Both the position numbers and the translations under genes were made by a program. From Candidatus Nomurabacteria bacterium (GTDB lineage: Bacteria; Patescibacteriota; Patescibacteriia; Magasanikbacterales; UBA922): a DNA stretch of 64,000 nt. This document shows positions 1 through 64,000 of the stretch, piece after piece. The DNA lies in contig JACKFN010000003.1 of NCBI GenBank assembly GCA_020632445.1, forward strand, positions 17,118-81,117, in the 5' to 3' direction. A model generated the notes under the pieces. The model was not told where the DNA came from. It worked only from the letters and a program-made list of their open reading frames with translations, and made no database searches. Within the stretch, counting starts at the first letter, position 1; the number at the start of each line of letters is the position of its first letter.

Positions 1-32
1 ATCGAATCCTGTCATCCCCTTGTATGTTTTAG

Positions 33-479
33 TCAGTAGTCACCCTTGATGGCGCGTCTGACTTGTCTGTCACTGTCGCGCTTTTTGAGGGCTTCACGCT
101 TGTCATGGAGCTTTTTTCCTCGACAAACAGCGATTTCTACTTTGATGTAACGCCCTTTAGTATATACTGAAAGTGGTACGATTGTCAAGCCCTTTTCTTG
201 CGATTTTCCGTAGAGTTTAGCGATTTCTTTGGTATGCAACAGCAGTTTTCGGCTGCGAGTGGGGTCATAGTCTGGAACCGTTGCGTACTTGTACTTGCGA
301 ACATGCATTCCTGTGATCATGGGGTCACCTTTGTGGAAGGTAACATAGGCGCCAGTGAGCTTTCCGCCTCCATTTCGTAGCGATTTTGCCTCAGGACCAG
401 TGAGCATCAAACCAGCCTCATAGGTAGTGAGGATTTCATAATCGTGTCTGGCCTTTTTGTTTGTCGCTAAAGTTGGCAT
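33..479 (-). CDS. smpB: SsrA-binding protein SmpB
   Basis: Full-length ~148 aa; sequence is typical of SmpB throughout (KKARHDYEIL..YEAG..L.G.E.KSLR, C-terminal basic tail). Confidence 0.9.
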   Translation of the reverse strand: MPTLATNKKARHDYEILTTYEAGLMLTGPEAKSLRNGGGKLTGAYVTFHKGDPMITGMHVRKYKYATVPDYDPTRSRKLLLHTKEIAKLYGKSQEKGLTIVPLSVYTKGRYIKVEIAVCRGKKLHDKREALKKRDSDRQVRRAIKGDY

Positions 480-541
480 AATTTTGCCTTAGAAATGCAT
501 TTAGTATATACTAAAAAGAGAAGAAAATCAAGCTATTTGCT

Positions 542-1321
542 ATGTCACCGAAACTGACTATATACATTGGTAGGGGAGTTGCTTTTTTGTCAGTTGTGTT
601 TCTCGCCCTTGCATATCGATTTCCCTATTGGTGGGTTATTTTTATGTGTGTTGCGTTATGGCTCGCTTTTTTACTTTCGTATGAGTTTTTTGTGCTACAA
701 AAAGTTGCGCCATCAAATGTGTTGTTGCATGTTTCAACGTTTGTTGCGTTTTTGTGCATGATGTATATCATGCATGGAATAAAAATTCATAAAGTTCCTG
801 TGGTGCAACTGCTTTTTTTGATTGCTGAGTTTGCTTTGATGAGCCTGCTTTTGACAGAGCGCCCGCTTGTTTCACAGTTTCATTATCTTTTTAAGCCGCT
901 TCGGCGTGTAAAAACCATGACAGCGCTTTTTGATATCTTTGCGGTGGCAACATTTATGTATGCTTTGCATGTACTTTTGCAGATTCCTTTTTGGCCTACC
1001 ATTTTAGTAAGCTCATTGATTACAGGAGTTTATTTTGTTTTCATTTGGAGAATGTACTTTGCTGTTGAAGTAAAAAGCTTTATCTTGTGGGCGTTGCTTT
1101 GCAGTTTTCTCATGCTTCAATTCGGTTTTGTTCTCAGGTTTTTGCCGTTTGGATATCTTGTATACGGCTTTTTTTATGCATGGGTCGCTTACATTATTCA
1201 GCTTATTCTTCGTTTTGAACTGAGCAAAAAGGGATTGGATATCAAAAGGCAAGTTCCATTTTTTGTAGCGAATGCTTTTTTGTTTGTCGTTACTCTTGTT
1301 TTTTATGTTGCCTGGGTGTAA
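542..1321 (+). CDS. polytopic integral membrane protein, function unknown
   Basis: 259 aa ORF dominated by hydrophobic helices; follows a TATACT-type promoter region at ~500-535. Confidence 0.5.
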   Translation: MSPKLTIYIGRGVAFLSVVFLALAYRFPYWWVIFMCVALWLAFLLSYEFFVLQKVAPSNVLLHVSTFVAFLCMMYIMHGIKIHKVPVVQLLFLIAEFALMSLLLTERPLVSQFHYLFKPLRRVKTMTALFDIFAVATFMYALHVLLQIPFWPTILVSSLITGVYFVFIWRMYFAVEVKSFILWALLCSFLMLQFGFVLRFLPFGYLVYGFFYAWVAYIIQLILRFELSKKGLDIKRQVPFFVANAFLFVVTLVFYVAWV

Positions 1322-1357
1322 AATACGCTTTAACATATATGGACTTAAGAGAGAGTT

Positions 1358-2455
1358 ATGAGTAAAAAACCTCCACATCTTCCCAATCCAACATGCAGAG
1401 TTGACACTCGCAGTAAGTTGCGTTCTGTGTTGCAAACTTTGATTTTTACCATCATTGGTTTTTTGGCTGGGCTTGCGGCAACACTGACGGCGTTTGCATG
1501 GATAATTCCGTATGATATGGATTTGCTTTCGGTTGCCAGACCGCACGCACCGGTTAAGCTAGGAGTTGATAGTGAGTTTGACCAGACACTTCAACACAGC
1601 ATCCGTCAACGTATGGTTACGGTTTATGATGCGCGCAAGAAATTGTCTGACGGTTTATATCGAAGTGATGGTTTGTTGGTGCGCGGGCTCATACTCAGTA
1701 GTGATGGATGGGTATTGCTTCCGTACCATCAGGCGCTTATTACCCAGGGAGTAAAACTCGAGATGGTGGATCATTTAGGAAAAGTTCACATACCAGATCA
1801 GGTTGTTACTGACCCACTCGGACAGTTTGTGTATGCGAAGTTTGAAGCGCAGGGGCTTGGAGTTATTGAATTTGAAAACTTTAAAGTCGCTCTCGATTCA
1901 AAAGAATTTTCGGTTTTTGATGGAAACCACTGGAGTGAAGTTTTGCTGAGTAGTTTTGATAAACCACCTTCAGCGCAGCTGGTTAGCAGCTGGCAGTCTG
2001 GGTACGGATATCGGTTACTCCCAGATGTTGCCCCCGGTGCGTTTGTTTTTTCTCAAAGCGGTAAGTTTGTTGGAGTTGTAGGAGATGATTCACACCTGGT
2101 CTTTGGTCATTACATCGCCGGCGAGCTCGAATCAGTAATTGCTCGATCGGTTGCCGATTTGAATGTGCTTCCGGTGCGCGGAATGTTTGTAAATATTCAT
2201 GATCCACAGTTTTCACGAGAATTCGAAAAAGGTTTTTATGTTTTTGAATATGAAAAAACATGGAAAGATGCTATACTGCAAGAAGGTGATGTGATTGTCG
2301 CTATAGAAGGGGAAACAATCATTCCGGAAGCTATGGACATACAAGTTCAATCACACAAGGCACTGTCACTTGAGATGGATGTTATACGAGATACCAAACT
2401 CATTCGTGTTCAGGCAAGCCTAAGTTCATTGAATGCTATTTTACAAAATTCATAA
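1358..2455 (+). CDS. membrane-anchored trypsin-like (HtrA-like) serine protease with C-terminal PDZ-like domain
   Basis: N-terminal TM helix; SSDGWVLLPYH (HtrA-like His region), SQSGKFVGV (GNSGG-like Ser motif), GDVIVAIEGETI (PDZ-like); placed just before wzz-like gene. Confidence 0.45.
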   Translation: MSKKPPHLPNPTCRVDTRSKLRSVLQTLIFTIIGFLAGLAATLTAFAWIIPYDMDLLSVARPHAPVKLGVDSEFDQTLQHSIRQRMVTVYDARKKLSDGLYRSDGLLVRGLILSSDGWVLLPYHQALITQGVKLEMVDHLGKVHIPDQVVTDPLGQFVYAKFEAQGLGVIEFENFKVALDSKEFSVFDGNHWSEVLLSSFDKPPSAQLVSSWQSGYGYRLLPDVAPGAFVFSQSGKFVGVVGDDSHLVFGHYIAGELESVIARSVADLNVLPVRGMFVNIHDPQFSREFEKGFYVFEYEKTWKDAILQEGDVIVAIEGETIIPEAMDIQVQSHKALSLEMDVIRDTKLIRVQASLSSLNAILQNS

Positions 2456-2457
2456 GT

Positions 2458-3075
2458 ATGTTTCTCAAACAAAACCCACTTCAAAAAGTTTTTCATTCAT
2501 GGAAGGTGATACTTGTCGTCAGTATTCTCATGGGAATCCTCTCGGCACTTGTTTCTTTTTTGGTCATGGAAAAGCAGTATGCATCAGACGCGCAGGTCCT
2601 TATCATTTCCAAAAGTCGATATGGTGTTGATCCATATACCTCGGTAAAGTCTTCAGAGAGAGTTGGAGAAAATCTTTTGCAGGTGATCAAGACCGATGAT
2701 TTTTATGGAAAGGTGCTTGATGCGACGACCAAGTTTGATACGAGCAAATTCGAAAATCTTTCTGATCGTCAAAGGCGAAAGGCTTGGGAAAAATCTGTTG
2801 ATGTTGCGGTTCGCTACGGTACGGGTGTCGTGGATATTCGGAGTTATCATGCGAGTCCACAGGAAGCCAACAACATGGCTCAGGCCATTATGGAAACCTT
2901 GGTGAGTAAAGGGTGGGAGTATGTTGGAGGAGATGTCACTCTCAAAATTATCAACAAGCCAGTGGCAACCAGGTTTGCTGCCAAACCAAATATGGTCGTC
3001 AATGGTGCTATTGGGTTTGTGGTTGGAGCTTTTTTGATGGTATTTTCGCTTTTGTATAGACAAAAACATACCTAG
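2458..3075 (+). CDS. Wzz-like polysaccharide chain-length determinant family protein
   Basis: 205 aa; N- and C-terminal TM helices flanking a soluble domain, the classic Wzz/PCP topology; start overlaps previous gene stop. Confidence 0.45.
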   Translation: MFLKQNPLQKVFHSWKVILVVSILMGILSALVSFLVMEKQYASDAQVLIISKSRYGVDPYTSVKSSERVGENLLQVIKTDDFYGKVLDATTKFDTSKFENLSDRQRRKAWEKSVDVAVRYGTGVVDIRSYHASPQEANNMAQAIMETLVSKGWEYVGGDVTLKIINKPVATRFAAKPNMVVNGAIGFVVGAFLMVFSLLYRQKHT

Positions 3076-3095
3076 AATCGAGTAGAAAAAAAAGA

Positions 3096-3135
3096 CAAAA
3101 AATGCCTGACGAAAAGGGCATTTTTTTGTTTTGTT
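3096..3135 (+). terminator. Rho-independent terminator after wzz-like gene
   Basis: aaatgcc-tgacgaaaag-ggcattt hairpin followed by tttttttgttttgtttt. Confidence 0.5.
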
Positions 3136-3163
3136 TTACAGTAATACTTATTCACAAACTCTC

Positions 3164-3192
3164 TTGACAAAACCTTCAAAATATGCTATAGT
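3164..3192 (+). promoter_or_regulatory. sigma70 promoter with extended -10 (TTGACA-17-TGcTATAGT)
   Basis: TTGACA at 3164-3169, 17-nt spacer, TG at 3184-85, TATAGT at 3187-3192; lies in the AT-rich spacer upstream of the GC-rich gene at 3426. Confidence 0.5.
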
Positions 3193-3425
3193 CACATGTC
3201 AATCCTTAGGGTGGGCGATTTGTCTTTGCCCGCAGGAATGATGGTTCTTTACAGATGATCAGAATTTTTTCCTGTAGCTTCTGTCTTTGAGAAGGTTTTT
3301 GGCTAATTTATGCAAAAAAGTCTTTTGTAAGACAGAAGTTACGGGGCCACGCACCCCTTTGTTTTGACAGTTCTGTAACGCCGGGTGTGTGGACCGGCCG
3401 ACGTATGCGCGAGAGGAGGTAACTC

Positions 3426-5219
3426 ATGCGCGCGATGTTGCTGGCCCTGATGGGCCTGATGTTCCTGGTCCCCGCTGCGGCGTGGGGCCAGGACGAGGAC
3501 GAGCCGGCGGCGGGGGTTCCGACCTTCACCGACGGTGACGGCGACGGGATCAAGGACGACGAGGACAACTGCCCGACGGTGCCCAACCCCGACCAGAACG
3601 CCGACGTCTGCGCGGACGCCGACGGCGACGGGGTGGTGGACATCTCCGACCCCTGCCCGTCCCAGTACGCGGACACGGCGGACGGGTGTCCGGCGCCGGT
3701 GCCGACGCCCCCGCCGACCAGCCGACCCCCCGACTCCTGGAAGGAGTTCAAGGTCAACTGGGAGGCGAGGAAGGTTCCGGACAGCGAGTGTCAACCGGGC
3801 GACTGCGACGGCGATGGGATCCCGGACGAGCTCGACGCCATGTACAACATGGCGGAGGACATGGACGGGTTCCAGGACGATGACGGCATGCCGGATCTGG
3901 ACAACGACCAGGATGGCATTCCGGACACCGAGGACGCGGACCCCAACCAGGCCGAGGACTACGATGGGGTCGAGGACAACGACGGGAAGCCGGAAGGTGG
4001 ACCGGACAACGACTTCGACGGAGACGGCATCGCCGACCCCGAGGATCAGTGTCCCTCCGTCGCGCCGGTGCCGGGCAAGGACACCAACAACGACGGGTGC
4101 CCCGACCGGTACACGTTCTCGCTCGAGTCCTGCGCGGACCCGACCAAGCGGAGGGTGTTCCAGTGCCTGAACGCCGACGTGTCCGGAAAGTACAGAGACG
4201 GGCGACCGGAATGGGACACGCAGTGTGCCAAGCCGGCCGTGGAGTTCGCCAAGAATGCGGGCAACATGGAGGCCGTGAGCTTCTCGGTCGTCTCGTACGA
4301 GGACGTGGTGAAGCTCAACCGGAAGAACAGGGGCTACAAGGACCTCTCGAAGAAGTACCGCTGCGACGACATGAAGGGGCTCGAGCGTGACAAGTGCGTC
4401 ACCGAGGGGCTCCTGCAGGAGCGCGCGAAGTACATCTACGAGATGGTCAAGCCCCTCCTGCCCGACACGTTCCCCGCGGAGCGTCTCGGTGTCGGTGGTG
4501 CTGCGCCCGACGCGCCCGAAGGGGAGCGTGGTGTCGGCATCGTGGTGAAGATCGGGTGCGGATTTCTCGAAGAGGAGCCGCTCCGGCAGTTCCGTAGCCG
4601 ATCCGGGATCCAGCCGCCAGCGCAGCGTCAGCGGCAGGTGGTCACCTCGAACCCCGAGGTCCACTGGCACATCCGGCTGGGAACTGCACTCCACCATGAC
4701 AGCATCGGGAGTCAGCCCGACGCCACCATCTTCGGTCTTCCCTACGTGAGCTTCGGCTTCCGCGGGCAGGGTCTGATGGTCGACCTCGGTGGTGGTCCCG
4801 GCATCGTGGGTTCCCAGGACAACGGCGAGTACGACGCCAGCATCACCGGGTGCTGGAGCGTGAACGCCCGCCTGGTGGACACCCACGGCAAGGTCCAGGG
4901 CATCTGGGGCGACGGCTTCGGCTGGATCCTGCTGGGCGTGGCCGGATGTCACTCGGCCTACTCGACCGCCTTCGACAATGCCCTCAAGTGGCACTCCCAT
5001 CGCGTCGGGCTGAACCTCGGCGCCATCCTCTGGGAGTCGGTCGACAGCCCGGTCGAAGACGGCTGGGAGTGGGTCGCTGACGTCAAGCTGCTGGGGGGGT
5101 GGACCTTCGACCACCGTAAGTACCTCAAGCAGGACGACGGAACCTACGTCCCCAACATGGCCGAGAGCTTCGGCACGTTCACGCCGGTGATCACCACCTC
5201 CTTCGGCTACCGCTGGTAG
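3426..5219 (+). CDS. secreted thrombospondin type-3 (TSP3) repeat calcium-binding protein with putative beta-barrel C-terminal region
   Basis: Signal peptide MRAMLLALMGLMFLVPAAAWGQ; repeated DxDxDGxxDxxDNCPxxxNPDQxD motifs (TSP3); C-terminus ...FGYRW (aromatic terminal residue typical of outer-membrane barrels); strongly GC-rich. Confidence 0.75.
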   Translation: MRAMLLALMGLMFLVPAAAWGQDEDEPAAGVPTFTDGDGDGIKDDEDNCPTVPNPDQNADVCADADGDGVVDISDPCPSQYADTADGCPAPVPTPPPTSRPPDSWKEFKVNWEARKVPDSECQPGDCDGDGIPDELDAMYNMAEDMDGFQDDDGMPDLDNDQDGIPDTEDADPNQAEDYDGVEDNDGKPEGGPDNDFDGDGIADPEDQCPSVAPVPGKDTNNDGCPDRYTFSLESCADPTKRRVFQCLNADVSGKYRDGRPEWDTQCAKPAVEFAKNAGNMEAVSFSVVSYEDVVKLNRKNRGYKDLSKKYRCDDMKGLERDKCVTEGLLQERAKYIYEMVKPLLPDTFPAERLGVGGAAPDAPEGERGVGIVVKIGCGFLEEEPLRQFRSRSGIQPPAQRQRQVVTSNPEVHWHIRLGTALHHDSIGSQPDATIFGLPYVSFGFRGQGLMVDLGGGPGIVGSQDNGEYDASITGCWSVNARLVDTHGKVQGIWGDGFGWILLGVAGCHSAYSTAFDNALKWHSHRVGLNLGAILWESVDSPVEDGWEWVADVKLLGGWTFDHRKYLKQDDGTYVPNMAESFGTFTPVITTSFGYRW

Positions 5220-5236
5220 TCAACCCTACCTTATAC

Positions 5237-5263
5237 CTACCCAAGGGTCGATGTTCCCGCCAC
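5237..5263 (+). terminator. GC-rich perfect hairpin after TSP3 gene (terminator-like, no T-run)
   Basis: gggtcgatg-ttcccgcca-catcgaccc, 9-bp perfect stem. Confidence 0.35.
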
Positions 5264-5316
5264 ATCGACCCAACTCTCCATGTGTGCATAAGTTTTGTGC
5301 CTATATGAAGAGGGTA

Positions 5317-5345
5317 TTGACAAAAGTGTAAAATTGTGCTATACT
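5317..5345 (+). promoter_or_regulatory. sigma70 promoter with extended -10 (TTGACA-17-TGcTATACT)
   Basis: TTGACA 5317-5322, 17-nt spacer, TG 5337-38, TATACT 5340-5345; near-identical in layout to the promoter at 3164 and to the -10 of the cassette module. Confidence 0.5.
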
Positions 5346-5827
5346 TATTTGTTGATTTGAAGATAGAAAAGTATCTAAAATAAGGCATAATTATAGAAAA
5401 TGTAGTGTAAAGTAGATATTTTCTGTGAAACAGAGCCTCAAGACGGGCTGTGTTGCGCAGAAAACTGCGTTTGGACATTACAATTGAGGACTACTATTAA
5501 CGACGCAGGCGAGAGAAATAGGAAAGCGGAGCTTTCATATTTCCGAGCCGAGGAGTTAACAAATATTTTTTGGTCCCTTTTTGCTTCTTGTGGGATAGAA
5601 CCCAGGCTCAGTTGAGCTTGAGTCCTATCCCACACCCCTCCGTCCCGCAAGCAAGCGGGTCGCTGGGTAAGTCCTTTGGGCAAGCCTGGCGAAGCGTTAG
5701 CGGAGTCGGGATGGAGTGGAATGGGACCGCGCCCACCGCGGTAAAGATTTTTCCTGCGGTGTGCTACCGCGTCTTTTTGACCCGATCGGGGTGGGCCCGG
5801 TCAGCGCTGACTCCTGAGGAGGACATC

Positions 5828-8248
<2,421 letters not shown>

Positions 8249-8536
8249 TCCTCACCCCGCGCCAAAGCTTCGGCTGAGGCGCGGGTCGTCGGAACCTCGC
8301 GTTCTAACCTAAAAAATCCCACCTTATTCCCTTGAGCGCATGACCGTCCATCATGCGCTCGGGAACCCAAATCAAAACATTTATCAGAGCTGACTTACTT
8401 CAAGTCATCTGTGACAAATGTTTCAAAGACATTTGAAAATTGGTGAAGTCGTGCGATCAGGAAATATATAGCATGTATTCCTTGATCGCCCGGCACATAG
8501 CCGAAACCACAACGGTTCGACATGGAGGAGAATCCC

Positions 8537-9139
8537 ATGAACCGCATCGCCCCCCTGTTCATCATCGTGATTTCGTCCACCCTCGCCGCCTGCGACCCCG
8601 AGGTCCTGGCCCAGTGGCGCCGGGCGCTCGAGAGCGTCGCGGACTACTGCCGGCAGAACCCCGGCGATGCCGAGTGCGACGGGTTCGAGGACCCCAACCC
8701 CGAGCCTCAGCCCGAGGGCAACCTCGGCGGCGCCGGCTTCCGGTGCGCCCAGCCGACTTGCGAGTTCGCGGGCATGGTCCGCGTCGGGTGGATTCGTGGA
8801 GAGAACCAGATCATCGAGGGTAGCTTCGCGGTCATCGACCCGAACACCAACCTCGCAGATGAGCTGGTCTTCGCCCCCACTCCCGAGCGCGCGCCGACCT
8901 TCTCCGGCATCCTCGACGAGTCGACCGACGGCATGTGGTTCCGACCCGAGGGTGACTGGTGGTGGCAGACCTCGGTCGAGGAGCGCGAGCAGTGGTGCAG
9001 CCAATTCACACTGGCATGGTACCCCGAGCGACTCGCGGGCCTTCCGGAGTGGTACTCGCTGCGTGCGCAGAACCTCACCGGGCTCGGCTTTTCCGGTTGG
9101 GACTGCAGCGCCGGTCGCGACGGTCCCCCCACCAACTAA
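8537..9139 (+). CDS. lipoprotein sharing the C-terminal unknown domain of the preceding gene
   Basis: Start at second ATG preceded by GGAGGAG; MNRIAPLFIIVISSTLAAC lipobox; LGGAGFRC...VRVGWIRGENQ...SFAVIDP...GMWFRPE..WW...QWC.QF aligns with residues ~690-860 of the 5828-8248 product. Confidence 0.65.
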   Translation: MNRIAPLFIIVISSTLAACDPEVLAQWRRALESVADYCRQNPGDAECDGFEDPNPEPQPEGNLGGAGFRCAQPTCEFAGMVRVGWIRGENQIIEGSFAVIDPNTNLADELVFAPTPERAPTFSGILDESTDGMWFRPEGDWWWQTSVEEREQWCSQFTLAWYPERLAGLPEWYSLRAQNLTGLGFSGWDCSAGRDGPPTN

Positions 9140-9196
9140 CCCCCCCCTGTACGCCTAGGGCAAAACCCACGAGGCGCCCCCACCGCGCCTCAACCT

Positions 9197-9229
9197 CATA
9201 TGTGCTTATAAGTTTTATAGGCACATATG
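9197..9229. repeat. perfect 9-bp inverted repeat (catatgtgc/gcacatatg) around ATAAGTTTTAT core
   Basis: Read directly; a degenerate copy (tgtgcataagttttgtgcctatatgaa) lies at 5283-5310 after the first GC-rich gene; resembles the GTTCATAAGTTCA tail of the cassette module. Confidence 0.5.
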
Positions 9230-9230
9230 A

Positions 9231-9270
9231 AAAACCCCATTGCATATTCGCAACGGGGTTTTTTGTTTTT
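9231..9270. terminator. bidirectional Rho-independent terminator
   Basis: aaaaccccattgc-atattc-gcaacgggg-ttttttgttttt (9-bp stem, one mismatch, A-run and T-run on either side). Confidence 0.55.
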
Positions 9271-9275
9271 ATACA

Positions 9276-9692
9276 CTAGATTATTTCCAATTTTCTCTCT
9301 ATTCTCTTGAGCCTCCAATCCACTTTGTGATTGTTTATTTCGTATTCATCTCGGTGCACTGCATGATCTTTGAGAAAGTTGACTATTTCGAGCATGTCTT
9401 TGAGCCGGTTATCTACTTGGTCAAAGCGTTGATCCATGCCATCGAGGCGCCCATCTATACCGTCAAAACGTTGGTCCATGCCATCGAGGCGCTGATCCAT
9501 GCCATCGAATCGTTGATCCATGCCGTCGAGGCGTTGATCTATGCCATTGAACCTTTGATCTATTCCATCAAAACGTTGGTTCACCTCGATTTTGAACTGA
9601 CTTAGGTTACTTGAAAGGCCTGTGACCACTTCAAGTATCTGAGTTATTTGTCCCTCCGTTGTATTATGCATACACAAATAATGTTTATTCAC
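9276..9692 (-). CDS. small protein with eight tandem heptapeptide repeats (R[FL]DG[IM]DQ)
   Basis: 138 aa; RFDGIDQ RFNGIDQ RLDGMDQ RFDGMDQ RLDGMDQ RFDGIDG RLDGMDQ RFDQVDN in tandem. Confidence 0.55.
   Translation of the reverse strand: MNKHYLCMHNTTEGQITQILEVVTGLSSNLSQFKIEVNQRFDGIDQRFNGIDQRLDGMDQRFDGMDQRLDGMDQRFDGIDGRLDGMDQRFDQVDNRLKDMLEIVNFLKDHAVHRDEYEINNHKVDWRLKRIERKLEII
9417..9580. repeat. 21-bp tandem repeat (~8 units, unit ttgatccatgccatcgaggcg) inside coding sequence
   Basis: Direct reading; encodes the heptapeptide repeats of the minus-strand gene. Confidence 0.8.
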
Positions 9693-9750
9693 CCTGAGGT
9701 GAAAATGATTGATACAGTGAGTATATCTGAAATGAAAATTCTGTCAAACA

Positions 9751-11145
9751 TCAATTTTTACGAATATTCTCTGGTTGCCATCCCAAAAGTTCATGTTGAA
9801 AATCCTTTGCAAAAAGTGCACCAAGATAGAACCACAGTGGCCACATCAGGGGAGTATGGTTGAGCATGTTGTCGGAAAAACTCAGTGCCAAAAAGGTGAT
9901 GAGGATAGCAAAAAAGAGAATTTTGTCTGAATTTTGTTTGTAATGAAGCTCACCAAAACTTTGGCCAGCAAGGCTTCCAAGAAAAATAATGTAAAAAAAC
10001 AACCCAAAGATACCAAGTTCAACAAACATACGTAAATAGTCGTTGTGAGCTTCCTTTCCGGCATCCCAAATGTGTTCTTGTCCACGTTCGTCTTCCCACA
10101 CCATGGGGAATGTGCCGTATCCATACCCCGTCCACAAACGTTTGATGCCAAGTGGAATGCTCTGTTGTATTACTGACGTTCTCCATGAAAGTGAATCAGC
10201 ATCTTCACTTCTGGTGGTAAGTCTGCCGATGATACCAATATCAGTAAGGTCATAGTTGGTCGTGTGAGTGATCAAGCTGTTAATAGGAAAGAAAAGTCCA
10301 TAACATATAGCCACCACAGAAACACCGATCAAAAGAGGTTTGCGAAACCGATACCACCCAATCACCATAAAAAAAATCAACAGTCCAATGAGCGCAGCCC
10401 TTGTATAAGTAAAGAGTAGCAGGAAACATCCGAGGGTATAGATGATATACAGGTATTTGTGAGGAATTTGTTTGGCATAGCGGCTAAGCATCATGAGTCC
10501 AAGCAGTATCAAAAAGGCAAATACATTGGGGTGTGCCACAGTTCCGTATATACGGTTACGCACATCGTCTGTATCCATTCCCGTACTGGTAATAAGCTGA
10601 AAAAGTGCAACCAGTATAGGGATAAGCAATGACCACAAAAAAGCTAACGAGATTTCATGCAAAGTAATTTTTCTTGCCTTGTAGAGGATATATCCAACAA
10701 AGAAAATTAGAAACACATTCAGTAGTTTGAGTATTTCTACGATGCTGGTACCAAATGATACAGAGCTCAGCAGGGTCATAACGCTTACGATCAGTACACC
10801 GATAGCACCAACGTGAACGGTACTTGCCTTGAGGTGTACGCGGTATTTCAAGAGGATCATCAGGCACCAGAGTGTCAAAAGCAGTGAAAATGCTGCGTTG
10901 AGGTTTATGCTGGTAGCCTGAAAAGAGATAATGTGAAAGTCTCGAAAATAATCGAGCGTTGGTCGCACCAGCAAAAATGCCAGGATAAGTTTTTCCGAAA
11001 GAAAAAGATAGGCAATCGCCAAAAAAGCAATCATGAGTGCAAAAATATCGAGCTCATAGAGAGGATTGATAACGACAAACGCCGTCAGAGCACCCAAAAA
11101 CACCAAAAAACTTCGGAATGTCCATTTGCTTGGAGAGGAAATCAT
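9751..11145 (-). CDS. O-antigen ligase / O-antigen polymerase family (Wzy_C-like) membrane protein
   Basis: ~12 predicted TM helices plus large loop containing AHNDYLRMFVELGIFGL, matching the conserved H-x-N-x-Y-L...ELG motif of WaaL/Wzy_C proteins. Confidence 0.65.
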   Translation of the reverse strand: MISSPSKWTFRSFLVFLGALTAFVVINPLYELDIFALMIAFLAIAYLFLSEKLILAFLLVRPTLDYFRDFHIISFQATSINLNAAFSLLLTLWCLMILLKYRVHLKASTVHVGAIGVLIVSVMTLLSSVSFGTSIVEILKLLNVFLIFFVGYILYKARKITLHEISLAFLWSLLIPILVALFQLITSTGMDTDDVRNRIYGTVAHPNVFAFLILLGLMMLSRYAKQIPHKYLYIIYTLGCFLLLFTYTRAALIGLLIFFMVIGWYRFRKPLLIGVSVVAICYGLFFPINSLITHTTNYDLTDIGIIGRLTTRSEDADSLSWRTSVIQQSIPLGIKRLWTGYGYGTFPMVWEDERGQEHIWDAGKEAHNDYLRMFVELGIFGLFFYIIFLGSLAGQSFGELHYKQNSDKILFFAILITFLALSFSDNMLNHTPLMWPLWFYLGALFAKDFQHELLGWQPENIRKN

Positions 11146-11173
11146 AGTATACTAGTATAAACTTTATTATACC

Positions 11174-12394
11174 ATGAAAATCCTCCAGATTCACAAGTTT
11201 TTTTATCCAAAAGATGGAGCCACCAACCATATGCTCTTTCTTTCTGATTTACTCAGAGAATCCGGACACGATGTTATTCCATTTTCTACCAAATCAGAGA
11301 AGAATCTCTCTACGCCATATGAGAAGTATTTTGTTGACTATACAGACTTGCGCGCAGATGAGCAGGGGAGTATATGGCAAAGATGTATAAAAGCAAAGCA
11401 GTTTATCGTGAATCGTCAGGCTCAAAAAAATATTCGGCAATTATTTAAGGACGAAAAAATTGATGTTGCGCATGTTCACAATATTTATCATCATATTACA
11501 CCGGTTATCCTGGAAGAACTTCGGCGTGCACATGTGCCGATTATCATGACCCTTCATGATCTCAAGCTTATTAGTCCGAACTACTTGATGTATCATCATG
11601 GGGCGATACACGAAGAAGATGCTCGTGGATGGTACATGAGCTGTGTAAAGAATAAATGCATCGCTGATAGCAGAGCAAAAAGCGTTCTTGCCGTGGCCGA
11701 AATGGTTTATGCGCACAAGATCAAGAAGTATTATGCCAAATACGTTGACACTTTTATCAGCCCGAGTCAGTTTTTGATGGACAAGTGCGTGCAGTATGGC
11801 TGGCAAAAGAGGCGATTTCGTCACCTTCAGCATCCTACGGATCTTTCATCAGAGATCCACAAACATAAGGCTGGTGGATTTGTTATGTATTTTGGGAGAA
11901 TAAGCGAAGAAAAGGGGATTGATGTTTTGATTGATGCCGCCAGGCTTTCACCAAAGCTCAAGTTCAAGATCGTAGGTGACGGTCCTCTTTTGGAGCATTT
12001 CAAGTTGGTCACCAGACGTGACGGACTTCAAAATATTGAGTTTATGGGTTTTCAAACAGGAAAAGAGCTTGAAAAGCTCCAGCAGCAGGCCACGATCGTG
12101 TGTCTTCCTTCGGTGTGTTATGAAAATTATCCACTGAGTATCTTGGAGGCAAAAGCAAGGGGAAAAGTGGTTATTGCCAGCAATTCTGGGGGGATACCTG
12201 AACTTTTGCCTGGGGAATACCTTTTTGAGCGTGGAAATAGCCTTGATCTTGCTAAAAAGCTTAAAATATGGTATGGTAAGAAGCCTCAAATACTCGATCA
12301 GGTAGGCAAGGCAATGCGCGCTGACGTGGAGAAGAATAATGATCCACAGGCATATATCAAAAAATTAGAAAAGGTTTATGCAAAAAGCGGATAA
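11174..12394 (+). CDS. glycosyltransferase family 4 (GT-B fold)
   Basis: C-terminal ...EEKGIDVLIDAARL...KIVGDGP...SVCYENYPLSILEAKARGKVVIASNSGGIPELL typical of GT4/GT1 enzymes. Confidence 0.8.
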   Translation: MKILQIHKFFYPKDGATNHMLFLSDLLRESGHDVIPFSTKSEKNLSTPYEKYFVDYTDLRADEQGSIWQRCIKAKQFIVNRQAQKNIRQLFKDEKIDVAHVHNIYHHITPVILEELRRAHVPIIMTLHDLKLISPNYLMYHHGAIHEEDARGWYMSCVKNKCIADSRAKSVLAVAEMVYAHKIKKYYAKYVDTFISPSQFLMDKCVQYGWQKRRFRHLQHPTDLSSEIHKHKAGGFVMYFGRISEEKGIDVLIDAARLSPKLKFKIVGDGPLLEHFKLVTRRDGLQNIEFMGFQTGKELEKLQQQATIVCLPSVCYENYPLSILEAKARGKVVIASNSGGIPELLPGEYLFERGNSLDLAKKLKIWYGKKPQILDQVGKAMRADVEKNNDPQAYIKKLEKVYAKSG

Positions 12395-14357
12395 GTCCAC
12401 TTTGAAAAAAAACATGCTTTGTTATGCAAGAAGAGCAGCTCTCTTCTTATTTTGTATGGTCATGGTATTTGGAATCTCCGTTCCGGTGAGCGCACAGACT
12501 TTTCCCAAGAAAGCCAATTATTTTCTAAACTGGGAGCTTACACAGCTGCAAGCCAAGGAACTCGCCAAATGGGATTTGGTCATTTTGGATCAGGAGATCG
12601 GAGCAAAATGGCCACAGCATATTCAGTACATGCGCCAGCTCAATCCAAACATTAAAATTGTTGCTTACATGGCGCCTTTTGAAGTCCCGGTGAAGCACTA
12701 TGCATCTCGTTCACGTTTGCGCAGATATTTTGGTGCAGGTTTGCAGCAGAATTGGTATTTGCGTGATATACATGGGCGCAGGATGAGTTTTTGGCAAGGT
12801 ACTGATTTGATGAATATTACTGATGATCAATATCGCAAGTATGTGCTTGATTTTGTACAAAATCAATTTTACGCAACCGGTATTTGGGATGGAGTCTTTT
12901 TTGATAATGCGTGGGCAGACACGCACTGGTATATCAAAGACGGTGCAGACCTTGATCTTGATGGGCAACCAGATCTCAGAAGGGATATAGACGAGGCGTG
13001 GAGAATGGCACTTTATGATTTATTTGAACAGACACGATTGAAAACCGACAAAGATTTTATCATATTGGCCAATGGTCTTACCGATGCCTATTATGGTCCT
13101 CTTGATGGTTTGATGGTGGAAAGTTTGGAGACGCATGATTGGAATCAAGCAATGAGCGCATACACGCGTAATTTGAACGGAAAAAAAGTGGGTATTATTA
13201 ACAACAATACACAAAATTCTGGTAGGCAAGATGACTATCGCGCCATGCGATTTGGGCTCACCAGTGCACTTTTGGCCGATGGGTACTATAGCTTTGACCA
13301 TGGGGATCAGTGGCATGGACAGACTTGGTGGTATGATGAATATGATGTTCTACTTGGAATCAGCAATGGACCTGCTGGAAATTTTGTGGGTGAGCCAGAG
13401 TATAGTCAGGCGGTGTGGGTCCGTGAGTTTCAAAATGGTGTTGTCGTCGTCAATGCCACTGATGAAAAGCAGACAGTTGAACTTTCACAGGATTTTGAAA
13501 AGATCCAAGGTGGACAGGATCCTACCGTGAATGATGGTTCTATTGTTTCACAGATTGTTATTGATCCAAAAGACGGTTTGGTAATGCGAAAATTGGTTTC
13601 TGATGCGGCAATAGAGGATATTGTGTATGATAATGGCTCGTTTGCCCGATTTTTTGAAGATAGCGGTGAAAAAAGTAGAAATGGTTTTTTTGTATTTGAC
13701 GAGCGGTTCGAAGGGGGAGACAAGATAGGTGAAATTGATGTAAACGGAGATTCTCAAAGAGATTTCGTCCATGTAACCGGCAATGCTCTCGAGGTTATAA
13801 GACACGACGGTCAGAAGTTTTTTAAAAAATTTCCGTATGGTTTTGAGTATGAAGATGGTTTTGAGGTATTGGTTGCAGATATTCTCGGTGATGATGGTAA
13901 AAAAGAATTTGTTATTGTTCCCGGCGCAGGAAGCGAAAAGCCTGTCGTTGTGTATGGTTACTCTGGGTCTGTTTTGAAAAGTGATTGGTATCCATTTGGA
14001 AGTCAGTATGCTAAGTCATATTTGGCAACTTCCTACCAGGGTGGGTTACTCTTTGCAGATGAAAGTAAAGGATCACTTGGTTTGTATTATCAAAACGGTA
14101 TAGATTTCAAGGAATTGAAGCTTTTACAAACGAAAGGAATAGTAGATATTCATCAAATGAAAGATGGAAATTTGGTTCTCGCTCGATATGAGTCTGGATA
14201 TGTATACATTGATGTATATGGAAATGATTTGCAAAAACTATCATCAACCCAAGCTCTCAAGACAAATACCATTGCTGATATAGACATCAAATCGCTCGAT
14301 ATAGATTTTGACGGTGAAGAAGAGGTTGTTCTGTTTGGTGGGGGAGTTAGTTTTTAG
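12378..14357 (+). CDS. secreted glycoside-hydrolase-like protein (TIM-barrel GHL/GH114-like N-terminal region) with C-terminal FG-GAP/VCBS-like repeats
   Basis: Signal peptide (true start may be M at ~12414: MLCYARRAALFLFCMVMVFGISVPVSAQ); NWELTQ..WDLVILD..IKIVAYM pattern resembles GH114/PelA-type hydrolase folds; DVNGDSQRDFV, DILGDDGKKEFV, DFDGEEEVV repeats. Confidence 0.4.
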   Translation: MQKADKSTLKKNMLCYARRAALFLFCMVMVFGISVPVSAQTFPKKANYFLNWELTQLQAKELAKWDLVILDQEIGAKWPQHIQYMRQLNPNIKIVAYMAPFEVPVKHYASRSRLRRYFGAGLQQNWYLRDIHGRRMSFWQGTDLMNITDDQYRKYVLDFVQNQFYATGIWDGVFFDNAWADTHWYIKDGADLDLDGQPDLRRDIDEAWRMALYDLFEQTRLKTDKDFIILANGLTDAYYGPLDGLMVESLETHDWNQAMSAYTRNLNGKKVGIINNNTQNSGRQDDYRAMRFGLTSALLADGYYSFDHGDQWHGQTWWYDEYDVLLGISNGPAGNFVGEPEYSQAVWVREFQNGVVVVNATDEKQTVELSQDFEKIQGGQDPTVNDGSIVSQIVIDPKDGLVMRKLVSDAAIEDIVYDNGSFARFFEDSGEKSRNGFFVFDERFEGGDKIGEIDVNGDSQRDFVHVTGNALEVIRHDGQKFFKKFPYGFEYEDGFEVLVADILGDDGKKEFVIVPGAGSEKPVVVYGYSGSVLKSDWYPFGSQYAKSYLATSYQGGLLFADESKGSLGLYYQNGIDFKELKLLQTKGIVDIHQMKDGNLVLARYESGYVYIDVYGNDLQKLSSTQALKTNTIADIDIKSLDIDFDGEEEVVLFGGGVSF

Positions 14358-14919
14358 GTTTATTTATGGTACAAACTCCTCCTGGACAGGCCGGACGATA
14401 ATCCGGTTCTTTTAGTATACTTGCTCTGATGAGCCCATAGTATATTTTACAACCAACACATATGCCAAAGCTGGTTTCGAGCCACATAAAGGTTAGACAA
14501 ATGAGACAGACAGTAAGGTTGATTGGGCCACGTACATCAAAGATAAATAGCAGAAGTATCATGAGACTCGATAGTGCAACACCAATAGACCATGCAAATC
14601 TTTTTTGTACCGCACCAACCCATTCAGGTTTTTGTCCACGTATTAGAATTCTTGCGAGGATCGCAATAGGGGAGAGGGTGATTCCAAAAAAAACTCTCCA
14701 GCTGAAATCGAGAAAAAATAAGACGACGACAACCTTGAGCGGCAAAAAATTTTGCTGAAAAAACGCAAATGAAAAGGCCACAATCCCAAATACGAACATG
14801 ATGCCAGCAATGGCACGTACTTCACGGTCATTCATGACCGGATAGGGGGCATCTTGACCATCGATAGTTAATCCTGGGATCACTTTTCCAAAAGTGAAGT
14901 ATTTTTCTTTGAGAGACAT
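14347..14919 (-). CDS. Cys-motif integral membrane protein (DUF4395-like), second gene of csoR operon
   Basis: 190 aa, four TM helices, CVGC and CPGGVC motifs; start codon overlaps csoR stop (14919/14921). Confidence 0.5.
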   Translation of the reverse strand: MSLKEKYFTFGKVIPGLTIDGQDAPYPVMNDREVRAIAGIMFVFGIVAFSFAFFQQNFLPLKVVVVLFFLDFSWRVFFGITLSPIAILARILIRGQKPEWVGAVQKRFAWSIGVALSSLMILLLFIFDVRGPINLTVCLICLTFMWLETSFGICVGCKIYYGLIRASILKEPDYRPACPGGVCTINKPKN

Positions 14920-14920
14920 A

Positions 14921-15178
14921 TTAGAGTTTTATGAGAGAGTCAATGGTTTTTGAAAGTTTTTGGTGCATGACTTTTTTACTGTGTCTTTGGGTAAAGCAGC
15001 GGTTCATGTACAAATGGAGGTAGGCCCGGGCAAATCCTTTGAGAGCTTGTATAATGGTTTTCGTTTGGCGGATGATTTCTGTGCAGTCAGTTTGTTTTTC
15101 AGTTTCCAGTGTGTTTTTGAGAGCATGCAGTTGGCCCTCAATTCTTGAAAGCCGGTGGATGAGTTTTTTTGTTTCCAT
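14921..15178 (-). CDS. CsoR/RcnR/FrmR family metal-sensing transcriptional repressor
   Basis: METKKLIHRLSRIEGQLHALKNTLE...C.E.. : canonical CsoR-family helix and Cys/His positions; start taken at METKK so the operator lies upstream (ORF track begins 24 nt earlier). Confidence 0.75.
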   Translation of the reverse strand: METKKLIHRLSRIEGQLHALKNTLETEKQTDCTEIIRQTKTIIQALKGFARAYLHLYMNRCFTQRHSKKVMHQKLSKTIDSLIKL

Positions 15179-15184
15179 AGGATG

Positions 15185-15220
15185 TCTTGTTAATATACCC
15201 ATATGGGTATATTAACAAGA
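15185..15220. promoter_or_regulatory. perfect 36-bp palindrome (tcttgttaatatacccat|atgggtatattaacaaga), CsoR-type operator overlapping -10
   Basis: ATACCC-N4-GGGTAT core matches CsoR operator architecture; minus-strand TTGCAT-17-TAATAT promoter overlaps it. Confidence 0.6.
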
Positions 15221-15245
15221 CATGGAGGATGATGCAATTGTGGAT

Positions 15246-15277
15246 AAAAAACACACCGTCTCGGCGGTGTGTTTGTG
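15246..15277. terminator. bidirectional terminator between csoR promoter region and typA
   Basis: aaaaaacacaccg-tctcgg-cggtgtgtttgt, 8-bp stem with flanking A/T runs. Confidence 0.55.
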
Positions 15278-15288
15278 TGTATTCTTTG

Positions 15289-17076
15289 TTACTTTTTCCT
15301 GCCTGCCCGTTTTCGATCGTTTTCCGTAAGGTGCTGCTTTCTGATACGAATCGAAAGTGGTGTGATTTCGAGATATTCATCTTCGTCCATGATCTCCATG
15401 CCTCGCTCAAGGGTAATTTTCAATGGAGGAGTAAGGTTCAGGGCATCATCAGCTCCACTGGCACGCATGTTAGTGAGTTGCTTTCCCTTGATTGGGTTGA
15501 CCACCATATCTTCTCCTTTGGCAACATTTCCAATCACCATACCTTCATACACGTCAGTACCTGGTTCAATGTAGAGTACCCCACGGTCCTGGAGATTGGC
15601 GAGTGAGTATCCAAGGGCTTTTCCTGTTTCCATGGAAATCATAGAACCAACATGGCGTTTTTCGATGTCACCGACATGCGGACGAAATCCTATCGTTTGA
15701 CTCGACATAATCCCTTCTCCTTTGGTATCCATAATAAACTGCCCACGGTATCCGAGAAGCCCACGTGAAGGAATTTCAAAAATCATACGAGTTTGACCAT
15801 GGTGGCTGCCCATGTGAGTCATGTTTCCTTTTCTCTTTCCCATTTTTTCAATGACCGTTCCAGAAAATGCTTCTGGTACATCGATGGTGACTTCTTCAAA
15901 CGGTTCGCTTTTGACTCCATCAATATCTTTGATGATAACCTGCGGTTGACTGACCTGAATTTCAAATCCTTCACGACGCATTTGTTCAAGCAAAATGGCA
16001 ATGTGAAGTTCTCCACGACCAAATGCTTCAAACTTATCTGAGTGGCTAAAGTCAACGCGTAGACCTACATTGACTTCCAGTTCTTTTTCAAGGCGTTCTT
16101 TAATTTGTCTGGTTGTCACAAATTTTCCTTCTTTTCCGGCAAATGGAGAGTTGTTGACCAAAAAGTTCATGGCAATGGTTGGTTCATCAACACGGATAGC
16201 TGGAAGGGGCTCTTGATTGGCATTTTGACAAATGGTTTCTCCAATATCAATGTCAGCAATACCTGCGAGCATTACGATATCTCCTGCGAATGCTTCCTTT
16301 ACTTCGATAGTTTCAAAACCTTTGAACTGTTGCAGTTTGGTGATAGCGCTGGTTCGAGTTTCTCCATCTGGTGTTCTAATAAAAACCTTATCACCAACTT
16401 TTACGGTTCCTTCGTAGATGCGACCAATAGCAAGACGTCCAACGAAGTCGTCATATCCAAGGTTAAATGGTTGCATGCGAAATGGCGCTGCCGTGTCATG
16501 TGGAGCTTGTGGAACATGCTCAAGGATCATATCCAGGAGTGGTGTCATGTCTTGGCTGTCATCTTCGAGGGATTTTTTGGCAATTCCTTGCTTTCCAATC
16601 GCATAACAGGTAGGGAAGTCAAGTTGCTCATCATTGGCACCCAGGTCCATGAAGAGTTCGAGTACTTCATCATGTGCTTCTTGTGGTCGGGCGGCCGGTT
16701 TATCAATCTTATTAAGGACGACAAGAGGACGCAAGCCAAGCTCAAGGCTTTTTTTCAAAACAAATTTGGTTTGTGGCATCGGACCTTCTTGCGCATCTAC
16801 GACCAGAATCACTGAGTCAATAGAGCGTAGAACACGTTCTACCTCTGACCCAAAGTCCGCATGTCCAGGAGTATCAACGATATTGATTTTGGTGTCATTA
16901 TAATAAAGAGTTGTGTTTTTGGCGTAAATCGTAATACCACGCTCTTGTTCGAGCGCGTTATTATCCATACTTTGGTTATCGTCACCCACCATACCGGTTT
17001 GGCGCAAAAGTGCGTCGGTAAGGGTGGTTTTTCCGTGGTCTACGTGGGCGATGATGGCAATGTTTCGAATATCCAT
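15289..17076 (-). CDS. typA: translational GTPase TypA/BipA
   Basis: [24 protein letters not shown]...DTPGHADF...[10 protein letters not shown]... diagnostic of BipA. Real start at MDIRN; the ORF track extends 16 codons upstream. Confidence 0.9.
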
Positions 17077-17171
17077 AAAATTGAGTCTAAAAACCTCCCT
17101 ATGGGGAGGAATCCGATGGCGCAAGTATATAGGAAGGATTCGTTTTTGTCAATGGTCGAGCTCCTGTTATT

Positions 17172-18437
17172 TTAGGAGAGTTCAACGAGAACGAGAGGGA
17201 TGTCTTCTGGTAAAGGTATGTGGCTTGGCTCTGTACCTTTATGGAAGATTTTCCAGAGTTTGGGTACTTCATTGAGTATACACGTGTCTTCGTATGGAGA
17301 AGGGGAGATAGCCGCAATGTTTGGCACGAGCGTCCTTTCTCTCAATGCAAAATACTTTTTGGTAATATGATGCTCCTCACGAAGTTGCATAATATACCAC
17401 TCTTTACTCCATTTTTCGATATTTTTTTGTGAAACTACACGAAAAGCTTCTACTTGAAGTTCAGGAATAGGAATCATGCCGAGCACAGATTTGTGTGAAA
17501 GGAGACCAGGTTGAATCGTTTCTCCCCAAAAATTAAAGTCTCCGCCATAGCCATACACGTGATCATCGTAGTCTCTGGCGATATTCATAACCTCCTGGGC
17601 AAGTCGGTACGCAAGGGCGCTGTTGCGGTGTCCTTTTTTGTATGATTGCAATAGGAATGAAGTGTATTTACGTGGTTGTTTTCCGATATCTCCAAATCCA
17701 CCCCATGGATTGACTACGGCACCCCCAATAAGTTCATCATTGGCATTATAGATATGAATCATTTTCATATCATCCATTTTACTCCCTGATAAAAAAATTT
17801 TTGGATAAAAAATGCCAAAGCCATTTTCGCGCTCAGCCACTTCTTGCTCGTAAATGGGAAGCCAGGCAGAAAAGCTTTCTCTGGTCATGGGAAGAATTTC
17901 AAATCGGTATTCTTCGGATTTTTTGACATAGTAGCGAGCTTTTTTGGCTCTTCGGGCAGGAAGGTATTCCCATGGTTCAAGTTTGCTTCCAACTTTGGCA
18001 TACCAGCGTACCATTTCAGATCTGAGAAAAAAACCTTGCTCCTTGAGCTGAACCCAGAGTTTTTTTGTCGGTTGCGCGATACTGAGTGTTGTTGGCTGTA
18101 CTATTTCGAGGAGTTTTTGTTCTCTTTCGCTGGAATACTGATCGGGAAGTATCGTAAGGTGGATGAGTCCGCAGGGGGTTACACAAAGATGTGCTATTGC
18201 GATGTCCTGCTGCAAAAGAACAATGTTACCGACTTGGTTTTTTACACACCATGGAACCGTGTCTCTGTGAAAGTCGTCTAGTGAAAATCGCACTTCTTTG
18301 ACATGATGATCATTTTCAAAAGCGTTTTTGTCTATCCATGATTGTATATTAATGTTTTGTATTTCAAAATCGACCAGTGGGGCAGCATATATTGACTTTG
18401 GGGTATAAAAAGGGAGTTGTCCAAGGTTAAATGACAT
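17172..18437 (-). CDS. hypothetical protein (421 aa)
   Basis: Long intact ORF with good coding appearance; no motif I can name confidently. Confidence 0.45.
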   Translation of the reverse strand: MSFNLGQLPFYTPKSIYAAPLVDFEIQNINIQSWIDKNAFENDHHVKEVRFSLDDFHRDTVPWCVKNQVGNIVLLQQDIAIAHLCVTPCGLIHLTILPDQYSSEREQKLLEIVQPTTLSIAQPTKKLWVQLKEQGFFLRSEMVRWYAKVGSKLEPWEYLPARRAKKARYYVKKSEEYRFEILPMTRESFSAWLPIYEQEVAERENGFGIFYPKIFLSGSKMDDMKMIHIYNANDELIGGAVVNPWGGFGDIGKQPRKYTSFLLQSYKKGHRNSALAYRLAQEVMNIARDYDDHVYGYGGDFNFWGETIQPGLLSHKSVLGMIPIPELQVEAFRVVSQKNIEKWSKEWYIMQLREEHHITKKYFALRERTLVPNIAAISPSPYEDTCILNEVPKLWKIFHKGTEPSHIPLPEDIPLVLVELS

Positions 18438-18443
18438 AGCATC

Positions 18444-18725
18444 CTATGCTGCGTGAGAGATATCTGAAGGAAACATTTTGTGGTATTCCTTGACCAGTGC
18501 TTTTGCAATTTGTGAGGTGTCTGTTGTAGAAGACAACATTGTTTGACCTTCTTCACTTTGCAAAAACGATTCGAACCATGACGCTCCACCAGAGTGGATC
18601 CATTCCTCAATCGCTTTGTTTGTGTCAGGTTCTTCAAGCAACCCAAGCATTTCAAGCGTGGCTATTTGTATTTCATTTTTTCTGCGAAGTTGGTGTTCGT
18701 TGTAGGTGGGATTTTCCAGGTTCAT
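18444..18725 (-). CDS. small hypothetical protein (93 aa)
   Basis: ORF immediately upstream of, and co-oriented with, 17172-18437. Confidence 0.35.
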   Translation of the reverse strand: MNLENPTYNEHQLRRKNEIQIATLEMLGLLEEPDTNKAIEEWIHSGGASWFESFLQSEEGQTMLSSTTDTSQIAKALVKEYHKMFPSDISHAA

Positions 18726-18776
18726 AGGAGTTTGAATTTGCGTTTTGCTGTCTACATCATCGACACGTTGATGTAG

Positions 18777-19241
18777 CTATTCAAAGTATTCACGTAGTGC
18801 CTGTGCGTGGAATTTTCTCTCTTCAGGTGTGGAGCGTTTGGCTTTCCATAATTCTGTTTCAAAGTTGTCATCTTCAAACCGAGGAAAAACATGCATATGG
18901 TAGTGGAACGCGTGTTGGCCGCCAGCAGGCTCATTATGCTGCGTTATCGTGACGCCATCAACATTCCGTATCTCTTTGAGTGCGATAGCTATTTTTTTGG
19001 ACAAATCCATTATCCTGTGACCAACTCCTTGTGGAAGGTTGTATAGATTTTCGTGGTGCTCTAATGGAACAATAAGGGGATGCGCTTCGCTGCCAAGTAC
19101 TGATTTTGAGCTAATAAATCCCATTACTAGGTCGTCTCGATAAAAGATGTCATCTTGGACGATCCAAGTATCTTCATTTTCGATTCCTTGAATAGCAATA
19201 CAGATGGGGCAGTTATAGTCGCTTGGAGCAGCGTTGTACAT
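18777..19241 (-). CDS. HIT (histidine triad) family nucleotide hydrolase/transferase
   Basis: C-terminal AFHYHMHVFPR = HxHxHxx histidine triad. Confidence 0.8.
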   Translation of the reverse strand: MYNAAPSDYNCPICIAIQGIENEDTWIVQDDIFYRDDLVMGFISSKSVLGSEAHPLIVPLEHHENLYNLPQGVGHRIMDLSKKIAIALKEIRNVDGVTITQHNEPAGGQHAFHYHMHVFPRFEDDNFETELWKAKRSTPEERKFHAQALREYFE

Positions 19242-19310
19242 AAGAGTAGAGTTGTTAGGTTACTTTTATCTGAGTATAGCAAAATAGCTTTCCAGTTAAA
19301 ACCTCGTTTG

Positions 19311-19460
19311 CGGGTACAAACAAAGGAAAAATAAAAACCGCATATTACAGCGATTTTTTTGTTTGAAAAAGGTGGAGCCGAGCGAAGGAGGATGTAGAAC
19401 TGAGCATAGGCGATTTAGTCACCTATTGCTCTGTATTCCAAGTTCATAAGTTCACTTTTT
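19311..19460. repeat. cassette module copy 1 (terminator + promoter intergenic repeat)
   Basis: aaaaaccgcatattacagcgattttttt ... ggagccgagcgaaggaggatgtagaactg ... aagttcataagttcac; supplies promoter to HIT gene. Confidence 0.75.
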
Positions 19461-19539
19461 TGTAGCAGTAATTCAGTGAAATAAAAATTCTTCTTTGTTC
19501 GTGGTTTACTGCCATGGCTTTCAATTAAATACATTGACC

Positions 19540-19568
19540 TTGACAATTTACCTGAAATAAGGTATAAA
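19540..19568 (+). promoter_or_regulatory. sigma70 promoter TTGACA-17-TATAAA for 19705 gene
   Basis: TTGACA 19540-45, 17-nt spacer, TATAAA 19563-68. Confidence 0.45.
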
Positions 19569-19704
19569 AGTGGCTTAGCAATAAGAGCGATTAGAGAATA
19601 GTATTAAAAGTCGATTTGTAGTACTCTTATAAAGAGAATGAATATCATTTTCCTTAATAAGACAGTGTTACATACTTAATTTTGACTCGTAGACAATAAA
19701 CAAT

Positions 19705-20352
19705 ATGGCAGGTTATACTAAATTTGGCAGAGGTCGCTCAACTGGTTCTGGTGGAGGAAGAAGAAATTCTGGTGAAAGAAGAAGTTTTGGGAGTAGAAGA
19801 GATTCAGGAGGAAGACGAGATTTTGGGGAGAGAAGTAATTTTGATAAGCACAAGTTTTCGGCCACTTGTGGTGACTGTGGAAATCGTTGCGAGGTGCCGT
19901 TTAAGCCAACAGGAAAATTTCCTGTGTATTGTTCGGACTGCTTTAAAGGACAATCAGGTGGAAAAGAAAAGTCTTCATTTTCATCATCAAGAAACTTTGG
20001 AACAGATGGTGGTTATTCAAAACGTGATGGAGGGCAAAAAAGATTTGAGAAAAAATTTGAGGCTCCAAAGTCAAGCGGTATATCACAAAAGCAGTTTGAT
20101 AGCCTACATGATAAGCTTGATAAAATTTTAGAGCAAGTGAGAAATTTGGAGAAACAAATTCACGAAGAAAAACAGGTTATGCCTGACGAAGAATCTTCAT
20201 CAAAGAAGACGGTAGAGAAAAAAATCAAGGAAGAAAAGCCAAAGAAAGCAGCAAAAAAGAAAGTCGCGACAAAAAAAACAGTGGCAAAAAAGTCCGCTGC
20301 CAAGAAAGTGACAAAGAAAAAAGCTGTCGCCCATAAGACAAAAAAGAAGTAA
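19705..20352 (+). CDS. RGG-rich / zinc-ribbon / Lys-rich (histone H1-like tail) putative nucleic-acid-binding protein
   Basis: N-terminal RGRSTGSGGGRR..GGRRDFGER, CGDCGNRC...CSDC zinc ribbon, C-terminal KKAAKKKVATKKTVAKKSAAKK. Confidence 0.55.
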   Translation: MAGYTKFGRGRSTGSGGGRRNSGERRSFGSRRDSGGRRDFGERSNFDKHKFSATCGDCGNRCEVPFKPTGKFPVYCSDCFKGQSGGKEKSSFSSSRNFGTDGGYSKRDGGQKRFEKKFEAPKSSGISQKQFDSLHDKLDKILEQVRNLEKQIHEEKQVMPDEESSSKKTVEKKIKEEKPKKAAKKKVATKKTVAKKSAAKKVTKKKAVAHKTKKK

Positions 20353-20466
20353 GTGATAAAAAGTGAAGCGGAAAAACCACCGATAATCGGTGGTTTTTTG
20401 ATATTGAGCCGAGTAACGGAGTATGTGAGAACAGGTAAGCTACCATAGCCCTTAAGATTTTCTCTG

Positions 20467-20979
20467 CTAGGTGCTCTTGTGAATCTTTATGTACTTTGCT
20501 TCCTCTACTTTTTTCTCAAGACCTTCTTCGTGGGTGTATTTGAACTCAGATCCATCCTTGGACGTAAATGTAAAGTCTGCACCTCGGTAGTCTCTCGAGT
20601 CTGCTTCATAGGATTTTACGATAGAGCAAAAAATAGCGGTCCTCTCACATATTTTTACCTCTACGACCAAGAAGAGGCCTGTTTCTTCGAAATGGTAGGT
20701 GTCATTTCCGTCTGTGTATTTTTCTGTTGTAGTTGCCATATCGAAGAGCAGAACAATAAACAAACTGTAAACCAAGAGTAACAGTGCTGGGATGAGCCAC
20801 AATAGACGGATGCCTCTTTTTTTGTAAGAGAATAGGGCGTAGCTTAAAAAAATGACAATAGGCGTAGTCCATGACAAAAAAGACGCAACTGGTGGTATGA
20901 ATAGATATGAAAAGGACTTTCCTGTGTAGGTAAGAATGAAAAAGAAGAGGACGATCTCAATGATTGGTGTAGATTTCAT
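20467..20979 (-). CDS. membrane protein, hypothetical
   Basis: 170 aa, two to three N-terminal TM helices then soluble acidic domain. Confidence 0.45.
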   Translation of the reverse strand: MKSTPIIEIVLFFFILTYTGKSFSYLFIPPVASFLSWTTPIVIFLSYALFSYKKRGIRLLWLIPALLLLVYSLFIVLLFDMATTTEKYTDGNDTYHFEETGLFLVVEVKICERTAIFCSIVKSYEADSRDYRGADFTFTSKDGSEFKYTHEEGLEKKVEEAKYIKIHKST

Positions 20980-21039
20980 AGGTGTTTTAGGTATACTGTA
21001 TACTTTTGTATATGGTTTGTCTATACGTTGTAAACTGGA

Positions 21040-21175
21040 CTATTGGTGCAATAAAAAACAAAAACCGCTTATTACAGCGATTTTTTCATTTGAAAAACGG
21101 GGAGCCGAGTGGAGAAGGATGTTAGAACTGGGAATGGGGGATTGGGGAGGTTATTGCCACACCTAACGAGTTCAT
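21040..21175. repeat. cassette module copy 2
   Basis: caaaaaccgcttattacagcgattttttcatttgaaaaacggggagccgagtggagaaggatgttagaactggg...ttattgccacacctaacgagttcatgaagttca. Confidence 0.8.
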
Positions 21176-21294
21176 GAAGTTCATACGCTCATCCCAGCCA
21201 TGCTCAGTTGAAAATGAGTTTTCAATAGAGCATGAAGGGGTGATGTGACATGTCAGCCTTGGCGGGGTGGGCCGACATGCTTCTTCGTGATGGG

Positions 21295-21873
21295 TCAGTG
21301 GGTGAGTAGGAGTGGGGACTCACGGATCTGGATGGGGAGCACCTCATGGATGATGCCGTAATGCACTGCCTCTCGCGCATTCAGCGTGGCCTCTTGGCGC
21401 ATGAGGTCCAGGAAGACCGCGGGGCGTACTCCGGTACGCCTTGCTATGAACTGAAGAAACCAGCTTTGCGCCACCCGCATTTGGAATAGCCACTCTTCCA
21501 GGTTTTCTCTGTCCTCTGCTTCGATGCGTTCTTGCTCATCGATGACCGTTTCTATGTCGCAGATGGTGATCTCGTCGAGCGGATCACCAATCATGGCTCG
21601 TACTTCGTGGAAGTAGAACGTGGAGTCACCGAAAGCGTACCGCTTGTGTCCCAAAAGGGTTAGGAGGACAGCGGCGGAGCTGACGTCCTGTGAGAGTGTG
21701 ATGATACCCTGGCGTTCGATCGCAGGACCGAGGGATGAGAAGAAGTCGAATCGACCTCCAGGGGAGTTGACGTAGATCCCGTTGGGAGGGTTGACGGAGA
21801 GCAGAGCCCTGAGTACGGTGAACACACCTTCTGCCGTGATCTCGTCGAAAAAAGGAAAAAGTCGCAGGTGCAT
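21295..21873 (-). CDS. ClpP/S14-like peptidase family protein (compositionally GC-rich cassette gene)
   Basis: VNSPGG (ClpP INSPGG), DVSSAAVLLTLLGHKRYA (Ser/His region); visibly higher GC than neighbours. Confidence 0.55.
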   Translation of the reverse strand: MHLRLFPFFDEITAEGVFTVLRALLSVNPPNGIYVNSPGGRFDFFSSLGPAIERQGIITLSQDVSSAAVLLTLLGHKRYAFGDSTFYFHEVRAMIGDPLDEITICDIETVIDEQERIEAEDRENLEEWLFQMRVAQSWFLQFIARRTGVRPAVFLDLMRQEATLNAREAVHYGIIHEVLPIQIRESPLLLTH

Positions 21874-21989
21874 CTATGACTCGCAGTGCCGGTGAATTGT
21901 CAACCTCAAATTGAGGTTTGTCAGATACAATCTGAACATTTATATATAGCATGTTCTGGCTGAAATGTCAAACGGAAAAAAGTTTAAGC

Positions 21990-22092
21990 TTCTTCGATTA
22001 ATGGCAAAGCAAAACCAAAAAAACCGCTTATTACAGCGATTTTTTGTTGTGGAAAATATGGAGCCGAGTAACGGAGGATGTTAGAACTGGAA
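21990..22092. repeat. cassette module copy 3
   Basis: aaaaaaccgcttattacagcgattttttgttgtggaaaatatggagccgagtaacggaggatgttagaactgg. Confidence 0.8.
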
Positions 22093-22096
22093 AAGA

Positions 22097-22927
22097 TTAT
22101 TCAGGCCTTTTTTCCCCAAGTGCAAGAGTCATGTGTTCATCAGACGCATAGGTACATAGAACACGGCCAGCTAATGCAACACCATTTTCAACAATTTTAT
22201 CCTCAATGTCACGAGTAAGCTGTATGCTGCCAGATGGGCCTTGTGATGCGAATAGGACTGCGGTTCCTATTTGGTTTGGAAGTTCATAGACTGAGTCAGG
22301 TTTTTCGTGCATCATTTCCTCCTGATAATACGGTTTATCAGCAAGTTTTATTGTAATAGGCTCAGGACCATCACCAAAGTCAAATTGTGCCTGTATGACT
22401 CCATCGTCAGTAACTTCTATTGTATCACCAACGAGGGGATTAAGTTTGCGAAAAAAGTTATCTAAGACGGATTCATCTGAAAAGATGGTGTCAACGAGTT
22501 CAATTTTTCGTGCTCCTAGTGCTAATACATACTCAATATCATCTCCAGATCCAAGGTAAACGGTTGGAAAATCCTTGAGTATACCCGCAGGGATGAGCTC
22601 TTTTCTTAGAATTTCAGAAACGATTCCCTGTTTTTCTCGGATTTTAGCTTGACGAGGGTTCGTTGTAGTATCAATATTTTCAAATGCTGCTGTGCGACTC
22701 GGGCTATGGAGCAGGGTTTCTTTTTCGGCAGCACTTAAGGGTTCCCAATCGATATTAAGTCCGAGGGCTTCTAGAGCCTCTTTTTCGATTTTTTGCAGTA
22801 TTTCATCATTTTCTGTTTCTATGGCAACACCAGGCAAAACCCGAACAGGTGTTCCATCATCAAATATTGAGTCATCATCTACACAAAGATGTGGTTGATT
22901 TTCTGGGCTGTATTTTTTTCTTGCCAT
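22097..22927 (-). CDS. hypothetical protein
   Basis: Start taken at MARKKYSPENQ (ORF track extends further upstream into the module); acidic soluble protein. Confidence 0.5.
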   Translation of the reverse strand: MARKKYSPENQPHLCVDDDSIFDDGTPVRVLPGVAIETENDEILQKIEKEALEALGLNIDWEPLSAAEKETLLHSPSRTAAFENIDTTTNPRQAKIREKQGIVSEILRKELIPAGILKDFPTVYLGSGDDIEYVLALGARKIELVDTIFSDESVLDNFFRKLNPLVGDTIEVTDDGVIQAQFDFGDGPEPITIKLADKPYYQEEMMHEKPDSVYELPNQIGTAVLFASQGPSGSIQLTRDIEDKIVENGVALAGRVLCTYASDEHMTLALGEKRPE

Positions 22928-22959
22928 AGAAATGTCTTTGGTTTTGTTTTTATAAAGTA

Positions 22960-23090
22960 TAGCAAAATAGTAACTCAGTTCAAACCTCGGTTCCCAGTAC
23001 AACAATGCAAAAAACAAAAACCGCTTAATACAGCGATTTTTTATTGCAGAAAATATTGAGCCGAGTAACGGAGGATGTTAGAACTGGCAA
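22960..23090. repeat. cassette module copy 4
   Basis: cagttcaaacctcggttcccagtacaacaatgcaaaaaacaaaaaccgcttaatacagcgattttttattgcagaaaatattgagccgagtaacggaggatgttagaactgg. Confidence 0.85.
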
Positions 23091-23480
23091 TTACTTTTTA
23101 CAAAGATAATATCCTTTACACTTGATACTTGTGCAACTGCAGACTTTACTGGAGCCATCTATTTCAGTTTCAGAATAGTCGCATGTGATTTCATCCCCTT
23201 GGTTGATTTTCTGAAGGGAAATCAAGTACAAACTTCCGTTTTCGAATTTCAACGAGGTATTTGGATTGCAAGAATGATTTACCCAATTCAGAATACTTGG
23301 ATCGTCTACCCATACAATATCTTGAACGTATGCACGCTGTGGTAATGCATGCTTATAGATTTGGTTTAGAGGAACACAATAGAATTTTTTATGTCTTTTA
23401 ATGTTTATACCAGCAAAAACACCTTTGCCATGAATTTTGCTCTTTGATAAATATAATTCTGTGCTTATTGCGTCTGCCAT
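23091..23480 (-). CDS. SET-domain protein (putative lysine methyltransferase)
   Basis: NHSCNPN and GDEITCDY SET signature motifs plus post-SET Cys cluster CSCTSIKCKG. Confidence 0.8.
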   Translation of the reverse strand: MADAISTELYLSKSKIHGKGVFAGINIKRHKKFYCVPLNQIYKHALPQRAYVQDIVWVDDPSILNWVNHSCNPNTSLKFENGSLYLISLQKINQGDEITCDYSETEIDGSSKVCSCTSIKCKGYYLCKK

Positions 23481-24133
23481 AAACGTAAAATTGCTTGTGC
23501 CAACAACTCTAGTGGATCAATTATTACATATGGACAATCTTTAAGCATAAGGCTGAGTTCAGTACACCCAGTCAAAAGGATGTCTTCTTTGTCTACGTAT
23601 TTTTCAATAATATCCCTTACCTTTTTAGATTGTTGCTGAGGTGTCGTTCCTATGACGTACTTTTTAATACAATCCGAAATAGCCTCTCTGTCTTCGGAAG
23701 ATGGAACAATACAATTAGCTTCAGGATAACTGTATAGACTATTGTCATAGCTTGTTTGGGTAGATAAGATTAAAATCCTTTTTTCTATATCTAGAATCTT
23801 CTTTTTTACCTCTTGTCGTAGATCTAGAATGTTAATGGATGTGGTACTTTGCAACTCATCAAAAAAAACATGTGCAGTATTGCATGCAATGGCTATAAAA
23901 TCTACCCCAGCTCTTTCAAGGAGAGCAATTCCTTCTTTATACGGCCAAAGAGTTTCTTTGGTGATTTTTCCTGTGATTAGATCAGGAGCAGGGATGCTAT
24001 TTATTACAATGTGCGGATAATCGGCATTGTTGCGGATAAGTTGTCTTTCTCTACACATCTTGATAAGATGACCGTATAGCCAGGCTGATGACTCTGGACC
24101 GATACCTCCTAAAATACCAATAGTTTTTTTCAT
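23465..24133 (-). CDS. aspartate/glutamate racemase family protein
   Basis: GILGGIGPESS, IACNTAHVF, LLTGCTELSL: the two Cys motifs of Asp/Glu racemases; overlaps SET gene by 16 nt (same cassette). Confidence 0.8.
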   Translation of the reverse strand: MKKTIGILGGIGPESSAWLYGHLIKMCRERQLIRNNADYPHIVINSIPAPDLITGKITKETLWPYKEGIALLERAGVDFIAIACNTAHVFFDELQSTTSINILDLRQEVKKKILDIEKRILILSTQTSYDNSLYSYPEANCIVPSSEDREAISDCIKKYVIGTTPQQQSKKVRDIIEKYVDKEDILLTGCTELSLMLKDCPYVIIDPLELLAQAILRLWQTQ

Positions 24134-24149
24134 ATACTTATACTTTAGC

Positions 24150-24335
24150 GGAAATGGCTAAGTAGTTCAAACCTCGGTTACGGGTAAAGCAATGCAAAAA
24201 ACAAAAACCGCTTATTACAGCGATTTTTTCTTTTAAAAAAGATTGAGCCGAGTAACGGAGGATGTTAGAACTGAGGATGGGGGATTTAGTAGCTTATTGC
24301 CACTCCTGATAAGTTCACTATGTTCATAAGTTCAT
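24150..24335. repeat. cassette module copy 5
   Basis: cagttcaaacctcggttacgggtaaagcaatgcaaaaaacaaaaaccgcttattacagcgattttttcttttaaaaaagattgagccgagtaacggaggatgttagaactgagg...aagttcactatgttcataagttca (stop codon of next gene inside). Confidence 0.85.
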
Positions 24336-25051
24336 TTTTGAACTTGTTCCAGGTAAGTGGTGAGAATATCTCTAAGTGCATCTATAGTTTTGGCAATGGT
24401 TTCGTCAATCAAAGTGTGGAAGCCTTTGTCGCTAATTTCCTCCCGCATATACTCTTCGATGGCTGCATCTGAGTAAAAAATTGTGTCAACTTTTTTATCT
24501 ATGGTCGAAAAATATGCATATTTAGTTTTTTCACCAAGATTTCTAGTTTTATTCAAAAATGCGTTTTTAAAAGAGTTCTCTAATTTGCGTTCCTTTCTGT
24601 TATAGTGAAAGGAGACTTTGTTTCTGACAGCCTCCAAAGTTAAATTTAGATGAGACTTGTCTTGCCCTTTTGCAATTTTCAGCAGTTCATCCCAGTCAGA
24701 TCGGGTCTTATGAGAGACAGACTGGATAACATCTGAAAAAAGCTTTGTAGAGAATAGTTTACTGTTTGTACTGTCTGTATGTTTTAGGAATTCAAAAAAT
24801 TCATGGAGAATACCCACAAAGTACTTGTTTAGATGAACATTCATACCGCAGTAAGATCCAGAATGAGCGGTTGTTTCAATAGGTTTAGGTTTTCGATAGG
24901 TTGACTGAAATAAGCGGACTATTTTTTTTTGGCGTTGAAGATCATTGTAGACAAAAGCAAGATTGAGAAAAAAAGAGAACACAATATCTCCATCTTTTTT
25001 ATACAACTTTTTTGGATCAGTATTCCTTAACTCTCCTGGAAAATCTTCCAT
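24332..25051 (-). CDS. hypothetical protein (239 aa)
   Basis: Intact ORF; no recognisable motif. Confidence 0.5.
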   Translation of the reverse strand: MEDFPGELRNTDPKKLYKKDGDIVFSFFLNLAFVYNDLQRQKKIVRLFQSTYRKPKPIETTAHSGSYCGMNVHLNKYFVGILHEFFEFLKHTDSTNSKLFSTKLFSDVIQSVSHKTRSDWDELLKIAKGQDKSHLNLTLEAVRNKVSFHYNRKERKLENSFKNAFLNKTRNLGEKTKYAYFSTIDKKVDTIFYSDAAIEEYMREEISDKGFHTLIDETIAKTIDALRDILTTYLEQVQK

Positions 25052-25078
25052 AGTCTACATTTGTATATTTTTAATGTA

Positions 25079-25774
25079 TTATGCTACATTCCAAATACAA
25101 GCGCCGTCTTTTGCCTGTTTTTCAACGAATTGCCAAGTTTTTGCATCGTAATGTGCACTTGATGGATATGGAGGCTTATTATGTGCTTTTTCATCCAGAT
25201 CTTCAGGAGCATTATAAACAGTATTGCCACCAGCAAAAAAGTTCGCGGTGCCGACACTTACAACATGTACGGGCGTTTCTGGATAAGCATTTTTGAGTGC
25301 TCGACTGAGTGTCCCAGATCCTCCCATACACCAAATTTCAGGTGCATCTATCTTTGCTTCTTTGACGACTTCTGTAAGTTTTGATTCAAATGCTGGAAAG
25401 TCGAGACCTATTGGTAAAAAAAGTGCATTGTTCTGCTTGGCATATTCCTGGGCAGTTTTGCTCGCTTCTACTTGTGTGTGTGCTCCTTCGACAATATGGT
25501 AGGTTACATTTGGCATTGCTACCGTCTTTTGAAAAATGTCAGTATCTTTTTTGGGTGACAGGTAAAAGAGGGTGACTTTCTTATTTACTTCTTGTGCGGT
25601 AAGAGCAATGGCGTATGCTGCATGCCCATAGTAATCGCAGGCGTAGACAAGTTCTTCCTCTGGTATGGTATCAATGAGTTTTTTGAATGCTCGTCTTTTG
25701 GTACCTCCTTTATATAGATCGTCGCGTACTACTTGAAATTTTCCTACTTTTTCAATTGTAAAGGCATCGGTCAT
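25079..25774 (-). CDS. hypothetical protein (231 aa)
   Basis: Intact ORF 27 nt upstream of the previous gene (two-gene cassette). Confidence 0.5.
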   Translation of the reverse strand: MTDAFTIEKVGKFQVVRDDLYKGGTKRRAFKKLIDTIPEEELVYACDYYGHAAYAIALTAQEVNKKVTLFYLSPKKDTDIFQKTVAMPNVTYHIVEGAHTQVEASKTAQEYAKQNNALFLPIGLDFPAFESKLTEVVKEAKIDAPEIWCMGGSGTLSRALKNAYPETPVHVVSVGTANFFAGGNTVYNAPEDLDEKAHNKPPYPSSAHYDAKTWQFVEKQAKDGACIWNVA

Positions 25775-25794
25775 AGATATAGGTTATTTGTAGT

Positions 25795-25935
25795 AGAGTA
25801 TAGCAAAATAGCACTTCAGTTCAAACCTTGGTTCCCAGTACAACAATTCAAAAAACAAAAACCGCTTATTACAGCGATTTTTTAATTTGAAAAACGGTGA
25901 GCCGAGTAACGGAGGATGTTAGAACTGAGCAGTGC
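25795..25935. repeat. cassette module copy 6
   Basis: tatagcaaaatagcacttcagttcaaaccttggttcccagtacaacaattcaaaaaacaaaaaccgcttattacagcgattttttaatttgaaaaacggtgagccgagtaacggaggatgttagaactgagc. Confidence 0.85.
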
Positions 25936-25945
25936 AGATGGCAAC

Positions 25946-26851
25946 TTACAATAAACCTCCGACCAATAGCCTAAATTCTTTTTTTGTATTGTAGATTTTT
26001 GTGAGTTTTTCAAAATTTTTATCAGGATCAAGAAGGAGATTCGCGAGTTTATCAACTTCTTTTAACTCTGATTCTGTCATGTTTTCAAAAACCTTGGGGT
26101 TCGAATATTTTGGTCCGTGGTTATAATGAATTTCATTACTCATCAGACTATGAAAATCATAAAAAAGAGACCATAGCACGGGGAGCATACCAAATACATG
26201 TCCTGCATTGTAAAAGTGCTTTGCTGGGATCTTTCCTGAACGAACATCTCGCCAAGCTTGTGCAGGGAAGTCGAATTGACCATTTTTGATATCATAAGGG
26301 TCAACGCTTTTGTCAAAAATTGATAGAGATCCGTCTACGTCGATTGTGACCCAACGTTTTTGTTTTTTATCCCAATATTGATTTATCCAGTGGTCAGTGC
26401 TTACTTTACCAAGAGAACCCATATCAAAATAGTTTGCATGTCCAGCTCTTACTCGGCAAGGAATTCCTTTTGATTTGAGAATTGAGGCCATGAGGATCGA
26501 GGTATATCTACAGGTAAGTATAATTTTATTTTCGGTTTTTCTTTTGAGGGTTAGTCCTTTTTTGTCTCTACGAAAGAGTTCAGCAAGCATCGAAGATGCC
26601 GTTAGTAGGATGTCATCTTCGGGTTGTTTCCACCAAGGAAGCTTTGTCATATCTCCAAAGCGAAGGTCAGCATTGGATCCTGTATTTCCTGCAGCCAGGG
26701 TGGTACGATGAATAATATTTTTACGTACGAGAAGACCAATATCCTCGATGTCATCTGGAAGATTTTTTTTAAGATATTCTTGGTAACATCCAGGATAAGT
26801 GAAGGTGCTAAACTGTTTATAGTGTTTGATAATTTTTTGTGAAATTTCCAT
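25946..26851 (-). CDS. transglutaminase-like cysteine peptidase superfamily protein (tentative)
   Basis: Cys (ILTCRYTS), His (STDHWINQ), Asp (VTIDVDG) spaced as in the transglutaminase-like catalytic triad. Confidence 0.4.
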   Translation of the reverse strand: MEISQKIIKHYKQFSTFTYPGCYQEYLKKNLPDDIEDIGLLVRKNIIHRTTLAAGNTGSNADLRFGDMTKLPWWKQPEDDILLTASSMLAELFRRDKKGLTLKRKTENKIILTCRYTSILMASILKSKGIPCRVRAGHANYFDMGSLGKVSTDHWINQYWDKKQKRWVTIDVDGSLSIFDKSVDPYDIKNGQFDFPAQAWRDVRSGKIPAKHFYNAGHVFGMLPVLWSLFYDFHSLMSNEIHYNHGPKYSNPKVFENMTESELKEVDKLANLLLDPDKNFEKLTKIYNTKKEFRLLVGGLL

Positions 26852-26889
26852 AAAATGACGATATGATTATGTTGTTGATAGTATATCAG

Positions 26890-27070
26890 AGTAATATGGT
26901 ATGTTCCAGTTCAAACCTCGGTTCCCAGTACAACACTACAAAAAACAAAAACCGCTTATTACAGCGATTTTTTAACTTGAAAAACGGGGAGCCGAGTAAC
27001 GGAGGATGTTAGAACTGGGAATGAAAAGTTGGGCTCTTTACTACCACTCCTGAGAAGTGCATGAAGTTCA
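26890..27070. repeat. cassette module copy 7
   Basis: ccagttcaaacctcggttcccagtacaacactacaaaaaacaaaaaccgcttattacagcgattttttaacttgaaaaacggggagccgagtaacggaggatgttagaactggg...gaagtgcatgaagttcataagttcacc (contains stop codon of 27068 gene). Confidence 0.85.
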
Positions 27071-27478
27071 TAAGTTCACCTCAATAGGATATTGATCTCC
27101 AGCACATGGTAAAAGATCTTTTATTGTTGATGTTTGTTCCATACCTAATACTACCTCAGTTTTCAAATTTTTGTTATTTATTTGGTAGATAAATTCACGA
27201 CATCGTCCACAAGGTGGCAAAATGGTGATGTTTCCTTGGTCGTCTTTTTTAGCGGCTACAATTTTTTTGATTTGATATTGGCCTTGGGTGATCATCTGGC
27301 TTACAGCAGTATGTTCAGCACAAAATCCCATGCCTGATATGGTGTCTATACAAACACCTTTGAATACCGTTCCATCCATGGTTTCAAGTGCGCAGCCCAC
27401 ACCACCCATATCAGCATCATCAATACGAATTGGGTGAACTACTTTGAGAGCTTCATTTATAATTTCTTGGTTGGTCAT
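27068..27478 (-). CDS. cytidine/deoxycytidylate deaminase family protein
   Basis: GFCAEHTAV (H/CAE zinc motif) and PCGRCREF (PCxxC zinc motif). Confidence 0.8.
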   Translation of the reverse strand: MTNQEIINEALKVVHPIRIDDADMGGVGCALETMDGTVFKGVCIDTISGMGFCAEHTAVSQMITQGQYQIKKIVAAKKDDQGNITILPPCGRCREFIYQINNKNLKTEVVLGMEQTSTIKDLLPCAGDQYPIEVNL

Positions 27479-27496
27479 AGTTTAGTAATTTTTACA

Positions 27497-28003
27497 TCAC
27501 AGCTTTTTCAGTAGAAAATCTAAAGATTTTGCTAGTTCATTAAATTTTTTCTTTGTATATCCAGTATCATTTGATTCTAGACTTTGTAAATGTATCTTAT
27601 TTCTTTCCGTACGGACTTTATCTAGAATTTTGTACTGAGACTCACTTATTATACTTTTGTCTTTCAAGTATAGATTCAACCTACCAAAAGTAACTCCTTT
27701 ATCATCAATAGAAATTTCCTTTTCTTTTTTCTCGCATATATAGAGATCTGTTGAAATCCCTAAACTTTTAGCAGGTATCTTATGCTTAATGGGATATTCC
27801 CGAGCCTTATCAATTACATGTTTGGGTTTTGGTGTTGAACGTTTAACCAATTGATATACGAATCCCTCAATGATAGTGCAAAGTAATATAATTGCCGCCC
27901 TATAATAGGACGATTTGGCTACATTTGATATTCCCTTTTTTTCAGCATGACTAAGTTGCACTGAAACAGCGGTTATTCTACGGTTGACATTATCCTTAAA
28001 CAT
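27497..28003 (-). CDS. hypothetical protein (168 aa)
   Basis: ORF; one TM helix; no motif. Confidence 0.4.
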   Translation of the reverse strand: MFKDNVNRRITAVSVQLSHAEKKGISNVAKSSYYRAAIILLCTIIEGFVYQLVKRSTPKPKHVIDKAREYPIKHKIPAKSLGISTDLYICEKKEKEISIDDKGVTFGRLNLYLKDKSIISESQYKILDKVRTERNKIHLQSLESNDTGYTKKKFNELAKSLDFLLKKL

Positions 28004-28302
28004 TAAATCTACTTATTTTTTTTGTTAATATTTTTGATTGCCTTACTAAGGGAGGGGTACCCTTTTTTATCAAGAAAAGTTTCCAGCTTCATATCAGAAC
28101 GCACGCCAAAATCTACACCATATGCTTTCTCTATAGTACCGATCTTAGTATCATTTCTTTTTTTTCTAAATTGATTCTTCTTTGGCATACAACTAGATTT
28201 TAGTATGCTAGTATTATATCTCTATACATAGCTTTTGTGAAGTTTATGAAGCACTTAAGAAAATTTCAAAGTTCGTATTTGTTGAGTATTGAGTTTTATT
28301 GC

Positions 28303-28563
28303 CTAGTTACAATGTCTATTGTACTTGGGTTCAGTTGTTATGGGATTTTTAACATCCAGAGCATAATTGCTTGGTTCATCAATTGTCCTTAATATTGGAT
28401 ATGTATATGCCCTTTCTGCCCCGAAGCCACTTGATATGTCACAGTAAAGTGTTTTCAGTTCTTTCTTTAGGTTTTCTACTTCTCGGCTTTGTTTTTGTTC
28501 GTTTATAAAGAAAAAAGTGTTAGAAGCAATCAAAAGAAAAATTAGTGCGCAAAGAGTTTTCAT
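28303..28563 (-). CDS. small secreted protein
   Basis: Signal peptide MKTLCALIFLLIASNTFFF; 86 aa. Confidence 0.35.
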   Translation of the reverse strand: MKTLCALIFLLIASNTFFFINEQKQSREVENLKKELKTLYCDISSGFGAERAYTYPILRTIDEPSNYALDVKNPITTEPKYNRHCN

Positions 28564-28619
28564 AGATAGTTAACGTTTAGCTTATATTAAGTTTGATAGT
28601 GCACAGCTATTTGTTTGCG

Positions 28620-29579
28620 CTAGTTTAGAGTTTCTTCACAGACGTAGGATTGATACTTAGTTTCATACTTGCAGTTTGATCCGCATTCATAGTCAAAGCC
28701 TTCATCCCCATACGAAACTTCATCAATCCAGTCTATACATTCTTCGTACGAGTTAAAATCTCCTTCAATCATCCAGGTCGATTCATCGCTTGGAAGTCCA
28801 TAAGGGTAGTAGAAGCCTGTCCATTTTTCTGACTGTATACTGTCTATTGCACCGTTGGCAAGACCAACTATAAGCGTGAATAAAAAGGCTATTATTCCCC
28901 AAATTTTCCACTTTCTTTGGTATTTCAAAAACACTTCAGGGCTTTCCCATTCTTGAGATTTCCATGCTAGCTGGTTTCCTTTTACACCAAGGTATACCCA
29001 GTAAAATAGGTTTAAAATGGGAACAAACATCCAAAATGTGTGCCATACTTTATTTGGTATGCCCCAGATTATGTTGAGGCCAGCAGCCCCCCAATTCCAT
29101 CGCTTAATTTCTTGTGGTATTTCTGACAAGTCTCCTTTACCTGATCTTGGATCAGCACTTGAGTTTGGTGGAATCAGTGGAATTGTAAGATAAGCAATAC
29201 CGACAGGGATGCCGATTAAAAGTGCCAATAGTCCTGCAACACCTAGTAAGCTTAAGAGAACCCGCACAATGCTCATCATGGTTTCTGCTCCCTCAGAAGG
29301 AGATGCAATACTTGTAAAGACTGCTAATGTAATAGCGTAAAATACCATTATCAAAATCAAAGAAAAAATTGGAAAAGTCAACCATAAGATCCCTTTTTTT
29401 CTGTTGAACTTGCGCTTGATAGTATACTCCGCTTCGGAGACGGCGTATTGACTGGATGAATTATTACTTTTCACGGCTTTGTCTTGTTTTTTGAGTATTG
29501 TGTTAGAAATTGCGTCTCCACAGGAATGGCAAAACTTTGCTTCTTCTCGGAGTTTGTGTCCACATTGAGTACAGAACAT
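28620..29579 (-). CDS. zinc-ribbon membrane protein
   Basis: MFCTQCGHKLREEAKFCHSCGDAI zinc ribbon followed by several TM helices. Confidence 0.5.
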   Translation of the reverse strand: MFCTQCGHKLREEAKFCHSCGDAISNTILKKQDKAVKSNNSSSQYAVSEAEYTIKRKFNRKKGILWLTFPIFSLILIMVFYAITLAVFTSIASPSEGAETMMSIVRVLLSLLGVAGLLALLIGIPVGIAYLTIPLIPPNSSADPRSGKGDLSEIPQEIKRWNWGAAGLNIIWGIPNKVWHTFWMFVPILNLFYWVYLGVKGNQLAWKSQEWESPEVFLKYQRKWKIWGIIAFLFTLIVGLANGAIDSIQSEKWTGFYYPYGLPSDESTWMIEGDFNSYEECIDWIDEVSYGDEGFDYECGSNCKYETKYQSYVCEETLN

Positions 29580-29603
29580 ATGTATTTTGCTAGTGATTTA
29601 AAG

Positions 29604-30926
29604 TTATTGTACAAATTGACTTGGTTTGTAGAATAGGCTTGGGATTATTTCAAGAATTTTGCTTATTGAAAGGATTCCACCGTAACTTTCAAGTTCACCA
29701 TGCAATCCAACTGTTGGAACGCCAAGAAAACAATTTTTTGTTGTATCGATAGCTGTCCCGCCAGAGTTACCGTGGTCGATTTTTGCTGATGTTACATAAA
29801 AGCCATCAACCCTACTCTCTATTCCACTAAGCAATCCTTCAGTGACGGTAAGATTTTCACCACTGACTGAGGGAAATCCATAAATTCTAATCGAATCTCC
29901 TATCTGAGTTTGATCTTCTGTGCACGGTAGAATTGGGAGTGGTTTAAGAGTGGATGGTGTACTTGACGAAAGCTCGAATGTCCAAAAGTCATAATCTTCA
30001 TTTTCTCTCATGGAGTAAGATACGGTGTAAAAAGTGTCTGATAATATGCCTTTTTTGTCAACGCCCATTACTATGCAGTACTCAGGGTATCCAAGACTTA
30101 CATGCATATTGGAAAGTACTCTTGTTTCGGTTATAACGGTTCCAGAACCTTGAGATATGTATTCAAAATTTGGGTCAGTACATAGAATTTTGACAATAGA
30201 TGAAAATAGTTCTGGGTCCGAGTTAGTACTTGTTGTATGGTTTTCAATTATTTCTATAGTCGTTTGAGAGACAAATGATAAACGATCTATTTTCGATGCA
30301 TCATTTCCGTCATAGATTAGAAAATACTTGAAGCGATATTTAGTACGTCTCAGGTCTTCTTTTGTGTTTTCTGTAGCAAGTACATCGACGTTACAGACAA
30401 AGTCAGCACAATCGAGTGATTGAACTTCGTGAGCAAGGGTATTTTTGTAACCGTCTTTCCATTCTGCAAAAGAGATTCGTTCTTGTGCTGGTATACTGAG
30501 CAGACCAAAAGCTCCTTCGTAGTCTCTGAAATCAAGTAGGTTGAAGTATTTACGAATGGCAGTTTCCGCTTCTTCTTTTGAAAATTCTTTTGTGACTATA
30601 TTTGGGGATGAAGTACTAGTGTCTACGTGGGTTTCCTTTTTTAAATTATTGCTTTGGCTTACAGCCATTGAAATGAAAAATATAACTATGACACCTAGAA
30701 CTAATATCAAAATTATCCAAAACAGGAAGATGGGGCTTCTATTGTTTTTTTGTTGTGTGATTTGATTTGTCTGGCTTTGGGTTTGTGGTTTGTGCAGGCT
30801 TGATCCACAAGAGTGACAAAATTTTGATGATTCTTGCTGTTGTTCACCGCAATTGTGACAAAAAGTCATAGAAATATGTATAAAGACAAAAAGCTGCCGC
30901 CCAAATGTAGTCTTACGACTACTCAT
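29604..30926 (-). CDS. zinc-ribbon-anchored protein with C-terminal trypsin-like serine protease domain
   Basis: FCHNCGEQQQESSKFCHSCGSSL (likely true start at MTFCHNCG, ~30869), TM helix, C-terminal IDHGNSGGTAID = GDSGG-type catalytic Ser motif. Confidence 0.5.
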   Translation of the reverse strand: MSSRKTTFGRQLFVFIHISMTFCHNCGEQQQESSKFCHSCGSSLHKPQTQSQTNQITQQKNNRSPIFLFWIILILVLGVIVIFFISMAVSQSNNLKKETHVDTSTSSPNIVTKEFSKEEAETAIRKYFNLLDFRDYEGAFGLLSIPAQERISFAEWKDGYKNTLAHEVQSLDCADFVCNVDVLATENTKEDLRRTKYRFKYFLIYDGNDASKIDRLSFVSQTTIEIIENHTTSTNSDPELFSSIVKILCTDPNFEYISQGSGTVITETRVLSNMHVSLGYPEYCIVMGVDKKGILSDTFYTVSYSMRENEDYDFWTFELSSSTPSTLKPLPILPCTEDQTQIGDSIRIYGFPSVSGENLTVTEGLLSGIESRVDGFYVTSAKIDHGNSGGTAIDTTKNCFLGVPTVGLHGELESYGGILSISKILEIIPSLFYKPSQFVQ

Positions 30927-31104
30927 GCCCGTTTCCAGACACGACCAACCAAGGAGATGAGCGGACAGCTTACTACCTTGGTTGGTTTTGTTGCCATGCC
31001 TCCCTATGGAGGTTTAGGCATAAGTTGTGAGTGGAGTATACCGCAAGTGGTTGACTTATTTCAAGTATTTGTTACTGTGAGAACAACATTGGATTTACAA
31101 GAGT

Positions 31105-32286
31105 ATGAGAATTTCTGACTTAAAAGAAGATTTGGAACGTCGTTTTTTAGCCATTCAGAATGCGGAAGACAGGCCTGTTTTTTATAGATACATATATGAT
31201 TATCTTTCTGCCATTTTTGACTCTGACAAGCTGATGTCCATTGTTGAGTCCCTGGAGCAGGAACGCGATGCTGAGTACGAAGAGTATTGGAGATTACATG
31301 CCCTTTCAGAGAAATCTGTTGATGTATCCGTACAGGAATTGATTAAAATATATGAAGGGATCTCTGATCCATCCGAGAATTTGGTGCAGGCTAAGGCAAG
31401 CCTTGATAAGGTTTTTTCAGGTAGTGTTTCTAGTAATATAGATTTTCTGTCAAACAAGGTAAGGCATTTGACTGATTTTATACGTGAGTTACGAGAGGTT
31501 GTTAACATGGAACAGCTTGCCAGTTTTACTTCTCAAGAAACTATCAGATTTCCTGCTGTCAGAGAGGTTGATTTACCAACAGGAAAGAAACTTGAACATT
31601 ATATTCGAAAAGAAAATTTGGCCGATAAGTATGCTTTTTCTTTTTATTCTGAGGAGTACGAAAATTGTTTGCGAGAAAAGCAAAGAATAGATAGGTTAAA
31701 ACACAGTACAATATGGGATGCATGGTTTTCTTTGAAACCTATCAAGTTTCTCATTGCAGATCAGCAAAATCTGCGTCTCATGATTGAGTGTGAAGAATAT
31801 CATGATAAGACAAAGGTGGAATATTATATCGCGGCCTACTATGCTTTAAACAATAAGGGAGAAGAAGAAAGACGAGCTCAATATTTTGGAGACATTCAAA
31901 GATTACATATTTGGATTTTGAGGGGATTATTTGAAGGGGAAAAGATAGATATAGTTGTGGATTTCGACAAAGGTATATACCAAAAAGATATACCTGAACG
32001 TTCGTATCCCTTAACTGGGAATCGTTTACAAATAATGAGATACTTGCGGAAAACATACAAGAAAGGTCCTGTCTTGGCATATGAAGTGTATGGTGATGAA
32101 AAAAAATTAAGTGCACTTTCTCATGATATAAATGGAAAAAATGGAAGTAGCAAAGGTATCAACACTCATTTGAATGAAAAGGGAATAGTACCTGAGGGGA
32201 TGAAGCTCATCGTGAAGAGGGATAACGGTGGGTATATGCTAGATCGACAAAACTTTTCTATTGATTATGCTGGAGATTGGAGTTGA
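31105..32286 (+). CDS. hypothetical protein (393 aa)
   Basis: Intact ORF, soluble, no motif. Confidence 0.45.
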   Translation: MRISDLKEDLERRFLAIQNAEDRPVFYRYIYDYLSAIFDSDKLMSIVESLEQERDAEYEEYWRLHALSEKSVDVSVQELIKIYEGISDPSENLVQAKASLDKVFSGSVSSNIDFLSNKVRHLTDFIRELREVVNMEQLASFTSQETIRFPAVREVDLPTGKKLEHYIRKENLADKYAFSFYSEEYENCLREKQRIDRLKHSTIWDAWFSLKPIKFLIADQQNLRLMIECEEYHDKTKVEYYIAAYYALNNKGEEERRAQYFGDIQRLHIWILRGLFEGEKIDIVVDFDKGIYQKDIPERSYPLTGNRLQIMRYLRKTYKKGPVLAYEVYGDEKKLSALSHDINGKNGSSKGINTHLNEKGIVPEGMKLIVKRDNGGYMLDRQNFSIDYAGDWS

Positions 32287-32865
32287 CGGATAGTTGTTGT
32301 ATATAACCTGTTTAAAATCAGCTAATTTAAGCTGATTTTTTGTATTTGTCACTCAAGTAAAATGCAATTATATTTCAGCTTTGGTTTTTCTATACTTACT
32401 GTAGTGAGCTCACAACTATTTATCTACAATTAGCAAACATATGACAAAAGACATGAAAAACGTCCCATTCTTAGATGATTACCAAAATCCAGTAGCGGTT
32501 CAAGACCTTGGTGCTTGCGCTGGGCTTGTAAGTTCGGGATACCCTCTCCTGCATATAGACCGCAGCCAGGGGAGCAAAGCATTCTTTCTATTCGAAAATG
32601 CTGATGAGATTCATGAGGCAATTCAGTTGTATTGGCGTGATCAACTCCAGGTGAGTGCACTTGCAAACTTCAACGCATTGAAGAACGTGAAAACGAGACT
32701 CTATTCTGACACTGGATATGAAGCTTAAGGATAAAGAACTTGGGGAATTTATAACATTGTACGAGCAAGCCTTTGGTATCAAGCTAGAAAAGGCTGATGC
32801 TGAGGGAAAAGCACAGGCAGTTTTGAATCTGGTAAAGCTGACCTATAAGCCAATAAAAAAAACGT

Positions 32866-34215
32866 ATGCAAAAGAGCAAGAATAAGAACAAGAAGACGAA
32901 ATATAGACCAACTCATGAGGATGATGGTTACCTCTATGAAATGATACTTGACCCAAACGACGGAAAGACCTATTTCGTAGGACTCGTGGATGGTGAGGTC
33001 AAAATCCGAGAGGAGTTTGGAGATACAAAACCATTTCCTGCAACACATGACCTTATAGCCTATGGTGCGATTATGCTGCCATCAGAAGCCACTAAGTATG
33101 GTTCACAGGCGGAGCTAATAACAGAGATACAGACATTCATTCACAAATACCTGGAGGTGTCTCCATTTTATGAGAAAATAGCAACATATTACGTCCTTTT
33201 CACTTGGATGTATGACAAGTTTAACGAGCTTCCATATTTGCGAGCAATTGCAGACTTTGGGAATGGGAAAAGTCGATTTCTCAAAACAATAGGGAGTCTT
33301 TGCTATAGGCCAATGGTAACCATGGGAGCATCTACTGTAGCCCCTATATTCCGCATCCTGCACCAATTTCATGGAACTTTGATTCTTGATGAAGCAGATA
33401 TTCGGTATAGCGACACAAATAACGAAATTGTGAAGATCCTTAACGTGGGATTTCAAAGGGGACAGCCTGTATTCCGTTGTAGTGCAGCGGAATACGACGA
33501 TGTGCAGGCTTTCGAGGTATTTGGGCCCAAGCTCGTGGCAACACGGGAAAAGTATCAAGATCAGGCATTGGAGAGTCGATTTTTGGTGGAGAAGATGGAT
33601 GGCAGCCTGACGAGAAGTGATGTACCGATAAATCTAGGCGATAGTTTTGGAAAGGAGGCCTTGGCTATACGAAACAGGTGCCTTTATTGGCGTTTGGAGA
33701 ATTATTCAAAGGAGTTTCAACCATACAGAATTGAAGACAAATCTATTGAGCCTCGATTACGTCAGATCGCTGCACCTCTTTGTGGAATTATAGAGGATGA
33801 AGCCATGCGTAATGAGTTGATAGATTTCATACGTACGTACAATAACGAGTTACGCGATGATAGGGGCATGACGGATGAAGGAGAAATATTGGAGGTCATG
33901 ATTGGATTGGCGAAAGAGGATTCGGGTGATATATCGATAAATAGTATAACTTCTACATACAATTTACGTCTTACAACCAGGAATCAAAAAAGTGAAGTAA
34001 GCAATAAGAAAGTTGGCTACATCGTTCGACATAGCTTTAACATGCAGAATAAACGGGCAAATCATGGGTATGTCGTTGTGAGGGAGTCGTTCGATAGAGA
34101 AATCAAAAAACTTCTGGTGAAGTACAATTTTGAGGATGAACTTGTGAACTTAGTGAACGTTACAGGAGAGGCTGAGCCGTTTGTGAAGGAAATGCGTGAG
34201 TTGGGAGTTGAATAA
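32866..34215 (+). CDS. P-loop NTPase, mobile-element-type (primase/helicase-associated ATPase-like)
   Basis: Walker A FGNGKSRFLKT and Walker B LILDEADI; sits inside a probable integrated element next to the recombinase. Confidence 0.5.
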   Translation: MQKSKNKNKKTKYRPTHEDDGYLYEMILDPNDGKTYFVGLVDGEVKIREEFGDTKPFPATHDLIAYGAIMLPSEATKYGSQAELITEIQTFIHKYLEVSPFYEKIATYYVLFTWMYDKFNELPYLRAIADFGNGKSRFLKTIGSLCYRPMVTMGASTVAPIFRILHQFHGTLILDEADIRYSDTNNEIVKILNVGFQRGQPVFRCSAAEYDDVQAFEVFGPKLVATREKYQDQALESRFLVEKMDGSLTRSDVPINLGDSFGKEALAIRNRCLYWRLENYSKEFQPYRIEDKSIEPRLRQIAAPLCGIIEDEAMRNELIDFIRTYNNELRDDRGMTDEGEILEVMIGLAKEDSGDISINSITSTYNLRLTTRNQKSEVSNKKVGYIVRHSFNMQNKRANHGYVVVRESFDREIKKLLVKYNFEDELVNLVNVTGEAEPFVKEMRELGVE

Positions 34216-34828
34216 TCAAAATGATATGACTAAAGAAATAGAACACAAAAAACAAGAGATGTGGGATCGAATAGAAAAGAGAAAACTTGCAAAGATGCTG
34301 TCTTCCTCGTCCCACCCTGAACAGGTTATTGGAAAGTTCAAGGAGATGCTCAAGAAATATAACAAAGACGCAAAGGCAGTTTCTGACAAAGAATTTGATG
34401 ACAAATTTGTCAAAGCAGCTATGACGTTGGGTTTGGAAACACATTTCCCTCTAGCTCATGCAACAAGATCGTTGACACAGCCGTTAGCGATCGAGTTTGC
34501 CAACAGCCTCAGTAAAGAGTTCAAGGTTAGTAATAGTGCCGAAAAAGCACTGGTGCAGATAGTTGCTAATTCTTATGTACGGGTGATGAACCTCTCCAGT
34601 CAGCTAAACGATGTTCTTCATTTGGGACACGCCACCAACAACCTTAATGGATTTTACGCCGCTGTAAGTAAGGATCTTGATAGAGCGCACAGGCAATTTG
34701 TATCTTCTCTTACACTTCTTAGAGAGCTTAAAATGCCCCCAATAAAGGTCAATGTCCATACAAAAGCAGCTTTCATAGCACAGAATCAACAATTGAACAA
34801 TAATCCATATGAAAACGATAAAGGGTAA
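34196..34828 (+). CDS. hypothetical protein (210 aa)
   Basis: ORF overlapping previous stop. Confidence 0.4.
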   Translation: MSWELNNQNDMTKEIEHKKQEMWDRIEKRKLAKMLSSSSHPEQVIGKFKEMLKKYNKDAKAVSDKEFDDKFVKAAMTLGLETHFPLAHATRSLTQPLAIEFANSLSKEFKVSNSAEKALVQIVANSYVRVMNLSSQLNDVLHLGHATNNLNGFYAAVSKDLDRAHRQFVSSLTLLRELKMPPIKVNVHTKAAFIAQNQQLNNNPYENDKG

Positions 34829-35150
34829 TGATTACGGAAAAAGGTACCTGGTGGAAGACTGCAAGAAGATTCGCATTGATGAGGTGGTGAAGAAAAGTAA
34901 AAAGCAGATATTGGAAAGCCTCTTACACGGAGTCATCGAGCTAGATGGTGTAAGTTTGGGTGTTACGAGTCACACTCTCCATAATGGTGGAAGAAGACTA
35001 TTTTTCGAGTGCATAAAATGCAAACTCCCATGTGGAATTATTTATAAGCATCCTGTCACCAGTCAGATTGGGTGTAGAAAGTGCCTTCACCTCGATTATA
35101 GAAGTAGAAGGTACAAAGGCATGATTGAAAATAACCTCGAAAAGAGGTAA
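34809..35150 (+). CDS. small Cys-containing hypothetical protein
   Basis: CIKCKLPCG...CRKCLHLDYRSRR putative zinc finger. Confidence 0.35.
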   Translation: MKTIKGNDYGKRYLVEDCKKIRIDEVVKKSKKQILESLLHGVIELDGVSLGVTSHTLHNGGRRLFFECIKCKLPCGIIYKHPVTSQIGCRKCLHLDYRSRRYKGMIENNLEKR

Positions 35151-35298
35151 AATACCTATGCTTACCCATTTCCCGTAAAAGGCCAGAGGCTTTATTGTTC
35201 GTTGTATCAATAAGGCAGTCCTGCCAATGAACAGTCCTCTGGATTGGGATTTGGGTAAGCCAGGACTGTCTTTTGTTTTGCTAACATTTATCAAACAT

Positions 35299-36954
35299 AT
35301 GAAAAAACTACGTTACGCACGCTATACACGTAAATCAACAGACTCAGAGGATAAACAAGTGCAATCTATTGATGATCAGATTCGTGAAATTCAGCCTGAA
35401 ATTGATAGAAGGAATCTTGATGTGGTGATTACTTTTGAAGAGTCAATGTCAGCCAAAAAACCAGGAAGACCAAAGTTTAATGAAATGATGCAGATGATCA
35501 AAGCGGGTGAGATTGATGGAATTGTTTGTTGGAAGTTAAATCGTCTTGCCAGAAATCCTGTGGATGGTGGTGAAATACAGTGGTTACTACAACAGGGAAT
35601 ATTAAAATCCATTGTTACGCCATCAAGGGAGTATCTTCCAAGCGATAATGTATTGATGATGGCAGTGGAGTTGGGTATGGCAAACCAGTTTGTCTTAGAT
35701 TTAAGCAAGGACGTGAAAAGAGGATTGACCACTAAGAATCATAAGGGTTGGAGACCTGGAAAAGCACCAATGGGATACATAAATGACAAGTATGGTGATA
35801 AGGGGAATAAAAAGATCTATGTGGATGAGGAAGTGTTTCCATTGCTTCGTCAGGTGTGGGATATGTTGCTTACAGAGCGGTATAGCATACATGAGCTGGC
35901 TAAGATAGCCACAGAGCAGTTTGGCTTGAAAAATAAGAGTGGGTTGGGATTACACGACAGCACCTTATATGGAATATTCACAAATACATTTTACTATGGA
36001 GAATATACATATGCTGGTGATGTATTTCAAGGAGCGCACACTCCGCTTATCACGGTAGAGGAGTTTGATAGGACACAGCAGATATTAGGTAAGAAGGGAA
36101 AGCCTCGCCCGAAGAATAAAAGACTCCCATACAATGGAATTATTGATTGCGGTGAATGTGGTGGTATGATTACTACAGAAGATAAGCGCAAGGTCATAAA
36201 ATCCACTGGAGAAGTTCGTAGGTACCTGTATCATCGTTGTACAAAGCGAAAGTCTCATGTTTCTTGTGGTCAAAAGCCAATAAAGCATGAAGAGTTAACA
36301 AATCAGATAGATGGATATCTAGAGCAAATAACTATACCAACAGAGTTTCTCTCTTGGGCTATTAAATGTCTCAGAAGAGAAAATGAACTTCAGGACAATC
36401 AACGCAATAGAATCCTCTTAAGCCAGCGAAAGGCTTATGACCTATGCTTGAAGCGCCTGAGCAACCTTACAACGCTTTATATAAGCCCTGAGAACATTGA
36501 CAGGTCTCTACTTAATGAAGATGAGTTTAGAAAACAAAAGGAAGAAATGCGCAAAGAGAAGCTTAGGTTGGAACAGGAAATAAGAAAGGTTGAAAGCGGT
36601 GCAGATGAATGGTTCGAACTGGCAGAGAAGACATTTAACTTTGCGACCTATGCTCGACATCATTTTGAAGAGGGAAATTTTGAAACAAAAACAAACATAC
36701 TTCGTTGTCTAGGAAGTAATTTCACACTCAAAGATGGAAAACTTTCTATTGAATTGCAAAAACCATTTGTGACCTTAAAAGAAGGTTTTGAAAGTGCACC
36801 TTTAAAGGAATATAGGTTAGAACCAGGCAAATTTGCCTTAATAGAAAAGAAAAACAGCCATTTGAAGGCTGCTTCTGAGCTTGTGAGCCGTTATCCAGGA
36901 TTGAACTGGAGACCTCATCCTTACCATGGATGCGCTCTACCAACTGAGCTATAA
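35299..36954 (+). CDS. large serine recombinase (resolvase/invertase catalytic domain + recombinase domain + zinc ribbon)
   Basis: YARYTRKSTDSEDKQ..SIDDQ (Ser catalytic motif), GIVCWKLNRLARN, CGECGG...YHRCTKRK...CGQK; start at MKKLRY; 3' end overlaps tRNA-Thr. Confidence 0.8.
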   Translation: MKKLRYARYTRKSTDSEDKQVQSIDDQIREIQPEIDRRNLDVVITFEESMSAKKPGRPKFNEMMQMIKAGEIDGIVCWKLNRLARNPVDGGEIQWLLQQGILKSIVTPSREYLPSDNVLMMAVELGMANQFVLDLSKDVKRGLTTKNHKGWRPGKAPMGYINDKYGDKGNKKIYVDEEVFPLLRQVWDMLLTERYSIHELAKIATEQFGLKNKSGLGLHDSTLYGIFTNTFYYGEYTYAGDVFQGAHTPLITVEEFDRTQQILGKKGKPRPKNKRLPYNGIIDCGECGGMITTEDKRKVIKSTGEVRRYLYHRCTKRKSHVSCGQKPIKHEELTNQIDGYLEQITIPTEFLSWAIKCLRRENELQDNQRNRILLSQRKAYDLCLKRLSNLTTLYISPENIDRSLLNEDEFRKQKEEMRKEKLRLEQEIRKVESGADEWFELAEKTFNFATYARHHFEEGNFETKTNILRCLGSNFTLKDGKLSIELQKPFVTLKEGFESAPLKEYRLEPGKFALIEKKNSHLKAASELVSRYPGLNWRPHPYHGCALPTEL

Positions 36955-36958
36955 CGGC
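36886..36958 (-). tRNA. tRNA-Thr (anticodon GGT)
   Basis: Minus-strand GCCGTTA-TA-GCTC-AGTTGGTA-GAGC-G-CATCC-ATGGTAA-GGATG-AGGTC-TCCAG-TTCAATC-CTGGA-TAACGGC-T folds as cloverleaf; CCA not encoded. Confidence 0.8.
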
Positions 36959-37070
36959 GTATATGGGGAACATTGTACTCAAAAAGTCCAAGAAAGTCAA
37001 GGCAATATACGTAAACTCATTGAGTCGGCAGGCTTGGCCTTTTTTGGGAGCACGTGTATACTGGTGACAT

Positions 37071-38270
37071 ATGAAAATACTCAAAAAATTTCTCATCTTC
37101 TTTTTTCTTTTGTTGACCTTCATGCCATTTTCGTTGGTTCAGGCTGACGAAATGCCGATACCAACTTCAACCGAAGAAGTACAGCAGGCGATAGAAGAAG
37201 CCCAAAATTATGATCCATCACAACCAAATCCTATCGTCGATGTGTTTTTTCGTGCAAAAATCGTTGAACTTGGTGAGTCATCCGAAATTGACGATTTTGG
37301 CGTTCCTTATATCAGTCAACCACTTCGAGTGCGTCTTATTGAGGGAGACGAGCTCGGTAAAGAACTCGATTTGTCCTATGAGGCACGTGGTCAGGAAGCT
37401 CGAAACGCTTTGCAAGTAGGGGACAAAGTCGTGGTCGGAAGGAGTTTGAATTATCCAGATCTTACTTTTGAATATTATGTTGCGGATATTTACCGTTTGA
37501 GCGGTTTGTATTGGCTCCTCGCTTTCTTTGTGATTGTGACGATTGTGTTTGCAGGAAAACACGGTATGCGTTCTTTTATTGGACTCGTCATTAGTTTTCT
37601 GGTAATCATATACTTTATGGTTCCGAGAATTCTTGATGGTGCCAATCCATTTTTGATAAGTTTTATCGGGACGATTTTTATCACCTGTAGTGCGCTTTTC
37701 GTGGCGCATGGAATTCAGGCTCGTACTACGATTGCCTTTGCCGGAACACTCGTAACGATTTTGATTGCTTTGGTAATATCATACATTGCTGTACATGCGC
37801 TCAATCTTTTTGGGTTGGGGTCAGAGGAGGCATACTACCTGCAGTTTGCCGGTGACGTTCCTATCAATTTGCGGGGGCTGCTTCTTGGTGGTCTTATTAT
37901 TGGTACACTCGGTGTCCTTGATGATGTGACGACAGCGCAGGCTGCGGCCGTAGACGAGATACATAAAGCAAATGATCGATTTGGTTTTGCAGAGCTCTAT
38001 AAAAGAGGGATTTCAGTTGGGCGAGAGCATATTGTTTCACTAGTGAATACACTTGTCTTAGCATATACCGGTGCAGGATTTCCACTCCTACTTTTGTTTC
38101 ACATTTATCAGCAACCGCTTTGGCTTACACTCAATAGCGAAATCATCATGGAAGAAGTAGTACGCATGCTTGTTGGAAGTGTTGCACTTATCTTTGCTGT
38201 ACCGATAACAACGCTATTTGCAGCGTACGCATATTCGAGAAAAAATATTGATGACAAAAAAACCGCTTAA
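37071..38270 (+). CDS. YibE/F-like family membrane protein
   Basis: Signal peptide, ~150-aa extracytoplasmic domain, then ~7 TM helices. Confidence 0.45.
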   Translation: MKILKKFLIFFFLLLTFMPFSLVQADEMPIPTSTEEVQQAIEEAQNYDPSQPNPIVDVFFRAKIVELGESSEIDDFGVPYISQPLRVRLIEGDELGKELDLSYEARGQEARNALQVGDKVVVGRSLNYPDLTFEYYVADIYRLSGLYWLLAFFVIVTIVFAGKHGMRSFIGLVISFLVIIYFMVPRILDGANPFLISFIGTIFITCSALFVAHGIQARTTIAFAGTLVTILIALVISYIAVHALNLFGLGSEEAYYLQFAGDVPINLRGLLLGGLIIGTLGVLDDVTTAQAAAVDEIHKANDRFGFAELYKRGISVGREHIVSLVNTLVLAYTGAGFPLLLLFHIYQQPLWLTLNSEIIMEEVVRMLVGSVALIFAVPITTLFAAYAYSRKNIDDKKTA

Positions 38271-38282
38271 AGCGGTTTTTTA
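38254..38282. terminator. bidirectional terminator (aaaaaaaccgc-ttaa-gcggttttt), stop codon of plus gene in loop
   Basis: Perfect 7-bp stem flanked by A7 and T5. Confidence 0.7.
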
Positions 38283-38702
38283 CTTATCACATTTTTTGCA
38301 CAGCCCGTAGAATTCCATCGAGTGATCAATAATTTTGGAAAACTTCTTTGATTTTTTTTCGACATTTTTTACTGCGATGTCCATACTGCAGCTATGCATA
38401 TCCTCAATCAGACCACATTCCATACAAATTATGTGGTGATGGTGGCCGTGTTTATGTTGCATCTCAAAGTATGCCTCACGTCTGTGTAGATCGAGTCTTT
38501 GAATAATCCCTTTTTTTACAAAGGTATCGAGGTTTCTATAGAGTGTGACCTTATCCACTTCTAACAAGCTCTTCACCTGCATAAGGTCTTCTACGCTGAG
38601 GGGCTTTTTTGCTTTGGAGAGATAATTCAGGAGTGCAAGTCGAATAGGGGTAACCTTGAGGCCGCTTTCTCGTAGGAGAGTTTTTATTGAAGAAATATGC
38701 AT
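38280..38702 (-). CDS. Fur family transcriptional regulator (Fur/Zur/PerR)
   Basis: TPIRLALL...DKVTLYRNLDTFVKKGI...HHHHIICMECG...C: Fur fold with HHHxxCxxC metal site. Confidence 0.85.
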   Translation of the reverse strand: MHISSIKTLLRESGLKVTPIRLALLNYLSKAKKPLSVEDLMQVKSLLEVDKVTLYRNLDTFVKKGIIQRLDLHRREAYFEMQHKHGHHHHIICMECGLIEDMHSCSMDIAVKNVEKKSKKFSKIIDHSMEFYGLCKKCDK

Positions 38703-38838
38703 AAAAAAGGATTACTTAGAGGTAAAATTAGCATATTTTCTCATAGATGGCAAACTTATCCACATTTGCAAGTGCAACTAAGTTGCTTTTTTGAAAAAAG
38801 TGTAGTATACATTATATGTAACTTAATTGCATTTACAT

Positions 38839-39777
38839 ATGAGAATTGCATTCCTTGGAAAGGGGGGAAGTGGAAAAACCACCATTTCTGTCGCATATAC
38901 TCTCTATCTTGCTCAAAAAAAGAAGCAAGTGCTTGCTATTGATGGAGACGTAAACATGCACATGGCACCACTATTGCAGACGGATCAGCTTTGGGTACAT
39001 AAACATGCGTCGGATGTTCAGAAGTATCTCGAACCAGCACTTGCTGAAAAAGGCGTACCAATTATTGGGACACTTCCGCCAACAGCAGATGCAAAGTACA
39101 TCAATGTGAGCAAAGAAGATCCGTTCTTGAAAAAGTATGCAACCGTTGGTCTGGAGGATGTTCCACTGCTTACTGTTGGGACATATGAATCAAAGGATGC
39201 TGGAGCAAACTGTTATCATGGAAAGCTTCAGGTACTTGAGCTTATGCTTCATAGACTCAAAGATACGAAAGACCAAACAGCAGTATGTGATATGACGGCT
39301 GGGATTGATGCACTTGGTACAAGTTTGTACATGGCGTCAGATGTAAATGTTTTTGTCGTAGAGCCGACTCTCAAATCAGTCCAGGTATACCTTGATTTTG
39401 CTAAGGCTGCCGATGAGCATTCAATTACCACCTATGCACTTGCAAACAAAGTGGTTGATCAAGAGGACGAGAAGTTCTTAAGACAGCACATTGGTGAAGA
39501 TATGCTTATTGGAATAGTTCCTCATTCAACACTTCTTCGAAAGATTGAGCAAGGAGAGAAGGGAAAAATCTACGATTTTGTGGAAATCAATGAAGGAGTT
39601 TTTGGTCGCATTGAAGAGAAGGTTTCAGGAGTAAATCGGGACTACCAAGCATATATGAAAGAACTCAATCGAATTTACCGTTTAAACTGTGAGTGGTGGT
39701 ACAACGACTTTTATGGAAGTGACCTTACCAAATATATTGATGAATCTGTGAATTATGAAGAGGTGTTTGCCGCTTAA
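38839..39777 (+). CDS. ParA/MinD/CooC-family P-loop ATPase
   Basis: MRIAFLGKGGSGKTT deviant Walker A; start taken at MRIAF. Confidence 0.6.
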   Translation: MRIAFLGKGGSGKTTISVAYTLYLAQKKKQVLAIDGDVNMHMAPLLQTDQLWVHKHASDVQKYLEPALAEKGVPIIGTLPPTADAKYINVSKEDPFLKKYATVGLEDVPLLTVGTYESKDAGANCYHGKLQVLELMLHRLKDTKDQTAVCDMTAGIDALGTSLYMASDVNVFVVEPTLKSVQVYLDFAKAADEHSITTYALANKVVDQEDEKFLRQHIGEDMLIGIVPHSTLLRKIEQGEKGKIYDFVEINEGVFGRIEEKVSGVNRDYQAYMKELNRIYRLNCEWWYNDFYGSDLTKYIDESVNYEEVFAA

Positions 39778-41209
39778 TCCAGTTGTTTCTGAAATGGAAG
39801 GTCAGGTCCTGAAAGACAAGGATCTGGTTTATGATTTAGTGAATGCTTTTGGAAGTCCCCTAAATTTGGTATTTCCCCAAGAAGTTTCAAAAAACCACAA
39901 AGAGTTCACCTCGCTATTTGATGACATGGAGGTTGATGGAAAAATTTTGTACGCTCAAAAAGCAAATAAATCTACTGCGCTTTTAAGGGAGATCATTTAT
40001 CAGGGAGCTGGTACGAACAATGCATCTCTCCCGGAAATTCAGCATGCACTTGCCAACGGATGTCCAGCTGAATGTGCAGAAGCAGGTGGTCCAAAAACGG
40101 AGGAATATGTTTCACATAGCGTTTTTTCAGGTGTGCTGGTGAATATTGATTCGATAAGTGAAATAGAGAGGGTTGTACTATCGGCTCAGGGTCATAACAA
40201 GAAAGCAAGAATCATGCTACGCCTATCGGGGTTTAAGGCAGAAGGGGTTCAGGTCCTCTCAAAACCAACACGGTTTGGGATAAATGTCGATGATTTGGAC
40301 ACTGTATGCGCATATATCCAAAAGCATAATGCACACATCATTTTCGAAGGATTTTCATATCATCTCGATACGGTGGCATTTTCAGAGAAACGTATAGCCT
40401 TGGATGGACTGGTAAAGGCGGTCTTCGTAGCACGTAAGTATGGACTTACAACTCGTTATCTCGATATTGGTGGCGGATACAAGGTAAATTATTTGGAGGA
40501 TAGAAAACAGTGGGATCGGTACATGACGGCTCTTCGTGAAGCACTGCTTGAGAAGCAGCCAGCCCTCACTTGGCAAGGAACAGGGTTTGGTTTGCGAGTG
40601 CACTGTGGTGTGATTCAGGGAAATCTTAACATGTACAGTTATTATGATGATACCGTTGGAAGAGATTATTTGTATGAGCTTTTAAAACAAAAATCTTCCC
40701 ATGCAGACATGAGTTTTATTGAATTTTTTAATCAAACACGAATTACGCTAGTCTTAGAACCTGGTAGAGCTATGCTTGCCGGTGCCGGGATGACGGTTGC
40801 AAAAGTTGATGAGGTGCGTAAGAATTCAAATGGAGATGTATTTGTCCGGTTGGATATGAATAGGGCAGATGTAACGATTCAAGATTTGGAGTTGTTTGTT
40901 GATCCGATGATTGTTTCTCAAAATGAGGAAGCCAAAAAAGAGAAACTTGATGATGGATGTTACCTGATTGGAAACCTCTGTCTTGAATCGGATTTTATTA
41001 GCCGCAGAAAAGTATTCTTGCCGCATTGCCCACAAGTAGGTGACCTCCTGTCTTTTGTAAATAGTGCAGCGTACATTTCTGATTTTAATTCCCATAGCGC
41101 AGCCATGCAAAGAACTGCACAAAAGGTCGCTGTTTACCGGGGAGAAAATGGAAAACTTAAGTGGGTCAAAGACGATCAGTACTGGCCAAAGGTGACTAAC
41201 GAGAAATAA
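39755..41209 (+). CDS. PLP-dependent decarboxylase, fold type III (Orn/DAP/Arg decarboxylase family)
   Basis: YAQKANKS (PLP-lysine motif) and LDIGGGY glycine-rich motif. Confidence 0.7.
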   Translation: MKRCLPLNPVVSEMEGQVLKDKDLVYDLVNAFGSPLNLVFPQEVSKNHKEFTSLFDDMEVDGKILYAQKANKSTALLREIIYQGAGTNNASLPEIQHALANGCPAECAEAGGPKTEEYVSHSVFSGVLVNIDSISEIERVVLSAQGHNKKARIMLRLSGFKAEGVQVLSKPTRFGINVDDLDTVCAYIQKHNAHIIFEGFSYHLDTVAFSEKRIALDGLVKAVFVARKYGLTTRYLDIGGGYKVNYLEDRKQWDRYMTALREALLEKQPALTWQGTGFGLRVHCGVIQGNLNMYSYYDDTVGRDYLYELLKQKSSHADMSFIEFFNQTRITLVLEPGRAMLAGAGMTVAKVDEVRKNSNGDVFVRLDMNRADVTIQDLELFVDPMIVSQNEEAKKEKLDDGCYLIGNLCLESDFISRRKVFLPHCPQVGDLLSFVNSAAYISDFNSHSAAMQRTAQKVAVYRGENGKLKWVKDDQYWPKVTNEK

Positions 41210-41212
41210 CAT

Positions 41213-42532
41213 ATGGCAGTTGCAAAACATATAAGTGAACTTATTGGGAATACTCCCTTACTTGAGATTCCAAAGGAAGTCCATGGTCTCAAGAATATTC
41301 GGATGTATGCCAAGCTTGAAATGCAAAACATTGTGGGTTCTTTGAAGGACCGTATTGCTTGGAATATTTTGAAAGATGACATACAAGAGATTGGCAAGAA
41401 GAGGCAGCAAATCGTGGAGCTTTCAAGCGGAAACACGGCAAAGGCACTTACCATTTTTGCCGGCATGTACGGCGCTTCGTTCAAGACAGTAACAAACCGC
41501 ATTAAAGTACCAGAACAAAAGGATATACTTATGCTTCTCGGGGCAGAAATTGAGGAGTTGCCTGGTTTATCTGAATGTCCAGATTTAACAAATCCAAATG
41601 ATCCTTTGACATACATTGTAAAACAAATCAACGCGCAACCAGAGAGATACTATCATACGGATCAGTACTTCAATTCTAAGAACCAAGAAGCTCACTACAA
41701 AGGAACTGGACAAGAGATCTTGGATGATCTTGGGAAAGCACCTGACTACTTTGTCGTCGGTCTGGGTACGGCAGGCTCATCTTCTGGTGTGACTCGGAGA
41801 CTGAGAGAAGAGAATCCGAATATGGTAACTGTGGGAATTGTCGCTGACAAAGCTGATTTTATTCCGGGTATTAGAACTATCGATGAGATGTATGAAGTAG
41901 GGCTTTTTGATCCTGATAACTACAAAAACATTGAGGTTGTGAATTCTCAAGAGGCAGTAGATGGGTCACTTGAACTGATTCGAAAGGTTGGATTGCTTGC
42001 AGGACCAACAAGTGGATCTACCTACCAGGGAGCTTTGAAATACTTGCAAAATATTGATAAAGAGCTTACTGAAGAAAAGTCAGTAGTCTTTATTGCCTGC
42101 GATAGGGTAGAAACATATATTTCATACTTCAAAAAGCGCCGTCCAGAACTTTTTCATGTAAAAGAGAATGAGGTATTTACAATTACTCATGGCGAGGTGG
42201 AAGATCACTACGAATCAATTTCTATTGATCAAATTGATAGATATATAGAGGAGAATAATCCACTCATTATTGATATGCGTGGAACACTGGCGTTTCAGCT
42301 CGGAAGTATTCACAAAAAAGCAATAAACATTCCACTGTCATCATTTGAGGAAATGCTCGCCCAGGGACTTCCATTTGCCAAAAACCAAGCGGTTCTTTTG
42401 GTGTGTCCCGTGGGTTCAAGAACAAAAAAATATAGTGCCATTATCAATATGCGTGGAGGCAAGGCAGTGAGTCTTGAGGGGGGGATTTCCAGTTGGGTTC
42501 ATAGCGGAAGAAAATTGATTGATCTGTCGTAA
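41213..42532 (+). CDS. cysteine synthase/CBS-like fold-II PLP enzyme fused to C-terminal rhodanese domain
   Basis: GNTPLLEI...SLKDRIAWN PLP-lysine motif; C-terminal LLVCPVGSRTKK...GGISSW rhodanese-like. Confidence 0.7.
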   Translation: MAVAKHISELIGNTPLLEIPKEVHGLKNIRMYAKLEMQNIVGSLKDRIAWNILKDDIQEIGKKRQQIVELSSGNTAKALTIFAGMYGASFKTVTNRIKVPEQKDILMLLGAEIEELPGLSECPDLTNPNDPLTYIVKQINAQPERYYHTDQYFNSKNQEAHYKGTGQEILDDLGKAPDYFVVGLGTAGSSSGVTRRLREENPNMVTVGIVADKADFIPGIRTIDEMYEVGLFDPDNYKNIEVVNSQEAVDGSLELIRKVGLLAGPTSGSTYQGALKYLQNIDKELTEEKSVVFIACDRVETYISYFKKRRPELFHVKENEVFTITHGEVEDHYESISIDQIDRYIEENNPLIIDMRGTLAFQLGSIHKKAINIPLSSFEEMLAQGLPFAKNQAVLLVCPVGSRTKKYSAIINMRGGKAVSLEGGISSWVHSGRKLIDLS

Positions 42533-42534
42533 TG

Positions 42535-43041
42535 TTACTCCTGTGCAACAAACTTCAGCGCCAATCCATTGATACAGTAACGTTTTCCTGTAGGCTCTGG
42601 ACCATCATCAAATACATGGCCTAGATGACTTCCACATTTTTTGCTTCGTACTTCTATTCGTTTGTACCCGAGGCTCCAGTCTTCTACGAGAACAACTGCA
42701 TCCGGATCGATCGGTGCCGTAAAGCTTGGCCAACCAGTACCGCTGTCAAATTTATCATCAGAAGAAAAGAGCGGTTCACCACAGTCGGCGCTTACGTAGG
42801 TACCTTTTTCTTTATTTTCATTGAGAGGACTTGAAAAAGGGGGTTCTGTGCCTTCTTCACGTAAGATGTGATATTGCTCTGGTGTGAGGATTTTTCTCCA
42901 TTCCTCTTCAGATTTGGTGATTTCTGCATGGAAACTCTGAGATTTTTCGTCATGGACTGAGTTGTACGTCAAGATCACTCCAGCGTAGACAATGATCAGG
43001 AGTCCCAGTATGGAGAAAATTCTGGTAATGTGTCTGGGCAT
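42535..43041 (-). CDS. msrB: peptide-methionine (R)-S-oxide reductase MsrB (membrane-anchored)
   Basis: GTGWPSF and RxExxCxxCxxHLGHVF motifs; N-terminal TM. Confidence 0.85.
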   Translation of the reverse strand: MPRHITRIFSILGLLIIVYAGVILTYNSVHDEKSQSFHAEITKSEEEWRKILTPEQYHILREEGTEPPFSSPLNENKEKGTYVSADCGEPLFSSDDKFDSGTGWPSFTAPIDPDAVVLVEDWSLGYKRIEVRSKKCGSHLGHVFDDGPEPTGKRYCINGLALKFVAQE

Positions 43042-43092
43042 AGGCTCTTTTCCTTTTTAATAGTTTTGCTATAATTATGGCAAATTTTTCTT

Positions 43093-43809
43093 ATGAAATC
43101 TATACAGAAGTTTTCGCTCAGGCCAGGGGAGGTTATATCCCAGAAATACAAAATTCTCAGGCGGGTGGGGTCAGGTTTGGAGTCTGAGGTGTATTTGGTA
43201 AAAGAACTCAAAACCGGGATTGAGCGCGCAATTAAAATGTACTTTCCTCATCGAAACAAGCAGAATAGAACGCTCAAGTTTGGTGCGCGCAAAATGCACA
43301 AACTTCGAAATTGTAATATTCTTGTGCAGTACCATAACCATGATACCTTTTTTTGGAAAGATTACAAAATAGATTATCTGGTTTCAGAATTTGTTGAGGG
43401 CGAGATGCTTGCTGACTTTGTTAAAAAGCTTCCTGGTAAGCACATGCAGCCATTTCAAGCACTACATCTGCTACATGCACTGGTAAGCGGGCTTGAACAA
43501 CTTCACAAGAACAAAGAATATCACGGCGATATCCACACAGAAAATATCATGGTCCTTCGGCAGGGGCTTACGTTTGAATTGAAGCTTATTGATTTTTATA
43601 ATTGGGGTCCATCAAAAAAACAGCACATGGATGATGACATCCATCAAGCTATAAAAGTGTTTTATGAAATTTTGGGTGGTGCGAAATACTATCAGCGTCA
43701 GCCACAGATCGTGAAAGACATTTGTCTTGGTTGTAAGAAAAGTTTAATCTTAAAACAGTACAAAAATGCGACAAAGCTTCGCGAGTTTATGGAGGGGGTA
43801 AGGTGGTAG
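43093..43809 (+). CDS. protein-kinase-like fold protein (Kdo/WaaP/RIO-like small kinase)
   Basis: YHGDIHTENIMV catalytic loop; IKMYFP lysine region. Confidence 0.55.
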   Translation: MKSIQKFSLRPGEVISQKYKILRRVGSGLESEVYLVKELKTGIERAIKMYFPHRNKQNRTLKFGARKMHKLRNCNILVQYHNHDTFFWKDYKIDYLVSEFVEGEMLADFVKKLPGKHMQPFQALHLLHALVSGLEQLHKNKEYHGDIHTENIMVLRQGLTFELKLIDFYNWGPSKKQHMDDDIHQAIKVFYEILGGAKYYQRQPQIVKDICLGCKKSLILKQYKNATKLREFMEGVRW

Positions 43810-43975
43810 TGGTGTGGATAACTAAGAAATTTTGAGGTATCCAATGGGTGCTTTTTTTGTTTTTTCTCTAATATATGGGCTTTTTTGGTTTTACAGTTTA
43901 ACAATTTTCAAGGATGAAAAAATATGTTAGAATGGGTGAGGTGCAAACATCTTTGGCGAGCGCCTGGGAGGGCAC

Positions 43976-44215
43976 ATGTGCGTTACGTATAGAATCGACA
44001 GGATTGATGCTGGTGAACCGATCGTGGGTTGTACCTGCGGCAGCGGGGAGGTTGCCTCTGTGCAGGACTTGGGCACGGTCACCTGCCAGGTCATGTGCAC
44101 CTGTGGCGTCAAGTTCCTTCGTCAGACTGACGGCACCGCGCATTCGGTGAACGGCCCGGCTCCGGCGAGCATCCGCGATCGCGGTTCGGCCTCCGGCTAT
44201 GGCATCGGCGGCTAA
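43976..44215 (+). CDS. small Cys-rich protein encoded in GC-rich insert (tentative)
   Basis: 79 aa ORF, GGGAGGG 4 nt upstream of ATG; CTCG...CQVMCTCG; GC-rich DNA gives ORFs on several frames, so low confidence. Confidence 0.3.
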   Translation: MCVTYRIDRIDAGEPIVGCTCGSGEVASVQDLGTVTCQVMCTCGVKFLRQTDGTAHSVNGPAPASIRDRGSASGYGIGG

Positions 44216-44298
44216 CCAACTACACTTCAACACACCCCACCAATACTACCCACCACATCAATCGTGTTTTCTACTGTGAGTAGAAAATTGGATAGCAC

Positions 44299-44335
44299 AA
44301 AAACGCTGAAAAGGCGTTTTTTTGCTTGTTTTTTG
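44299..44335 (+). terminator. Rho-independent terminator after GC-rich insert
   Basis: aaaacgc-tgaaaag-gcgttttttt gcttgttttttg. Confidence 0.5.
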
Positions 44336-44392
44336 TACTTTTATATGCAAAAAATTCGCATAACCTGGGAAAATAGTGTATGATCACTCAAT

Positions 44393-46192
44393 ATGTCCAT
44401 ATTGTTGCAAATCAGTAATCTCCAGAAAGCCTATCACCAGAGGCCTCTTTTTGATGGTCTCTCTTTGTCAGTAGAAAACAACCAGCACATCGCCGTGATT
44501 GGTCGTAATGGTGCAGGCAAGTCTACGCTTTTCAAGATTATCATGGGTGAAATCACACCAGAGGATGGTGAGGTTCAGGTATACGACAAAACGCGCATCG
44601 GGTATATCAAACAACAAGAAGAAGACCTGGATCTGTCAGAGAGTGTGATCGACTATCTGATGGAAGTGAGCGGTAAGCCATCATGGGAGTGTGCAAAGAT
44701 GGCTGGAACGTTTGACCTGAAAGGTGATCAATTAGACAGAAATATTGGATCATTTTCTGGGGGATATCATATGCGTGTAAAGCTCTTGGGGATGCTTTTG
44801 CAAGATCCAAATCTTTTGCTCCTTGATGAGCCAACAAACTACCTCGATCTATCAGCTCTTTTGCTGCTCGAACAATTTTTGCAAAATTTCCGTGGAAGCT
44901 TTTTGCTCATATCGCATGATAGAGAGTTTCTTCGGCGTAGTTGTGACAAAACATTAGAGATCAGTCGAGGTAAAGCTCTATATTTTCCGGGACCACTTGA
45001 GACGTATTTGGAGCACAAGGCAACGCAAGAAGAATTTACTAGAAGATACAACAAAAAAATTGCCAGAGAGAAAAGACATTTGCAATCATTTGTGGACAGG
45101 TTTCGCTATCAAGCAACCAAGGCTTCGCAGGCACAATCAAAACTCAAACAAATACATAAACTCAAGGAACTCGAAGTGCAGGCGTCGCTGGCAACCGCCT
45201 CGATTGTTTTGCCTGCCGTGGAGCAGGTAAAGGGTGAAGCAATGTCCATTACCGATGGTGCTATTGGATATGGTGAGTCAGTGATCGCCAAAGATGTAAC
45301 GTTTTCGGTTGATAGAGGTGAGCATATTGCGATTGTCGGAGACAATGGCCAAGGAAAGACGACGCTCCTCAAAACGCTCGCAGGCGCGATTCCTTTGCTT
45401 GGTGGAAGCATGCGTATGCACCACAAGATTTCCATGGGGTATTATGCGCAGCATGTTCCAGACATGCTTGATCCAAAGGACACGGTCGAAGGTCATTTGC
45501 TGCGTGTGGGAGGGGGTTATCTCACTGATCAGCAGGTATATAAGATGGCAGGAGATTTTTTATTTCGTGATGATGATTTGAAAAAAACGGTAGCAGTACT
45601 CAGTGGAGGAGAAAAGGCGCGTCTGAGCCTGGCTGGGTTGCTTTTGCAAAAGCATGATTTGCTCCTGCTCGATGAGCCAACTAACCATCTGGATTTTGAG
45701 ACCGTGGACGCGCTTGCGCAGGCTTTATCACAGTCAAATATGACAATTCTTTTTGTCAGCCACGATCGTGCATTTGTGGGAAAGATTGCGAGCAGTGTCA
45801 TTGAGGTTGAGGGAGGAAAAGTGCGCAGAACGTATCATGATTATGACAATTATGTCTACCACCTTAAGAAAAAACTGCATGTTGATGAAAAAGGTACTTT
45901 TGAAGTCCAAAATAAAGAAAAAAGTGAAAAGGAAATGCGCAGGGATCTCTATCAAGAAATAAAAGATGCTAAAAAGTCTCTACTTACTTGCGAGAGAGAA
46001 ATGAGTGAAGCGGAAAAGCAAAAACAAGAGCTGTTTGCTTGGTTTGAAAAAAATGCGACCCAGTATAATGCGCAAAAGAGTAAGGAACTTGAGGAAGTGG
46101 AAAGCGCAATCGCTCATCTTGAAAAGCAGTGGGTAGAGCTGCAAGGGGAAATTGAGGGAAAAGAGCAAGAGCTTTTTGCTCTGCAGGCTTAG
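44393..46192 (+). CDS. ABC-F family ATPase (two tandem ABC domains, no TMD)
   Basis: Two Walker A (GRNGAGKST; GDNGQGKTT), two LSGG signatures, linker, C-terminal coiled-coil. Confidence 0.85.
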   Translation: MSILLQISNLQKAYHQRPLFDGLSLSVENNQHIAVIGRNGAGKSTLFKIIMGEITPEDGEVQVYDKTRIGYIKQQEEDLDLSESVIDYLMEVSGKPSWECAKMAGTFDLKGDQLDRNIGSFSGGYHMRVKLLGMLLQDPNLLLLDEPTNYLDLSALLLLEQFLQNFRGSFLLISHDREFLRRSCDKTLEISRGKALYFPGPLETYLEHKATQEEFTRRYNKKIAREKRHLQSFVDRFRYQATKASQAQSKLKQIHKLKELEVQASLATASIVLPAVEQVKGEAMSITDGAIGYGESVIAKDVTFSVDRGEHIAIVGDNGQGKTTLLKTLAGAIPLLGGSMRMHHKISMGYYAQHVPDMLDPKDTVEGHLLRVGGGYLTDQQVYKMAGDFLFRDDDLKKTVAVLSGGEKARLSLAGLLLQKHDLLLLDEPTNHLDFETVDALAQALSQSNMTILFVSHDRAFVGKIASSVIEVEGGKVRRTYHDYDNYVYHLKKKLHVDEKGTFEVQNKEKSEKEMRRDLYQEIKDAKKSLLTCEREMSEAEKQKQELFAWFEKNATQYNAQKSKELEEVESAIAHLEKQWVELQGEIEGKEQELFALQA

Positions 46193-46200
46193 GGGTGACT

Positions 46201-46662
46201 TTAAATCTTCTTCCAAAGCTCTACGGTCACTTCGCTCATTCCGGCTTTTTGATAAAAACTTCGTGATAAGTCATTTTCTGCATCAGTTTGGGTTGTCATA
46301 TGATCGCAGCCTTGTTTTTTGAATTCTGATTCTAGCATTTCAAAGAGACTTTTTGCTATTCCTTTTCCTCGTGCGTCTTCATCAACAAATAACTCATCGA
46401 TATATCCGAGTGAAGAAAGAACATGGCTTGCACGGTTTGTCACTGTACCACGGATGAACCCAAGCGGACTTGAGTCGTTGTCTCGAGCGATCAAAACAAT
46501 ACTTTTTGTGAGGTCGTCTTCGTTGAATGGTTCATGGGGGTTAATTCTGTCGTGAAATGCTTTGTTCTCAGCTGTATAGTTGCTGTGCCTGTATGCATCA
46601 AGTTTGGCATCGAGTGCTAGGAGGTCGCCCAGATCTTCTGTTGTGGCTTTGCGTATGTTCAT
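46201..46662 (-). CDS. GNAT family N-acetyltransferase
   Basis: IDELFVDEDARGKGIAKSLF...FYQKAGM acetyl-CoA-binding motif. Confidence 0.75.
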   Translation of the reverse strand: MNIRKATTEDLGDLLALDAKLDAYRHSNYTAENKAFHDRINPHEPFNEDDLTKSIVLIARDNDSSPLGFIRGTVTNRASHVLSSLGYIDELFVDEDARGKGIAKSLFEMLESEFKKQGCDHMTTQTDAENDLSRSFYQKAGMSEVTVELWKKI

Positions 46663-46700
46663 ATTTTAGGTTTTTTGTCGGGTTTGATAAGTAACTACAT

Positions 46701-47207
46701 CTATTTCAATATTTGATCTAAAATCATTGTCGCTACTTTCACCGGTTTTGTAGATGTGGTGTCGATCATAAAAAATCCGAGGTGTTTTTTTGATTGAAAC
46801 AAAGAGATGTTTTTTTCGGCCCGTTCCTTTGTGAGGTCACCACCATTTCTTTTGGTTCGGTCAACAACGCGCTCAAATGCAACTTTTGGGTCAGCATGAA
46901 TCTGGTATTTATGGCAATTGATATGGTGTTTTTTTGCCAGCTGCTCATATTCCTGAACCATCTTCTCGGTTCGAAACGGTTGCTCAACAATGACAGAAAG
47001 ACCTAGCTGCAAATATTTTTCAGCCATAGCAAAGGTAACTGCGCGGGCAATATCATTATCACGTACACCGCGTTCAAAATCAGATACAAGTCTTTTGATG
47101 ACATCCATTCCAACGTGCGCGGTACGCGGAAGTTTTTCGAGAAGGAGTTTTGTGGTTGTCGTTTTTCCTGCACCCGACATTCCGTCTATGAGTATGAGTT
47201 GCTGCAT
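46701..47207 (-). CDS. P-loop kinase (AAA_33 / zeta-toxin-like)
   Basis: LILIDGMSGAGKTTT Walker A at N-terminus, 168 aa. Confidence 0.6.
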   Translation of the reverse strand: MQQLILIDGMSGAGKTTTTKLLLEKLPRTAHVGMDVIKRLVSDFERGVRDNDIARAVTFAMAEKYLQLGLSVIVEQPFRTEKMVQEYEQLAKKHHINCHKYQIHADPKVAFERVVDRTKRNGGDLTKERAEKNISLFQSKKHLGFFMIDTTSTKPVKVATMILDQILK

Positions 47208-47219
47208 AAGATAATGTTG

Positions 47220-48066
47220 CTAAGAATCTATTTTGTAAAATTCTTTTACCATCGGGTAAACCTGCTCTAACAGAGATCTGTTTGAGGCGGCAATATAGGA
47301 ATTTTTCCATTTTAATTCGGGCTGAGCATAGTCGAGTTCATTTCCACATATATCGGCTATGCATCCACCAGCTTCTTCGAGTATCACTTGTGGGGCAAGA
47401 GTATCCCATTTGCTCGCGCGTAGGTTAGTATTGATATGAAGTTCTGCTTCACCACAGGCGATTTTTGGAACCTTTATTCCACTATCATGAATACTTTCTT
47501 TTCTTGGCATTTTTTCAACAACAGCGTCAAGTTCACGCTTATCAGATCCGGGGCTTCTGGTAATGATTCTGACTTCATTTAAGTCGGTAAGAGTGCTTAC
47601 ATGTATACGTCTGTAGTTTTCTTCCGTTTTTTCATATGCACCTTGGCCCTTTTGTGCCCAGAAAAGACGTTTTCTCGCTGGGGCGTAGACAACACCAAGA
47701 GTTGGCATACCATTTTCAAGCAATCCTATATGAATCGCGAAACCATCCTTTCCTTTAAGAAAATCTTTTGTACCATCCAGAGGATCAACCATCCAGATTC
47801 TTTTTGAACAGTCCGTAGGAATAGCATCATTTTCTTCAGAGAGGATGAAGTCATTTGGGAATTGTTTTTTGAGTTCATTTCGAATATACTCATCAGATTC
47901 TTTATCGGCGGTGCTTACTGGGTCAAAGTCGTCTGAATTCTTGTACTCGACTGCGATATTTTGTTTGAAGTGCTTGAGAAGAATATCACCCGCGTGGAGT
48001 GCTATATCAATGATTATTCGTAGCTCGTGGGAAGGTTCTGGTTGTTGTATGCCTTGTAGATTCATA
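47220..48066 (-). CDS. inositol monophosphatase / CysQ family phosphatase
   Basis: WMVDPLDGTKDF and EEND motifs; start at MNLQG (upstream extension in the ORF track overlaps the module promoter). Confidence 0.8.
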
Positions 48067-48084
48067 TGAATACAATATACCTTT

Positions 48085-48250
48085 TTTCTTAGAAAAGTTC
48101 TAATCTTGGTAAGAGTATAAAAAAACGTCGCTAAAATTAGCGACGAAATGCTGAGCAGAGGATCGTAAAGGATGTTGGAACGGGAATTCAAAATAGGGAA
48201 GGTTATGAAACTATACCAAGTATATAGGTGGACGTCCCCCATGCGAATTG
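48085..48250. repeat. divergent copy of the cassette module (copy B)
   Basis: aaaaaacgtcgct-aaaatt-agcgacgaaatgctgagcagaggatcgtaaaggatgttggaacgggaattcaaaatagggaaggttatg... Confidence 0.5.
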
Positions 48251-48282
48251 ACTATATTCTTGATTGACTTCCTAAACGATTT

Positions 48283-48735
48283 GTGATAGAATATATGTAT
48301 ATGAACTTCTTTCGTAGGCATCAACTCAAGATTTTCTCAATAGCCCTTCTTGTGGCGCTTGTTTTCTTTTGTAAGGGTGCTTCTTTGAATATGGTGGCCT
48401 ATGGATCACAAATGCATCACGGTGATACTATGAACATGGACCATATGACGGATCAGAATTCTGATTCATCAGCTATGGATTGTTGTGGTACAGCTGCAAG
48501 TCAGGGGCATGATGTGGCCATTTCATTGCCGCTTTTTAGTGGATTCATTGCTTTGCTTGGTGTGGTATTTTTTGTTTCTGTCTTGATAAATTGGAATAGC
48601 TTCGTACGTGCATGCATCTCGCTTAGTCTTCGAGAGAAAATACGATTGAAACGACATAGACACCGCGCAGTCAAACTCTTGTCATATTTCACTACTCTAT
48701 TTCAAGTAGGAATTCTTCATCCAAAAACACACTAG
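48283..48735 (+). CDS. Met/His-rich membrane-anchored putative metal-binding protein
   Basis: MHHGDTMNMDHMTDQ...MDCCGT, TM helix; first gene of metal-efflux cluster. Confidence 0.45.
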   Translation: MIEYMYMNFFRRHQLKIFSIALLVALVFFCKGASLNMVAYGSQMHHGDTMNMDHMTDQNSDSSAMDCCGTAASQGHDVAISLPLFSGFIALLGVVFFVSVLINWNSFVRACISLSLREKIRLKRHRHRAVKLLSYFTTLFQVGILHPKTH

Positions 48736-48787
48736 TTCGTAAATAGCTCTGCTTTGGTGTATTGGAAACAATACTGGCAGAGTTTTT

Positions 48788-50737
48788 TTGTTATTATCTA
48801 TTTATGAATTTAGTATGAATTGGAAAAGAAAGTTACAAACACTTTTCGCTCATGGGGTATATCGTCTGAAAAGACATGAAAAGAGGGACATTGCTACTCT
48901 CATTGTCATTGGAGTACTCCTTGCAGGTGGTGTTGTTTTCGCCAAGGGAATGTTTCTCTCGTCAAGGCAAGTTTCTTCAGATGTAACTACGCAGTACAAG
49001 CGAAGTTACAAGACCGTTCAACCCAAAAAGTTGTCAGACGACAAAATTTTGCTGATCGGTAGTGTACTCTCAAATGAGAGCGCAAGTATTTTTCCACGGC
49101 GTTCTGGAATTGTTGGTGATATTTTGGTTGATATTGGAGATCAAGTACAAAAGGGACAAGTTTTGGCATACTTGCTTCCGGAAGGAGTAGAGAACCAGTC
49201 AAACTTGGAAATACTTACACAAAAAAGTGCTTCTCAAAAAGCATTTGACGACTACCAAAATACGCAGATGGTTGAAGATGCCAATATTGCAAAGATGCAA
49301 CAGAAGCTTGCTGAAATGAAACGTTCATTGCAGTCATTGCGTGATGATAATTATCGTAGTGGTGGAGGGTTGAGATTAGAGAATGAGTCACTTTCGCTCG
49401 CATATAAACAGTTAGCTGTGGCTGAAAAGCAGCTCGAAACGGCTTTGCAAACTCGACAGCCGAGGTTGACGGATGGAAATAACAAGATCAGTCAGGCGCG
49501 CGACTCTGTGCAAGTGGCATTGCAGCATACTTATCAGACAGCAATTGAAGTGGTTACTGGAGGGCAGGGACGGTTTGAAGAAGGTGGAACTCGAATTCTT
49601 TATGAAGCAGACATCAATAGCAGCCTTGGTGTTCTTGATGCAAACATTCGGAATGAAGTAGCTAATCAATTTAATGCAGTACGGTCAATCCTATACGCAT
49701 CAAAGCTCAGTAGTGATGACGATTATTACAGTGCTGCACAAAAAGCTGGGGATCTTTTGGATGCTCTGCAGAGACTAGTGAATGCCTCTGTCGTGAGCAC
49801 ACGCCTCTCTTCAGCGCAGATAAACGATTTGTCGAATAAAATTCACCTCAGTCAGGATAAGTTGTTTACGGCTCATGAAAAGCTGCAAAAGGCGATTGAT
49901 GCCTATCGTGTTCTCGTGGTAGAGATAGATCAAAATATTGCCGTGCTCGAAGAAAAAGTTCTTGGACAAAAGAGCAATGTCGAACTTATGGAGAGCCAAT
50001 GGGAAAAAAGTGGGAGTGAAATTGCTTCAAAGATCGCGGTTATGAATGAAAGTGTAAAGCAGTATGAAAAAGAAATTGAATATGCCAAGGCGCAGGCAAA
50101 ACGAAATGTTGATGCGCAAAAAAATCAATATGCTATCAGTAATGCACAGTACCTCAAAACCGCGGCGCAAAAGGGACACACAGCCATGATTTCACCATTT
50201 GATGGAGTCATTTCTCGAAGAAACATTGAAGTAGGACAGCTTACTATGATGTCAGATGCCGCATTTGAGCTTGTGGACGTGCAGACAACGCTTTCTCAGA
50301 AAGCAAAAAATGAAATTCAATTTGGTCTGCCAGAGGAGTTGCAGTCGGTTCTCTCCGTTGGGGATTTTGTTGACTTTTACTTGCCGGGAGATGAGACCGT
50401 GTGGCATACAGCCGAGGTAACCAGAATGAGCCCGCAGGTTGATCCAGAATTGCATACCTTTACGGTGCAGGCAAAGCTACCGGATGATCTTCGTTTATCA
50501 AATCATAGTAGTGTCCAGGTAAAAGTTATTACAGGAAAGCAAGAGGCCTATGAGGTGGATTCTTCAGCTATCAAAAAAGAAGACGAAAAATTCTATATCT
50601 GGGTACTTGAAAACCCTGAAGCAGAAAAGCCGGTAAAGGTGTATGTAGACGTCATTGAAGAAGATGGGGAATTTGCTCAGATCACGGGTTCTGTAGAGGA
50701 AGGTTCACTGGTGATTCTTAACTATTATGGAAGTTAA
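48788..50737 (+). CDS. RND efflux membrane-fusion (periplasmic adaptor) protein, long coiled-coil type
   Basis: N-terminal TM, biotinyl-lipoyl-like hairpin (GIVGDILVDIGDQVQKGQVLAYL), ~250-aa coiled-coil, C-terminal beta domains; stop abuts RND pump start. Confidence 0.7.
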   Translation: MLLSIYEFSMNWKRKLQTLFAHGVYRLKRHEKRDIATLIVIGVLLAGGVVFAKGMFLSSRQVSSDVTTQYKRSYKTVQPKKLSDDKILLIGSVLSNESASIFPRRSGIVGDILVDIGDQVQKGQVLAYLLPEGVENQSNLEILTQKSASQKAFDDYQNTQMVEDANIAKMQQKLAEMKRSLQSLRDDNYRSGGGLRLENESLSLAYKQLAVAEKQLETALQTRQPRLTDGNNKISQARDSVQVALQHTYQTAIEVVTGGQGRFEEGGTRILYEADINSSLGVLDANIRNEVANQFNAVRSILYASKLSSDDDYYSAAQKAGDLLDALQRLVNASVVSTRLSSAQINDLSNKIHLSQDKLFTAHEKLQKAIDAYRVLVVEIDQNIAVLEEKVLGQKSNVELMESQWEKSGSEIASKIAVMNESVKQYEKEIEYAKAQAKRNVDAQKNQYAISNAQYLKTAAQKGHTAMISPFDGVISRRNIEVGQLTMMSDAAFELVDVQTTLSQKAKNEIQFGLPEELQSVLSVGDFVDFYLPGDETVWHTAEVTRMSPQVDPELHTFTVQAKLPDDLRLSNHSSVQVKVITGKQEAYEVDSSAIKKEDEKFYIWVLENPEAEKPVKVYVDVIEEDGEFAQITGSVEEGSLVILNYYGS

Positions 50738-50739
50738 GT

Positions 50740-53700
50740 ATGATAAACAAGCTTATTAAATGGTTTTTGGACAATCGCTTGGTGACTCTTTTGCTTTTTG
50801 CCATAGTTATGCTTGGAGGAGTGTGGATTTTGCAAAGAACACCTGTTGATGCCATTCCAGATTTGTCAGAAAACCAGGTCATTGTCATGACGCAGTGGCC
50901 GGGACAGAGCCCGCAAAATATTGAAGATCAAGTAACGTATCCACTTACGGTTGCCATGCAGGGACTCGCTGGGGTAAAGGATGTTCGTGCCATGTCACAG
51001 ATGGGGGTATCAATGGTGACGGTCATATTCCAAGATGATATTGATTTGTACTTTGCGCGTGATCGTGTGGTAGAACGGCTCAGTACCGTACGAAAGGTAT
51101 TGCCGGAAGGTGTTATGCCAGAACTTGGTCCTGATGCCACCGGGCTTGGGCAGATCTTTATGTATACTTTGGAAAGTGACAACCATTCGCTTACACAGCT
51201 GCGTAGCATGCAGGATTTCCAGGTTGCGTATGCACTTGGAAGTGTAGACGGAGTTGCTGAAGTTGCATCTATTGGAGGATATGTAAGGACCTATCAGGTC
51301 GTGTTAGATCCTATCAAGCTTGATCAATATGGAGTTCGAATTCAAGATGTGATCACCAGTATAAAGATGGGAAACAATAACGTCTCCGGAAAAGTCGTTG
51401 ATACTGGCGAAAGAGAAATTGCCATTCAAGGGATAGGCTTTTTTGAGAAGGTAGAGGACATCGCGAGCATGGTTATCAAGATCAAGGACGATGGGACGGC
51501 TCTGACCGTGCAGGATATTGGTGATGTCCGAGAATCTGGTGCTTTTCGAAGAGGAATTCTTGCCAGTCAACATGCAGAAAAAGTTGGAGGGGTGGTTGTC
51601 ATGCGGTATGGAGAAAATCCGCTTCAGGTTATTGAGGCAGTGAAAAAAGAAATAGAAAAAGTCCAGAAGGCACTCCCCGAGGGGGTCAAAATAGTGCCGT
51701 TCTACGACAGAACGAGACTGATTGTCAGTGCCATCGACACCATGAAAAGTGTACTGATTCAAGAACTTATCATAACCGGGATTATTTTAGCAATTTTCCT
51801 TGCGAGTTTTGGGGCAACCATCATTACCGCAATTGCGCTTGTGATTGGAGTCGTTATTTCTTTTATTCTCATGTATTTTGGAGGTATTCCTTCGAACATT
51901 ATGAGTTTGGGGGGGATTGCCATTGCTGTGGGAACTATGGTTGATTCAGCAATTGTCGTCATAGAAAACATTTACCGAAAATTGCTTGAAAATAAAGGAG
52001 AAACGTTTGAGGAAAGGCTAAAATTGGTAAAAGAAGCAACGCTTGAGGTTGGAAAGCCGATCGTGTTTGCCATCTTTATCATCATTTTGTCATTTGTTCC
52101 GATCTTTACACTGCAGGGAATGGAGGGGAAACTCTTTTCCCCACTTGCATACACGAATATGTTTGCGATGATTGGAGCGCTCATTACAGCACTGTTTTTG
52201 GTGCCAATACTTGCGCTTTACTTCATGAAAGGAAAACTGAAGCAGGATGAGGAGATAAAGGTTGTTCGCAGGCTGAAAAGTTGGTATGAGCCAATTTTAA
52301 AAAAAGCACTGCTATATAGAAAGGCAACACTGGGAATTATGGTTGGTTTGGTAGCTATTGGTGGGGTGCTTATGACGCAAATTGGGTCTGAGTTTATGCC
52401 ACCACTTGATGAGGGTGCTATTATGTACATGCCAATGACCGTGCCAAATGTATCAGAACGAAAAGCAACAGAGCTTTTACTCCAAACCAATGAGATTATT
52501 GCGCAGTTTCCTGAAGTAGAAACTGTTGTTGGTAAAGCTGGGAGAGCAAATACAGCAACAGACCCTGCACCGCTTGCCATGCTAGAGACATTTGTCACGC
52601 TCAAGCCAAAGTCCGAGTGGAGGGATGGTATGACCAAGTCAACACTTGTCGCTGAGATAAATAGAGCCATTCAGATAGATAAGCTGTGGAATGGATTTAC
52701 ACAGCCAATTATTGGACGCGTAGACATGCTTTCAACGGGGATACGTGCCCAAGTTGGAATAAAGATTTTTGGGAATGATCCGAACACACTAGAGCAGCTC
52801 GCTATTGAGACAGAAAATCTTATGAACCAGGTTCCTGGTGCATCAGGAGTGGCTGCCATTCGTACGACTGGCCTCAAGTATCTTAATGTTGATCTCGATG
52901 AAGGAAAACTCTCTGAGTTCGGGATTCCAAAGATGGATGCTTTGACACTTATCTCTGCAGGAGTTGGAGGAAACATTGCGTCGTACACCATCGAAGGAAG
53001 AGAGCGTTATGGTATAGAATTGCGTCTCAAGCAGGATTTTCGCAGCGATGTCGATGACGTTAAGTCGCTTATGCTCACAGGAAGAAGCGGTAACAGGGTG
53101 CCACTCTCAAGTGTTGCAGACATACGACTTGAAAACGGACCCGCAACCATTAATAGTGAAAACGGTGTTATACGAAGTGCTGTGCAGATGAATGTGGTTG
53201 GAACGGATTTAGGATCTTTTGTAGAAAGTGGTCAAGAGTTCTTGCAAGAGAATTTGGAGCTTCCCGATGGATACTCAGTAGAGTGGAGCGGGCAATACGA
53301 AAACCAGATACGCGCGAAAAAGCGACTATCGATTATTGTCCCTATCGTTATTTTCATCATTTTTTTGGTTCTCTACTTTACGTACAAGGATTTTGGATTG
53401 GTATCCATTGTGATGCTTTCTATACCACTATCTATGGTTGGAGGAATAGTTGCGCTTTTTATTGCCCAGTACAATCTTTCCGTTGCTGTGTGGGTTGGTT
53501 TTATATCGCTCTTTGGAAATGCCGTGGAGACGGGGGTGGTGATTGTCGTCTATTTGGAGAATGCGTATCGAAAACAATTTGGTATGAAACTGATTGATGA
53601 TGAAAATGAGGGTGCATCTAGTGATAGACCGGCGCTTCCTGTTACTAAAGAGGGAATACATGATGCCGTTTTGAAGGGGGCAACTCTTCGTTTGCGACCT

Positions 53701-53898
53701 GTACTGATGACTGCATTTACCTCTGTGATTGGTCTTTTTCCGATGCTTTATGCTACCGGAGTGGGGGCTGAGGTGCAAAAACCACTTGCGATTGTTGTTG
53801 TTGGTGGATTGACGACTTCTGTTGTTTTGACGCTTGTGGTCATTCCAGTGCTTTTTAGCATGCTGCGAGAGTGGCAGATGAAAAATCAAAAGTATTAA
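50740..53898 (+). CDS. RND efflux transporter, heavy-metal (CusA/CzcA-like) family
   Basis: 1052 aa, 12 TM, two large periplasmic loops; N-terminus typical of CusA/CzcA. Confidence 0.85.
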   Translation: MINKLIKWFLDNRLVTLLLFAIVMLGGVWILQRTPVDAIPDLSENQVIVMTQWPGQSPQNIEDQVTYPLTVAMQGLAGVKDVRAMSQMGVSMVTVIFQDDIDLYFARDRVVERLSTVRKVLPEGVMPELGPDATGLGQIFMYTLESDNHSLTQLRSMQDFQVAYALGSVDGVAEVASIGGYVRTYQVVLDPIKLDQYGVRIQDVITSIKMGNNNVSGKVVDTGEREIAIQGIGFFEKVEDIASMVIKIKDDGTALTVQDIGDVRESGAFRRGILASQHAEKVGGVVVMRYGENPLQVIEAVKKEIEKVQKALPEGVKIVPFYDRTRLIVSAIDTMKSVLIQELIITGIILAIFLASFGATIITAIALVIGVVISFILMYFGGIPSNIMSLGGIAIAVGTMVDSAIVVIENIYRKLLENKGETFEERLKLVKEATLEVGKPIVFAIFIIILSFVPIFTLQGMEGKLFSPLAYTNMFAMIGALITALFLVPILALYFMKGKLKQDEEIKVVRRLKSWYEPILKKALLYRKATLGIMVGLVAIGGVLMTQIGSEFMPPLDEGAIMYMPMTVPNVSERKATELLLQTNEIIAQFPEVETVVGKAGRANTATDPAPLAMLETFVTLKPKSEWRDGMTKSTLVAEINRAIQIDKLWNGFTQPIIGRVDMLSTGIRAQVGIKIFGNDPNTLEQLAIETENLMNQVPGASGVAAIRTTGLKYLNVDLDEGKLSEFGIPKMDALTLISAGVGGNIASYTIEGRERYGIELRLKQDFRSDVDDVKSLMLTGRSGNRVPLSSVADIRLENGPATINSENGVIRSAVQMNVVGTDLGSFVESGQEFLQENLELPDGYSVEWSGQYENQIRAKKRLSIIVPIVIFIIFLVLYFTYKDFGLVSIVMLSIPLSMVGGIVALFIAQYNLSVAVWVGFISLFGNAVETGVVIVVYLENAYRKQFGMKLIDDENEGASSDRPALPVTKEGIHDAVLKGATLRLRPVLMTAFTSVIGLFPMLYATGVGAEVQKPLAIVVVGGLTTSVVLTLVVIPVLFSMLREWQMKNQKY

Positions 53899-54028
53899 GT
53901 TACTGCGCCCAAGGCGCATTCGTCTTCGCGAAAAATCTAAAACAAATCATTTATGTTTAACTCATTTGCATATGTAAACTCGTATCAGGCAGTAATGTAT
54001 TTATCTATTTATTTAAAAGACTAGTAAT

Positions 54029-54232
54029 ATGAAAAAAGTAACAACTCTTTCACTTGCAATACTCGCTTTGTTTGGGGTTATGTTTTTTGCGGGTTGTGGA
54101 AAGCAGGAGCCACTTACAGAGCAGCAACAAGCCGAGCAGCATGGTATGACTTTAGAAGAGTATCGTGATACCAAAGAAGCTGCTGCAAGAATGAATATGA
54201 ATGTTGAAGAGCACATGAACATGGATCATTAA
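54029..54232 (+). CDS. small Met/His-rich lipoprotein (putative metal-binding/chaperone)
   Basis: Lipobox FAGC; C-terminal MNMNVEEHMNMDH. Confidence 0.5.
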   Translation: MKKVTTLSLAILALFGVMFFAGCGKQEPLTEQQQAEQHGMTLEEYRDTKEAAARMNMNVEEHMNMDH

Positions 54233-54319
54233 TTTTTAACGAGTAGTGTATAATGAAATAGGAGTTTTATCTTAAACAAAGAGTGAGGGGACTTTTGTCC
54301 CTTCACTTAATCGAACGAT

Positions 54320-56371
54320 ATGACCACACAACACAAGGATAATTGTCATAATCAATCAAAATCGAGTGAGCATCATCACCAAAATGGTGATCACAAAAGT
54401 CACAATAAAGAACATACAGGCAGTGAAAGTTGTCATACCGGCATGGTAGATGAATTTAAAAAACGTTTTTGGATTAGCTTGATACTGACACTGCCTGTAT
54501 TGTTTCTGTCGCCCATGATTAGGGGATTTTTTCATGTGCAAGAAATGTTGACTTTTGCAGGCGACACGTATGTATTATTTTTTCTTGCTACACTTATCTT
54601 TGTATATGGTGGTTGGCCTTTTTTGAGAGGTCTTGTGACAGAGGTGGGTTCAAAAAAACCTGGCATGATGACGCTTATTAGTGTTGCTATCTTGGTGGGA
54701 TTTGCATATAGTGCTGCGGTTGTTTTCGGTTTGCCAGGGAAACTCTTTTTTTGGGAAATAGCCACGCTTATAGACGTCATGCTTTTGGGACATTGGATTG
54801 AAATGCGTTCGGTAGCCGGCGCAAGCAAGGCTCTTGAGGCTTTGGCGGGGCTCGTGCCTTCTCATGCCCATAAACTTCAGGGCACAGAGATCGAGGATGT
54901 TCCTGTAAATGAGCTTCATGTGGATGATGTTGTTTTGGTGCGTCCGGGAGAGAAGATCCCTGTTGATGGAGTTATCATCGAGGGTCAATCTTTTGTGAAT
55001 GAGGCTTTACTCACTGGAGAATCACAGCCTGCATCAAGGGCTGTCGGGGAAAAAGTCATCGGAGGATCTCTCAATGGAGATGGTTCATTGCATGTAAAGA
55101 TTACAAAAGTGGGCAAAGATTCATTTGTATCTCAGGTTATTGAGCTTGTTCGCCAGTCACAGGAAAGTAAATCAAAGATGCAAGATCTTGCATCTCGTGC
55201 TGCATTTTATTTAACTATCATAGCGTTGAGTGTTGGTGTATTCACCATGTTTGTGTGGTTTTATGTAGTAGAACAAAGTTTTGTTTTTGCACTGGAGAGA
55301 ACAGTTACGGTTATGGTAATTACATGTCCACATGCCCTTGGGCTTGCGGTGCCGCTTGTGGTAGCGGTGAGTACATCTCTTGCCGCACAAAGTGGTTTGC
55401 TTATACGCAATAGGGTTGCATTTGAACGGGCAAGGAATTTGCAATGTGTTGTTTTTGACAAAACCGGAACGCTTACTGAAGGAAACTTTGGTATCACCGA
55501 TGTGCGACTTGCAAAAGGAGTAGATATGAGTGAGGAGAAACTTATTACTTTGGCAGCTTCTGTGGAGTCACATTCACAGCATCCAATTGCACATGCCATC
55601 GCTAGCGCCGACAAAAAGAAAGAGAGAGTGACAGAGTTTAAATCTTTTTCAGGAAAGGGGGTACAGGGGGTGATTGATGGTAAGATTGTTCAAGTTATGA
55701 GTCCGGGGTATGTTCGTGAGAAAAAAATAGATCTGCATGGACTCGTTGTTGAAGACCTCATGAAGGAGGGCAAAACGGTAGTATTCGTATTGGTTAATGA
55801 AAATATCGTCGGTGCTTTGGCCCTCGCCGATGTTGTTCGTACACAAGCAAGAGGGGCAATAGAAAGGCTACATTCCATGGGTATTAAAACCATGATGATT
55901 ACTGGTGACAATGAAAAAGTTGCTGCTTGGGTTGCAAAGGAGATTGGACTTGATGATTATTTTTCTGAAGTTTTGCCAGAGCAGAAGGCTCAGAAGATTC
56001 AAGAAATACAAAAACATGGTTTGACAGTGGCTATGGTAGGCGATGGAGTGAACGACGCTCCTGCGCTTGCAGCGGCAGATGTTGGTATTGCTATTGGTGC
56101 CGGGACGGATGTGGCAGTGGAAACGGCGGATATTATTTTGGTCAAAGATAACCCACAAGATGTAGCTGCCATCTTGGGATTGGCTCGAGCGACTTATAGA
56201 AAAATGATACAAAATTTGATTTGGGCCACGGGGTACAATGCGATCGCTATTCCGTTGGCCGCCGGTGTGCTGTACTCTTACGGTGTAGTCATGGGGCCTG
56301 CATTAGGAGCAATTTTGATGTCACTGTCAACGGTAATTGTGGCTATCAATGCCAAGTTTTTGCGTGTTTAG
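54320..56371 (+). CDS. P1B-type heavy-metal ATPase, CopB-like (CPH motif, His-rich N-terminus)
   Basis: His-rich N-terminus (EHHHQNGDHKSHNKEH), ITCPHALGLA (CPH), DKTGTLT, MVGDGVNDAPAL. Confidence 0.9.
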   Translation: MTTQHKDNCHNQSKSSEHHHQNGDHKSHNKEHTGSESCHTGMVDEFKKRFWISLILTLPVLFLSPMIRGFFHVQEMLTFAGDTYVLFFLATLIFVYGGWPFLRGLVTEVGSKKPGMMTLISVAILVGFAYSAAVVFGLPGKLFFWEIATLIDVMLLGHWIEMRSVAGASKALEALAGLVPSHAHKLQGTEIEDVPVNELHVDDVVLVRPGEKIPVDGVIIEGQSFVNEALLTGESQPASRAVGEKVIGGSLNGDGSLHVKITKVGKDSFVSQVIELVRQSQESKSKMQDLASRAAFYLTIIALSVGVFTMFVWFYVVEQSFVFALERTVTVMVITCPHALGLAVPLVVAVSTSLAAQSGLLIRNRVAFERARNLQCVVFDKTGTLTEGNFGITDVRLAKGVDMSEEKLITLAASVESHSQHPIAHAIASADKKKERVTEFKSFSGKGVQGVIDGKIVQVMSPGYVREKKIDLHGLVVEDLMKEGKTVVFVLVNENIVGALALADVVRTQARGAIERLHSMGIKTMMITGDNEKVAAWVAKEIGLDDYFSEVLPEQKAQKIQEIQKHGLTVAMVGDGVNDAPALAAADVGIAIGAGTDVAVETADIILVKDNPQDVAAILGLARATYRKMIQNLIWATGYNAIAIPLAAGVLYSYGVVMGPALGAILMSLSTVIVAINAKFLRV

Positions 56372-56375
56372 ATCA

Positions 56376-56642
56376 TTATTTTGAGATGAGCGTCCAAACT
56401 CCAACCATAATAAACCCAACTCCCGCCAAAAGTTTTAATGTTTTTTCGTCGAGATAATTGGAGATGGTGCTTCCCAAAAGTACGCCGATGGCTGTAGTGG
56501 CTATAAGAGCAAGTGATGCCCCAAGAAAAATAGTTGACTTGGGGTAGTTTTTTTCTGCGGCAAATAAAAGTGTGGCAATTTGCGTTTTGTCTCCAAGCTC
56601 TGCAAGAAAAATGGTAATAAATGTTGTAATGAATATTTTCAT
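56376..56642 (-). CDS. UPF0016/GDT1 (TMEM165) family single-repeat membrane protein
   Basis: 88 aa, ELGDKTQ signature motif, three TM helices. Confidence 0.75.
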   Translation of the reverse strand: MKIFITTFITIFLAELGDKTQIATLLFAAEKNYPKSTIFLGASLALIATTAIGVLLGSTISNYLDEKTLKLLAGVGFIMVGVWTLISK

Positions 56643-56860
56643 AATAGTATCACATAGTTTATGTGTGGATTTCTTTATCGGTCTTTTGCGTTATTATATC
56701 TTATACTCTTAGTTTGTTTATTATATCAGATGTTGATCATCAGTTTGATTTTCATCTCGTCAATAGAAAGAAGTTGTTAAAATGAGCGACGAATTACGGG
56801 GCGAGGGATTGTAGAGGGACTTGAAATTATTGTTTAACTGAGTAATTGTTAATCAAATCA

Positions 56861-57307
56861 CTACTTATACTCCATAATCCAGTCCTTCTTTTTTTTGCCT
56901 ATTTTTACAAAACCGAGTTTTTCATAAAATGTCTGGGCGATTATATTCACTGGGGCGACTTCAAGTCTGATTGGGATGTGTCGTGCATCGGATTCTTTAA
57001 TCAAATCAATCATGATTGCGCTACCAATACCTTTTTTTTGAAACGTTGGTAGAATTTGTATTCCGCCTATGTATATTTGATCAGGTGACCTTACTACTCT
57101 CAGACGGCCTACGTCTGTATTATTCCATCCAATGATTTGTATTTTTTTAGGATCAAACTTTTCGGAATATTCTTGAAATTCCTTATCGAGGTCTAGTTTG
57201 AGCTGTGGTGTATGAGCCTTTCTTACAGGTAGCATTGCCTTTGTAGAAACATCAAATAAAAAGGGAAGATCTGCTTGTGTTGCAGTACGTAAGGTATAGG
57301 GAGTCAT
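56861..57307 (-). CDS. GNAT family N-acetyltransferase
   Basis: IQILPTFQKKGIGSAIM...FYEKLGF. Confidence 0.75.
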   Translation of the reverse strand: MTPYTLRTATQADLPFLFDVSTKAMLPVRKAHTPQLKLDLDKEFQEYSEKFDPKKIQIIGWNNTDVGRLRVVRSPDQIYIGGIQILPTFQKKGIGSAIMIDLIKESDARHIPIRLEVAPVNIIAQTFYEKLGFVKIGKKKKDWIMEYK

Positions 57308-57424
57308 AAGAGAATTAAGTATGGTTCGATTTTAGATAAAGGTGAACACAAAACGTGGTTTAATTAAGGCAGCAATTATGGAACAGGAGGATCGTAGAGG
57401 GTGTGGGAATTCTCGTAAAAAAAG

Positions 57425-58066
57425 CTATAGAGTTTCAATAACTTCTTTTGCAGAAATGTCATAAAGCTTTGCAGCTTTTTGTCCTGTTTTATCTAAATAC
57501 TGTTTCACGAGATAGAATCCCAGAGAGTACCCTGCCCAGCGAGGTATGTTCAGATCCGGATTTCCGAAAAACCATGAAGCATGATCATAAGGAGAGGTCC
57601 AGTATTCTTTTGTTGCAATGGGTTGAAGATTTGCAAGTCCATTTTCAGAAAGGGCTGTGCACCATGGCTGGGGTTTTCCACCGAGTAGCTCCATTTGAAA
57701 GTGATCTGCCAGTCCCTCAGAGATGATTGCCTCACCCAGGGTGTTTCCATAGCCCGGTCCATTCCAGCGAAGACTGTGGTGGTATTCGTGAGCAATCGTC
57801 TTGGGTATTTCAAGTATGAGATTTTCTTTGAAGTTTTTGAAATTTGCATCGAGGGACAGGTAAATAGTATATGCATCTGGTGTATAGCCACCTATTCCTG
57901 TTTCTGGCACAACATTGAGTGGTTCGTCCTTCACAACAACATCGATAGGTATGAGTGGGAGAGTATCTACCATTCTGTTGAAGGTTTCATCAATGCTATT
58001 TATAATAAACTTTTCGTACTCGTTTAAAGCAGAGGATGCATTCAATAAGTGTATTTTATGTTTCAT
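57425..58066 (-). CDS. putative HExxH zinc metallopeptidase-like protein
   Basis: IAHEYHHS (HExxH); start at MKHKIH, downstream of module copy C promoter. Confidence 0.45.
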   Translation of the reverse strand: MKHKIHLLNASSALNEYEKFIINSIDETFNRMVDTLPLIPIDVVVKDEPLNVVPETGIGGYTPDAYTIYLSLDANFKNFKENLILEIPKTIAHEYHHSLRWNGPGYGNTLGEAIISEGLADHFQMELLGGKPQPWCTALSENGLANLQPIATKEYWTSPYDHASWFFGNPDLNIPRWAGYSLGFYLVKQYLDKTGQKAAKLYDISAKEVIETL

Positions 58067-58089
58067 AGAGCATTTCAAATTTTGTATGT

Positions 58090-58290
58090 AGTATAGCAGA
58101 TTAACAGATTGAGTTCGATTCCTACCGCCCACAATAAAAAAATGCCGCTAAAATTAGCGACGAATTACACAGCAGGGGATAGTAGAGGAAGTTGGAACCA
58201 GAATACAGAATAGGGAAGGCTATGTAAGTATACCTAGTGTATAAGTGGGAGGGTGTACCCCCAGGTGGACTCACTATATTTGATTAAAGT
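58090..58290. repeat. divergent copy of the cassette module (copy C)
   Basis: gtatagcagattaacagattgagttcgattcctaccgcccaca...gccgctaaaattagcgacgaattac...ggaagttggaaccagaatacagaatagggaaggctatg... Confidence 0.5.
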
Positions 58291-58721
58291 GCCGATACGA
58301 ATTTTTGCTGAAATGAATAGCCTTTACAAAAAGGCTATTTTGTGTTACAAATTTATTAGACATGAACTTAGGAGCTGAGCATGAGTATTCCGTCATTCAC
58401 GCTGTGGGATCTTCGTCGAGTCGTGAAGGTTGAGGTCCTGCTTCAGGAGCGAGACTTGCAGTTCACACGGACGATGGGACTCAGCTGACCGACTTCAATC
58501 GAGGTCCGTCAGTGGTTCGTCGGTACGGACTTCATGGGCATCAGGGTCATCGTCGGCATGCTGCAGGCTAATACGCGCTTCCGCTTCAGACACGAGGGTT
58601 CGCGTCCTGCACTGGTGCCCGACCTGGGTGCGGACCGAGATTACATTCTGCCCGAGGATAAGTAGGCGCCACCTCCTGGGCTTCGTAATCAATTTTTACT
58701 TGATAGAAATTGTTGGAATTT

Positions 58722-58750
58722 AAAACACCTTTTAGCAGGTGTTTTTGTAA
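58722..58750 (+). terminator. Rho-independent terminator after GC-rich mini-insert
   Basis: aaaacacct-tttagc-aggtgttttt, perfect 6-bp stem + T-run. Confidence 0.55.
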
Positions 58751-59451
58751 AATTGATATGAAGAGTTGTCGTGAGTTTTTATACAAACACCTATGTTTTT
58801 TCCACCTTTGAAATTATCCACGTTTTTAGTATAATATTCATGAAGTGCTTCGTCATCTTCGTTTGGCTCTTGACTTCATCTTCTCAGATTGTTGAAGCTG
58901 TTTTCCTTGATCTTCATAAGCTCTGAACCACAGTTCCTTGTGATCGGTATTTCTTTTTACAGCAGAGTCAGAAAGACCGGCAAATCCCATTTGTCTCGGA
59001 TAATAGTATACGGCCCAGAATTTCACCATCTTCTGGAAGCATATTCAGGGAGTTTGTTTACTTTTGCGTCCCAATAGAGATTACCTATCCCATACATCAT
59101 CAAAATGACCACCATCTTGGAGGATAGGTTTGCTTCCATTTGGTCGTAGTCTGTGGTTTTGGCAGGGACGTATGTTCATAGTATTGGTCAGGATACCCGC
59201 TTCCAGTATGGCGATTTTTTGTGTTAATTTTAAATCTTTGATAAAAACTTTGGAATTTTTTGCCTTGAATGTCCATAGGGTTGTCAGCTTGGGCCTATCC
59301 CTAGGTAAATTGCTTAAGAAGATATGTTTTGCCACCGTGTTCAGCAAGTCCACCATATTTTGCACCATTGAGATAAACGGGGATTTTCACTCAAAATATA
59401 ATCTGCGAAGTCTACATATCCTAGATATTTTTTCAAAACTGTACCTATCTA

Positions 59452-60900
59452 CTATATTAACATCCGGACTAATGAACTCATTTTGGACCGAATCAATGCT
59501 CCTGATTGACAAACTCCACTCAGCATCTTTACCGAAATTTCATGACTATCAATGTTTGATCGCACTTCTTCGAGCTTTATCTTTCCTAGAATAAATTCAA
59601 TGTACTCAATAATTACTCTGTGTTTAGCATTCTCACCAGTAAGTCCAGAATCAACTCTATTTTCTAATTCATAGCCAGAAATTTTTGTAAAAGGTTTTTT
59701 TTCACCATACATAGTAGCATTTCTAAAGACATATATGTCAAAATGATTATTCCCACCAACATCAAATTGATTAGAGTTGTCAATATCGTGCTGTGCGCTT
59801 GACTGATAGTTATGAATATGAATAGATTGAAAAGGACCCTGTTGAAGAATGAATTGTTGATGTTTTACCCTACCATTTCCTTTATACAAGTCTGGACTAG
59901 GTATAACCCAAGAACGTGCAGAAAAGCTACTGTGTAATAAACTTACTGAAATATTACAAACATTTTCACCATCCTTAAGAAGTCTGATTATATTAAATGA
60001 GTCTAACTCACCATAATCTCGGACCTGACTTAGGTATTCTTTTCGAGAAAGACCTGTTTTTTCATAATTGTCACCAAAGTAGCGAATATAATCTTCTTCA
60101 TTAATACAAACATCAAGACCAACGGGAGTTAATGGTGATGAAAAAAACTCAAGTTCATCAACCGCTTTCTCTTTAACTTGACTAGTTTTGTATAACTGCC
60201 AAGCCATATCTAAAAGATGATAGCCACTATGTGAGACTTTTCCCATGCCCTCAAAAAGCCCATGGGAATCCTGAAATAATACCTCTCGAGGAAACCTCCA
60301 AGAGCCATCCGCATGCATAATTTGCATAGAAGTGATTGGCACATTGAATTTTTTCGATGTTTCTAATACCAATTCCTTGACCTTATCAAAACCATGTTCA
60401 TACCTCCTTTGAACATTTACTGAAAAAAGAGTTGGCTCTTTTTTTTGTTGTAATTTATATAGCTCAAGAAGCTCATTGTAGTCGTCAATTAAGGATCTTG
60501 CTTGATTGATATCAACACTTACCCATTTCCTGGTTGAAACAGGCTTATCCATTAAAATATGTAAGCCCCTACGAAGAGCCCACTCAGCGTATACTTTGTG
60601 AGCTGTCGGTTCAGTTGCTATGACTACACCATTTATATTGTGTCGAATAGTCAAATCATCTAAAGCCTCCATTGATGATTTTGGGATACTTCTAGATGGG
60701 TCAAAAGGATCAAGGTAGAGCATCTCCATATCATATTCATTGTCAGTAATATAATTATCTATTAGATCTTTCTGGGGGGATATATCTACTGCTGCAACAA
60801 GTTTAACTGGATAGTCCTTAGCAAGCTTAAAAAAAGCAGGGACATAGATACGCCTTGCATGTGGCCCAACACCAATAACTAATACATTAACTGTTTTCAT
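59452..60900 (-). CDS. Gfo/Idh/MocA-family NAD(P)-dependent oxidoreductase (long form)
   Basis: MKTVNVLVIGVGPHARRIYVPAF Rossmann N-terminus, EPTAHKVYAEWAL, 482 aa. Confidence 0.55.
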   Translation of the reverse strand: MKTVNVLVIGVGPHARRIYVPAFFKLAKDYPVKLVAAVDISPQKDLIDNYITDNEYDMEMLYLDPFDPSRSIPKSSMEALDDLTIRHNINGVVIATEPTAHKVYAEWALRRGLHILMDKPVSTRKWVSVDINQARSLIDDYNELLELYKLQQKKEPTLFSVNVQRRYEHGFDKVKELVLETSKKFNVPITSMQIMHADGSWRFPREVLFQDSHGLFEGMGKVSHSGYHLLDMAWQLYKTSQVKEKAVDELEFFSSPLTPVGLDVCINEEDYIRYFGDNYEKTGLSRKEYLSQVRDYGELDSFNIIRLLKDGENVCNISVSLLHSSFSARSWVIPSPDLYKGNGRVKHQQFILQQGPFQSIHIHNYQSSAQHDIDNSNQFDVGGNNHFDIYVFRNATMYGEKKPFTKISGYELENRVDSGLTGENAKHRVIIEYIEFILGKIKLEEVRSNIDSHEISVKMLSGVCQSGALIRSKMSSLVRMLI

Positions 60901-61018
60901 ATTCTTATGCTTTGTATGATAGAATGATTTGTTTTAAAACAAATCATTGACACAACATAATAATTCCTGAATAATACTCATAATACTAATTTCTTATGTG
61001 TAGAACAAGTTTTTCCCT

Positions 61019-61831
61019 ATGAATAAAAAAAATCAGTGGCCAATAGTACAGATTGATCCAAGTTACAGTGCTGAAATATGCGCACTCCTTTCAAAACTTT
61101 CGTCCAATAATATTTCTGCCATTCAGATTCAAAACTTTTTGCAACCAAATGAATTGAATATTATTATAGAAAACATGCGTTCACAGGATATAAACTGGTA
61201 CGAAGGCAAAAAGAATGAGCAAGGTAGAATTGGGATTAGTACTACTGAGTATCATTATTTAGAGAACGGGAAGCAAAAGTACTTTGATCTGGTCACACAA
61301 GCCGACAAGGTTCAAGATCAGATATTTGATGGTGTAGAAAACCCAATTAACCGAATAATCAAACTGTTTTCATCTACGTTCGAACCTAAAATAGCAACAG
61401 AGTCTTCTATGCAGAACTCTAAGTACTTTTCAGGTTTAGTTAGAGCAATGGGAGCCAAAAGTACTTTGCATTTTGACTATGCTGTAGACCAACTTCCTGG
61501 ATGGAGTGTAAGTGATTTAGAAGATCAATATGCACTTGTGCTACATCTACAAGTTGCAGAAAAAGGAGGAGAGCTTAATGTGTATAATCGCCAATGGGAG
61601 CCTGCTGATGAAAAATTCAACAATGATGTAGGACAGAAAGGTACTTATGGATTTACTGAAGATTTTTTACAAGATACACCATATGCAACTATAACACCAT
61701 CATCAGGAGATCTTATTATATTTAGATCACGAAATTTTCATCAAGTTGCTGCTATAGAGTCAAGCAAACCTAGATTAACATTTGGTACTTTTATGGGCCT
61801 AAAAAACAATACTCTTTCGCTCTGGAGTTAG
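61019..61831 (+). CDS. 2OG-Fe(II) oxygenase superfamily protein (tentative)
   Basis: LHFDY (HxD) and NFHQV second His spaced as in PhyH/prolyl-hydroxylase-like enzymes. Confidence 0.5.
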   Translation: MNKKNQWPIVQIDPSYSAEICALLSKLSSNNISAIQIQNFLQPNELNIIIENMRSQDINWYEGKKNEQGRIGISTTEYHYLENGKQKYFDLVTQADKVQDQIFDGVENPINRIIKLFSSTFEPKIATESSMQNSKYFSGLVRAMGAKSTLHFDYAVDQLPGWSVSDLEDQYALVLHLQVAEKGGELNVYNRQWEPADEKFNNDVGQKGTYGFTEDFLQDTPYATITPSSGDLIIFRSRNFHQVAAIESSKPRLTFGTFMGLKNNTLSLWS

Positions 61832-61898
61832 TATAGACTTAAAAAGTCATTAAGTCCTACTACAGGAATTAAAAACTTTGAATCGTCAAAGTAAAAAA

Positions 61899-62732
61899 TT
61901 ACCACCTTTTTGAGCTAAAAAATATATCAAACTCTTTCATAATTTCATTTGTCATCGGGCCAACTACCCCGTCTCCAACAGGCTTGCCAGATATTTTTGT
62001 AACAGGCATAATATTTTTACTAGTCGCGGTGATAAAAACCTCTGAGGCTGTTTGAAATTCGGTCACTGAGAAATCCTTAGCTTTTACATGAAATGAAAGT
62101 GGTAAATCATTTAGAATAATTCCTCTTGTGATTCCTTCTAAAACCTTTGTACGTGGGGTAATAAGTGAACCATTTATCACGGCAAATATATTTGATCGGG
62201 TTCCTTCACGTACTAAACCTTGCGAATGATATATCACTTCATCTATATCATTAGATATTGCTCCAAGCTCACGTATTGCCTGGATATAATTGGTGGTTTT
62301 TGCTTCTGGTTCATACCGTTGAAATTCAGAAAGTAGTACGTGAACACCATTTTTGTAGTTTTGGGGCGAGCACTTAATCCTGGATTCAACCATAATTACA
62401 ATCGTAGGTATGTCTGCCGGTTTGAGCGTCCAAGTTGGTCCTCCCGAGACAATTAGTCTCATTACTTTTTCACCTTCAATTTCTGTATTAGCTTCAAAAG
62501 TTTGTAACACCCATTGGGCTACTTGTTCCTTTGACCAAGGTAACTTAAGATCAATTGATCTACAGGATTGAAAAAGCCTATCAATATGCCTTTGCAGCAT
62601 AAAAGGGCGTTCTGATGTGGTCATCATGAATTCAAAAGCCGCATGTCCCCGTGTGTAACCTAAATCAAGTGGGGATATTTGTAAGTCTTCTAGACTTACG
62701 AGTTTACCGTTAATAAAATGTATATATTCCAT
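61899..62732 (-). CDS. class IV (fold type IV) PLP aminotransferase (BCAT / D-amino-acid aminotransferase / ADC lyase family)
   Basis: EGTRSNIFAV...GSLITP...VLEGITRG motifs. Confidence 0.8.
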   Translation of the reverse strand: MEYIHFINGKLVSLEDLQISPLDLGYTRGHAAFEFMMTTSERPFMLQRHIDRLFQSCRSIDLKLPWSKEQVAQWVLQTFEANTEIEGEKVMRLIVSGGPTWTLKPADIPTIVIMVESRIKCSPQNYKNGVHVLLSEFQRYEPEAKTTNYIQAIRELGAISNDIDEVIYHSQGLVREGTRSNIFAVINGSLITPRTKVLEGITRGIILNDLPLSFHVKAKDFSVTEFQTASEVFITATSKNIMPVTKISGKPVGDGVVGPMTNEIMKEFDIFFSSKRW

Positions 62733-62911
62733 TGAGCTATTGCTAATAAAAAGAAAGTTTTACAAAAAAATGGAAATAATTGTGGCACATTCTTCACAGA
62801 TCTTTTGAAAAAGATTTAGAGCTGTCCTAAAATTACTTCTTGAAGTGGTGTGGGCTGGTGTGGGATTTTCTGGTGTGGGATTTTTTTGTACCAGCCCAAT
62901 AGCTGGATCAA

Positions 62912-63961
62912 CTACTTGTTTAGGTTGATAAGCTGAGGTCGGATACCGAAAGTAGAGCGAAGGTCGTCAGGCGTCATTTCCGGATGCTTTTGTTGGATCT
63001 TTTCCGCTCTCGCGAGAATTCTCCGTAGGGCATCTTCTTCTTGTCGGATTACAGACTTCATCTTTTTTGGGCATTTGGAGTCTGTGATAGACGCCAAGAG
63101 ATGTTCAATTACATCAACGAGGCCGCCCGCCTGTATCCAGATTTCCTCAATAAGCTTCCGCAACACCTTTCGGAGCGCAGAAGCATGCTTTTTTTTGCCC
63201 GGAAGTAGTCCCTCTCCCAGAAGTGCTTCAATGACCTGGAAGAGATTGGCCATGTAGTGAGCATCTCCAGTACTCAAGTGAGGGATTTTAGCCTGAAGGT
63301 GCTTGGTGCACTCTCTCCAAGGCCCTGCCGTTTGTGAACAATCTCCACTCAGGGCGATCTCAACTCTTCCCAGGCCAATTCCAAGGTCGTAGGCGCCAAA
63401 GCCATTGTATTCAACATCGCTTCCACGAGATACACCATCAATGTGCACGATCCTGCCTAGCTGTACATAGCTATCAAGTTCCTCAAGCACACTTTGGAAC
63501 TTGACCCCACGGAATTGAGCTGGTACGAACCTTGCAACAACCCCTATGCCGTGCAAATCTCCTTCCCCAAAACTCCACTCATGCTTCAGGCTCTCTTCGT
63601 CATCGAACATGAAAATTTGTTTTTCGGCGATGCCGGCGGCAAGAAGTGCACTTTTGAAGCCGTGATTTGATGGAGCACTGAAAACCAGATGCTCCCTCGA
63701 AAGTCCGAGCACTTCGAGCACTTCGATGAAGTAAGCTACAGCCACCTCATGATTGATGCCAAAAAGCCCACTCCCGAGCATATCGAACAACGACGTCAAC
63801 TGGAGTTTCGTCCGCAGATCATCTAGTGACCCACTGCTGCCGCCGAGACGAAGGCATCGTTGCACCAGTGCAAAGTTGTGCCTTGGGGCTGTACCTGTGA
63901 ACATCGGCTTGAAGGGGGTCACCGTAGCGTTGGTGAACAGGATTGTCGGATCATCGATCAC
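62912..63961 (-). CDS. alanyl-tRNA synthetase catalytic-domain-like stand-alone protein (class II aaRS fold), possibly N-terminally incomplete
   Basis: LFTNATVTPFKPMF...QRCLRLGG...LTSLFDMLGSGLFG...GIGLGRVEIALSG parallels AlaRS LFTNAGM.QFK..F.G...QKC.RAGGKHNDL...FFEMLGN.SFG...GMGLER. Only ~350 aa with no editing or C-Ala domains. Composition is more GC-rich than the neighbours. Confidence 0.55.
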   Translation of the reverse strand: MIDDPTILFTNATVTPFKPMFTGTAPRHNFALVQRCLRLGGSSGSLDDLRTKLQLTSLFDMLGSGLFGINHEVAVAYFIEVLEVLGLSREHLVFSAPSNHGFKSALLAAGIAEKQIFMFDDEESLKHEWSFGEGDLHGIGVVARFVPAQFRGVKFQSVLEELDSYVQLGRIVHIDGVSRGSDVEYNGFGAYDLGIGLGRVEIALSGDCSQTAGPWRECTKHLQAKIPHLSTGDAHYMANLFQVIEALLGEGLLPGKKKHASALRKVLRKLIEEIWIQAGGLVDVIEHLLASITDSKCPKKMKSVIRQEEDALRRILARAEKIQQKHPEMTPDDLRSTFGIRPQLINLNK

Positions 63962-64000
63962 GAGAGGGAACGAGTCATAGACCGTAAACCCCCTCTTCTT

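Follow-up and report, generated by a model that had tools for sequence, protein, structure and literature searches.

How does a run of strongly GC-rich genes for secreted proteins come to lie in an AT-rich CPR genome, interleaved with DNA that looks like the host's own? The question is raised by an islet at positions 3340-9197 (about 5.9 kb) of the window, that is, the whole 64-kb stretch of DNA that was analysed. The islet is a genuine case of very recent, unameliorated horizontal acquisition across phyla, with an unusual mosaic layout. The account that best explains it as a whole, namely a recent islet from a single donor, with host-type promoters, surface display of its products and preferably an origin en bloc, is in our judgement probably correct.

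A foreign islet in a surface polysaccharide locus

The host is assigned to the CPR, g1 and g3 being 100% identical to NCBI proteins of 'Candidatus Nomurabacteria' encoded on a 147,920-bp contig and the host BipA 75-80% identical to CPR MAGs. The islet is set in a cell-surface polysaccharide locus (Wzz ... O-antigen ligase, glycosyltransferase, GHL15), with the following genes and borders:

2458-3075: Wzz-like host gene (Pfam Wzz match)
3097-3126, plus strand: intrinsic terminator of the Wzz-like gene (terminator scan), the last clearly host feature left of the islet
3426-5219, plus strand: g1, 597 aa, with signal peptide, TSP3 repeats and an orphan C-terminal part (NCBI MCB9798505.1)
5828-8248, plus strand: g2, a lipoprotein of 806 aa in the ORF (NCBI MCB9798506.1 covers the last 417 aa only)
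8537-9139, plus strand: g3, a lipoprotein of 200 aa (NCBI MCB9798507.1, locus tag H6758_02175)
9230-9263, either strand: bidirectional host terminator, common to the minus-strand coiled-coil gene 9276-9692, forming the right host border

The first-pass annotation of this DNA had described three GC-rich open reading frames in an AT-rich chromosome, and at these coordinates the description holds: the three plus-strand genes have 67-71% GC versus 41% in the host. Specifically, the GC-rich blocks 3340-5279, 5570-8302 and 8491-9197 reach 66.0%, 69.9% and 67.6% GC (z = 7-8 against background windows of 600 nt, mean 40.7%, sd 3.6, maximum 55.7). GC3 is 0.90 in g1, 0.92 in g2 and 0.88 in g3, versus 0.36-0.46 in host genes; RSCU is strongly correlated among the three genes (r = 0.86-0.93) and anticorrelated with that of the host (r about -0.55). 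In GC z, GC3 and RSCU alike, the islet displays the atypical composition by which genomic islands are recognised. These observations support a foreign origin of the DNA, from a high-GC donor, and the common codon signature makes it clear that g1-g3 derive from one donor.

The encoded proteins and their probable source

The description of g1 as a signal-peptide TSP3 protein ending in FGYRW is borne out. About five calcium-binding TSP3 repeats occupy aa 30-215, with five DxDxDG motifs, and the whole-protein TSP_3 (PF02412) score is 29.6 bits, the gathering cut-off being 25 bits. The C-terminal 370 aa, up to the final FGYRW, are orphan. OmpA_C (PF00691) has no match in g1; relaxing the limit to E <= 10 for aa 225-385 brings none either, that region being reached solely by the weak extension of one BLAST HSP, and aa 385-597 find no match in Pfam or the PDB, with the barrel domains PF13505 and PF13557 among the targets. 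A barrel is suggested solely by the FGYRW end and an alternating pattern, the AF2 model being unusable (pLDDT 33). An outer membrane is thought to be absent from CPR cells; because its end resembles that of an outer-membrane barrel, g1 may be non-functional in this host.

The mark of a lipoprotein was taken to be a lipobox [LVI][ASTVI][GAS]C at the end of the signal peptide. In g2 the signal sequence, read from the translation, is followed by the lipobox VSGC; in g3 the N-terminus is MNRIAPLFIIVISSTLAA before the C of the lipobox LAAC. The protein g2 is confirmed as a lipoprotein with EGF-like and TSP3 modules, and g3 as a small lipoprotein. The modules of g2 comprise about 12 EGF-like cysteine modules, TSP3 motifs (DxDxDG about three times; TSP_3 score 38.8 bits), three 57-aa CxxPPxxxC..FGCxDGxC modules, one CGNG..CDDGN repeat and a C-terminal 140-aa domain common to g3; a lamin-tail domain is absent. 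The claim that g2 is full of CGNG..CDDGN repeats has to be withdrawn, as the motif is present once, at aa 158-180. DUF4215 (PF13948; TIGR02232) scores 22 bits versus a 27-bit cut-off, in a single stretch at aa 156-185, and the NCBIfam scan lists no cysteine-rich-repeat model at E <= 0.01. Having no tandem CGNGxxExGExCDDGN units, g2 falls outside the Myxococcus cysteine-rich repeat family.

The domain shared by g3 and the C-terminus of g2 (45% identity, E = 5e-31) identifies the two as paralogues. Since they have diverged, they were probably adjacent already in the donor. By sequence search their domain family appears almost orphan: among 1.84 billion representatives there is one further member, a fragment, whose contig is uniformly 62-69% GC and where it lies beside a CNGxDDDCDG lipoprotein.

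As for the source, the best partial matches are OmpA/TSP3 proteins for g1 (33-58% identity across the TSP3 part) and lamin-tail (LTD)/Cys-rich proteins for g2, each aligned along only some of the query with 29-58% identity, in Myxococcales, 'Deltaproteobacteria', Bradymonadia and Krumholzibacteria MAGs. No close donor homologue (>60% identity, full length) was found, and among about 15 billion proteins g1-g3 occur in one assembly only. A domain vocabulary of Myxococcota type had been proposed, and the partial best matches agree with it; the Cys-rich repeat, in turn, is not exclusive to that group, as a genome of Kerfeldbacteria (CPR) carries DUF4215 genes of native composition, with the same GC as their flanks. 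The donor, a high-GC organism using Shine-Dalgarno sites, was probably diderm and Myxococcota-like.

If expressed, g1 would be exported by Sec, while Cys20 of g2 (806-aa ORF numbering) and Cys19 of g3 would carry a lipid anchor. The calcium-binding TSP3 and disulfide-rich modules would then be displayed on the cell surface, where the most plausible role of g1-g3 would be adhesion to a partner cell or to matrix.

Promoters and AT-rich segments

The GC-rich blocks are preceded and separated by AT-rich DNA with the following elements:

3164-3192, plus strand: promoter TTGACA-17-TGcTATAGT, sigma-70-type with extended -10, pointing at g1
5317-5345, plus strand: promoter TTGACA-17-TGcTATACT, extended -10, upstream of g2
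5280-5569, plus strand: AT-rich host-type segment, dense in palindromes, separating g1 from g2, about 36% GC, fold z = -6.1
8303-8490, plus strand: AT-rich segment between g2 and g3, about 41% GC, fold z = -6.7
5279-5307, plus strand: AT-rich imperfect palindrome P', homologous to P
9196-9230, plus strand: near-perfect AT-rich palindrome P, 16-nt arms, 94% complementary, z = -7.2

The two nearly identical promoters reported at first sight are indeed present, each with 11 of 12 consensus positions plus the TG extension. The one at 3164 shares 24 of its 29 positions, spacer included, with a promoter of a CPR relative (L007). The last base of the -10 hexamer lies 233 nt from the ATG of g1 and 482 nt from that of g2. 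No convincing promoter precedes g3, the sole promoter-like site of segment 8303-8490 being a weak GTGACA-18-GAAAAT at 8411-8440. Each gene had been thought to be wired to a host-style promoter; promoters do exist ahead of g1 and g2, while their connection to the genes is our reading, since they are distant, behind strongly folded leaders, and g3 has none that convinces. Transcription would start from the host-type promoters at 3164 and 5317, in the AT-rich DNA ahead of g1 and g2, and g3 would be transcribed by read-through from g2 or from the weak site at 8411.

Likewise, the AT-rich spacers exist, with 36% GC over 5276-5569 and 41% over 8301-8490, and look host-like, although they are shorter than was claimed, because each GC-rich block has a GC-rich leader and 3' flank of its own. 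Their sequence supports the view that they are probably host-like DNA. Segment 8303-8490 folds into three strong hairpins (about 8330-8364, 8375-8423 and 8450-8492). A search of the 64-kb window, L082 and ten CPR relatives found no second copy of either segment, and neither terminal inverted repeats nor target duplications were recognised. Some 55 nt of homologous sequence follow the hairpins of g1 and g3 (5257-5309 and 9177-9231, about 75% identical), in register with the stop codons. The ATAAGTTTT palindromes, which the first-pass annotation had likened to parts of the cassette module at 19-27 kb, do resemble each other, but not that module. A likeness of the islet to that module is unsupported: the repeat profile of the module (nhmmer, 8 copies) has no match at E <= 10 within the 3-9.3 kb region, and GTTCTAAC stands singly at 8301 instead of 8291, its occurrences outside the module fitting chance.

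Leaders, hairpins and translation signals

Around the genes, the GC-rich blocks include donor-type leaders and hairpins, and one long hairpin runs up to the border of the first block:

3271-3345, plus strand: long imperfect hairpin with 30-nt arms, ending at the AT-to-GC transition, leader fold z = -6.2
3340-3425, plus strand: GC-rich (60%) donor-type g1 leader, with hairpin and T-run at 3346-3368 and Shine-Dalgarno AGGAGGT
5570-5827, plus strand: GC-rich (60%) non-coding donor-type g2 leader, Shine-Dalgarno AGGAGG, no coding GC3 periodicity
8491-8536, plus strand: GC-rich g3 leader, Shine-Dalgarno GGAGGAG
5245-5271, plus strand: GC-rich 10-bp hairpin 26 nt past the g1 stop, -17 kcal/mol, z = -6.2
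8256-8285, plus strand: GC-rich hairpin 8 nt past the g2 stop, -25.4 kcal/mol, with the GC-rich block ending at about 8302
9171-9191, plus strand: GC-rich 7-bp hairpin 32 nt past the g3 stop, with the GC-rich DNA ending at about 9197

The g2 leader holds a hairpin with 22-nt arms (5589-5634) and terminator-like hairpins (5726-5771). The hairpin after g1 is terminator-like without a T-run, and its block ends 8 nt further on; in general, the blocks end 8-18 nt beyond the hairpin. Their 3' flanks are nearly constant (61, 55 and 59 nt), with leaders of 86, 258 and 46 nt. All six block boundaries are clean, with no donor gene fragment at any of them. Such clean ends are not predicted by random DNA integration.

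In 40 of 43 host genes the Shine-Dalgarno match is at most 4 nt, versus strong sites ahead of g1-g3. Translation of the islet genes would proceed via the donor GGAGG sites; the host, in turn, may make no use of Shine-Dalgarno pairing at all. Moreover, the folded leaders (z = -5.4 to -6.7) and the terminator-like hairpins at 3346-3368 and 5726-5771 could block transcription or Shine-Dalgarno-independent initiation.

Origin of the islet

A GC-rich contaminant mis-joined into a CPR contig during assembly or binning has to be considered, given that the source is a MAG, that the proteins are known from that single assembly, that Logan contigs end soon after entering GC-rich DNA and that the four inner junctions (5280, 5570, 8303, 8491) are supported by the MAG contig alone. 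Against it, the composition switches six times in 6 kb, within a 148-kb contig, and the AT-rich spacers hold correctly oriented promoters typical of the lineage. In addition, a different assembler rebuilt both outer junctions from two runs, at 99.97-100% identity: one independent Logan short-read contig (L085, SRR12358676) equals window positions 1-3566 with one mismatch and crosses the left junction 226 nt into GC-rich DNA, the other (L086, SRR12358675) equals 12621-9144 at 100% and crosses the right junction by 52 nt. Where these contigs end there is a TSP3 repeat or a poly-C run rather than a junction. As both host/islet joins are spanned in this way, a chimeric join is unlikely, and the artefact as a whole extremely so. 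The genes might instead be native, their GC driven by amino-acid composition or by repeat-driven biased gene conversion, as Asp, Gly, Cys and Pro abound in the proteins and g2 is internally repetitive. Recoded with host codon choice, however, g1-g3 would have only 48-51% GC; GC3 is just as high (0.88-0.92) in the non-repetitive g3 and in the C-terminal part of g1, Shine-Dalgarno usage is foreign to the host and the CPR-native DUF4215 genes are not GC-enriched. This reading has next to no probability left; GC3 and RSCU effectively refute it.

How the foreign DNA arrived is a separate matter. The preferred reading is one transfer of g1-g2-g3 en bloc, followed by two short, palindrome-rich host-type insertions that would have landed just 3' of donor terminator hairpins, one of them bringing a promoter. 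Two extra insertions are needed here, in the short time before any amelioration. The first-pass annotation suggested that each gene had been captured or domesticated individually; individual capture is unproven in view of the common codon signature and the g2/g3 paralogy (45% identity); transfer en bloc with later host-type insertion is at least as likely as separate captures. Serial capture from the same donor would involve three acquisitions in the same orientation, by integron-like or other site-specific cassette insertion beside native promoters, each trimmed to gene, leader and terminator hairpin. It would fit blocks that are each one whole gene with a leader and a near-constant 3' flank ending after the hairpin, free of donor gene fragments at all six boundaries and separated by AT-rich host-type DNA, as well as the ~55-nt homology after the g1 and g3 hairpins; the genome also has the 19-27 kb array, in which unrelated genes, one of them foreign-looking (GC3 0.67), are split by promoter/terminator repeats. 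Yet the islet borders show neither integrase nor tRNA, the neighbours being the Wzz and coiled-coil genes: the only tRNA reported is at 36885, and the only recombinase in the 64-kb window (Pfam annotation, all larger ORFs) is a large serine recombinase at 35227-36954, 26 kb away. Direct repeats do not flank the islet, its only repeat pair (5257-5309, 9177-9231) bracketing g2-g3; attC-like R''/R' boxes and a repeat after g2 are missing, and the module profile has no match. At about 75% identity, P and P' are not fresh recombination products, and co-transfer explains adjacent diverged paralogues more simply. We therefore hold serial capture to be rather unlikely. Transcript-based capture, with the blocks as cDNA of donor (possibly host-cell) mRNAs integrated into native DNA, would account for their likeness to monocistronic units (Shine-Dalgarno leader, coding sequence, terminator hairpin and 3' ends 8-18 nt beyond it) and for GC-rich leaders in which no donor promoter-like site was detected. 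Its mechanism is without bacterial precedent, however, neither a reverse transcriptase nor a retroelement occurs in the 64-kb window, and the junctions bear no A-tracts or other scars of retro-insertion; the leader hairpins at 3346-3368 and 5726-5771 rather suggest donor intergenic DNA with the terminators of upstream genes. Such capture is very unlikely. A broader idea, which we rate as distinctly improbable, is an unrecognised CPR gene-capture process in which transcription-unit-sized pieces from an attached high-GC partner, taken up via cDNA or hairpin-directed recombination, would be stacked head-to-tail behind native promoters.

Significance

The hosts of nearly all environmental CPR lineages are, to our knowledge, still to be found, and an unameliorated surface-protein cluster from a high-GC diderm is a testable lead to a physical partner. 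If the capture process were true, the symbiont's host could in addition be named from the signature of the donor. The islet also represents a snapshot of the earliest domestication of foreign genes in a streamlined genome: it keeps donor codons, leaders and ribosome-binding sites, differing from the promoter and translation-initiation style of the host, with short AT-rich leaders and no Shine-Dalgarno, and native-type promoter DNA is already placed in it. Should the clean boundaries reflect mechanism and not chance plus selection, they would suggest that genes can be acquired by a new route.

Comparison with known systems

Neisseria Correia elements and pneumococcal BOX/RUP are promoter-bearing palindromic intergenic repeats or MITEs. 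The AT-rich inserts are similarly short (190-290 nt), palindrome-dense and intergenic, one with an outward consensus promoter; unlike with these elements, a second copy was found neither in the 64 kb nor in relatives, terminal inverted repeats and target duplications were not recognised, and the genome's own 19-27 kb repeat family does not match them.

With integron cassette arrays the islet shares tandem, same-orientation, single-gene foreign units of unrelated or loosely related function, each closed by a hairpin-forming sequence. It differs in that, by Pfam on all larger window ORFs, no IntI tyrosine recombinase with an attI site stands beside it. Both attC R''/R' core sites and a common Pc promoter are missing. 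RYYYAAC/GTTRRRY boxes are absent from the junction sequences and, although a hairpin follows each gene, the 3' regions of just two genes out of three are alike. Furthermore, two units have promoters of their own, the units measure 0.7-2.7 kb, and the recombinase 26 kb off is a serine, not a tyrosine, enzyme.

The TSP3-OmpA, Cys-rich and lamin-tail proteins of Myxococcota, 'Deltaproteobacteria' and Krumholzibacteria resemble g1 in its TSP3 repeats and g2 in its 57-aa CxxPPxxxC...FGCxDGxC and EGF-like modules and its one DUF4215-type repeat. In contrast to them, neither OmpA_C nor an N-terminal barrel is detected in g1, whose final 370 aa are orphan, while g2 is without a lamin-tail domain and its C-terminal domain is known from one other fragment.

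Finally, a study of Patescibacteria (mSystems 2025, PMC12455944) found that most transfers had taken place within this group and were not of recent date, their divergence being 3.9-34.5%. Like the islands and individually transferred genes described there, the islet is compositionally atypical foreign DNA placed in a variable locus for the cell envelope of a streamlined CPR genome. Unlike them, it is only 5.9 kb long with no adjoining integrase or tRNA, and it is cross-phylum, completely unameliorated (GC3 about 0.9) and interleaved with native-type promoter DNA.

Composition and foreign origin of the islet genes

The GC content of the window is about 41%, and 600-nt windows outside the region of the islet (3340-9197) have a mean of 0.407 (sd 0.036) and a maximum of 0.557. 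From this background emerge three GC-rich blocks (z = 7-8 across the three), each carrying one plus-strand gene. The first-pass annotation had placed three open reading frames here, all of which were found at its coordinates, and had described them as GC-rich in an AT-rich chromosome, a description that sliding-window GC analysis bears out.

Features of the islet and its immediate surroundings
2458-3075: Wzz-like gene, left neighbour of the islet
3164-3192: promoter 1, TTGACA-17-TGcTATAGT, 11/12 sigma-70 consensus positions plus TG extension
3340-5279: GC-rich block 1, 66.0% GC, with gene g1 (3426-5219, plus strand)
5245-5271: dominant GC-rich 3'-flank hairpin of block 1
5279-5307: AT-rich palindrome P'
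5317-5345: promoter 2, TTGACA-17-TGcTATACT, 11/12 sigma-70 consensus positions plus TG extension
5570-8302: GC-rich block 2, 69.9% GC, with gene g2 (5828-8248, plus strand)
8256-8285: dominant GC-rich 3'-flank hairpin of block 2
8491-9197: GC-rich block 3, 67.6% GC, with gene g3 (8537-9139, plus strand)
9171-9191: dominant GC-rich 3'-flank hairpin of block 3
9196-9230: AT-rich palindrome P
Right of the islet: coiled-coil gene, O-antigen-ligase gene, GT4 glycosyltransferase and GHL15 gene

The three genes display the classical coding periodicity of high-GC genomes, with GC1/GC2/GC3 values of 0.66/0.45/0.90 (g1), 0.71/0.49/0.92 (g2) and 0.64/0.52/0.88 (g3); in host genes (n=13), GC3 is 0.36-0.46. 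Recoding of the three proteins with host codon preferences gives just 48-51% GC, and therefore amino-acid composition fails to explain the GC excess. Moreover, relative synonymous codon usage is strongly correlated among g1, g2 and g3 (r = 0.86-0.93; favoured codons CTC, CGC, GGC, GCC, GTC and ACC) and anticorrelated with that of the host (r about -0.55). As a control, the genes for DUF4215 Cys-rich proteins in a Kerfeldbacteria (CPR) genome have a GC content equal to that of their own flanks. Judged by composition and codon usage, the islet genes are foreign, come from a single donor and are essentially unameliorated.

Integrity of the assembly

In the Logan per-run assemblies, the host flank proteins are present and g1-g3 are absent. 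In particular, a 4,795-bp contig (L085, run SRR12358676) matches window positions 1-3566 with one mismatch, running through SmpB, Wzz, the promoter, a hairpin and the AT-to-GC switch into 141 nt of g1, while a 3,478-bp contig (L086, run SRR12358675) matches 12621-9144 at 100%, running through the glycosyltransferase, the ligase, the coiled-coil gene, a terminator and palindrome P into 52 nt of the GC-rich 3' flank of g3. Both outer junctions are thus rebuilt by a different assembler from two different runs, which makes the chimeric assembly considered at the first pass very unlikely. One contig ends inside a TSP3 repeat and the other inside a poly-C run, both away from the junctions, positions that would speak against an island-free haplotype co-existing at appreciable frequency. 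Exact-protein look-ups for contigs covering the inner junctions (5280, 5570, 8303 and 8491), using g1, three starts of g2, two starts of g3 and ten spurious spacer ORFs, found none on record. A mis-join does not look like this contig, which changes composition six times within 6 kb and has promoters typical of the lineage in its AT-rich parts. A further contig (L087) proved to be the same DNA as the window.

The encoded proteins

In the g1 product (597 aa), a signal peptide is combined with about five calcium-binding TSP3 repeats, which score 29.6 bits in Pfam (cut-off 25); TSP3 motifs also occur in g2 (38.8 bits), as had been proposed for both proteins. Database relatives of g1, mostly OmpA-family proteins of Myxococcales, 'Deltaproteobacteria' and Krumholzibacteria MAGs, align to the TSP3 part only (17-60% of the query), and for residues 225-597 no relative, Pfam family (E <= 10) or PDB sequence match was detected. 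The C-terminal end (...TTSFGYRW) and an alternating residue pattern suggest an outer-membrane beta-barrel, a reading that stays a suggestion because the AlphaFold model of this part is unusable (pLDDT 33). Such an outer-membrane-like C-terminus would be without an obvious place in a cell lacking an outer membrane, and may be inert.

The g2 product is an 806-aa lipoprotein (lipobox VSG|C) with about 12 EGF-like Cys modules, three 57-aa CxxPPxxxC...FGCxDGxC modules, the TSP3 motifs and a C-terminal 140-aa domain. It had been thought to be full of Myxococcus-type Cys-rich repeats; the CGNG..CDDGN..DGDGC repeat occurs exactly once, and DUF4215 reaches 22 bits, below the 27-bit cut-off. Its best matches, partial and at 29-47% identity, carry a lamin-tail domain or are rich in Cys; those with a named source come from Myxococcales, Deltaproteobacteria and Bradymonadia MAGs. 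By the closeness of its locus tags (H6699_*), one Myxococcales MAG may be linked to this submission, which is a lead only. The NCBI version of g2 (MCB9798506.1) begins at Met390 and comprises 417 aa, the last part of the ORF only. The upstream 389 codons (5828-6994), with an in-frame GC3 of 0.95, are clearly coding; an SD and a lipoprotein signal stand at their start.

The g3 product (200 aa, lipobox LAA|C; AlphaFold pLDDT 37, unusable) and the C-terminal domain of g2 are paralogues that share 45% identity (E = 5e-31). Searches of Pfam (E <= 10) and of PDB sequences returned no match for the orphan parts. When a profile of the shared domain was run against 1.84 billion representative proteins, it recovered g3, the g2 fragment and, beyond these, a single 76-aa fragment (E = 2.5e-8), so the family is almost orphan and its sole other known carrier is a high-GC organism. 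The fragment lies at the end of a 1.6-kb Logan contig (L001, SRR26425195), where it is followed by a lipoprotein with a CNGxDDDCDG 'putative metal-binding' motif; GC along the contig is mostly 62-69%, dropping to about 51-58% in the last 400 nt (3' end). This contig provides a lead to the donor lineage. As donors themselves, both L001 and the contig with the best g2 match (L084, 56% GC) were rejected from gene context.

Block architecture, spacers and expression signals

Each block consists of a GC-rich leader with an SD (86, 258 and 46 nt), one complete coding sequence and a 3' flank (61, 55 and 59 nt). There are no donor-gene fragments at the block boundaries and no coding periodicity in the 258-nt leader. 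With GC3 in the genes still at about 0.9, amelioration of donor DNA cannot account for the AT-rich spacers, which are host-type DNA. Alignment of the spacers with each other, with the window and with relatives yielded nothing beyond the P'/P pair and a single promoter match. Neither 5280-5569 nor 8303-8490 recurs in the window, in a related JGI contig or among ten CPR relatives. Specifically, the only significant similarity between spacers links 5257-5309 with 9177-9231 (score 33; maximum 25 in 200 shuffles), stretches that each begin 37 nt past a stop codon and contain P' and P, respectively. Because they share about 75% identity, P' and P are not fresh duplicates of so recent an insertion.

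The strict promoter pattern occurs at nine sites in total on both strands of the whole window. Promoter 1 is identical at 24/29 positions, spacer included, to a promoter downstream of BipA in a CPR relative (L007), and the repeat module at 19-27 kb has its own TTGAAC-17-TGCTATACT promoter; both observations support the earlier description of these promoters as host-style. Upstream of g3, no promoter-like site better than GTGACA-18-GAAAAT was found. Counted to the ATG from the final base of the -10 hexamer, the leaders measure 233 nt (g1) and 482 nt (g2); they include terminator-like hairpins (3346-3368 and 5726-5771), and all spacer segments out-fold their shuffles (z = -5.4 to -6.7, AT-rich and GC-rich parts folded separately). 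With leaders so long and strongly folded, and with such hairpins in them, it is an inference that the promoters drive g1 and g2. The predicted translation signals (SD AGGAGGT in g1, AGGAGG in g2 and GGAGGAG in g3) are not of the host style. An SD is very rare among host genes, 40 of 43 of which have a best anti-SD match of at most 4 nt. Their -10 boxes are often no more than about 25 nt from the ATG, a spacing that suggests initiation on short leaders or without a leader.

The proposed tie between the islet and the 19-27 kb module did not hold: an nhmmer profile of eight module copies has no islet match, motif statistics also speak against it, and the supposedly module-like GTTCTAAC sits at 8301 (not 8291), within chance expectation. 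The module itself is an intergenic unit of ~240 nt, present in eight copies at 19200-27100 (minus strand) between unrelated small genes (among them HIT, membrane protein, Clp-protease-like, SET, Asp/Glu racemase and transglutaminase-like), and contains TGAACT direct repeats, an invariant CAGTTCTAACATCCTCCGTTACTCGGCTC, a terminator AAAAAATCGCTGTAATAAGCGGTTTTT and the promoter. At least 3 copies occur in 11 kb (L082; 2067-2167, 3939-4149 and 5862-6013) of the related 506-kb JGI contig Ga0210057_1000012, in other gene contexts, so the unit is a dispersed promoter/terminator repeat of the lineage. The Clp-protease-like gene inside the module (21295-21873, minus strand; GC 0.56, GC3 0.67, without SD) may be a second foreign gene, older or differently sourced, behind a native promoter repeat. 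Around AAAATTAGCGACGAA, another family of small intergenic repeats has three copies, at 48115-48231, 56761-56826 and 58132-58248 (68-83% identity to the reference copies).

Host locus and genomic neighbourhood

Two of the genes are on record at 100% identity, g1 as MCB9798505.1 and g3 as MCB9798507.1 (H6758_02175), on a 147,920-bp contig of the NCBI 'Candidatus Nomurabacteria bacterium' MAG; no publications on the run and protein accessions were found. The islet lies in a cell-surface polysaccharide locus. The coiled-coil gene directly to its right (9276-9692, minus strand) is built of 21-nt (7-aa) tandem repeats, MDQRFDG/IDQRLDG. The BipA of the window shares 75-80% identity with that of CPR MAGs, and a perfect 42-nt palindrome (15182-15223, ATGTCTTGTTAATATACCCAT/ATGGGTATATTAACAAGACAT) separates the DUF4395 and BipA genes. 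Among 80 BipA loci from GTDB genomes compared in search of an empty site, the nearest ones, with 75-80% identity and the labels Magasanik-/Gracilibacteria or 'Gammaproteobacteria', are syntenic with the window at BipA alone.

Plasmid and phage collections (blastn) gave no meaningful islet match, and Rfam at E <= 1 over 3050-9300 gave chance-level matches only. Elsewhere in the window, a LOOT RNA (RF03000; 30907-31020, minus strand; 81 bits, gathering score 46.4) covers the first ~20 nt of a zinc-ribbon/trypsin-like gene (29604-30926) and reaches upstream. At 48788-53898 an HlyD-like membrane-fusion gene adjoins an AcrB-family RND transporter (786 bits), an efflux pair usually tied to diderm envelopes and found here in a CPR genome.

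The islet has no recombinase, tRNA or phage gene next to it. The window's sole recombinase, of the large serine type, is encoded at 35227-36954 beside tRNA-Thr; the 3' end of its gene (35227-36958) overlaps the opposite-strand tRNA-Thr(GGT), and this overlap may mark the border of an integrative element spanning the variable 19-35 kb region.

Route of acquisition, possible role and comparison with known systems

The single codon signature, the adjoining diverged paralogues g2 and g3, and parsimony lead us to lean slightly towards en bloc transfer over serial capture. The three genes would have arrived together, after which two short palindrome-rich host-type inserts, one of them bringing a promoter, would have entered just 3' of donor terminator hairpins. 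Serial capture of single-gene units is the slightly less favoured alternative, to which the clean and uniform boundaries lend weight, as random integration of DNA would rarely be expected to produce them where the donor or recipient genome is gene-dense. The boundaries would also suit a transcript-based capture, but the window holds neither an RT nor retro-insertion scars, and the terminator-like hairpins in the 5' leaders resemble ordinary donor intergenic DNA.

Inserted in a surface-polysaccharide locus, the islet is predicted to encode proteins exported by Sec and proteins anchored to lipid, with modules that bind calcium or are rich in disulfides. Organisms of the host's type are believed to live attached to other cells, and the most plausible role of these proteins would be adhesion or surface mimicry towards a partner.

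The islet is not an integron, because it has neither IntI nor attC, and it does not fit the classical tRNA/integrase island. Islands of horizontal transfer are documented in Patescibacteria, and those outlined in PMC12455944 are mostly intra-phylum and not recent. By comparison, this islet is small and pristine, comes from another phylum and has native promoter DNA interspersed in it.

Follow-up and report, generated by a model that had tools for sequence, protein, structure and literature searches.

Results

Gene content of the locus

The stretch of DNA analysed here (64 kb, hereafter the window) is a segment of bacterial chromosome carrying genes for SmpB, TypA/BipA, MsrB and an efflux pump, and no match to it was found in phage and viral collections. 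The genes relevant to this study are listed below; where Pfam is given, it backed the assignment made in a preliminary description of this DNA.

17172..18437, minus strand: 421-aa gene, a conserved anchor bounding the array, on the side away from tRNA-Thr, in both genomes compared
18777-19241, minus strand: HIT gene (Pfam)
19705-20352, plus strand: treble-clef zinc-finger gene (Pfam), convergent with the 170-aa gene
20467-20979, minus strand: 170-aa gene
21295-21873, minus strand: ClpP-like gene (Pfam Clp protease)
22097-22927, minus strand: 276-aa gene
23091-23480, minus strand: SET gene (Pfam)
23465-24133, minus strand: Asp/Glu racemase gene (Pfam)
24332-25051, minus strand: 239-aa gene
25079-25774, minus strand: 231-aa PALP-like gene
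25946-26851, minus strand: transglutaminase-like gene (Pfam transglutaminase core)
27068-27478, minus strand: cytidine deaminase gene (Pfam)
35227..36954, plus strand: large serine recombinase, with an open reading frame (ORF) antisense into tRNA-Thr; absent from L002, the second genome
36885..36958, minus strand: tRNA-Thr(GGU); the module box derives from, or is homologous to, its T-arm and 3' acceptor strand; putative island seed

The genes had been described as all co-oriented, but the zinc-finger gene lies on the plus strand and faces the 170-aa gene. The ClpP-like gene, already noted as GC-rich, is a clear composition outlier, with a GC content of 0.56 and a GC3 of 0.67 against 0.27–0.33 in its neighbours. 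The cassette units are single genes of 1–1.6 kb, with no integrase remnants recognised between them.

A dedicated recombinase, which the preliminary description had proposed to seek near the array, was not found; the 64 kb contain a single recombinase, the large serine enzyme abutting tRNA-Thr, which marks the newest insertion next to that gene and is carried on the 9.8-kb insertion that fills the gap between tRNA-Thr and the array. The array modules do not look like att products of this recombinase, which is itself part of its own inserted element. Pfam scans of the main candidate ORFs revealed no tyrosine recombinase, including IntI, in the window, the gene calls for cassettes between modules included no integrase, and no transposase was found in the window.

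A repeated module precedes the cassette genes

Alignment and nhmmer (E 1e-42 to 3e-18) confirmed a repeated module of 130–200 nt, present on the minus strand at 19.26–27.08 kb as seven full copies and one partial copy. Three more, diverged copies lie at 48.1, 56.8 and 58.1 kb, beyond the interval first described.

26880..27081, minus strand: long form; GTGAAC repeats (giving the cytidine deaminase stop codon), pseudo-tRNA box, terminator hairpin, inverted T-arm copy with the -35, and -10 TGATATACT
25797..25942, minus strand: short form, upstream of the 231-aa gene; homology starts at CAGTTC, followed by TTGAAC, a 16-nt spacer and TGCTATACT
24142..24335, minus strand: long form; gives the 239-aa gene its TGA stop codon
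22952..23101, minus strand: short form; spacer and hairpin loop closest (94%) to the native copy after tRNA-Thr in L002
21966..22104, minus strand: short form; box and hairpin intact, right half diverged, another promoter-like sequence next
21001..21193, minus strand: long form; variant box, right half diverged
20352..20449, minus strand: partial module (m20400); box and a different hairpin between convergent genes, without the promoter half
19256..19454, minus strand: long form, upstream of the HIT gene, without a co-oriented gene upstream
48116..48191, minus strand: diverged module (box, hairpin, -10) upstream of an inositol monophosphatase gene
56759..56834, minus strand: diverged module between GNAT and GDT1 genes
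58131..58207, minus strand: diverged module upstream of a DUF2268 protease gene

Eight of the 11 copies are clustered within 8 kb, all 11 lie on the minus strand and ten have a minus-strand gene directly downstream. Pairwise identity over the full length is 62–89%, so that 'near-identical', as the copies had been called, overstates their similarity. The 25-nt box TCTAACATCCTCCGTTACTCGGCTC occurs five times exactly and once with two mismatches on the minus strand at 20.4–27.0 kb (chance expectation, 0), the hairpin AAAAATCGCTGTAATAAGCGGTTTTT seven times with at most one mismatch, and the right-end motif GAACCGAGGTTTGAACTG five times. The GTGAACTTATGAAC segment is restricted to the four long-form copies and provides the stop codon of two genes (TGA at 27068–27070 and 24332–24334); the notion that the module supplies the stop of the upstream gene thus holds for these two but not for modules in general. 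Inverted-repeat ends, also attributed to the module at the outset, are present in the five best copies but broken without compensation in diverged ones.

The left boundary of homology falls exactly at CAGTTC in three short modules and in the cassette shared between the window and L002, while right-hand and some left-hand boundaries are heterogeneous. The left arm contains three direct RTGAACNT repeats; TGAACT-type motifs recur in the module, with three direct copies in the left arm, one inverted copy in the box and one or two at the right end. They look like candidate protein-binding sites, a feature that the model favoured below leaves unexplained.

Because the window is a metagenome-assembled contig, mis-assembly of the cassette order across repeats of 130–200 nt is possible in principle. 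Support from independent short contigs covers just two stretches; the module at 19256..19454 is covered by Logan contig L004 at 100% identity.

Predicted transcription signals

A hairpin followed by a T-run is present in all module copies. Every copy of AAAAATCGCTGTAATAAGCGGTTTTT received a terminator-like score (22 such sites against 6.3 expected in the region), and the hairpin is 96% paired over 14 copies, with one compensatory change. The best copies also carry TTGAAC, 16 nt and TGnTATACT. TTGAAC/TGCTATACT, originally described as a general feature of the module, is intact in three copies (25.8, 22.96 and 19.28 kb) and variant in two more, and is replaced by other promoter-like sequences at 22.0 and 21.0 kb. 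Most units have a predicted -35/-10 promoter 20–35 nt before the start codon, several of them with an extended -10, in line with the earlier view that each unit has its own promoter and terminator signals.

Two copies that face a convergent gene, m20400 and the L002 tRNA copy, lack the promoter half. At 19.3 kb, and in L002 at 3.99 kb, the terminator half has no upstream co-oriented gene to terminate, which suggests that the unit travels as a block. From these signals, we infer that each module copy would end upstream transcription and start that of the downstream gene.

The module resembles the 3' end and flank of tRNA-Thr

The module box matches the T-arm and acceptor 3' strand of tRNA-Thr at 22 of 28 positions (z 3.8–5.6 against shuffles). 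In L002, the 3' end of tRNA-Thr continues straight into the remainder of the module, in register with the window boxes: a terminator composed of A-tract, hairpin and T-tract, an inverted T-arm copy with the -35 TTGAAC, and an extended -10 directly follow the tRNA. By blastn, L002 2067-2167 aligns to window 23063-22964 at 85%, and the right end of the module is an inverted copy of the T-arm (13/14). These alignments indicate that the module is a degenerate 3' end of tRNA-Thr(GGU) joined to the native downstream flank of that tRNA.

The box copies are degenerate, and there is no good copy of the tRNA 3' segment elsewhere in the window. The modules extend ~100 nt past the tRNA segment, into the terminator and promoter, and share derived indels, suggesting that they were copied from one another. 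In both tRNAs the 3' end is still the native one and co-varies with the 5' strand, so that the tRNA itself has not undergone crossover within the T-arm using the pseudo-box.

Cassette content differs between two genomes

The whole interval was compared between two distant genomes, the window and L002, whose backbone genes share 61–68% amino acid identity; the turnover described here is therefore seen at the level of species, not strains. Gene order is common to both (msrB, YibE/F, tRNA-Thr, modules, 421-aa gene), and the 231-aa gene is the sole cassette they share, with homology beginning exactly at CAGTTC. The variable gene content proposed earlier was thus recovered, and neither random scatter of the repeats nor constancy of the cassettes, either of which was held to speak against that proposal, was observed. 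Different content in the same interval shows, as far as these two sequences allow, that cassettes turn over at module boundaries. The dS of the shared cassette is 0.74, against 2.83, 3.18 and saturation in backbone genes (n=3), and this low value is the apparent mark of recent exchange.

The non-coding modules are 74–90% identical between the two genomes, while backbone synonymous sites are saturated, and the box and hairpin of m27000 and L002_m4000 are 100% identical. Sub-blocks of the modules are mosaic within and between genomes, with the nearest neighbour changing from block to block. In m23050, spacer 1 is 94% identical to the tRNA-adjacent copy of L002 and 38–50% identical to the copies at 27.0 and 25.9 kb of its own genome, to which its right half is 91–94% identical. 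In a third lineage (L006), two modules follow unrelated genes, with the box kept and a different hairpin sequence. The box is kept, with the same indels, in all three lineages; this points to a specific role in addition to homology and speaks against the model favoured below.

Discussion

A proposed tRNA-seeded island of accessory genes

We consider it somewhat better than an even bet that a small uncultivated bacterium of the CPR (Parcubacteria group) carries here a hyperplastic island of accessory genes with tRNA-Thr(GGU) as its seed, and that the modules are copies of the tRNA 3' end and flank that serve as both transcription signals and portable homology. The first displaced module copy probably arose from the original integrase-mediated insertion at tRNA-Thr. 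With a module upstream of every gene, the same unit would precede each of them and could therefore act as portable homology. Exchange between two copies would remove a cassette, either by deletion or by excision as a circle, and recombination of such a circle, or of incoming DNA, with any resident copy would insert or swap a cassette. The role in gene turnover is our inference, as is the mechanism: modules more likely exchange by RecA-type homologous recombination or by gene conversion, as proposed for the promoter-early stem-loops (PeSLs) discussed below. For the mosaic sub-blocks, homologous recombination is as good an explanation as a new site-specific system. The coincident left boundaries at CAGTTC, however, fit a fixed crossover site better than homologous exchange and count against the favoured model.

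Alternative explanations

These boundaries speak for an alternative that we regard as unlikely, namely a dedicated site-specific cassette system, integron-like in function, in which a recombinase encoded elsewhere in the genome would treat the module as an att-like site. This enzyme would move promoter-bearing cassettes into and out of the tRNA-Thr locus by crossover at CAGTTC; inverted repeats resembling the T-arm (CCAGTTC ... GAACTGG) would form part of the site, and TGAACT iterons would be its arm sites. The sharp left edges in three copies and in the shared cassette fit this scheme, as do the three direct RTGAACNT repeats and a primary site overlapping the tRNA T-arm, a classical integrase target; moreover, the box flanks are kept across three lineages whose central 7 nt differ. 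End-to-end folding of the 120-nt unit is also more stable than that of shuffled sequences (z -1.7 to -3.2), but the end helix is 65–71% paired over 14 copies, covaries no more than shuffles do and is broken in diverged copies. Further points against such a system are the absence of a tyrosine recombinase from the 64 kb, the serine recombinase being tied to its own element with att products unlike the modules, the native, co-varying tRNA 3' ends, and the heterogeneous right and partly left boundaries with mosaic sub-blocks.

It is less probable still that the modules are purely regulatory repeats, that is, a terminator and promoter, with perhaps a box for a regulator to bind, that a set of genes has in common for co-regulation, whose similarity selection or gene conversion maintains and which play no part in gene gain or loss. 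In favour of this view, module orientation strictly follows that of the downstream gene, conservation extends to the -35 and extended -10, copies with no co-oriented gene after them (m20400, L002 tRNA copy) have lost the promoter half, and the diverged copies elsewhere likewise lie between co-oriented genes. Such repeats would not account for the near-complete difference in cassettes within the same interval, a shared-cassette dS far below that of the backbone, terminator halves with nothing to terminate (19.3 kb; L002 3.99 kb) or a foreign ClpP-like gene (GC3 0.67) between modules.

A selfish repeat of the MITE/REP type, spread by transposition and carrying promoter and terminator signals incidentally, as Correia elements (CREEs) of Neisseria do, is a highly doubtful reading. 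The module is short (~120 nt), can give its neighbours transcription signals, has imperfect terminal inverted repeats (CAGTTCTAAC ... GTTTGAACTG, in five copies) and occurs several times, with diverged copies elsewhere in the window. However, the inverted repeats have no target-site duplications around them, the dinucleotides on one side being different from those on the other; homology runs past both repeats (to the -10 on the right and for 70 nt on the left in long forms); and all 11 copies share one strand, an orientation tied to the downstream gene. No cognate transposase was found in the window, and one copy is the native flank of a tRNA.

Least credible of all is a true integron cassette array lacking its integrase (CALIN): although the unit is within the attC length range, can fold as a hairpin and has AAC/GTT-type ends in the expected orientation to the genes, neither core fits the consensus (TTCTAAC against RYYYAAC, 6/7; GTTTGAA against GTTRRRY, 5/7), the cores are one base off exact complements, the fold has a one-sided 11–12-nt bulge in place of paired L boxes, a symmetric unpaired spacer and extrahelical bases, covariation is lacking, the 64 kb contain no IntI, a promoter-like sequence comes with every cassette and the site demonstrably derives from a tRNA flank. 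The preliminary description had likewise set the module apart from attC; of the single-strand fold it raised, end pairing was recovered but an attC-like shape was not.

Relation to known systems

Integron and CALIN arrays resemble the locus in separating unrelated small genes by one family of ~120-nt imperfect palindromic sites, in content that varies between relatives and in some ORFs ending inside the site. They differ in attC core and folded architecture, in their generally promoterless cassettes and in that the module precedes, rather than follows, the gene unit with which it travels.

The array is closer to the promoter-terminator shuffling units of T4-like phages. PeSLs are composite terminator/promoter motifs of T4-like phage hyperplastic regions, in which circular DNAs arise from exchange between neighbouring motifs (Arbiol et al. 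2010, PMC2839356; Comeau et al. 2014, PMC4122927). Shared with them are a conserved intergenic sigma-70-type promoter and terminator stem-loop (predicted here), a unit spanning the upstream stop codon to the downstream gene start, clustering ahead of small accessory genes within a variable region, unit-bounded insertions, deletions and replacements between relatives, and homologous recombination between copies as the proposed mechanism. The array is nevertheless an analogue rather than a member of this class, as it lies in a bacterial (CPR) chromosome and not a phage, is anchored at a tRNA gene and has a longer module (130–200 nt) that includes the decayed 3' end of a tRNA and a T-arm copy in inverted orientation.

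Tycheposon islands of Prochlorococcus are tRNA-seeded, contain scattered partial tRNAs and have tRNA-Thr(GGT) among their targets (Hackl et al., bioRxiv 10.1101/2020.12.28.424599). Here too, the island starts at a tRNA gene (in L002 the first module directly follows tRNA-Thr), direct repeats of the tRNA 3' part spread through it and the newest element, that of the serine recombinase, sits beside the tRNA with older material pushed outward. In contrast to tycheposons, the repeats are not clean ~40-nt tRNA copies but run ~100 nt beyond the tRNA into the terminator and promoter, and the units are single 1–1.6-kb genes with no integrase remnants recognised between them.

The module had been put forward as an undescribed kind of site. 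Its apparent origin in a tRNA-Thr 3' end and flank instead places the array in a known class, the tRNA-seeded islands with partial-tRNA remnants, and these, combined with terminator/promoter shuffling modules of the already known PeSL type, are the best-fitting frameworks. As each copy combines a predicted terminator with a predicted promoter, every accessory gene of the island would be an insulated, self-expressed unit.

A repeated module separates the genes of the array

The window is a segment of a bacterial chromosome, encoding SmpB, TypA/BipA, MsrB, an AcrB-type pump and one tRNA-Thr(GGU). Reading its minus strand from 27.5 to 19.0 kb, combined with repeat search, alignment and profile search, revealed a recurring 130–200-nt intergenic module composed of a box, a terminator hairpin, a right end containing a -35 element and an extended -10. 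Of the 25-nt box, TCTAACATCCTCCGTTACTCGGCTC, there are five exact copies and a sixth with two mismatches (none expected by chance), while the hairpin AAAAATCGCTGTAATAAGCGGTTTTT was found seven times at ≤1 mismatch, the right-end motif GAACCGAGGTTTGAACTG five times and GTGAACTTATGAAC three times inside the array. Alignment and profile search resolved 7 full copies and 1 partial copy (20352–20449), all on the minus strand, and a broader nhmmer profile located 3 diverged copies beyond the interval first described, at 48.1, 56.8 and 58.1 kb, likewise on the minus strand. The repeated modules reported in the preliminary description are therefore real, but not near-identical as stated there, with full-length identities of 62–89%.

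The gene calls made in that description were confirmed by Pfam, except that the genes are not all co-oriented: a zinc-finger gene (19705–20352) lies on the plus strand. GC3 is 0.27–0.33 for most array genes versus ~0.4 for the backbone, and 0.67 for the ClpP-like gene. The transglutaminase-like cassette protein (25946–26851) has >1200 homologues at 60–72% identity, reaching many CPR lineages, one Woesearchaeota archaeon and Francisella novicida, a span which points to wide transfer of this gene. A HEPN (RiboL-PSP) gene (27497–28003), possibly encoding a toxin or a defence function, lies directly upstream of the cytidine deaminase gene, at the edge of the array nearer the tRNA. A phage or plasmid origin was rejected, as neither viral contigs nor phage or plasmid records gave a match.

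Two further features lie outside the array. Positions 3300–9000 form a GC-rich island (GC 0.56–0.72 versus ~0.40 around it) encoding large repeat proteins that are rich in Cys and contain thrombospondin type 3 and DUF4215 repeats; direct repeats occur within it at 6.0–7.6 kb. In a low-GC CPR genome such an island has the look of foreign DNA, or possibly of a chimaeric assembly. Tandem repeats of 21 nt (7 codons) at 9393–9583 fall within a 138-aa minus-strand ORF (9276–9692) with weak Pfam matches to coiled-coil families.

Every copy's hairpin scores as intrinsic-terminator-like. The promoter signals ascribed to the modules are intact in three copies (TTGAAC, 16 nt, TGCTATACT) and variant in two, and hence not uniform, while the stop-bearing GTGAAC segment, previously assigned to each module, is restricted to the 4 long-form copies. 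The left arms of these long forms contain three direct repeats of RTGAACNT at 8–9-nt spacing, which also occur in L006, a locus from a third lineage.

RTGAACNT repeat sites
19404–19455, window
21131–21193, window
24272–24335, window
27016–27081, window
1968–2000, L006
3885–3910, L006

Adding the box's inverted AGTTC and the right-end TGAACT to the left-arm repeats brings the TGAAC-type motif to 5 or 6 copies in one module, a set that looks like protein-binding sites. The diverged copies at 48117–48231 and 58134–58248 have in common a 115-nt left arm, 83% identical and unlike that of the array, which suggests a second sub-family of module-like units elsewhere in the genome.

Searching Rfam at the gathering threshold or at E values up to 10 gave no family match for the modules, tRNA included, beyond chance terminator-like matches. 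RNAalifold analysis of the long form recovered the terminator hairpin and a 5-bp box stem as the sole conserved elements, with no covariation. Two candidate functions were rejected: a short left-arm reading frame (such as MNFMHFSGVV...) differs between copies in length and frame and showed no synonymous bias of substitutions by inspection, and the central 7 nt of the box, a possible anti-Shine-Dalgarno mimic (CCTCC), are not kept in L006.

The module originates from the 3′ end of a tRNA-Thr gene

In genome and metagenome collections, the exact 21-nt core of the box was found in one other organism only, a Candidatus Magasanikbacteria MAG, where loci L001, L002 and L005 represent three independent assemblies with identical arrangement. 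The tRNA-Thr gene of L002 (1999–2072) continues straight into a module, in the order ...CCAGTTCAATCCTGGGTGACGGCTCA, ATATTTTCTGTAATAAAAAATCGCTGTATTAAGCG... and GGTTTGAACT. The window copy at 23.05 kb matches this downstream flank at 85% over 101 nt, and at 94% in the spacer block, and carries CCAGTTCTAACATCCTCCGTTACTCGGCTCA where L002 has the tRNA end. Global alignment of this box with the 3′ part of the tRNA gave 22/28 matches with two small indels (z 3.8–5.6 over shuffles). Moreover, the right end of the module is an inverted copy of the tRNA T-arm (13/14), within which the -35 hexamer lies; this accounts for the terminal inverted repeats noted previously. On the basis of the flank match, the box alignment and the inverted T-arm, we conclude that the module is a copy of the tRNA-Thr 3′ end with its native terminator, joined to the next promoter.

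The indels relative to the tRNA are common to all array copies, which therefore arose by copying from one to another, not by separate derivations from the tRNA. For the long form, a decayed tRNA 5′ part was also considered as the source of the 70-nt left arm and rejected, local alignment being no better than shuffles (p 0.18–0.89).

Gene content turns over at module boundaries

L002 and the window have in common the order msrB, YibE/F, tRNA-Thr, modules and a conserved 421-aa gene. In the interval bounded by the tRNA and the 421-aa gene, L002 holds 3 modules with HTH-PALP, 231-aa, 241-aa, GDSL lipase, 148-aa and asparaginase genes; the window holds a 9.8-kb insertion followed by 8 modules with ten different genes. 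The 231-aa gene is the sole cassette present in both, and homology to it starts exactly at the module CAGTTC and stops at the stop codon of the gene. Its synonymous divergence is low beside that of the flanking genes.

dS between the window and L002
231-aa cassette gene: 0.74
421-aa gene: 2.83
YibE/F: 3.18
msrB: saturated

The non-coding modules are 74–90% identical between the window and L002 by blastn, with box and hairpin blocks reaching 100%. Because the nearest neighbour of a copy shifts block by block, both within and between genomes, the sub-blocks are mosaic. In the third lineage (L006, L007, L008 and L013), 2 modules follow unrelated genes, NUDIX and PNPOx, and keep the box flanks and GTGAAC repeats, with hairpin sequences that differ. 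No modules were found near homologues of the 231-aa or transglutaminase-like genes in distant CPR genomes.

Short contigs from the window's own strain agree with this metagenome-assembled contig or break at modules, and those that agree confirm only 17.0–19.6 kb and the junction where the 231-aa and 239-aa genes lie side by side. As judged from whole-interval comparison of two mutually distant genomes, cassette turnover and the low dS of the 231-aa cassette demonstrate activity of the locus over evolutionary time.

A serine recombinase element adjoins the tRNA gene

The 9.8-kb insertion adjoining the window tRNA-Thr encodes a large serine recombinase and several unknown genes.

Features of the insertion
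~31.1–36.9 kb: serine recombinase element, including DUF5659 and unknown proteins, missing from L002
35227–36958: recombinase ORF, antisense across the tRNA-Thr terminator hairpin and nearly the whole tRNA before its stop
30907–31020, minus strand: LOOT RNA (RF03000; 81 bits, E 1e-13)

Given this antisense read-through, the last ~23 codons of the recombinase are the tRNA complement. A search for the ends of the element found none that were clear. The LOOT RNA sits between a trypsin-like/zinc-ribbon gene and the unknown plus-strand gene block ending in the serine recombinase, and may, from this position, mark the edge of the inserted element. The recombinase was rejected as the enzyme of the array, as the boxes of the array differ from the att products to be expected and the tRNA 3′ end has no other good copy.

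Proposed recombination between modules

From its sequence, each module copy is predicted to end the upstream transcript and start the downstream gene. The promoter half is absent where the next gene is convergent (the 20.4-kb partial copy and the tRNA-adjacent copy of L002). The terminator half is kept without a co-oriented upstream gene at 19.3 kb and at 3.99 kb in L002, which indicates that the module travels as a block with its downstream gene. Modules in direct orientation would permit deletion or circular excision of the gene between them, and exchange with any resident copy would permit insertion or replacement of a cassette. Given the mosaic sub-blocks and heterogeneous boundaries, we favour homologous recombination or gene conversion between modules. 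The closest parallel in working is the promoter-early stem-loop (PeSL) of T4-like phages, a terminator/promoter motif whose shuffling by homologous recombination has been proposed and partly demonstrated (PMC2839356, PMC4122927); the array differs in its cellular genome and tRNA-derived component.

A site-specific cassette-capture system of CPR bacteria, with the module as recombination site and the recombinase encoded elsewhere, seems to us unlikely. Its ~120-nt site would have evolved from the tRNA-Thr T-arm and flank, with inverted T-arm copies and TGAACT iterons; by recognising it, the recombinase would transfer self-expressed genes one at a time, inside a lineage or from one lineage to another, with the tRNA gene as primary attachment site. 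Such a system is consistent with three features: several left boundaries fall together at CAGTTC, lineages share a conserved box, and TGAACT-type repeats are present. However, the tRNA-Thr 3′ ends co-vary with their own 5′ strands in both genomes (GCCGTTAT/ATAACGGC versus GCCGTCA/TGACGGC), and the pseudo-box has therefore not displaced the real tRNA end; nor was a dedicated recombinase found in the 64-kb window. What stands of the new integron-like system first envisaged is cassette turnover at module boundaries, whereas the tRNA-flank site, the close functional precedents and the recombinase search speak against it.

As first described, the sites are not attC: core consensus, folded architecture, covariation (none supports attC-like end-to-end pairing), integrase and promoterless cassettes all fail, and target-site duplication, orientation and homology boundaries likewise separate the modules from MITEs. 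The array does fit among tRNA-seeded islands such as the tycheposons of Prochlorococcus (bioRxiv 10.1101/2020.12.28.424599), having partial-tRNA remnants and its newest element closest to the tRNA, but its unit is far longer than an att remnant, is copied from copy to copy and divides single genes. Within the limited literature collection searched, we found no earlier account of such an array in CPR bacteria.

Implications for gene exchange in CPR bacteria

The genomes of CPR bacteria are very small and contain few mobile elements that can be recognised, and the ways in which these bacteria acquire and exchange accessory genes are consequently poorly understood. The locus described here would offer a compact route, in which one portable tRNA-flank unit renders any gene self-expressed and insulated and also supplies the homology or site for its movement. 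If exchange is homologous, modular shuffling of the PeSL type reaches beyond phages into cellular genomes. Were it instead site-specific, the locus would represent a new cassette system, a counterpart of integrons in function but distinguished by its site, its promoter-bearing cassettes and its use of a tRNA gene for primary attachment.

Follow-up and report, generated by a model that had tools for sequence, protein, structure and literature searches.

The block of genes next to tRNA-Thr(GGT) in the 64,000-nt stretch of Candidatus Nomurabacteria DNA analysed here (the window) is, as we hold with fair confidence, an integrative and probably self-replicating element inserted at the tRNA gene's 3′ boundary by a large serine recombinase (LSR), and the repeat modules of the adjoining gene array would be junctions of captured cassettes. 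Its right end is marked by two overlapping genes:

35299–36954, plus strand: large serine recombinase, 551 aa (Pfam Resolvase, Recombinase and Zn_ribbon_recom)
36885–36958, minus strand: tRNA-Thr(GGT) (ARAGORN and Rfam)

The LSR gene, whose stop codon ends at 36954, overlaps the antisense tRNA-Thr by 70 nt, and its final 23 codons are antisense to the tRNA; the initial annotation had put this overlap at about 69 nt, which ARAGORN and Rfam bear out. According to ARAGORN this is the sole tRNA of the window (36885–36958, minus strand), Rfam places it at 36886–36958 (65 bits), and as read from its letters it is intact with a perfect acceptor stem. The recombinase ORF spans 35227–36954 on the plus strand, the likeliest start being 35299 (MKKLRYARYTRKSTD). 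The earlier identification as an LSR was confirmed by the Pfam domains Resolvase (2e-17) and Recombinase (1.6e-9), joined by Zn_ribbon_recom at 24.0 bits, slightly below the cut-off of 25.3, and by the catalytic-pocket residues R11, S13, R82 and R85, which are invariant in a 42-sequence alignment. Its best structural relatives are the A118 integrase (4KIS, E=1e-10), to whose C-terminal domain residues 170–429 align, and SPbeta SprA (9DXH); identity to any LSR from an isolated phage or a plasmid is at most 27% (50,697 phage and 72,556 plasmid records). It was the only recombinase detected in a Pfam scan of about 40 of the window's larger ORFs and remains, as previously proposed, the sole candidate for handling the cassettes.

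The overlap recurs throughout the family. From 76 homolog loci with a stop codon we set aside 7 contigs ending at most 50 nt from it, leaving 69 informative loci. In 53 of these the LSR ORF ends inside, or reads through, a tRNA gene, always on the opposite strand, and eight isotypes are involved (Gly, Asn, His, Gln, Thr, Trp, Asp and Ala). We estimate from typical tRNA gene density that a random gene end would fall in a tRNA in well below 1% of cases; the overlap is far beyond chance. Antisense tRNA overlap is the rule for a large recombinase family of uncultivated bacteria, of which a literature search yielded no description, and it supports the original suggestion of an integrative element with its recombinase set against the tRNA. 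The tRNA targets vary even between close recombinase homologs. Of 84 homolog contigs, about 17 terminate no more than about 50 nt from the recombinase stop, which fits assembly breaks at a polymorphic junction.

The DNA on both sides of the tRNA 3′ end carries further features:

36816–36823, plus strand: box1, GTTAGAAC, a T-loop-like octamer within the recombinase ORF, coding for the LE of RLEP
36850–36876, minus strand: intrinsic terminator for the tRNA, 10-bp stem and T-run, the best terminator-like site in 26.7–37.2 kb
36885–36906, minus strand: B′-type half-site GAGCCGTTATCCAGGATTGAAC, 22 nt as measured from the tRNA 3′ end to the T-loop (in the model below, the right half of attR)
36972–37000, minus strand: host-side promoter-like site TTGACT-17-TACAAT upstream of the tRNA, a consensus match only

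Starting 9 nt past the tRNA 3′ end, the terminator falls within the recombinase ORF and is encoded on the opposite strand. At the corresponding position the recombinase strand has an A-run (AAAA[AC]) in 40 of the 52 homolog loci, and a hairpin is visible beside it in the homolog recombinase tails displayed. Box1 lies 69 nt before the tRNA-Thr 3′ end; in 39 of the 52 loci GTTNGAAC precedes the tRNA 3′ end by 65 to 76 nt, most often by 69 or 67, with 0.007 expected per locus. The box1 codons are limited to TTA, TTG and TTC while the encoded amino acid varies, which indicates a constraint on the DNA.

Among the homologs, the recombinase tail has two alternative states, meeting either a tRNA or a 27-nt site. 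Six tRNA-less homologs (L013, L031, L048, L073, L075 and L115) carry this site exactly at the expected tRNA start, and its spacing from box1 is 69 nt in the four of the six that were measured. The site starts like a tRNA 3′ end and finishes with the T-loop-like GTTNGAAC, which lies 5 bp farther out than in the tRNA (22 nt). A scan requiring the tRNA's first 7 nt and a terminal GTTNGAAC, with spacers of 5–19, gave matches only at a total of 27 nt (22 + 5); these numbered 11, from 5 loci of which the Asn-type L080 is one, and a single stray hit was seen besides. In serine integrases, the motif for the zinc-ribbon domain lies 5 bp nearer the centre in attB than in attP (PMC3783163), and the shift from 22 to 27 nt matches this half-site rule.

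In 16 homolog loci a module of terminator plus 27-nt site also bounds the element distally. It always lies on the recombinase strand and on the element side, 4–10 kb upstream of where the recombinase gene starts; in L024 and L026 its position is precisely the junction of housekeeping and element genes. About 300 kb of control loci contain no such module, and in IMG/VR it occurs at chance level without excess. With invariant GAGC and GTTAGAAC ends, the 27-nt site was found in 12 other recombinase loci from different genomes (0.0015 expected in the searched sequence), and four loci hold paired modules 0.8–3 kb apart. The putative attL and attR of one locus have a common core of 4–7 nt (GAGC, or GCTCCGC in L080). 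The cognate tRNA is a better match to the modules than non-cognate tRNAs are, by both measures in L080 and, for most window copies, by the inverted-copy measure. A search for a conserved fold in 13 modules found none.

In the window, the 27-nt site occurs eight times, as the repeat of a cassette array to the left of the element:

26931–27019, plus strand: rightmost att module, terminator 26947–26972 followed by the P′-type site GAGCCGAGTAACGGAGGATGTTAGAAC at 26989–27015
19319–19404, 20372–20432 (partial), 21047–21132, 22005–22091, 23000–23088, 24190–24275 and 25843–25928, plus strand: seven more att modules (repeat families D2, D3, D6 and D7; module HMM)
19705–20352, plus strand: cassette gene before the partial module

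The first 6 nt of the site at 26989–27015 are identical to the tRNA-Thr 3′ end, and the architecture of the rightmost module is that of the host/element-boundary modules in L024 and L026. One or two genes lie between modules, on the minus strand except in the interval before 20372–20432. Each repeat combines a terminator with a promoter-like TTGAAC-N16-TATACT for the next gene. The array described in the initial annotation is thus real, its last repeat ending at about 27083, and the link then suspected between array and recombinase gains support, since the repeat holds the att-type site found at the distal boundary of homologous elements. The units of the array are probably stacked cassettes that lack a recombinase and were caught at the same site as the element.

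Between the rightmost module and the recombinase we found:

27068–27478, minus strand: cytidine/deoxycytidylate deaminase-like gene (Pfam), right of the rightmost att module
27497–30926, minus strand: leftward cargo arm (Pfam), poorly conserved in other elements, with the next four entries
27497–28003, minus strand: HEPN-like protein (below Pfam cut-off)
28009–28188 and 28303–28563, minus strand: small ORFs
28620–29579, minus strand: zinc-ribbon membrane protein (Pfam)
29604–30926, minus strand: zinc-ribbon/TM/trypsin-like protease (Pfam)
30907–31020, minus strand: LOOT RNA (RF03000), Rfam 81.1 bits (gathering score 46.4)
31035–31064, minus strand: promoter-like site of LOOT RNA (promoter search)
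31105–32286, plus strand: 393-aa protein (ORF), first gene of the rightward arm
32441–32728, plus strand: DUF5659 protein (Pfam), upstream of the recombinase in 20 homolog loci
32718–32885, plus strand: conserved 55-aa ORF, upstream of the recombinase in 11 homolog loci
32866–34215, plus strand: 449-aa P-loop ATPase, 1836 homologs
34196–34828, plus strand: conserved 210-aa protein next to the 113-aa gene (tblastn matches in L028 and L038)
34809–35150, plus strand: 113-aa small Cys-rich protein, encoded immediately before the recombinase gene, with homologs in the same position in L028, L038 and L001–L005

The two zinc-ribbon membrane proteins (the second trypsin-like), the P-loop ATPase and the small orphan ORFs agree with the gene content first reported. 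Judged by sequence, the ATPase is probably a replication helicase-type protein: alone it has no Pfam, PHROG or PDB hit, some homologs are fused to Prim-Pol and PriCT_1 (P0229) or to the NrS-1 polymerase HBD (P0182), and in L021, L023, L026, L029 and L112 it stands immediately upstream of the recombinase homolog. The 393-aa protein has no family match in Pfam or PHROG and does not resemble the polymerase portion of P0182. The analysis identified no directionality factor for the window recombinase; the 113-aa Cys-rich protein, without a Pfam or PHROG match, is a candidate accessory or directionality factor. LOOT RNA extends into the start of the leftward operon and shows compensatory changes at 15 of 27 pairs (6 sequences); with our own covariance model it was detected in 26 of 85 sources, in every case on the element side and upstream of the recombinase. 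The DUF5659 protein, the 55-aa ORF and the ATPase are kept among homologous elements and cargo differs completely between related copies; the leftward arm gave weak PHROG matches to superinfection-exclusion-like membrane proteins. The GC content of the element (0.35–0.42) is near the flank value.

In the model that we propose, recombination would be centred on the tRNA 3′ boundary. attB would consist of the tRNA's downstream terminator and spacer together with its last 22 nt, the T-loop serving as distal recognition motif; attP, at the 3′ end of the recombinase gene, would be the recombinase tail followed by the 27-nt site, a tRNA-end copy with its T-loop-like motif 5 bp farther out. Integration would create attR, the recombinase tail abutting the intact host tRNA, which would explain why the recombinase ORF reads into the tRNA, and attL, in which the displaced terminator precedes the 27-nt site at the opposite end of the element. 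The tRNA would stay host-derived and intact and only its terminator would be exchanged, the recombinase tail supplying the replacement on its other strand. Both the attP-type copies and the 5-bp rule point to this crossover centre and to an intact, host-derived tRNA. The predicted attB-empty junction is ...ACAGCGATTTTTTAACTTGAAAAACGGG joined to GAGCCGTTATCCAGGATTGAAC..., and that of attP ...GGCTGCTTCTGAGCTTGT joined to GAGCCGAGTAACGGAGGATGTTAGAAC....

The module at 26931–27019 would be the attL of the complete element, which would then span about 26,989–36,886 (about 9.9 kb); rather than at 27497, as first drawn, the left edge more likely lies at about 26989, taking in the cytidine deaminase gene as the last cargo gene. 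In the proposed layout, LOOT RNA marks the point where two arms diverge: a leftward one of variable cargo, and a rightward one that carries DUF5659, the primase-associated ATPase, two small proteins and the recombinase. The other seven modules would be junctions of earlier recombinase-less cassettes, captured successively at the same tRNA boundary. Canonical serine integrases are not known to recombine attP with attR, so that serial capture needs each cassette end to regenerate a usable attB, as we assume; the leftmost module, which resembles the other modules and not a distinct host terminator, counts against it. Searches for an empty site or a circular junction, for the window element or any relative, found none, so that the mobility of the element is an inference; the flanking gene reaches only 52% identity with its nearest relatives, which are not syntenic. 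No clear dyad symmetry relates the left half-sites to the right ones. The fixed 69-nt position of box1 and an inverted T-arm copy upstream of each module's terminator are left unexplained by a crossover at the boundary.

Three loci bear on a different crossover, inside the tRNA T-loop, by which the element's copy of the last 17–22 nt would rebuild the tRNA, as initially proposed, and the displaced 3′ fragment would remain at the far end. L015 (3038–3054 and 11594–11610), L021 (2252–2268 and 11596–11612) and L080 (3766–3786 and 11560–11580) have 17–21-nt direct repeats of the tRNA 3′ end that run from the discriminator to the T-loop, with a terminator hairpin just outside the left copy; they point to a T-loop crossover, and a crossover at the boundary needs a separate earlier event for them. 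However, such a repeat lies within 10 kb in only these 3 of 52 loci, the other 49 being at background, and the 36 kb of window to the left holds no copy of the tRNA 3′ segment, the direct repeat that had been expected as the other att site. A T-loop crossover also gives no account of the 27-nt site at the recombinase tail of tRNA-less copies or of the 5-bp rule, and an attP half equal to the attB half would conflict with the known half-site asymmetry of serine integrases. We regard it as unlikely.

It is possible, if somewhat doubtful, that the element is real and the array unrelated to it, the repeat being a terminator-promoter unit or a genome-specific intergenic repeat whose att likeness is coincidental or due to common descent of terminators. 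The terminator and promoter-like site of each repeat would suffice to explain its conservation, arrays of at least three modules were looked for in other genomes and none was seen, and homologs of one module-flanked gene sit in ordinary contexts. Against this stand the exact 27-nt site in other recombinase loci, the paired modules, and the fact that the window's version copies the tRNA-Thr end. That this copy is domesticated or immobile, whether fixed in the chromosome, decayed to a prophage-like remnant or left with a recombinase that serves another role, we find improbable: the searches for an att duplication, an empty site and a circle were all negative and the GC content resembles the flanks, but the recombinase ORF is intact with all catalytic residues, cargo and targets differ between related copies, and attP-type copies exist.

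In its domain order (catalytic resolvase, recombinase, zinc ribbon) the enzyme resembles the A118/LI, Bxb1, phiC31 and SPbeta SprA integrases and, as in phage-type large serine integrases, its gene adjoins the att site and the distal motif is displaced by 5 bp between the two site types. Phage-type enzymes mostly target protein-coding genes, whereas the target here is a tRNA gene end, with the universal T-loop as proposed distal motif, and the proposed attP lies within the recombinase ORF, whose C-terminus would change with the integration state. P4-type islands and SSV-type proviruses likewise have an integrase gene against a tRNA and variable cargo, with the att site inside the int ORF in the SSV type. 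Their tyrosine integrases belong to an unrelated family, though, and the window has neither a long identical core nor a duplicated tRNA 3′ segment; the boundary crossover would leave the tRNA un-rebuilt and replace only the terminator.

The Ccr large serine recombinases of staphylococcal SCC elements insert at the 3′ end of rlmH (orfX) without inactivating the gene; SCC elements stack in tandem at one site, and recombinase-less pseudo-SCC units are movable in trans. SCC/Ccr is the closest functional analogy for the proposed cassette stack, a likening by family membership, whereas the SCC target is a protein gene, the units measure tens of kb and the host lineage is another. If our reading of the array is true, cassette array and LSR element use the same docking site at tRNA-Thr.

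A large LSR survey never mentions tRNA in its main text (PMC10083194). The tycheposons of Prochlorococcus are small integrative tRNA-gene elements as well, with site-specific recombinases, primase/helicase genes and cargo islands beside the tRNA, but nearly all use tyrosine recombinases (LSR in 27 of 937), they are flanked by partial tRNA copies and they belong to another host phylum (bioRxiv 10.1101/2020.12.28.424599). Their description, which sets them apart from the window element, holds no 27-nt +5 site, ORF/tRNA overlap or LOOT RNA (bioRxiv 10.1101/2020.12.28.424599). Integrons share with the array its one- or two-gene cassettes in one orientation (here with one opposite-strand gene), recombination-type end modules of about 130 nt and an adjacent site-specific recombinase. 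No IntI tyrosine recombinase was found among the Pfam-scanned ORFs of the window, and, unlike integron cassettes, those of the window are bounded by modules that are not attC hairpins and each have their own promoter-like site.

The open reading frame at 35227–36954 (+), with a likely start at 35299, carries the Pfam domains Resolvase (catalytic domain, 2e-17) and Recombinase (C-terminal part, 1.6e-9), followed by Zn_ribbon_recom at 24.0 bits, which is below the cut-off of 25.3. In an alignment of 42 sequences the residues R11, S13, R82 and R85 (serine nucleophile and arginine pocket) are invariant, as are four cysteines of the zinc ribbon (C284, C287, C314 and C323). The best PDB match was the A118 integrase (E=1e-10), with residues 170–429 aligning to its C-terminal domain (4KIS); identity to any large serine recombinase (LSR) in the phage and plasmid collections did not exceed 27%. 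By every feature that can be tested in the sequence, the protein is predicted to be a large serine recombinase, yet one remote from those studied. A protein search yielded 2855 relatives among 8000 scored candidates, the named ones belonging to Patescibacteria groups, and a scan of viral contigs gave two distant matches. No entry of the protein collection was identical to the window recombinase (best match 71%); the neighbouring 449-aa ATPase (32866–34215) is 100% identical to P0133, a Candidatus Nomurabacteria protein from an NCBI record. The recombinase may have been left unannotated in the source record owing to its overlap with a tRNA, in which case surveys that rely on annotation would miss part of the family.

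The final 70 nt of the recombinase gene are antisense to tRNA-Thr(GGT) at 36885–36958 (−), the sole tRNA of the window (Rfam, 65 bits). The closest relative, at 70% identity, shows the same overlap with tRNA-Thr(GGT) in five assemblies, and a 58% relative overlaps tRNA-Gly(TCC). For a wider view, an alignment of the family was used to retrieve 80 loci from genomes and 2 from viruses; we located the end of each ORF and the nearest tRNA, and based the tally on the 76 loci with a stop codon. The ORF ends in, or reads through, a tRNA in 53 of the 76 loci, which involve Gly, Asn, His, Gln, Thr, Trp, Asp and Ala tRNAs, and in all 53 the tRNA lies on the strand opposite to the recombinase. Two further ORFs stop about 43 nt short of a tRNA, in seven loci the contig stops within 50 nt of the ORF end, and 14 loci have no nearby tRNA; four of the loci scored as lacking a tRNA or as contig ends (L019, L078, L081 and L114) contain tRNA-like sequence recognizable by eye that ARAGORN missed or that was cut off. 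Most family proteins terminate in W/L/M-S-G, residues that represent CCA or the discriminator plus the acceptor end, read antisense. Overlap with a tRNA is thus a property of the recombinase family, and in the window as in most homolog loci the integrase gene adjoins a tRNA gene, the arrangement taken as a criterion for islands. These results uphold two claims of the initial annotation, namely that a probable integrative element lies at tRNA-Thr and that its large serine recombinase overlaps this tRNA.

About one in five homolog contigs end inside, or within about 50 nt of, the junction of the recombinase 3′ end and the tRNA (L010, L018, L020, L029, L034, L040, L041, L053, L054, L065, L070, L076, L081, L084, L112 and L114). 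All five assemblies of the closest relative (L001–L005) break 265–355 nt upstream of the recombinase. Such breaks suggest strain-level polymorphism at the recombinase junctions.

The tail of the recombinase gene contains further DNA signals. The best terminator-like hairpin of the region, a 10-bp stem with a T-run, extends from 36876 to 36850 on the tRNA strand, directly downstream of the tRNA and wholly within the recombinase ORF. Of 52 loci, 40 have the A-run matching the terminator T-run in the corresponding place, and a hairpin beside it is visible in the displayed homolog tails; the conserved protein motif K-N-S...V-F-S arises because terminator and A-run are coded in the recombinase tail. 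Farther upstream lies a T-loop-like octamer, box1 (GTTNGAAC, 36816–36823), which is found 69 or 67 nt before the tRNA 3′ end in 39 of 52 loci against an expectation of 0.007 per locus. The residue encoded there varies (L, F, V or I), with codons limited to those that keep the octamer. A second box, GTT[C/G/T]GAAC(C), was noted upstream of box1, about 180–250 nt before the stop codon and in the codons of a conserved G-x-N-F/L motif (L018, L020, L034, L040, L043, L048, L054, L059, L065, L073 and L086).

To the left, the element meets an array of gene cassettes, and the region was delimited as follows.

Features of the element and the adjoining array
19270–27083: cassette array with repeats of 130–200 nt
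26989–27015: proposed attL, the 27-nt site of the rightmost module
27068–30926, minus strand: leftward arm with deaminase-like and HEPN-like genes, small ORFs and two zinc-ribbon membrane proteins (Pfam)
Rightward arm, in order: 393-aa protein, DUF5659, 55-aa ORF, 449-aa ATPase, two small proteins, recombinase
~36885: proposed attR

The initial annotation had suggested that the element rebuilds the 3′ end of the tRNA. This is probably wrong: a direct repeat of the tRNA 3′ segment is absent from the window by BLAST-short and a mismatch scan, and a tRNA 3′-end repeat of 17–21 nt was present in only 3 of 52 relatives (L015, L021 and L080), where it lies 7.8–9.4 kb to the left and ends in the T-loop. 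The distal end of the element instead carries a 27-nt variant site. The core of the array repeat, a terminator hairpin followed by GAGC-N15-GTTAGAAC, was found in 12 other recombinase loci, where the part after the terminator is exactly 27 nt long and lies on the recombinase strand and the element side. A module HMM matched 16 loci in addition to the eight copies in the window, and in L024 and L026 the module sits precisely where housekeeping genes give way to those of the element. The module was absent from control loci, and the 27-nt pattern gave only eight matches in IMG/VR viral contigs, which is chance level, with no terminator or recombinase alongside.

At its start, the 27-nt site has the same nucleotides as the 3′ end of its cognate tRNA read antisense: in the window these are GAGCCG, for Thr; Gly loci have GAGCTGG or GAGCCGA vs GAGCGGG in the tRNA, and the Asn locus L080 has GCTCCGC. 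The site terminates in a T-loop-like octamer, and in the tRNA itself the equivalent span measures 22 nt. When left flanks were scanned for the first 7-mer of the tRNA block, a spacer of 5–19 nt and then the octamer of box1, every match except one had a spacer of 12, giving 27 nt in total and specific for a shift of +5. The attB sites of serine integrases have the motif recognized by the zinc ribbon 5 bp nearer the centre than the attP sites do, and this shift is what tells the two sites apart (PMC3783163). Because the 22- and 27-nt blocks obey the published 5-bp shift, the tRNA block and the 27-nt site look like B-type and P-type half-sites for one protein, with the acceptor end serving, in this view, as proximal motif and the T-loop as distal motif. 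Six tRNA-less loci (L013, L031, L048, L073, L075 and L115) have a 27-nt site at the recombinase tail, starting exactly where the tRNA block starts in other loci; the recombinase tail thus has one of two partners, a tRNA or a P-type site. We also considered the 27-nt site as the 5′ half of a tRNA or as a decayed, displaced tRNA 3′ end, and rejected both on the grounds of its fixed length, its ends that are invariant across genomes, and its tail position in the tRNA-less copies.

The simplest reading of these two tail states is a canonical assignment of attachment sites: attP would be the recombinase tail joined to the 27-nt site, attB the tRNA terminator and spacer joined to the tRNA 3′ part, attR the recombinase tail joined to the tRNA, and attL the terminator joined to the 27-nt site. 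The crossover centre would lie in the shared core of 4–7 nt at the tRNA 3′ boundary, a position that we favour slightly. The tRNA would stay host-derived and intact, with the element supplying only a new terminator, and the ORF would overlap the tRNA because attP lies within the 3′ end of the recombinase gene. The model predicts an empty site of the form ...ACAGCGATTTTTTAACTTGAAAAACGGG joined to GAGCCGTTATCCAGGATTGAACTGGAGACC..., and a circle junction of the form ...AAAAACAGCCATTTGAAGGCTGCTTCTGAGCTTGT joined to GAGCCGAGTAACGGAGGATGTTAGAACTGGGAATG.... A search for the empty site through the flanking YibE/F protein in metagenome_contigs gave a best relative of 52% and no synteny, exact-protein queries with the window's own flanking YibE/F gene and with the ATPase P0133 gave no contig, and no terminal overlaps marking circles were seen in 26 whole contigs.

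The weakest point of the model is that the T-loop-delimited repeats of three loci do not follow from it. At these loci, a GC-rich segment of 70–150 nt with an inverted tRNA 3′ copy lies between repeat and module, and we take it to be a separate earlier insertion. Homologous GC-rich segments of about 150 nt were noted at the left element ends of L015 (3055–3207), L016 (200–340) and L021 (2269–2425). They share GATCGCAT...CTCGCTTC[TC]GCC[CG]G...GTTCGA, fold stably, end in an inverted copy of the 3′ part of the target tRNA followed by a terminator, and had no Rfam match; they may represent a new structured RNA.

With attL at the rightmost module and attR at ~36885, the element measures about 9.9 kb. 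We are confident, if short of certain, that it belongs among the integrative elements of an LSR family that targets tRNAs; the initial annotation, which began the element at 27497, had proposed its integrative nature and probably placed its left boundary slightly off. The gene content listed there is present. One of the two zinc-ribbon membrane proteins carries a trypsin-like domain, and the deaminase-like gene of the leftward arm resembles cytidine deaminases. Genes of this arm are barely conserved, and since they vary between relatives, the arm is regarded as cargo. A 63% relative (L112, 443–7599) carries a different, defence-type cargo arm, with an OLD-family nuclease (AAA_15/AAA_21 and TOPRIM) and a large helicase (1598 aa, AAA_11/AAA_12), and the leftward cargo of the window is plausibly defence-related, too. 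From the rightward arm, DUF5659, the 55-aa ORF and the ATPase were found again upstream of homologous recombinases. The ATPase had no match in PHROGs or PDB; because relatives of it occur as fusions with Prim-Pol/PriCT_1 or with an NrS-1-type polymerase domain, autonomous replication of the element is suggested. The 393-aa protein showed no similarity to the polymerase part of a fused ATPase homolog, and the small proteins encoded at 34196–35150 are candidate directionality factors.

At the point where the two arms diverge, with a promoter-like site just upstream, the window contains a LOOT RNA (RF03000, 30907–31020, minus strand) scoring 81.1 bits against a gathering threshold of 46.4. Rfam also matched LOOT in L006 and L080, and an alignment of six copies revealed compensatory changes in 15 of 27 pairs. 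A covariance model built from these six detected 26 copies in 85 sources, all situated 2–7 kb upstream of the recombinase, on the opposite strand in 20 cases and on the same strand in six. LOOT is therefore a regular component of this recombinase element family. The main text of the LOOT discovery paper contains no discussion of this RNA.

The cassette array reported in the initial annotation proved to be genuine, a family of repeats whose last copy ends near 27083. Its units consist, on the plus strand, of a T-arm-like box (matching the inverted T-arm of tRNA-Thr at 14 of 17 positions), the terminator and the 27-nt site, and the coding strand carries a promoter-like TTGAAC-N16-TATACT serving the next gene. 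Between the units lie one or two genes of unrelated functions (HIT, ClpP-like, SET, racemase, kinase-like and transglutaminase-like), on the minus strand except for 19705–20352 (+). Composed in this way, the array could be an unrelated terminator–promoter repeat. The link between recombinase and array proposed in the initial annotation is, for its part, probably right in kind: the repeat core is common to the array and other recombinase loci, and the junction of recombinase tail and tRNA has its parts in the same order as the units, with which MAFFT aligned it. In four other loci two modules lie 0.8–3 kb apart, and in L006 the interval between them is a high-GC insert. This segment (1221–3669, between modules at 912–1001 and 3880–3970) has its own ORFs in a low-GC genome. 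A longer array was sought to the left of L011, where the neighbouring protein occurred only on 1.2-kb contigs and its homologs in ordinary contexts.

We propose tentatively, as something rather less than an even chance, that the array grew by serial cassette capture. The units would be attL-type junctions, left behind as cassettes devoid of a recombinase inserted in succession at the tRNA boundary, and the complete element would be the latest arrival in the stack; each cassette end would be required to act anew as the left half of attB. A bolder generalization, which we hold to be somewhat more doubtful still, is that recombinase and terminator/27-nt modules form an integron-like system run by a serine recombinase, and that this system is widespread, in Patescibacteria as in other uncultivated phyla. 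Single-gene, recombinase-less cassettes, each with an att module some 130 nt long that mimics a tRNA gene end, would be captured one by one at the tRNA 3′ boundary by an LSR acting in trans, and every insertion would come with a promoter of its own and renew the terminator. What lies in the window is not an integron, for neither IntI nor attC folds were found. Integrons have the tyrosine recombinase IntI beside the array, whereas no Phage_integrase-type match was found in about 40 larger ORFs of the window; attC sites are imperfect hairpins with conserved R and L boxes, whereas 13 array modules gave no consensus structure and no Rfam match, so that an attC-like hairpin or structured RNA was rejected for the array repeat.

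The SCC/ccr system resides at the 3′ end of rlmH and is the closest functional analogy for the cassette stack. Serine recombinases at tRNA genes have some precedent, though little of it. Of the 937 tRNA-island elements in Prochlorococcus, 27 encode a serine recombinase (bioRxiv 10.1101/2020.12.28.424599); the tycheposons of this genus, compared here by their text description, are defined by hallmark gene families and partial-tRNA flanks. A large LSR survey analysed only protein-coding targets, and tRNA is nowhere mentioned in its main text (PMC10083194); a literature search returned nothing relevant describing such a system in Patescibacteria.

If borne out, these results would point to a large serine-integrase clade with tRNA gene ends as natural targets, with thousands of members found by sequence search and no more than 27% identity to any LSR of isolated phages or plasmids. 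A universal T-loop as distal motif and a variable acceptor end would account for the family's passage from one tRNA species to another. Paired attP/attB candidates become available for dozens of orthogonal integrases, which is of practical interest as serine integrases serve in genome engineering and no genome lacks tRNA genes. The orphan LOOT RNA gains a genomic home, and a concrete mechanism is offered for gene flux in Patescibacteria, in which mobile elements are poorly known; should the stack be recombinase-driven, it would be akin to an integron but work with another enzyme.

Additionally, we noted several features outside the element. A group I intron (Rfam, 88 bits) lies at 18922–19150 of L006, about 60 nt downstream of tRNA-Ala (18789–18864). 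Positions 3000–9000 of the window have a GC content of 0.57–0.72, in a genome of about 0.40, and contain many Cys/Asp-rich repeat ORFs such as 5570–8248 (892 aa). This block is not rRNA by Rfam and looks like foreign DNA or a chimeric join; the high-GC segment of L006 is reminiscent of it. At 9393–9583, an 86-nt repeat (CATGCCATCGAGGCG...) is present inside an ORF in five overlapping copies, offset by 21 or 42 nt with an underlying period of 21 nt. Finally, a perfect palindrome of 42 nt (ATGTCTTGTTAATATACCCAT followed directly by ATGGGTATATTAACAAGACAT) occupies 15182–15223, just downstream of the stop codon of a minus-strand BipA/TypA gene.
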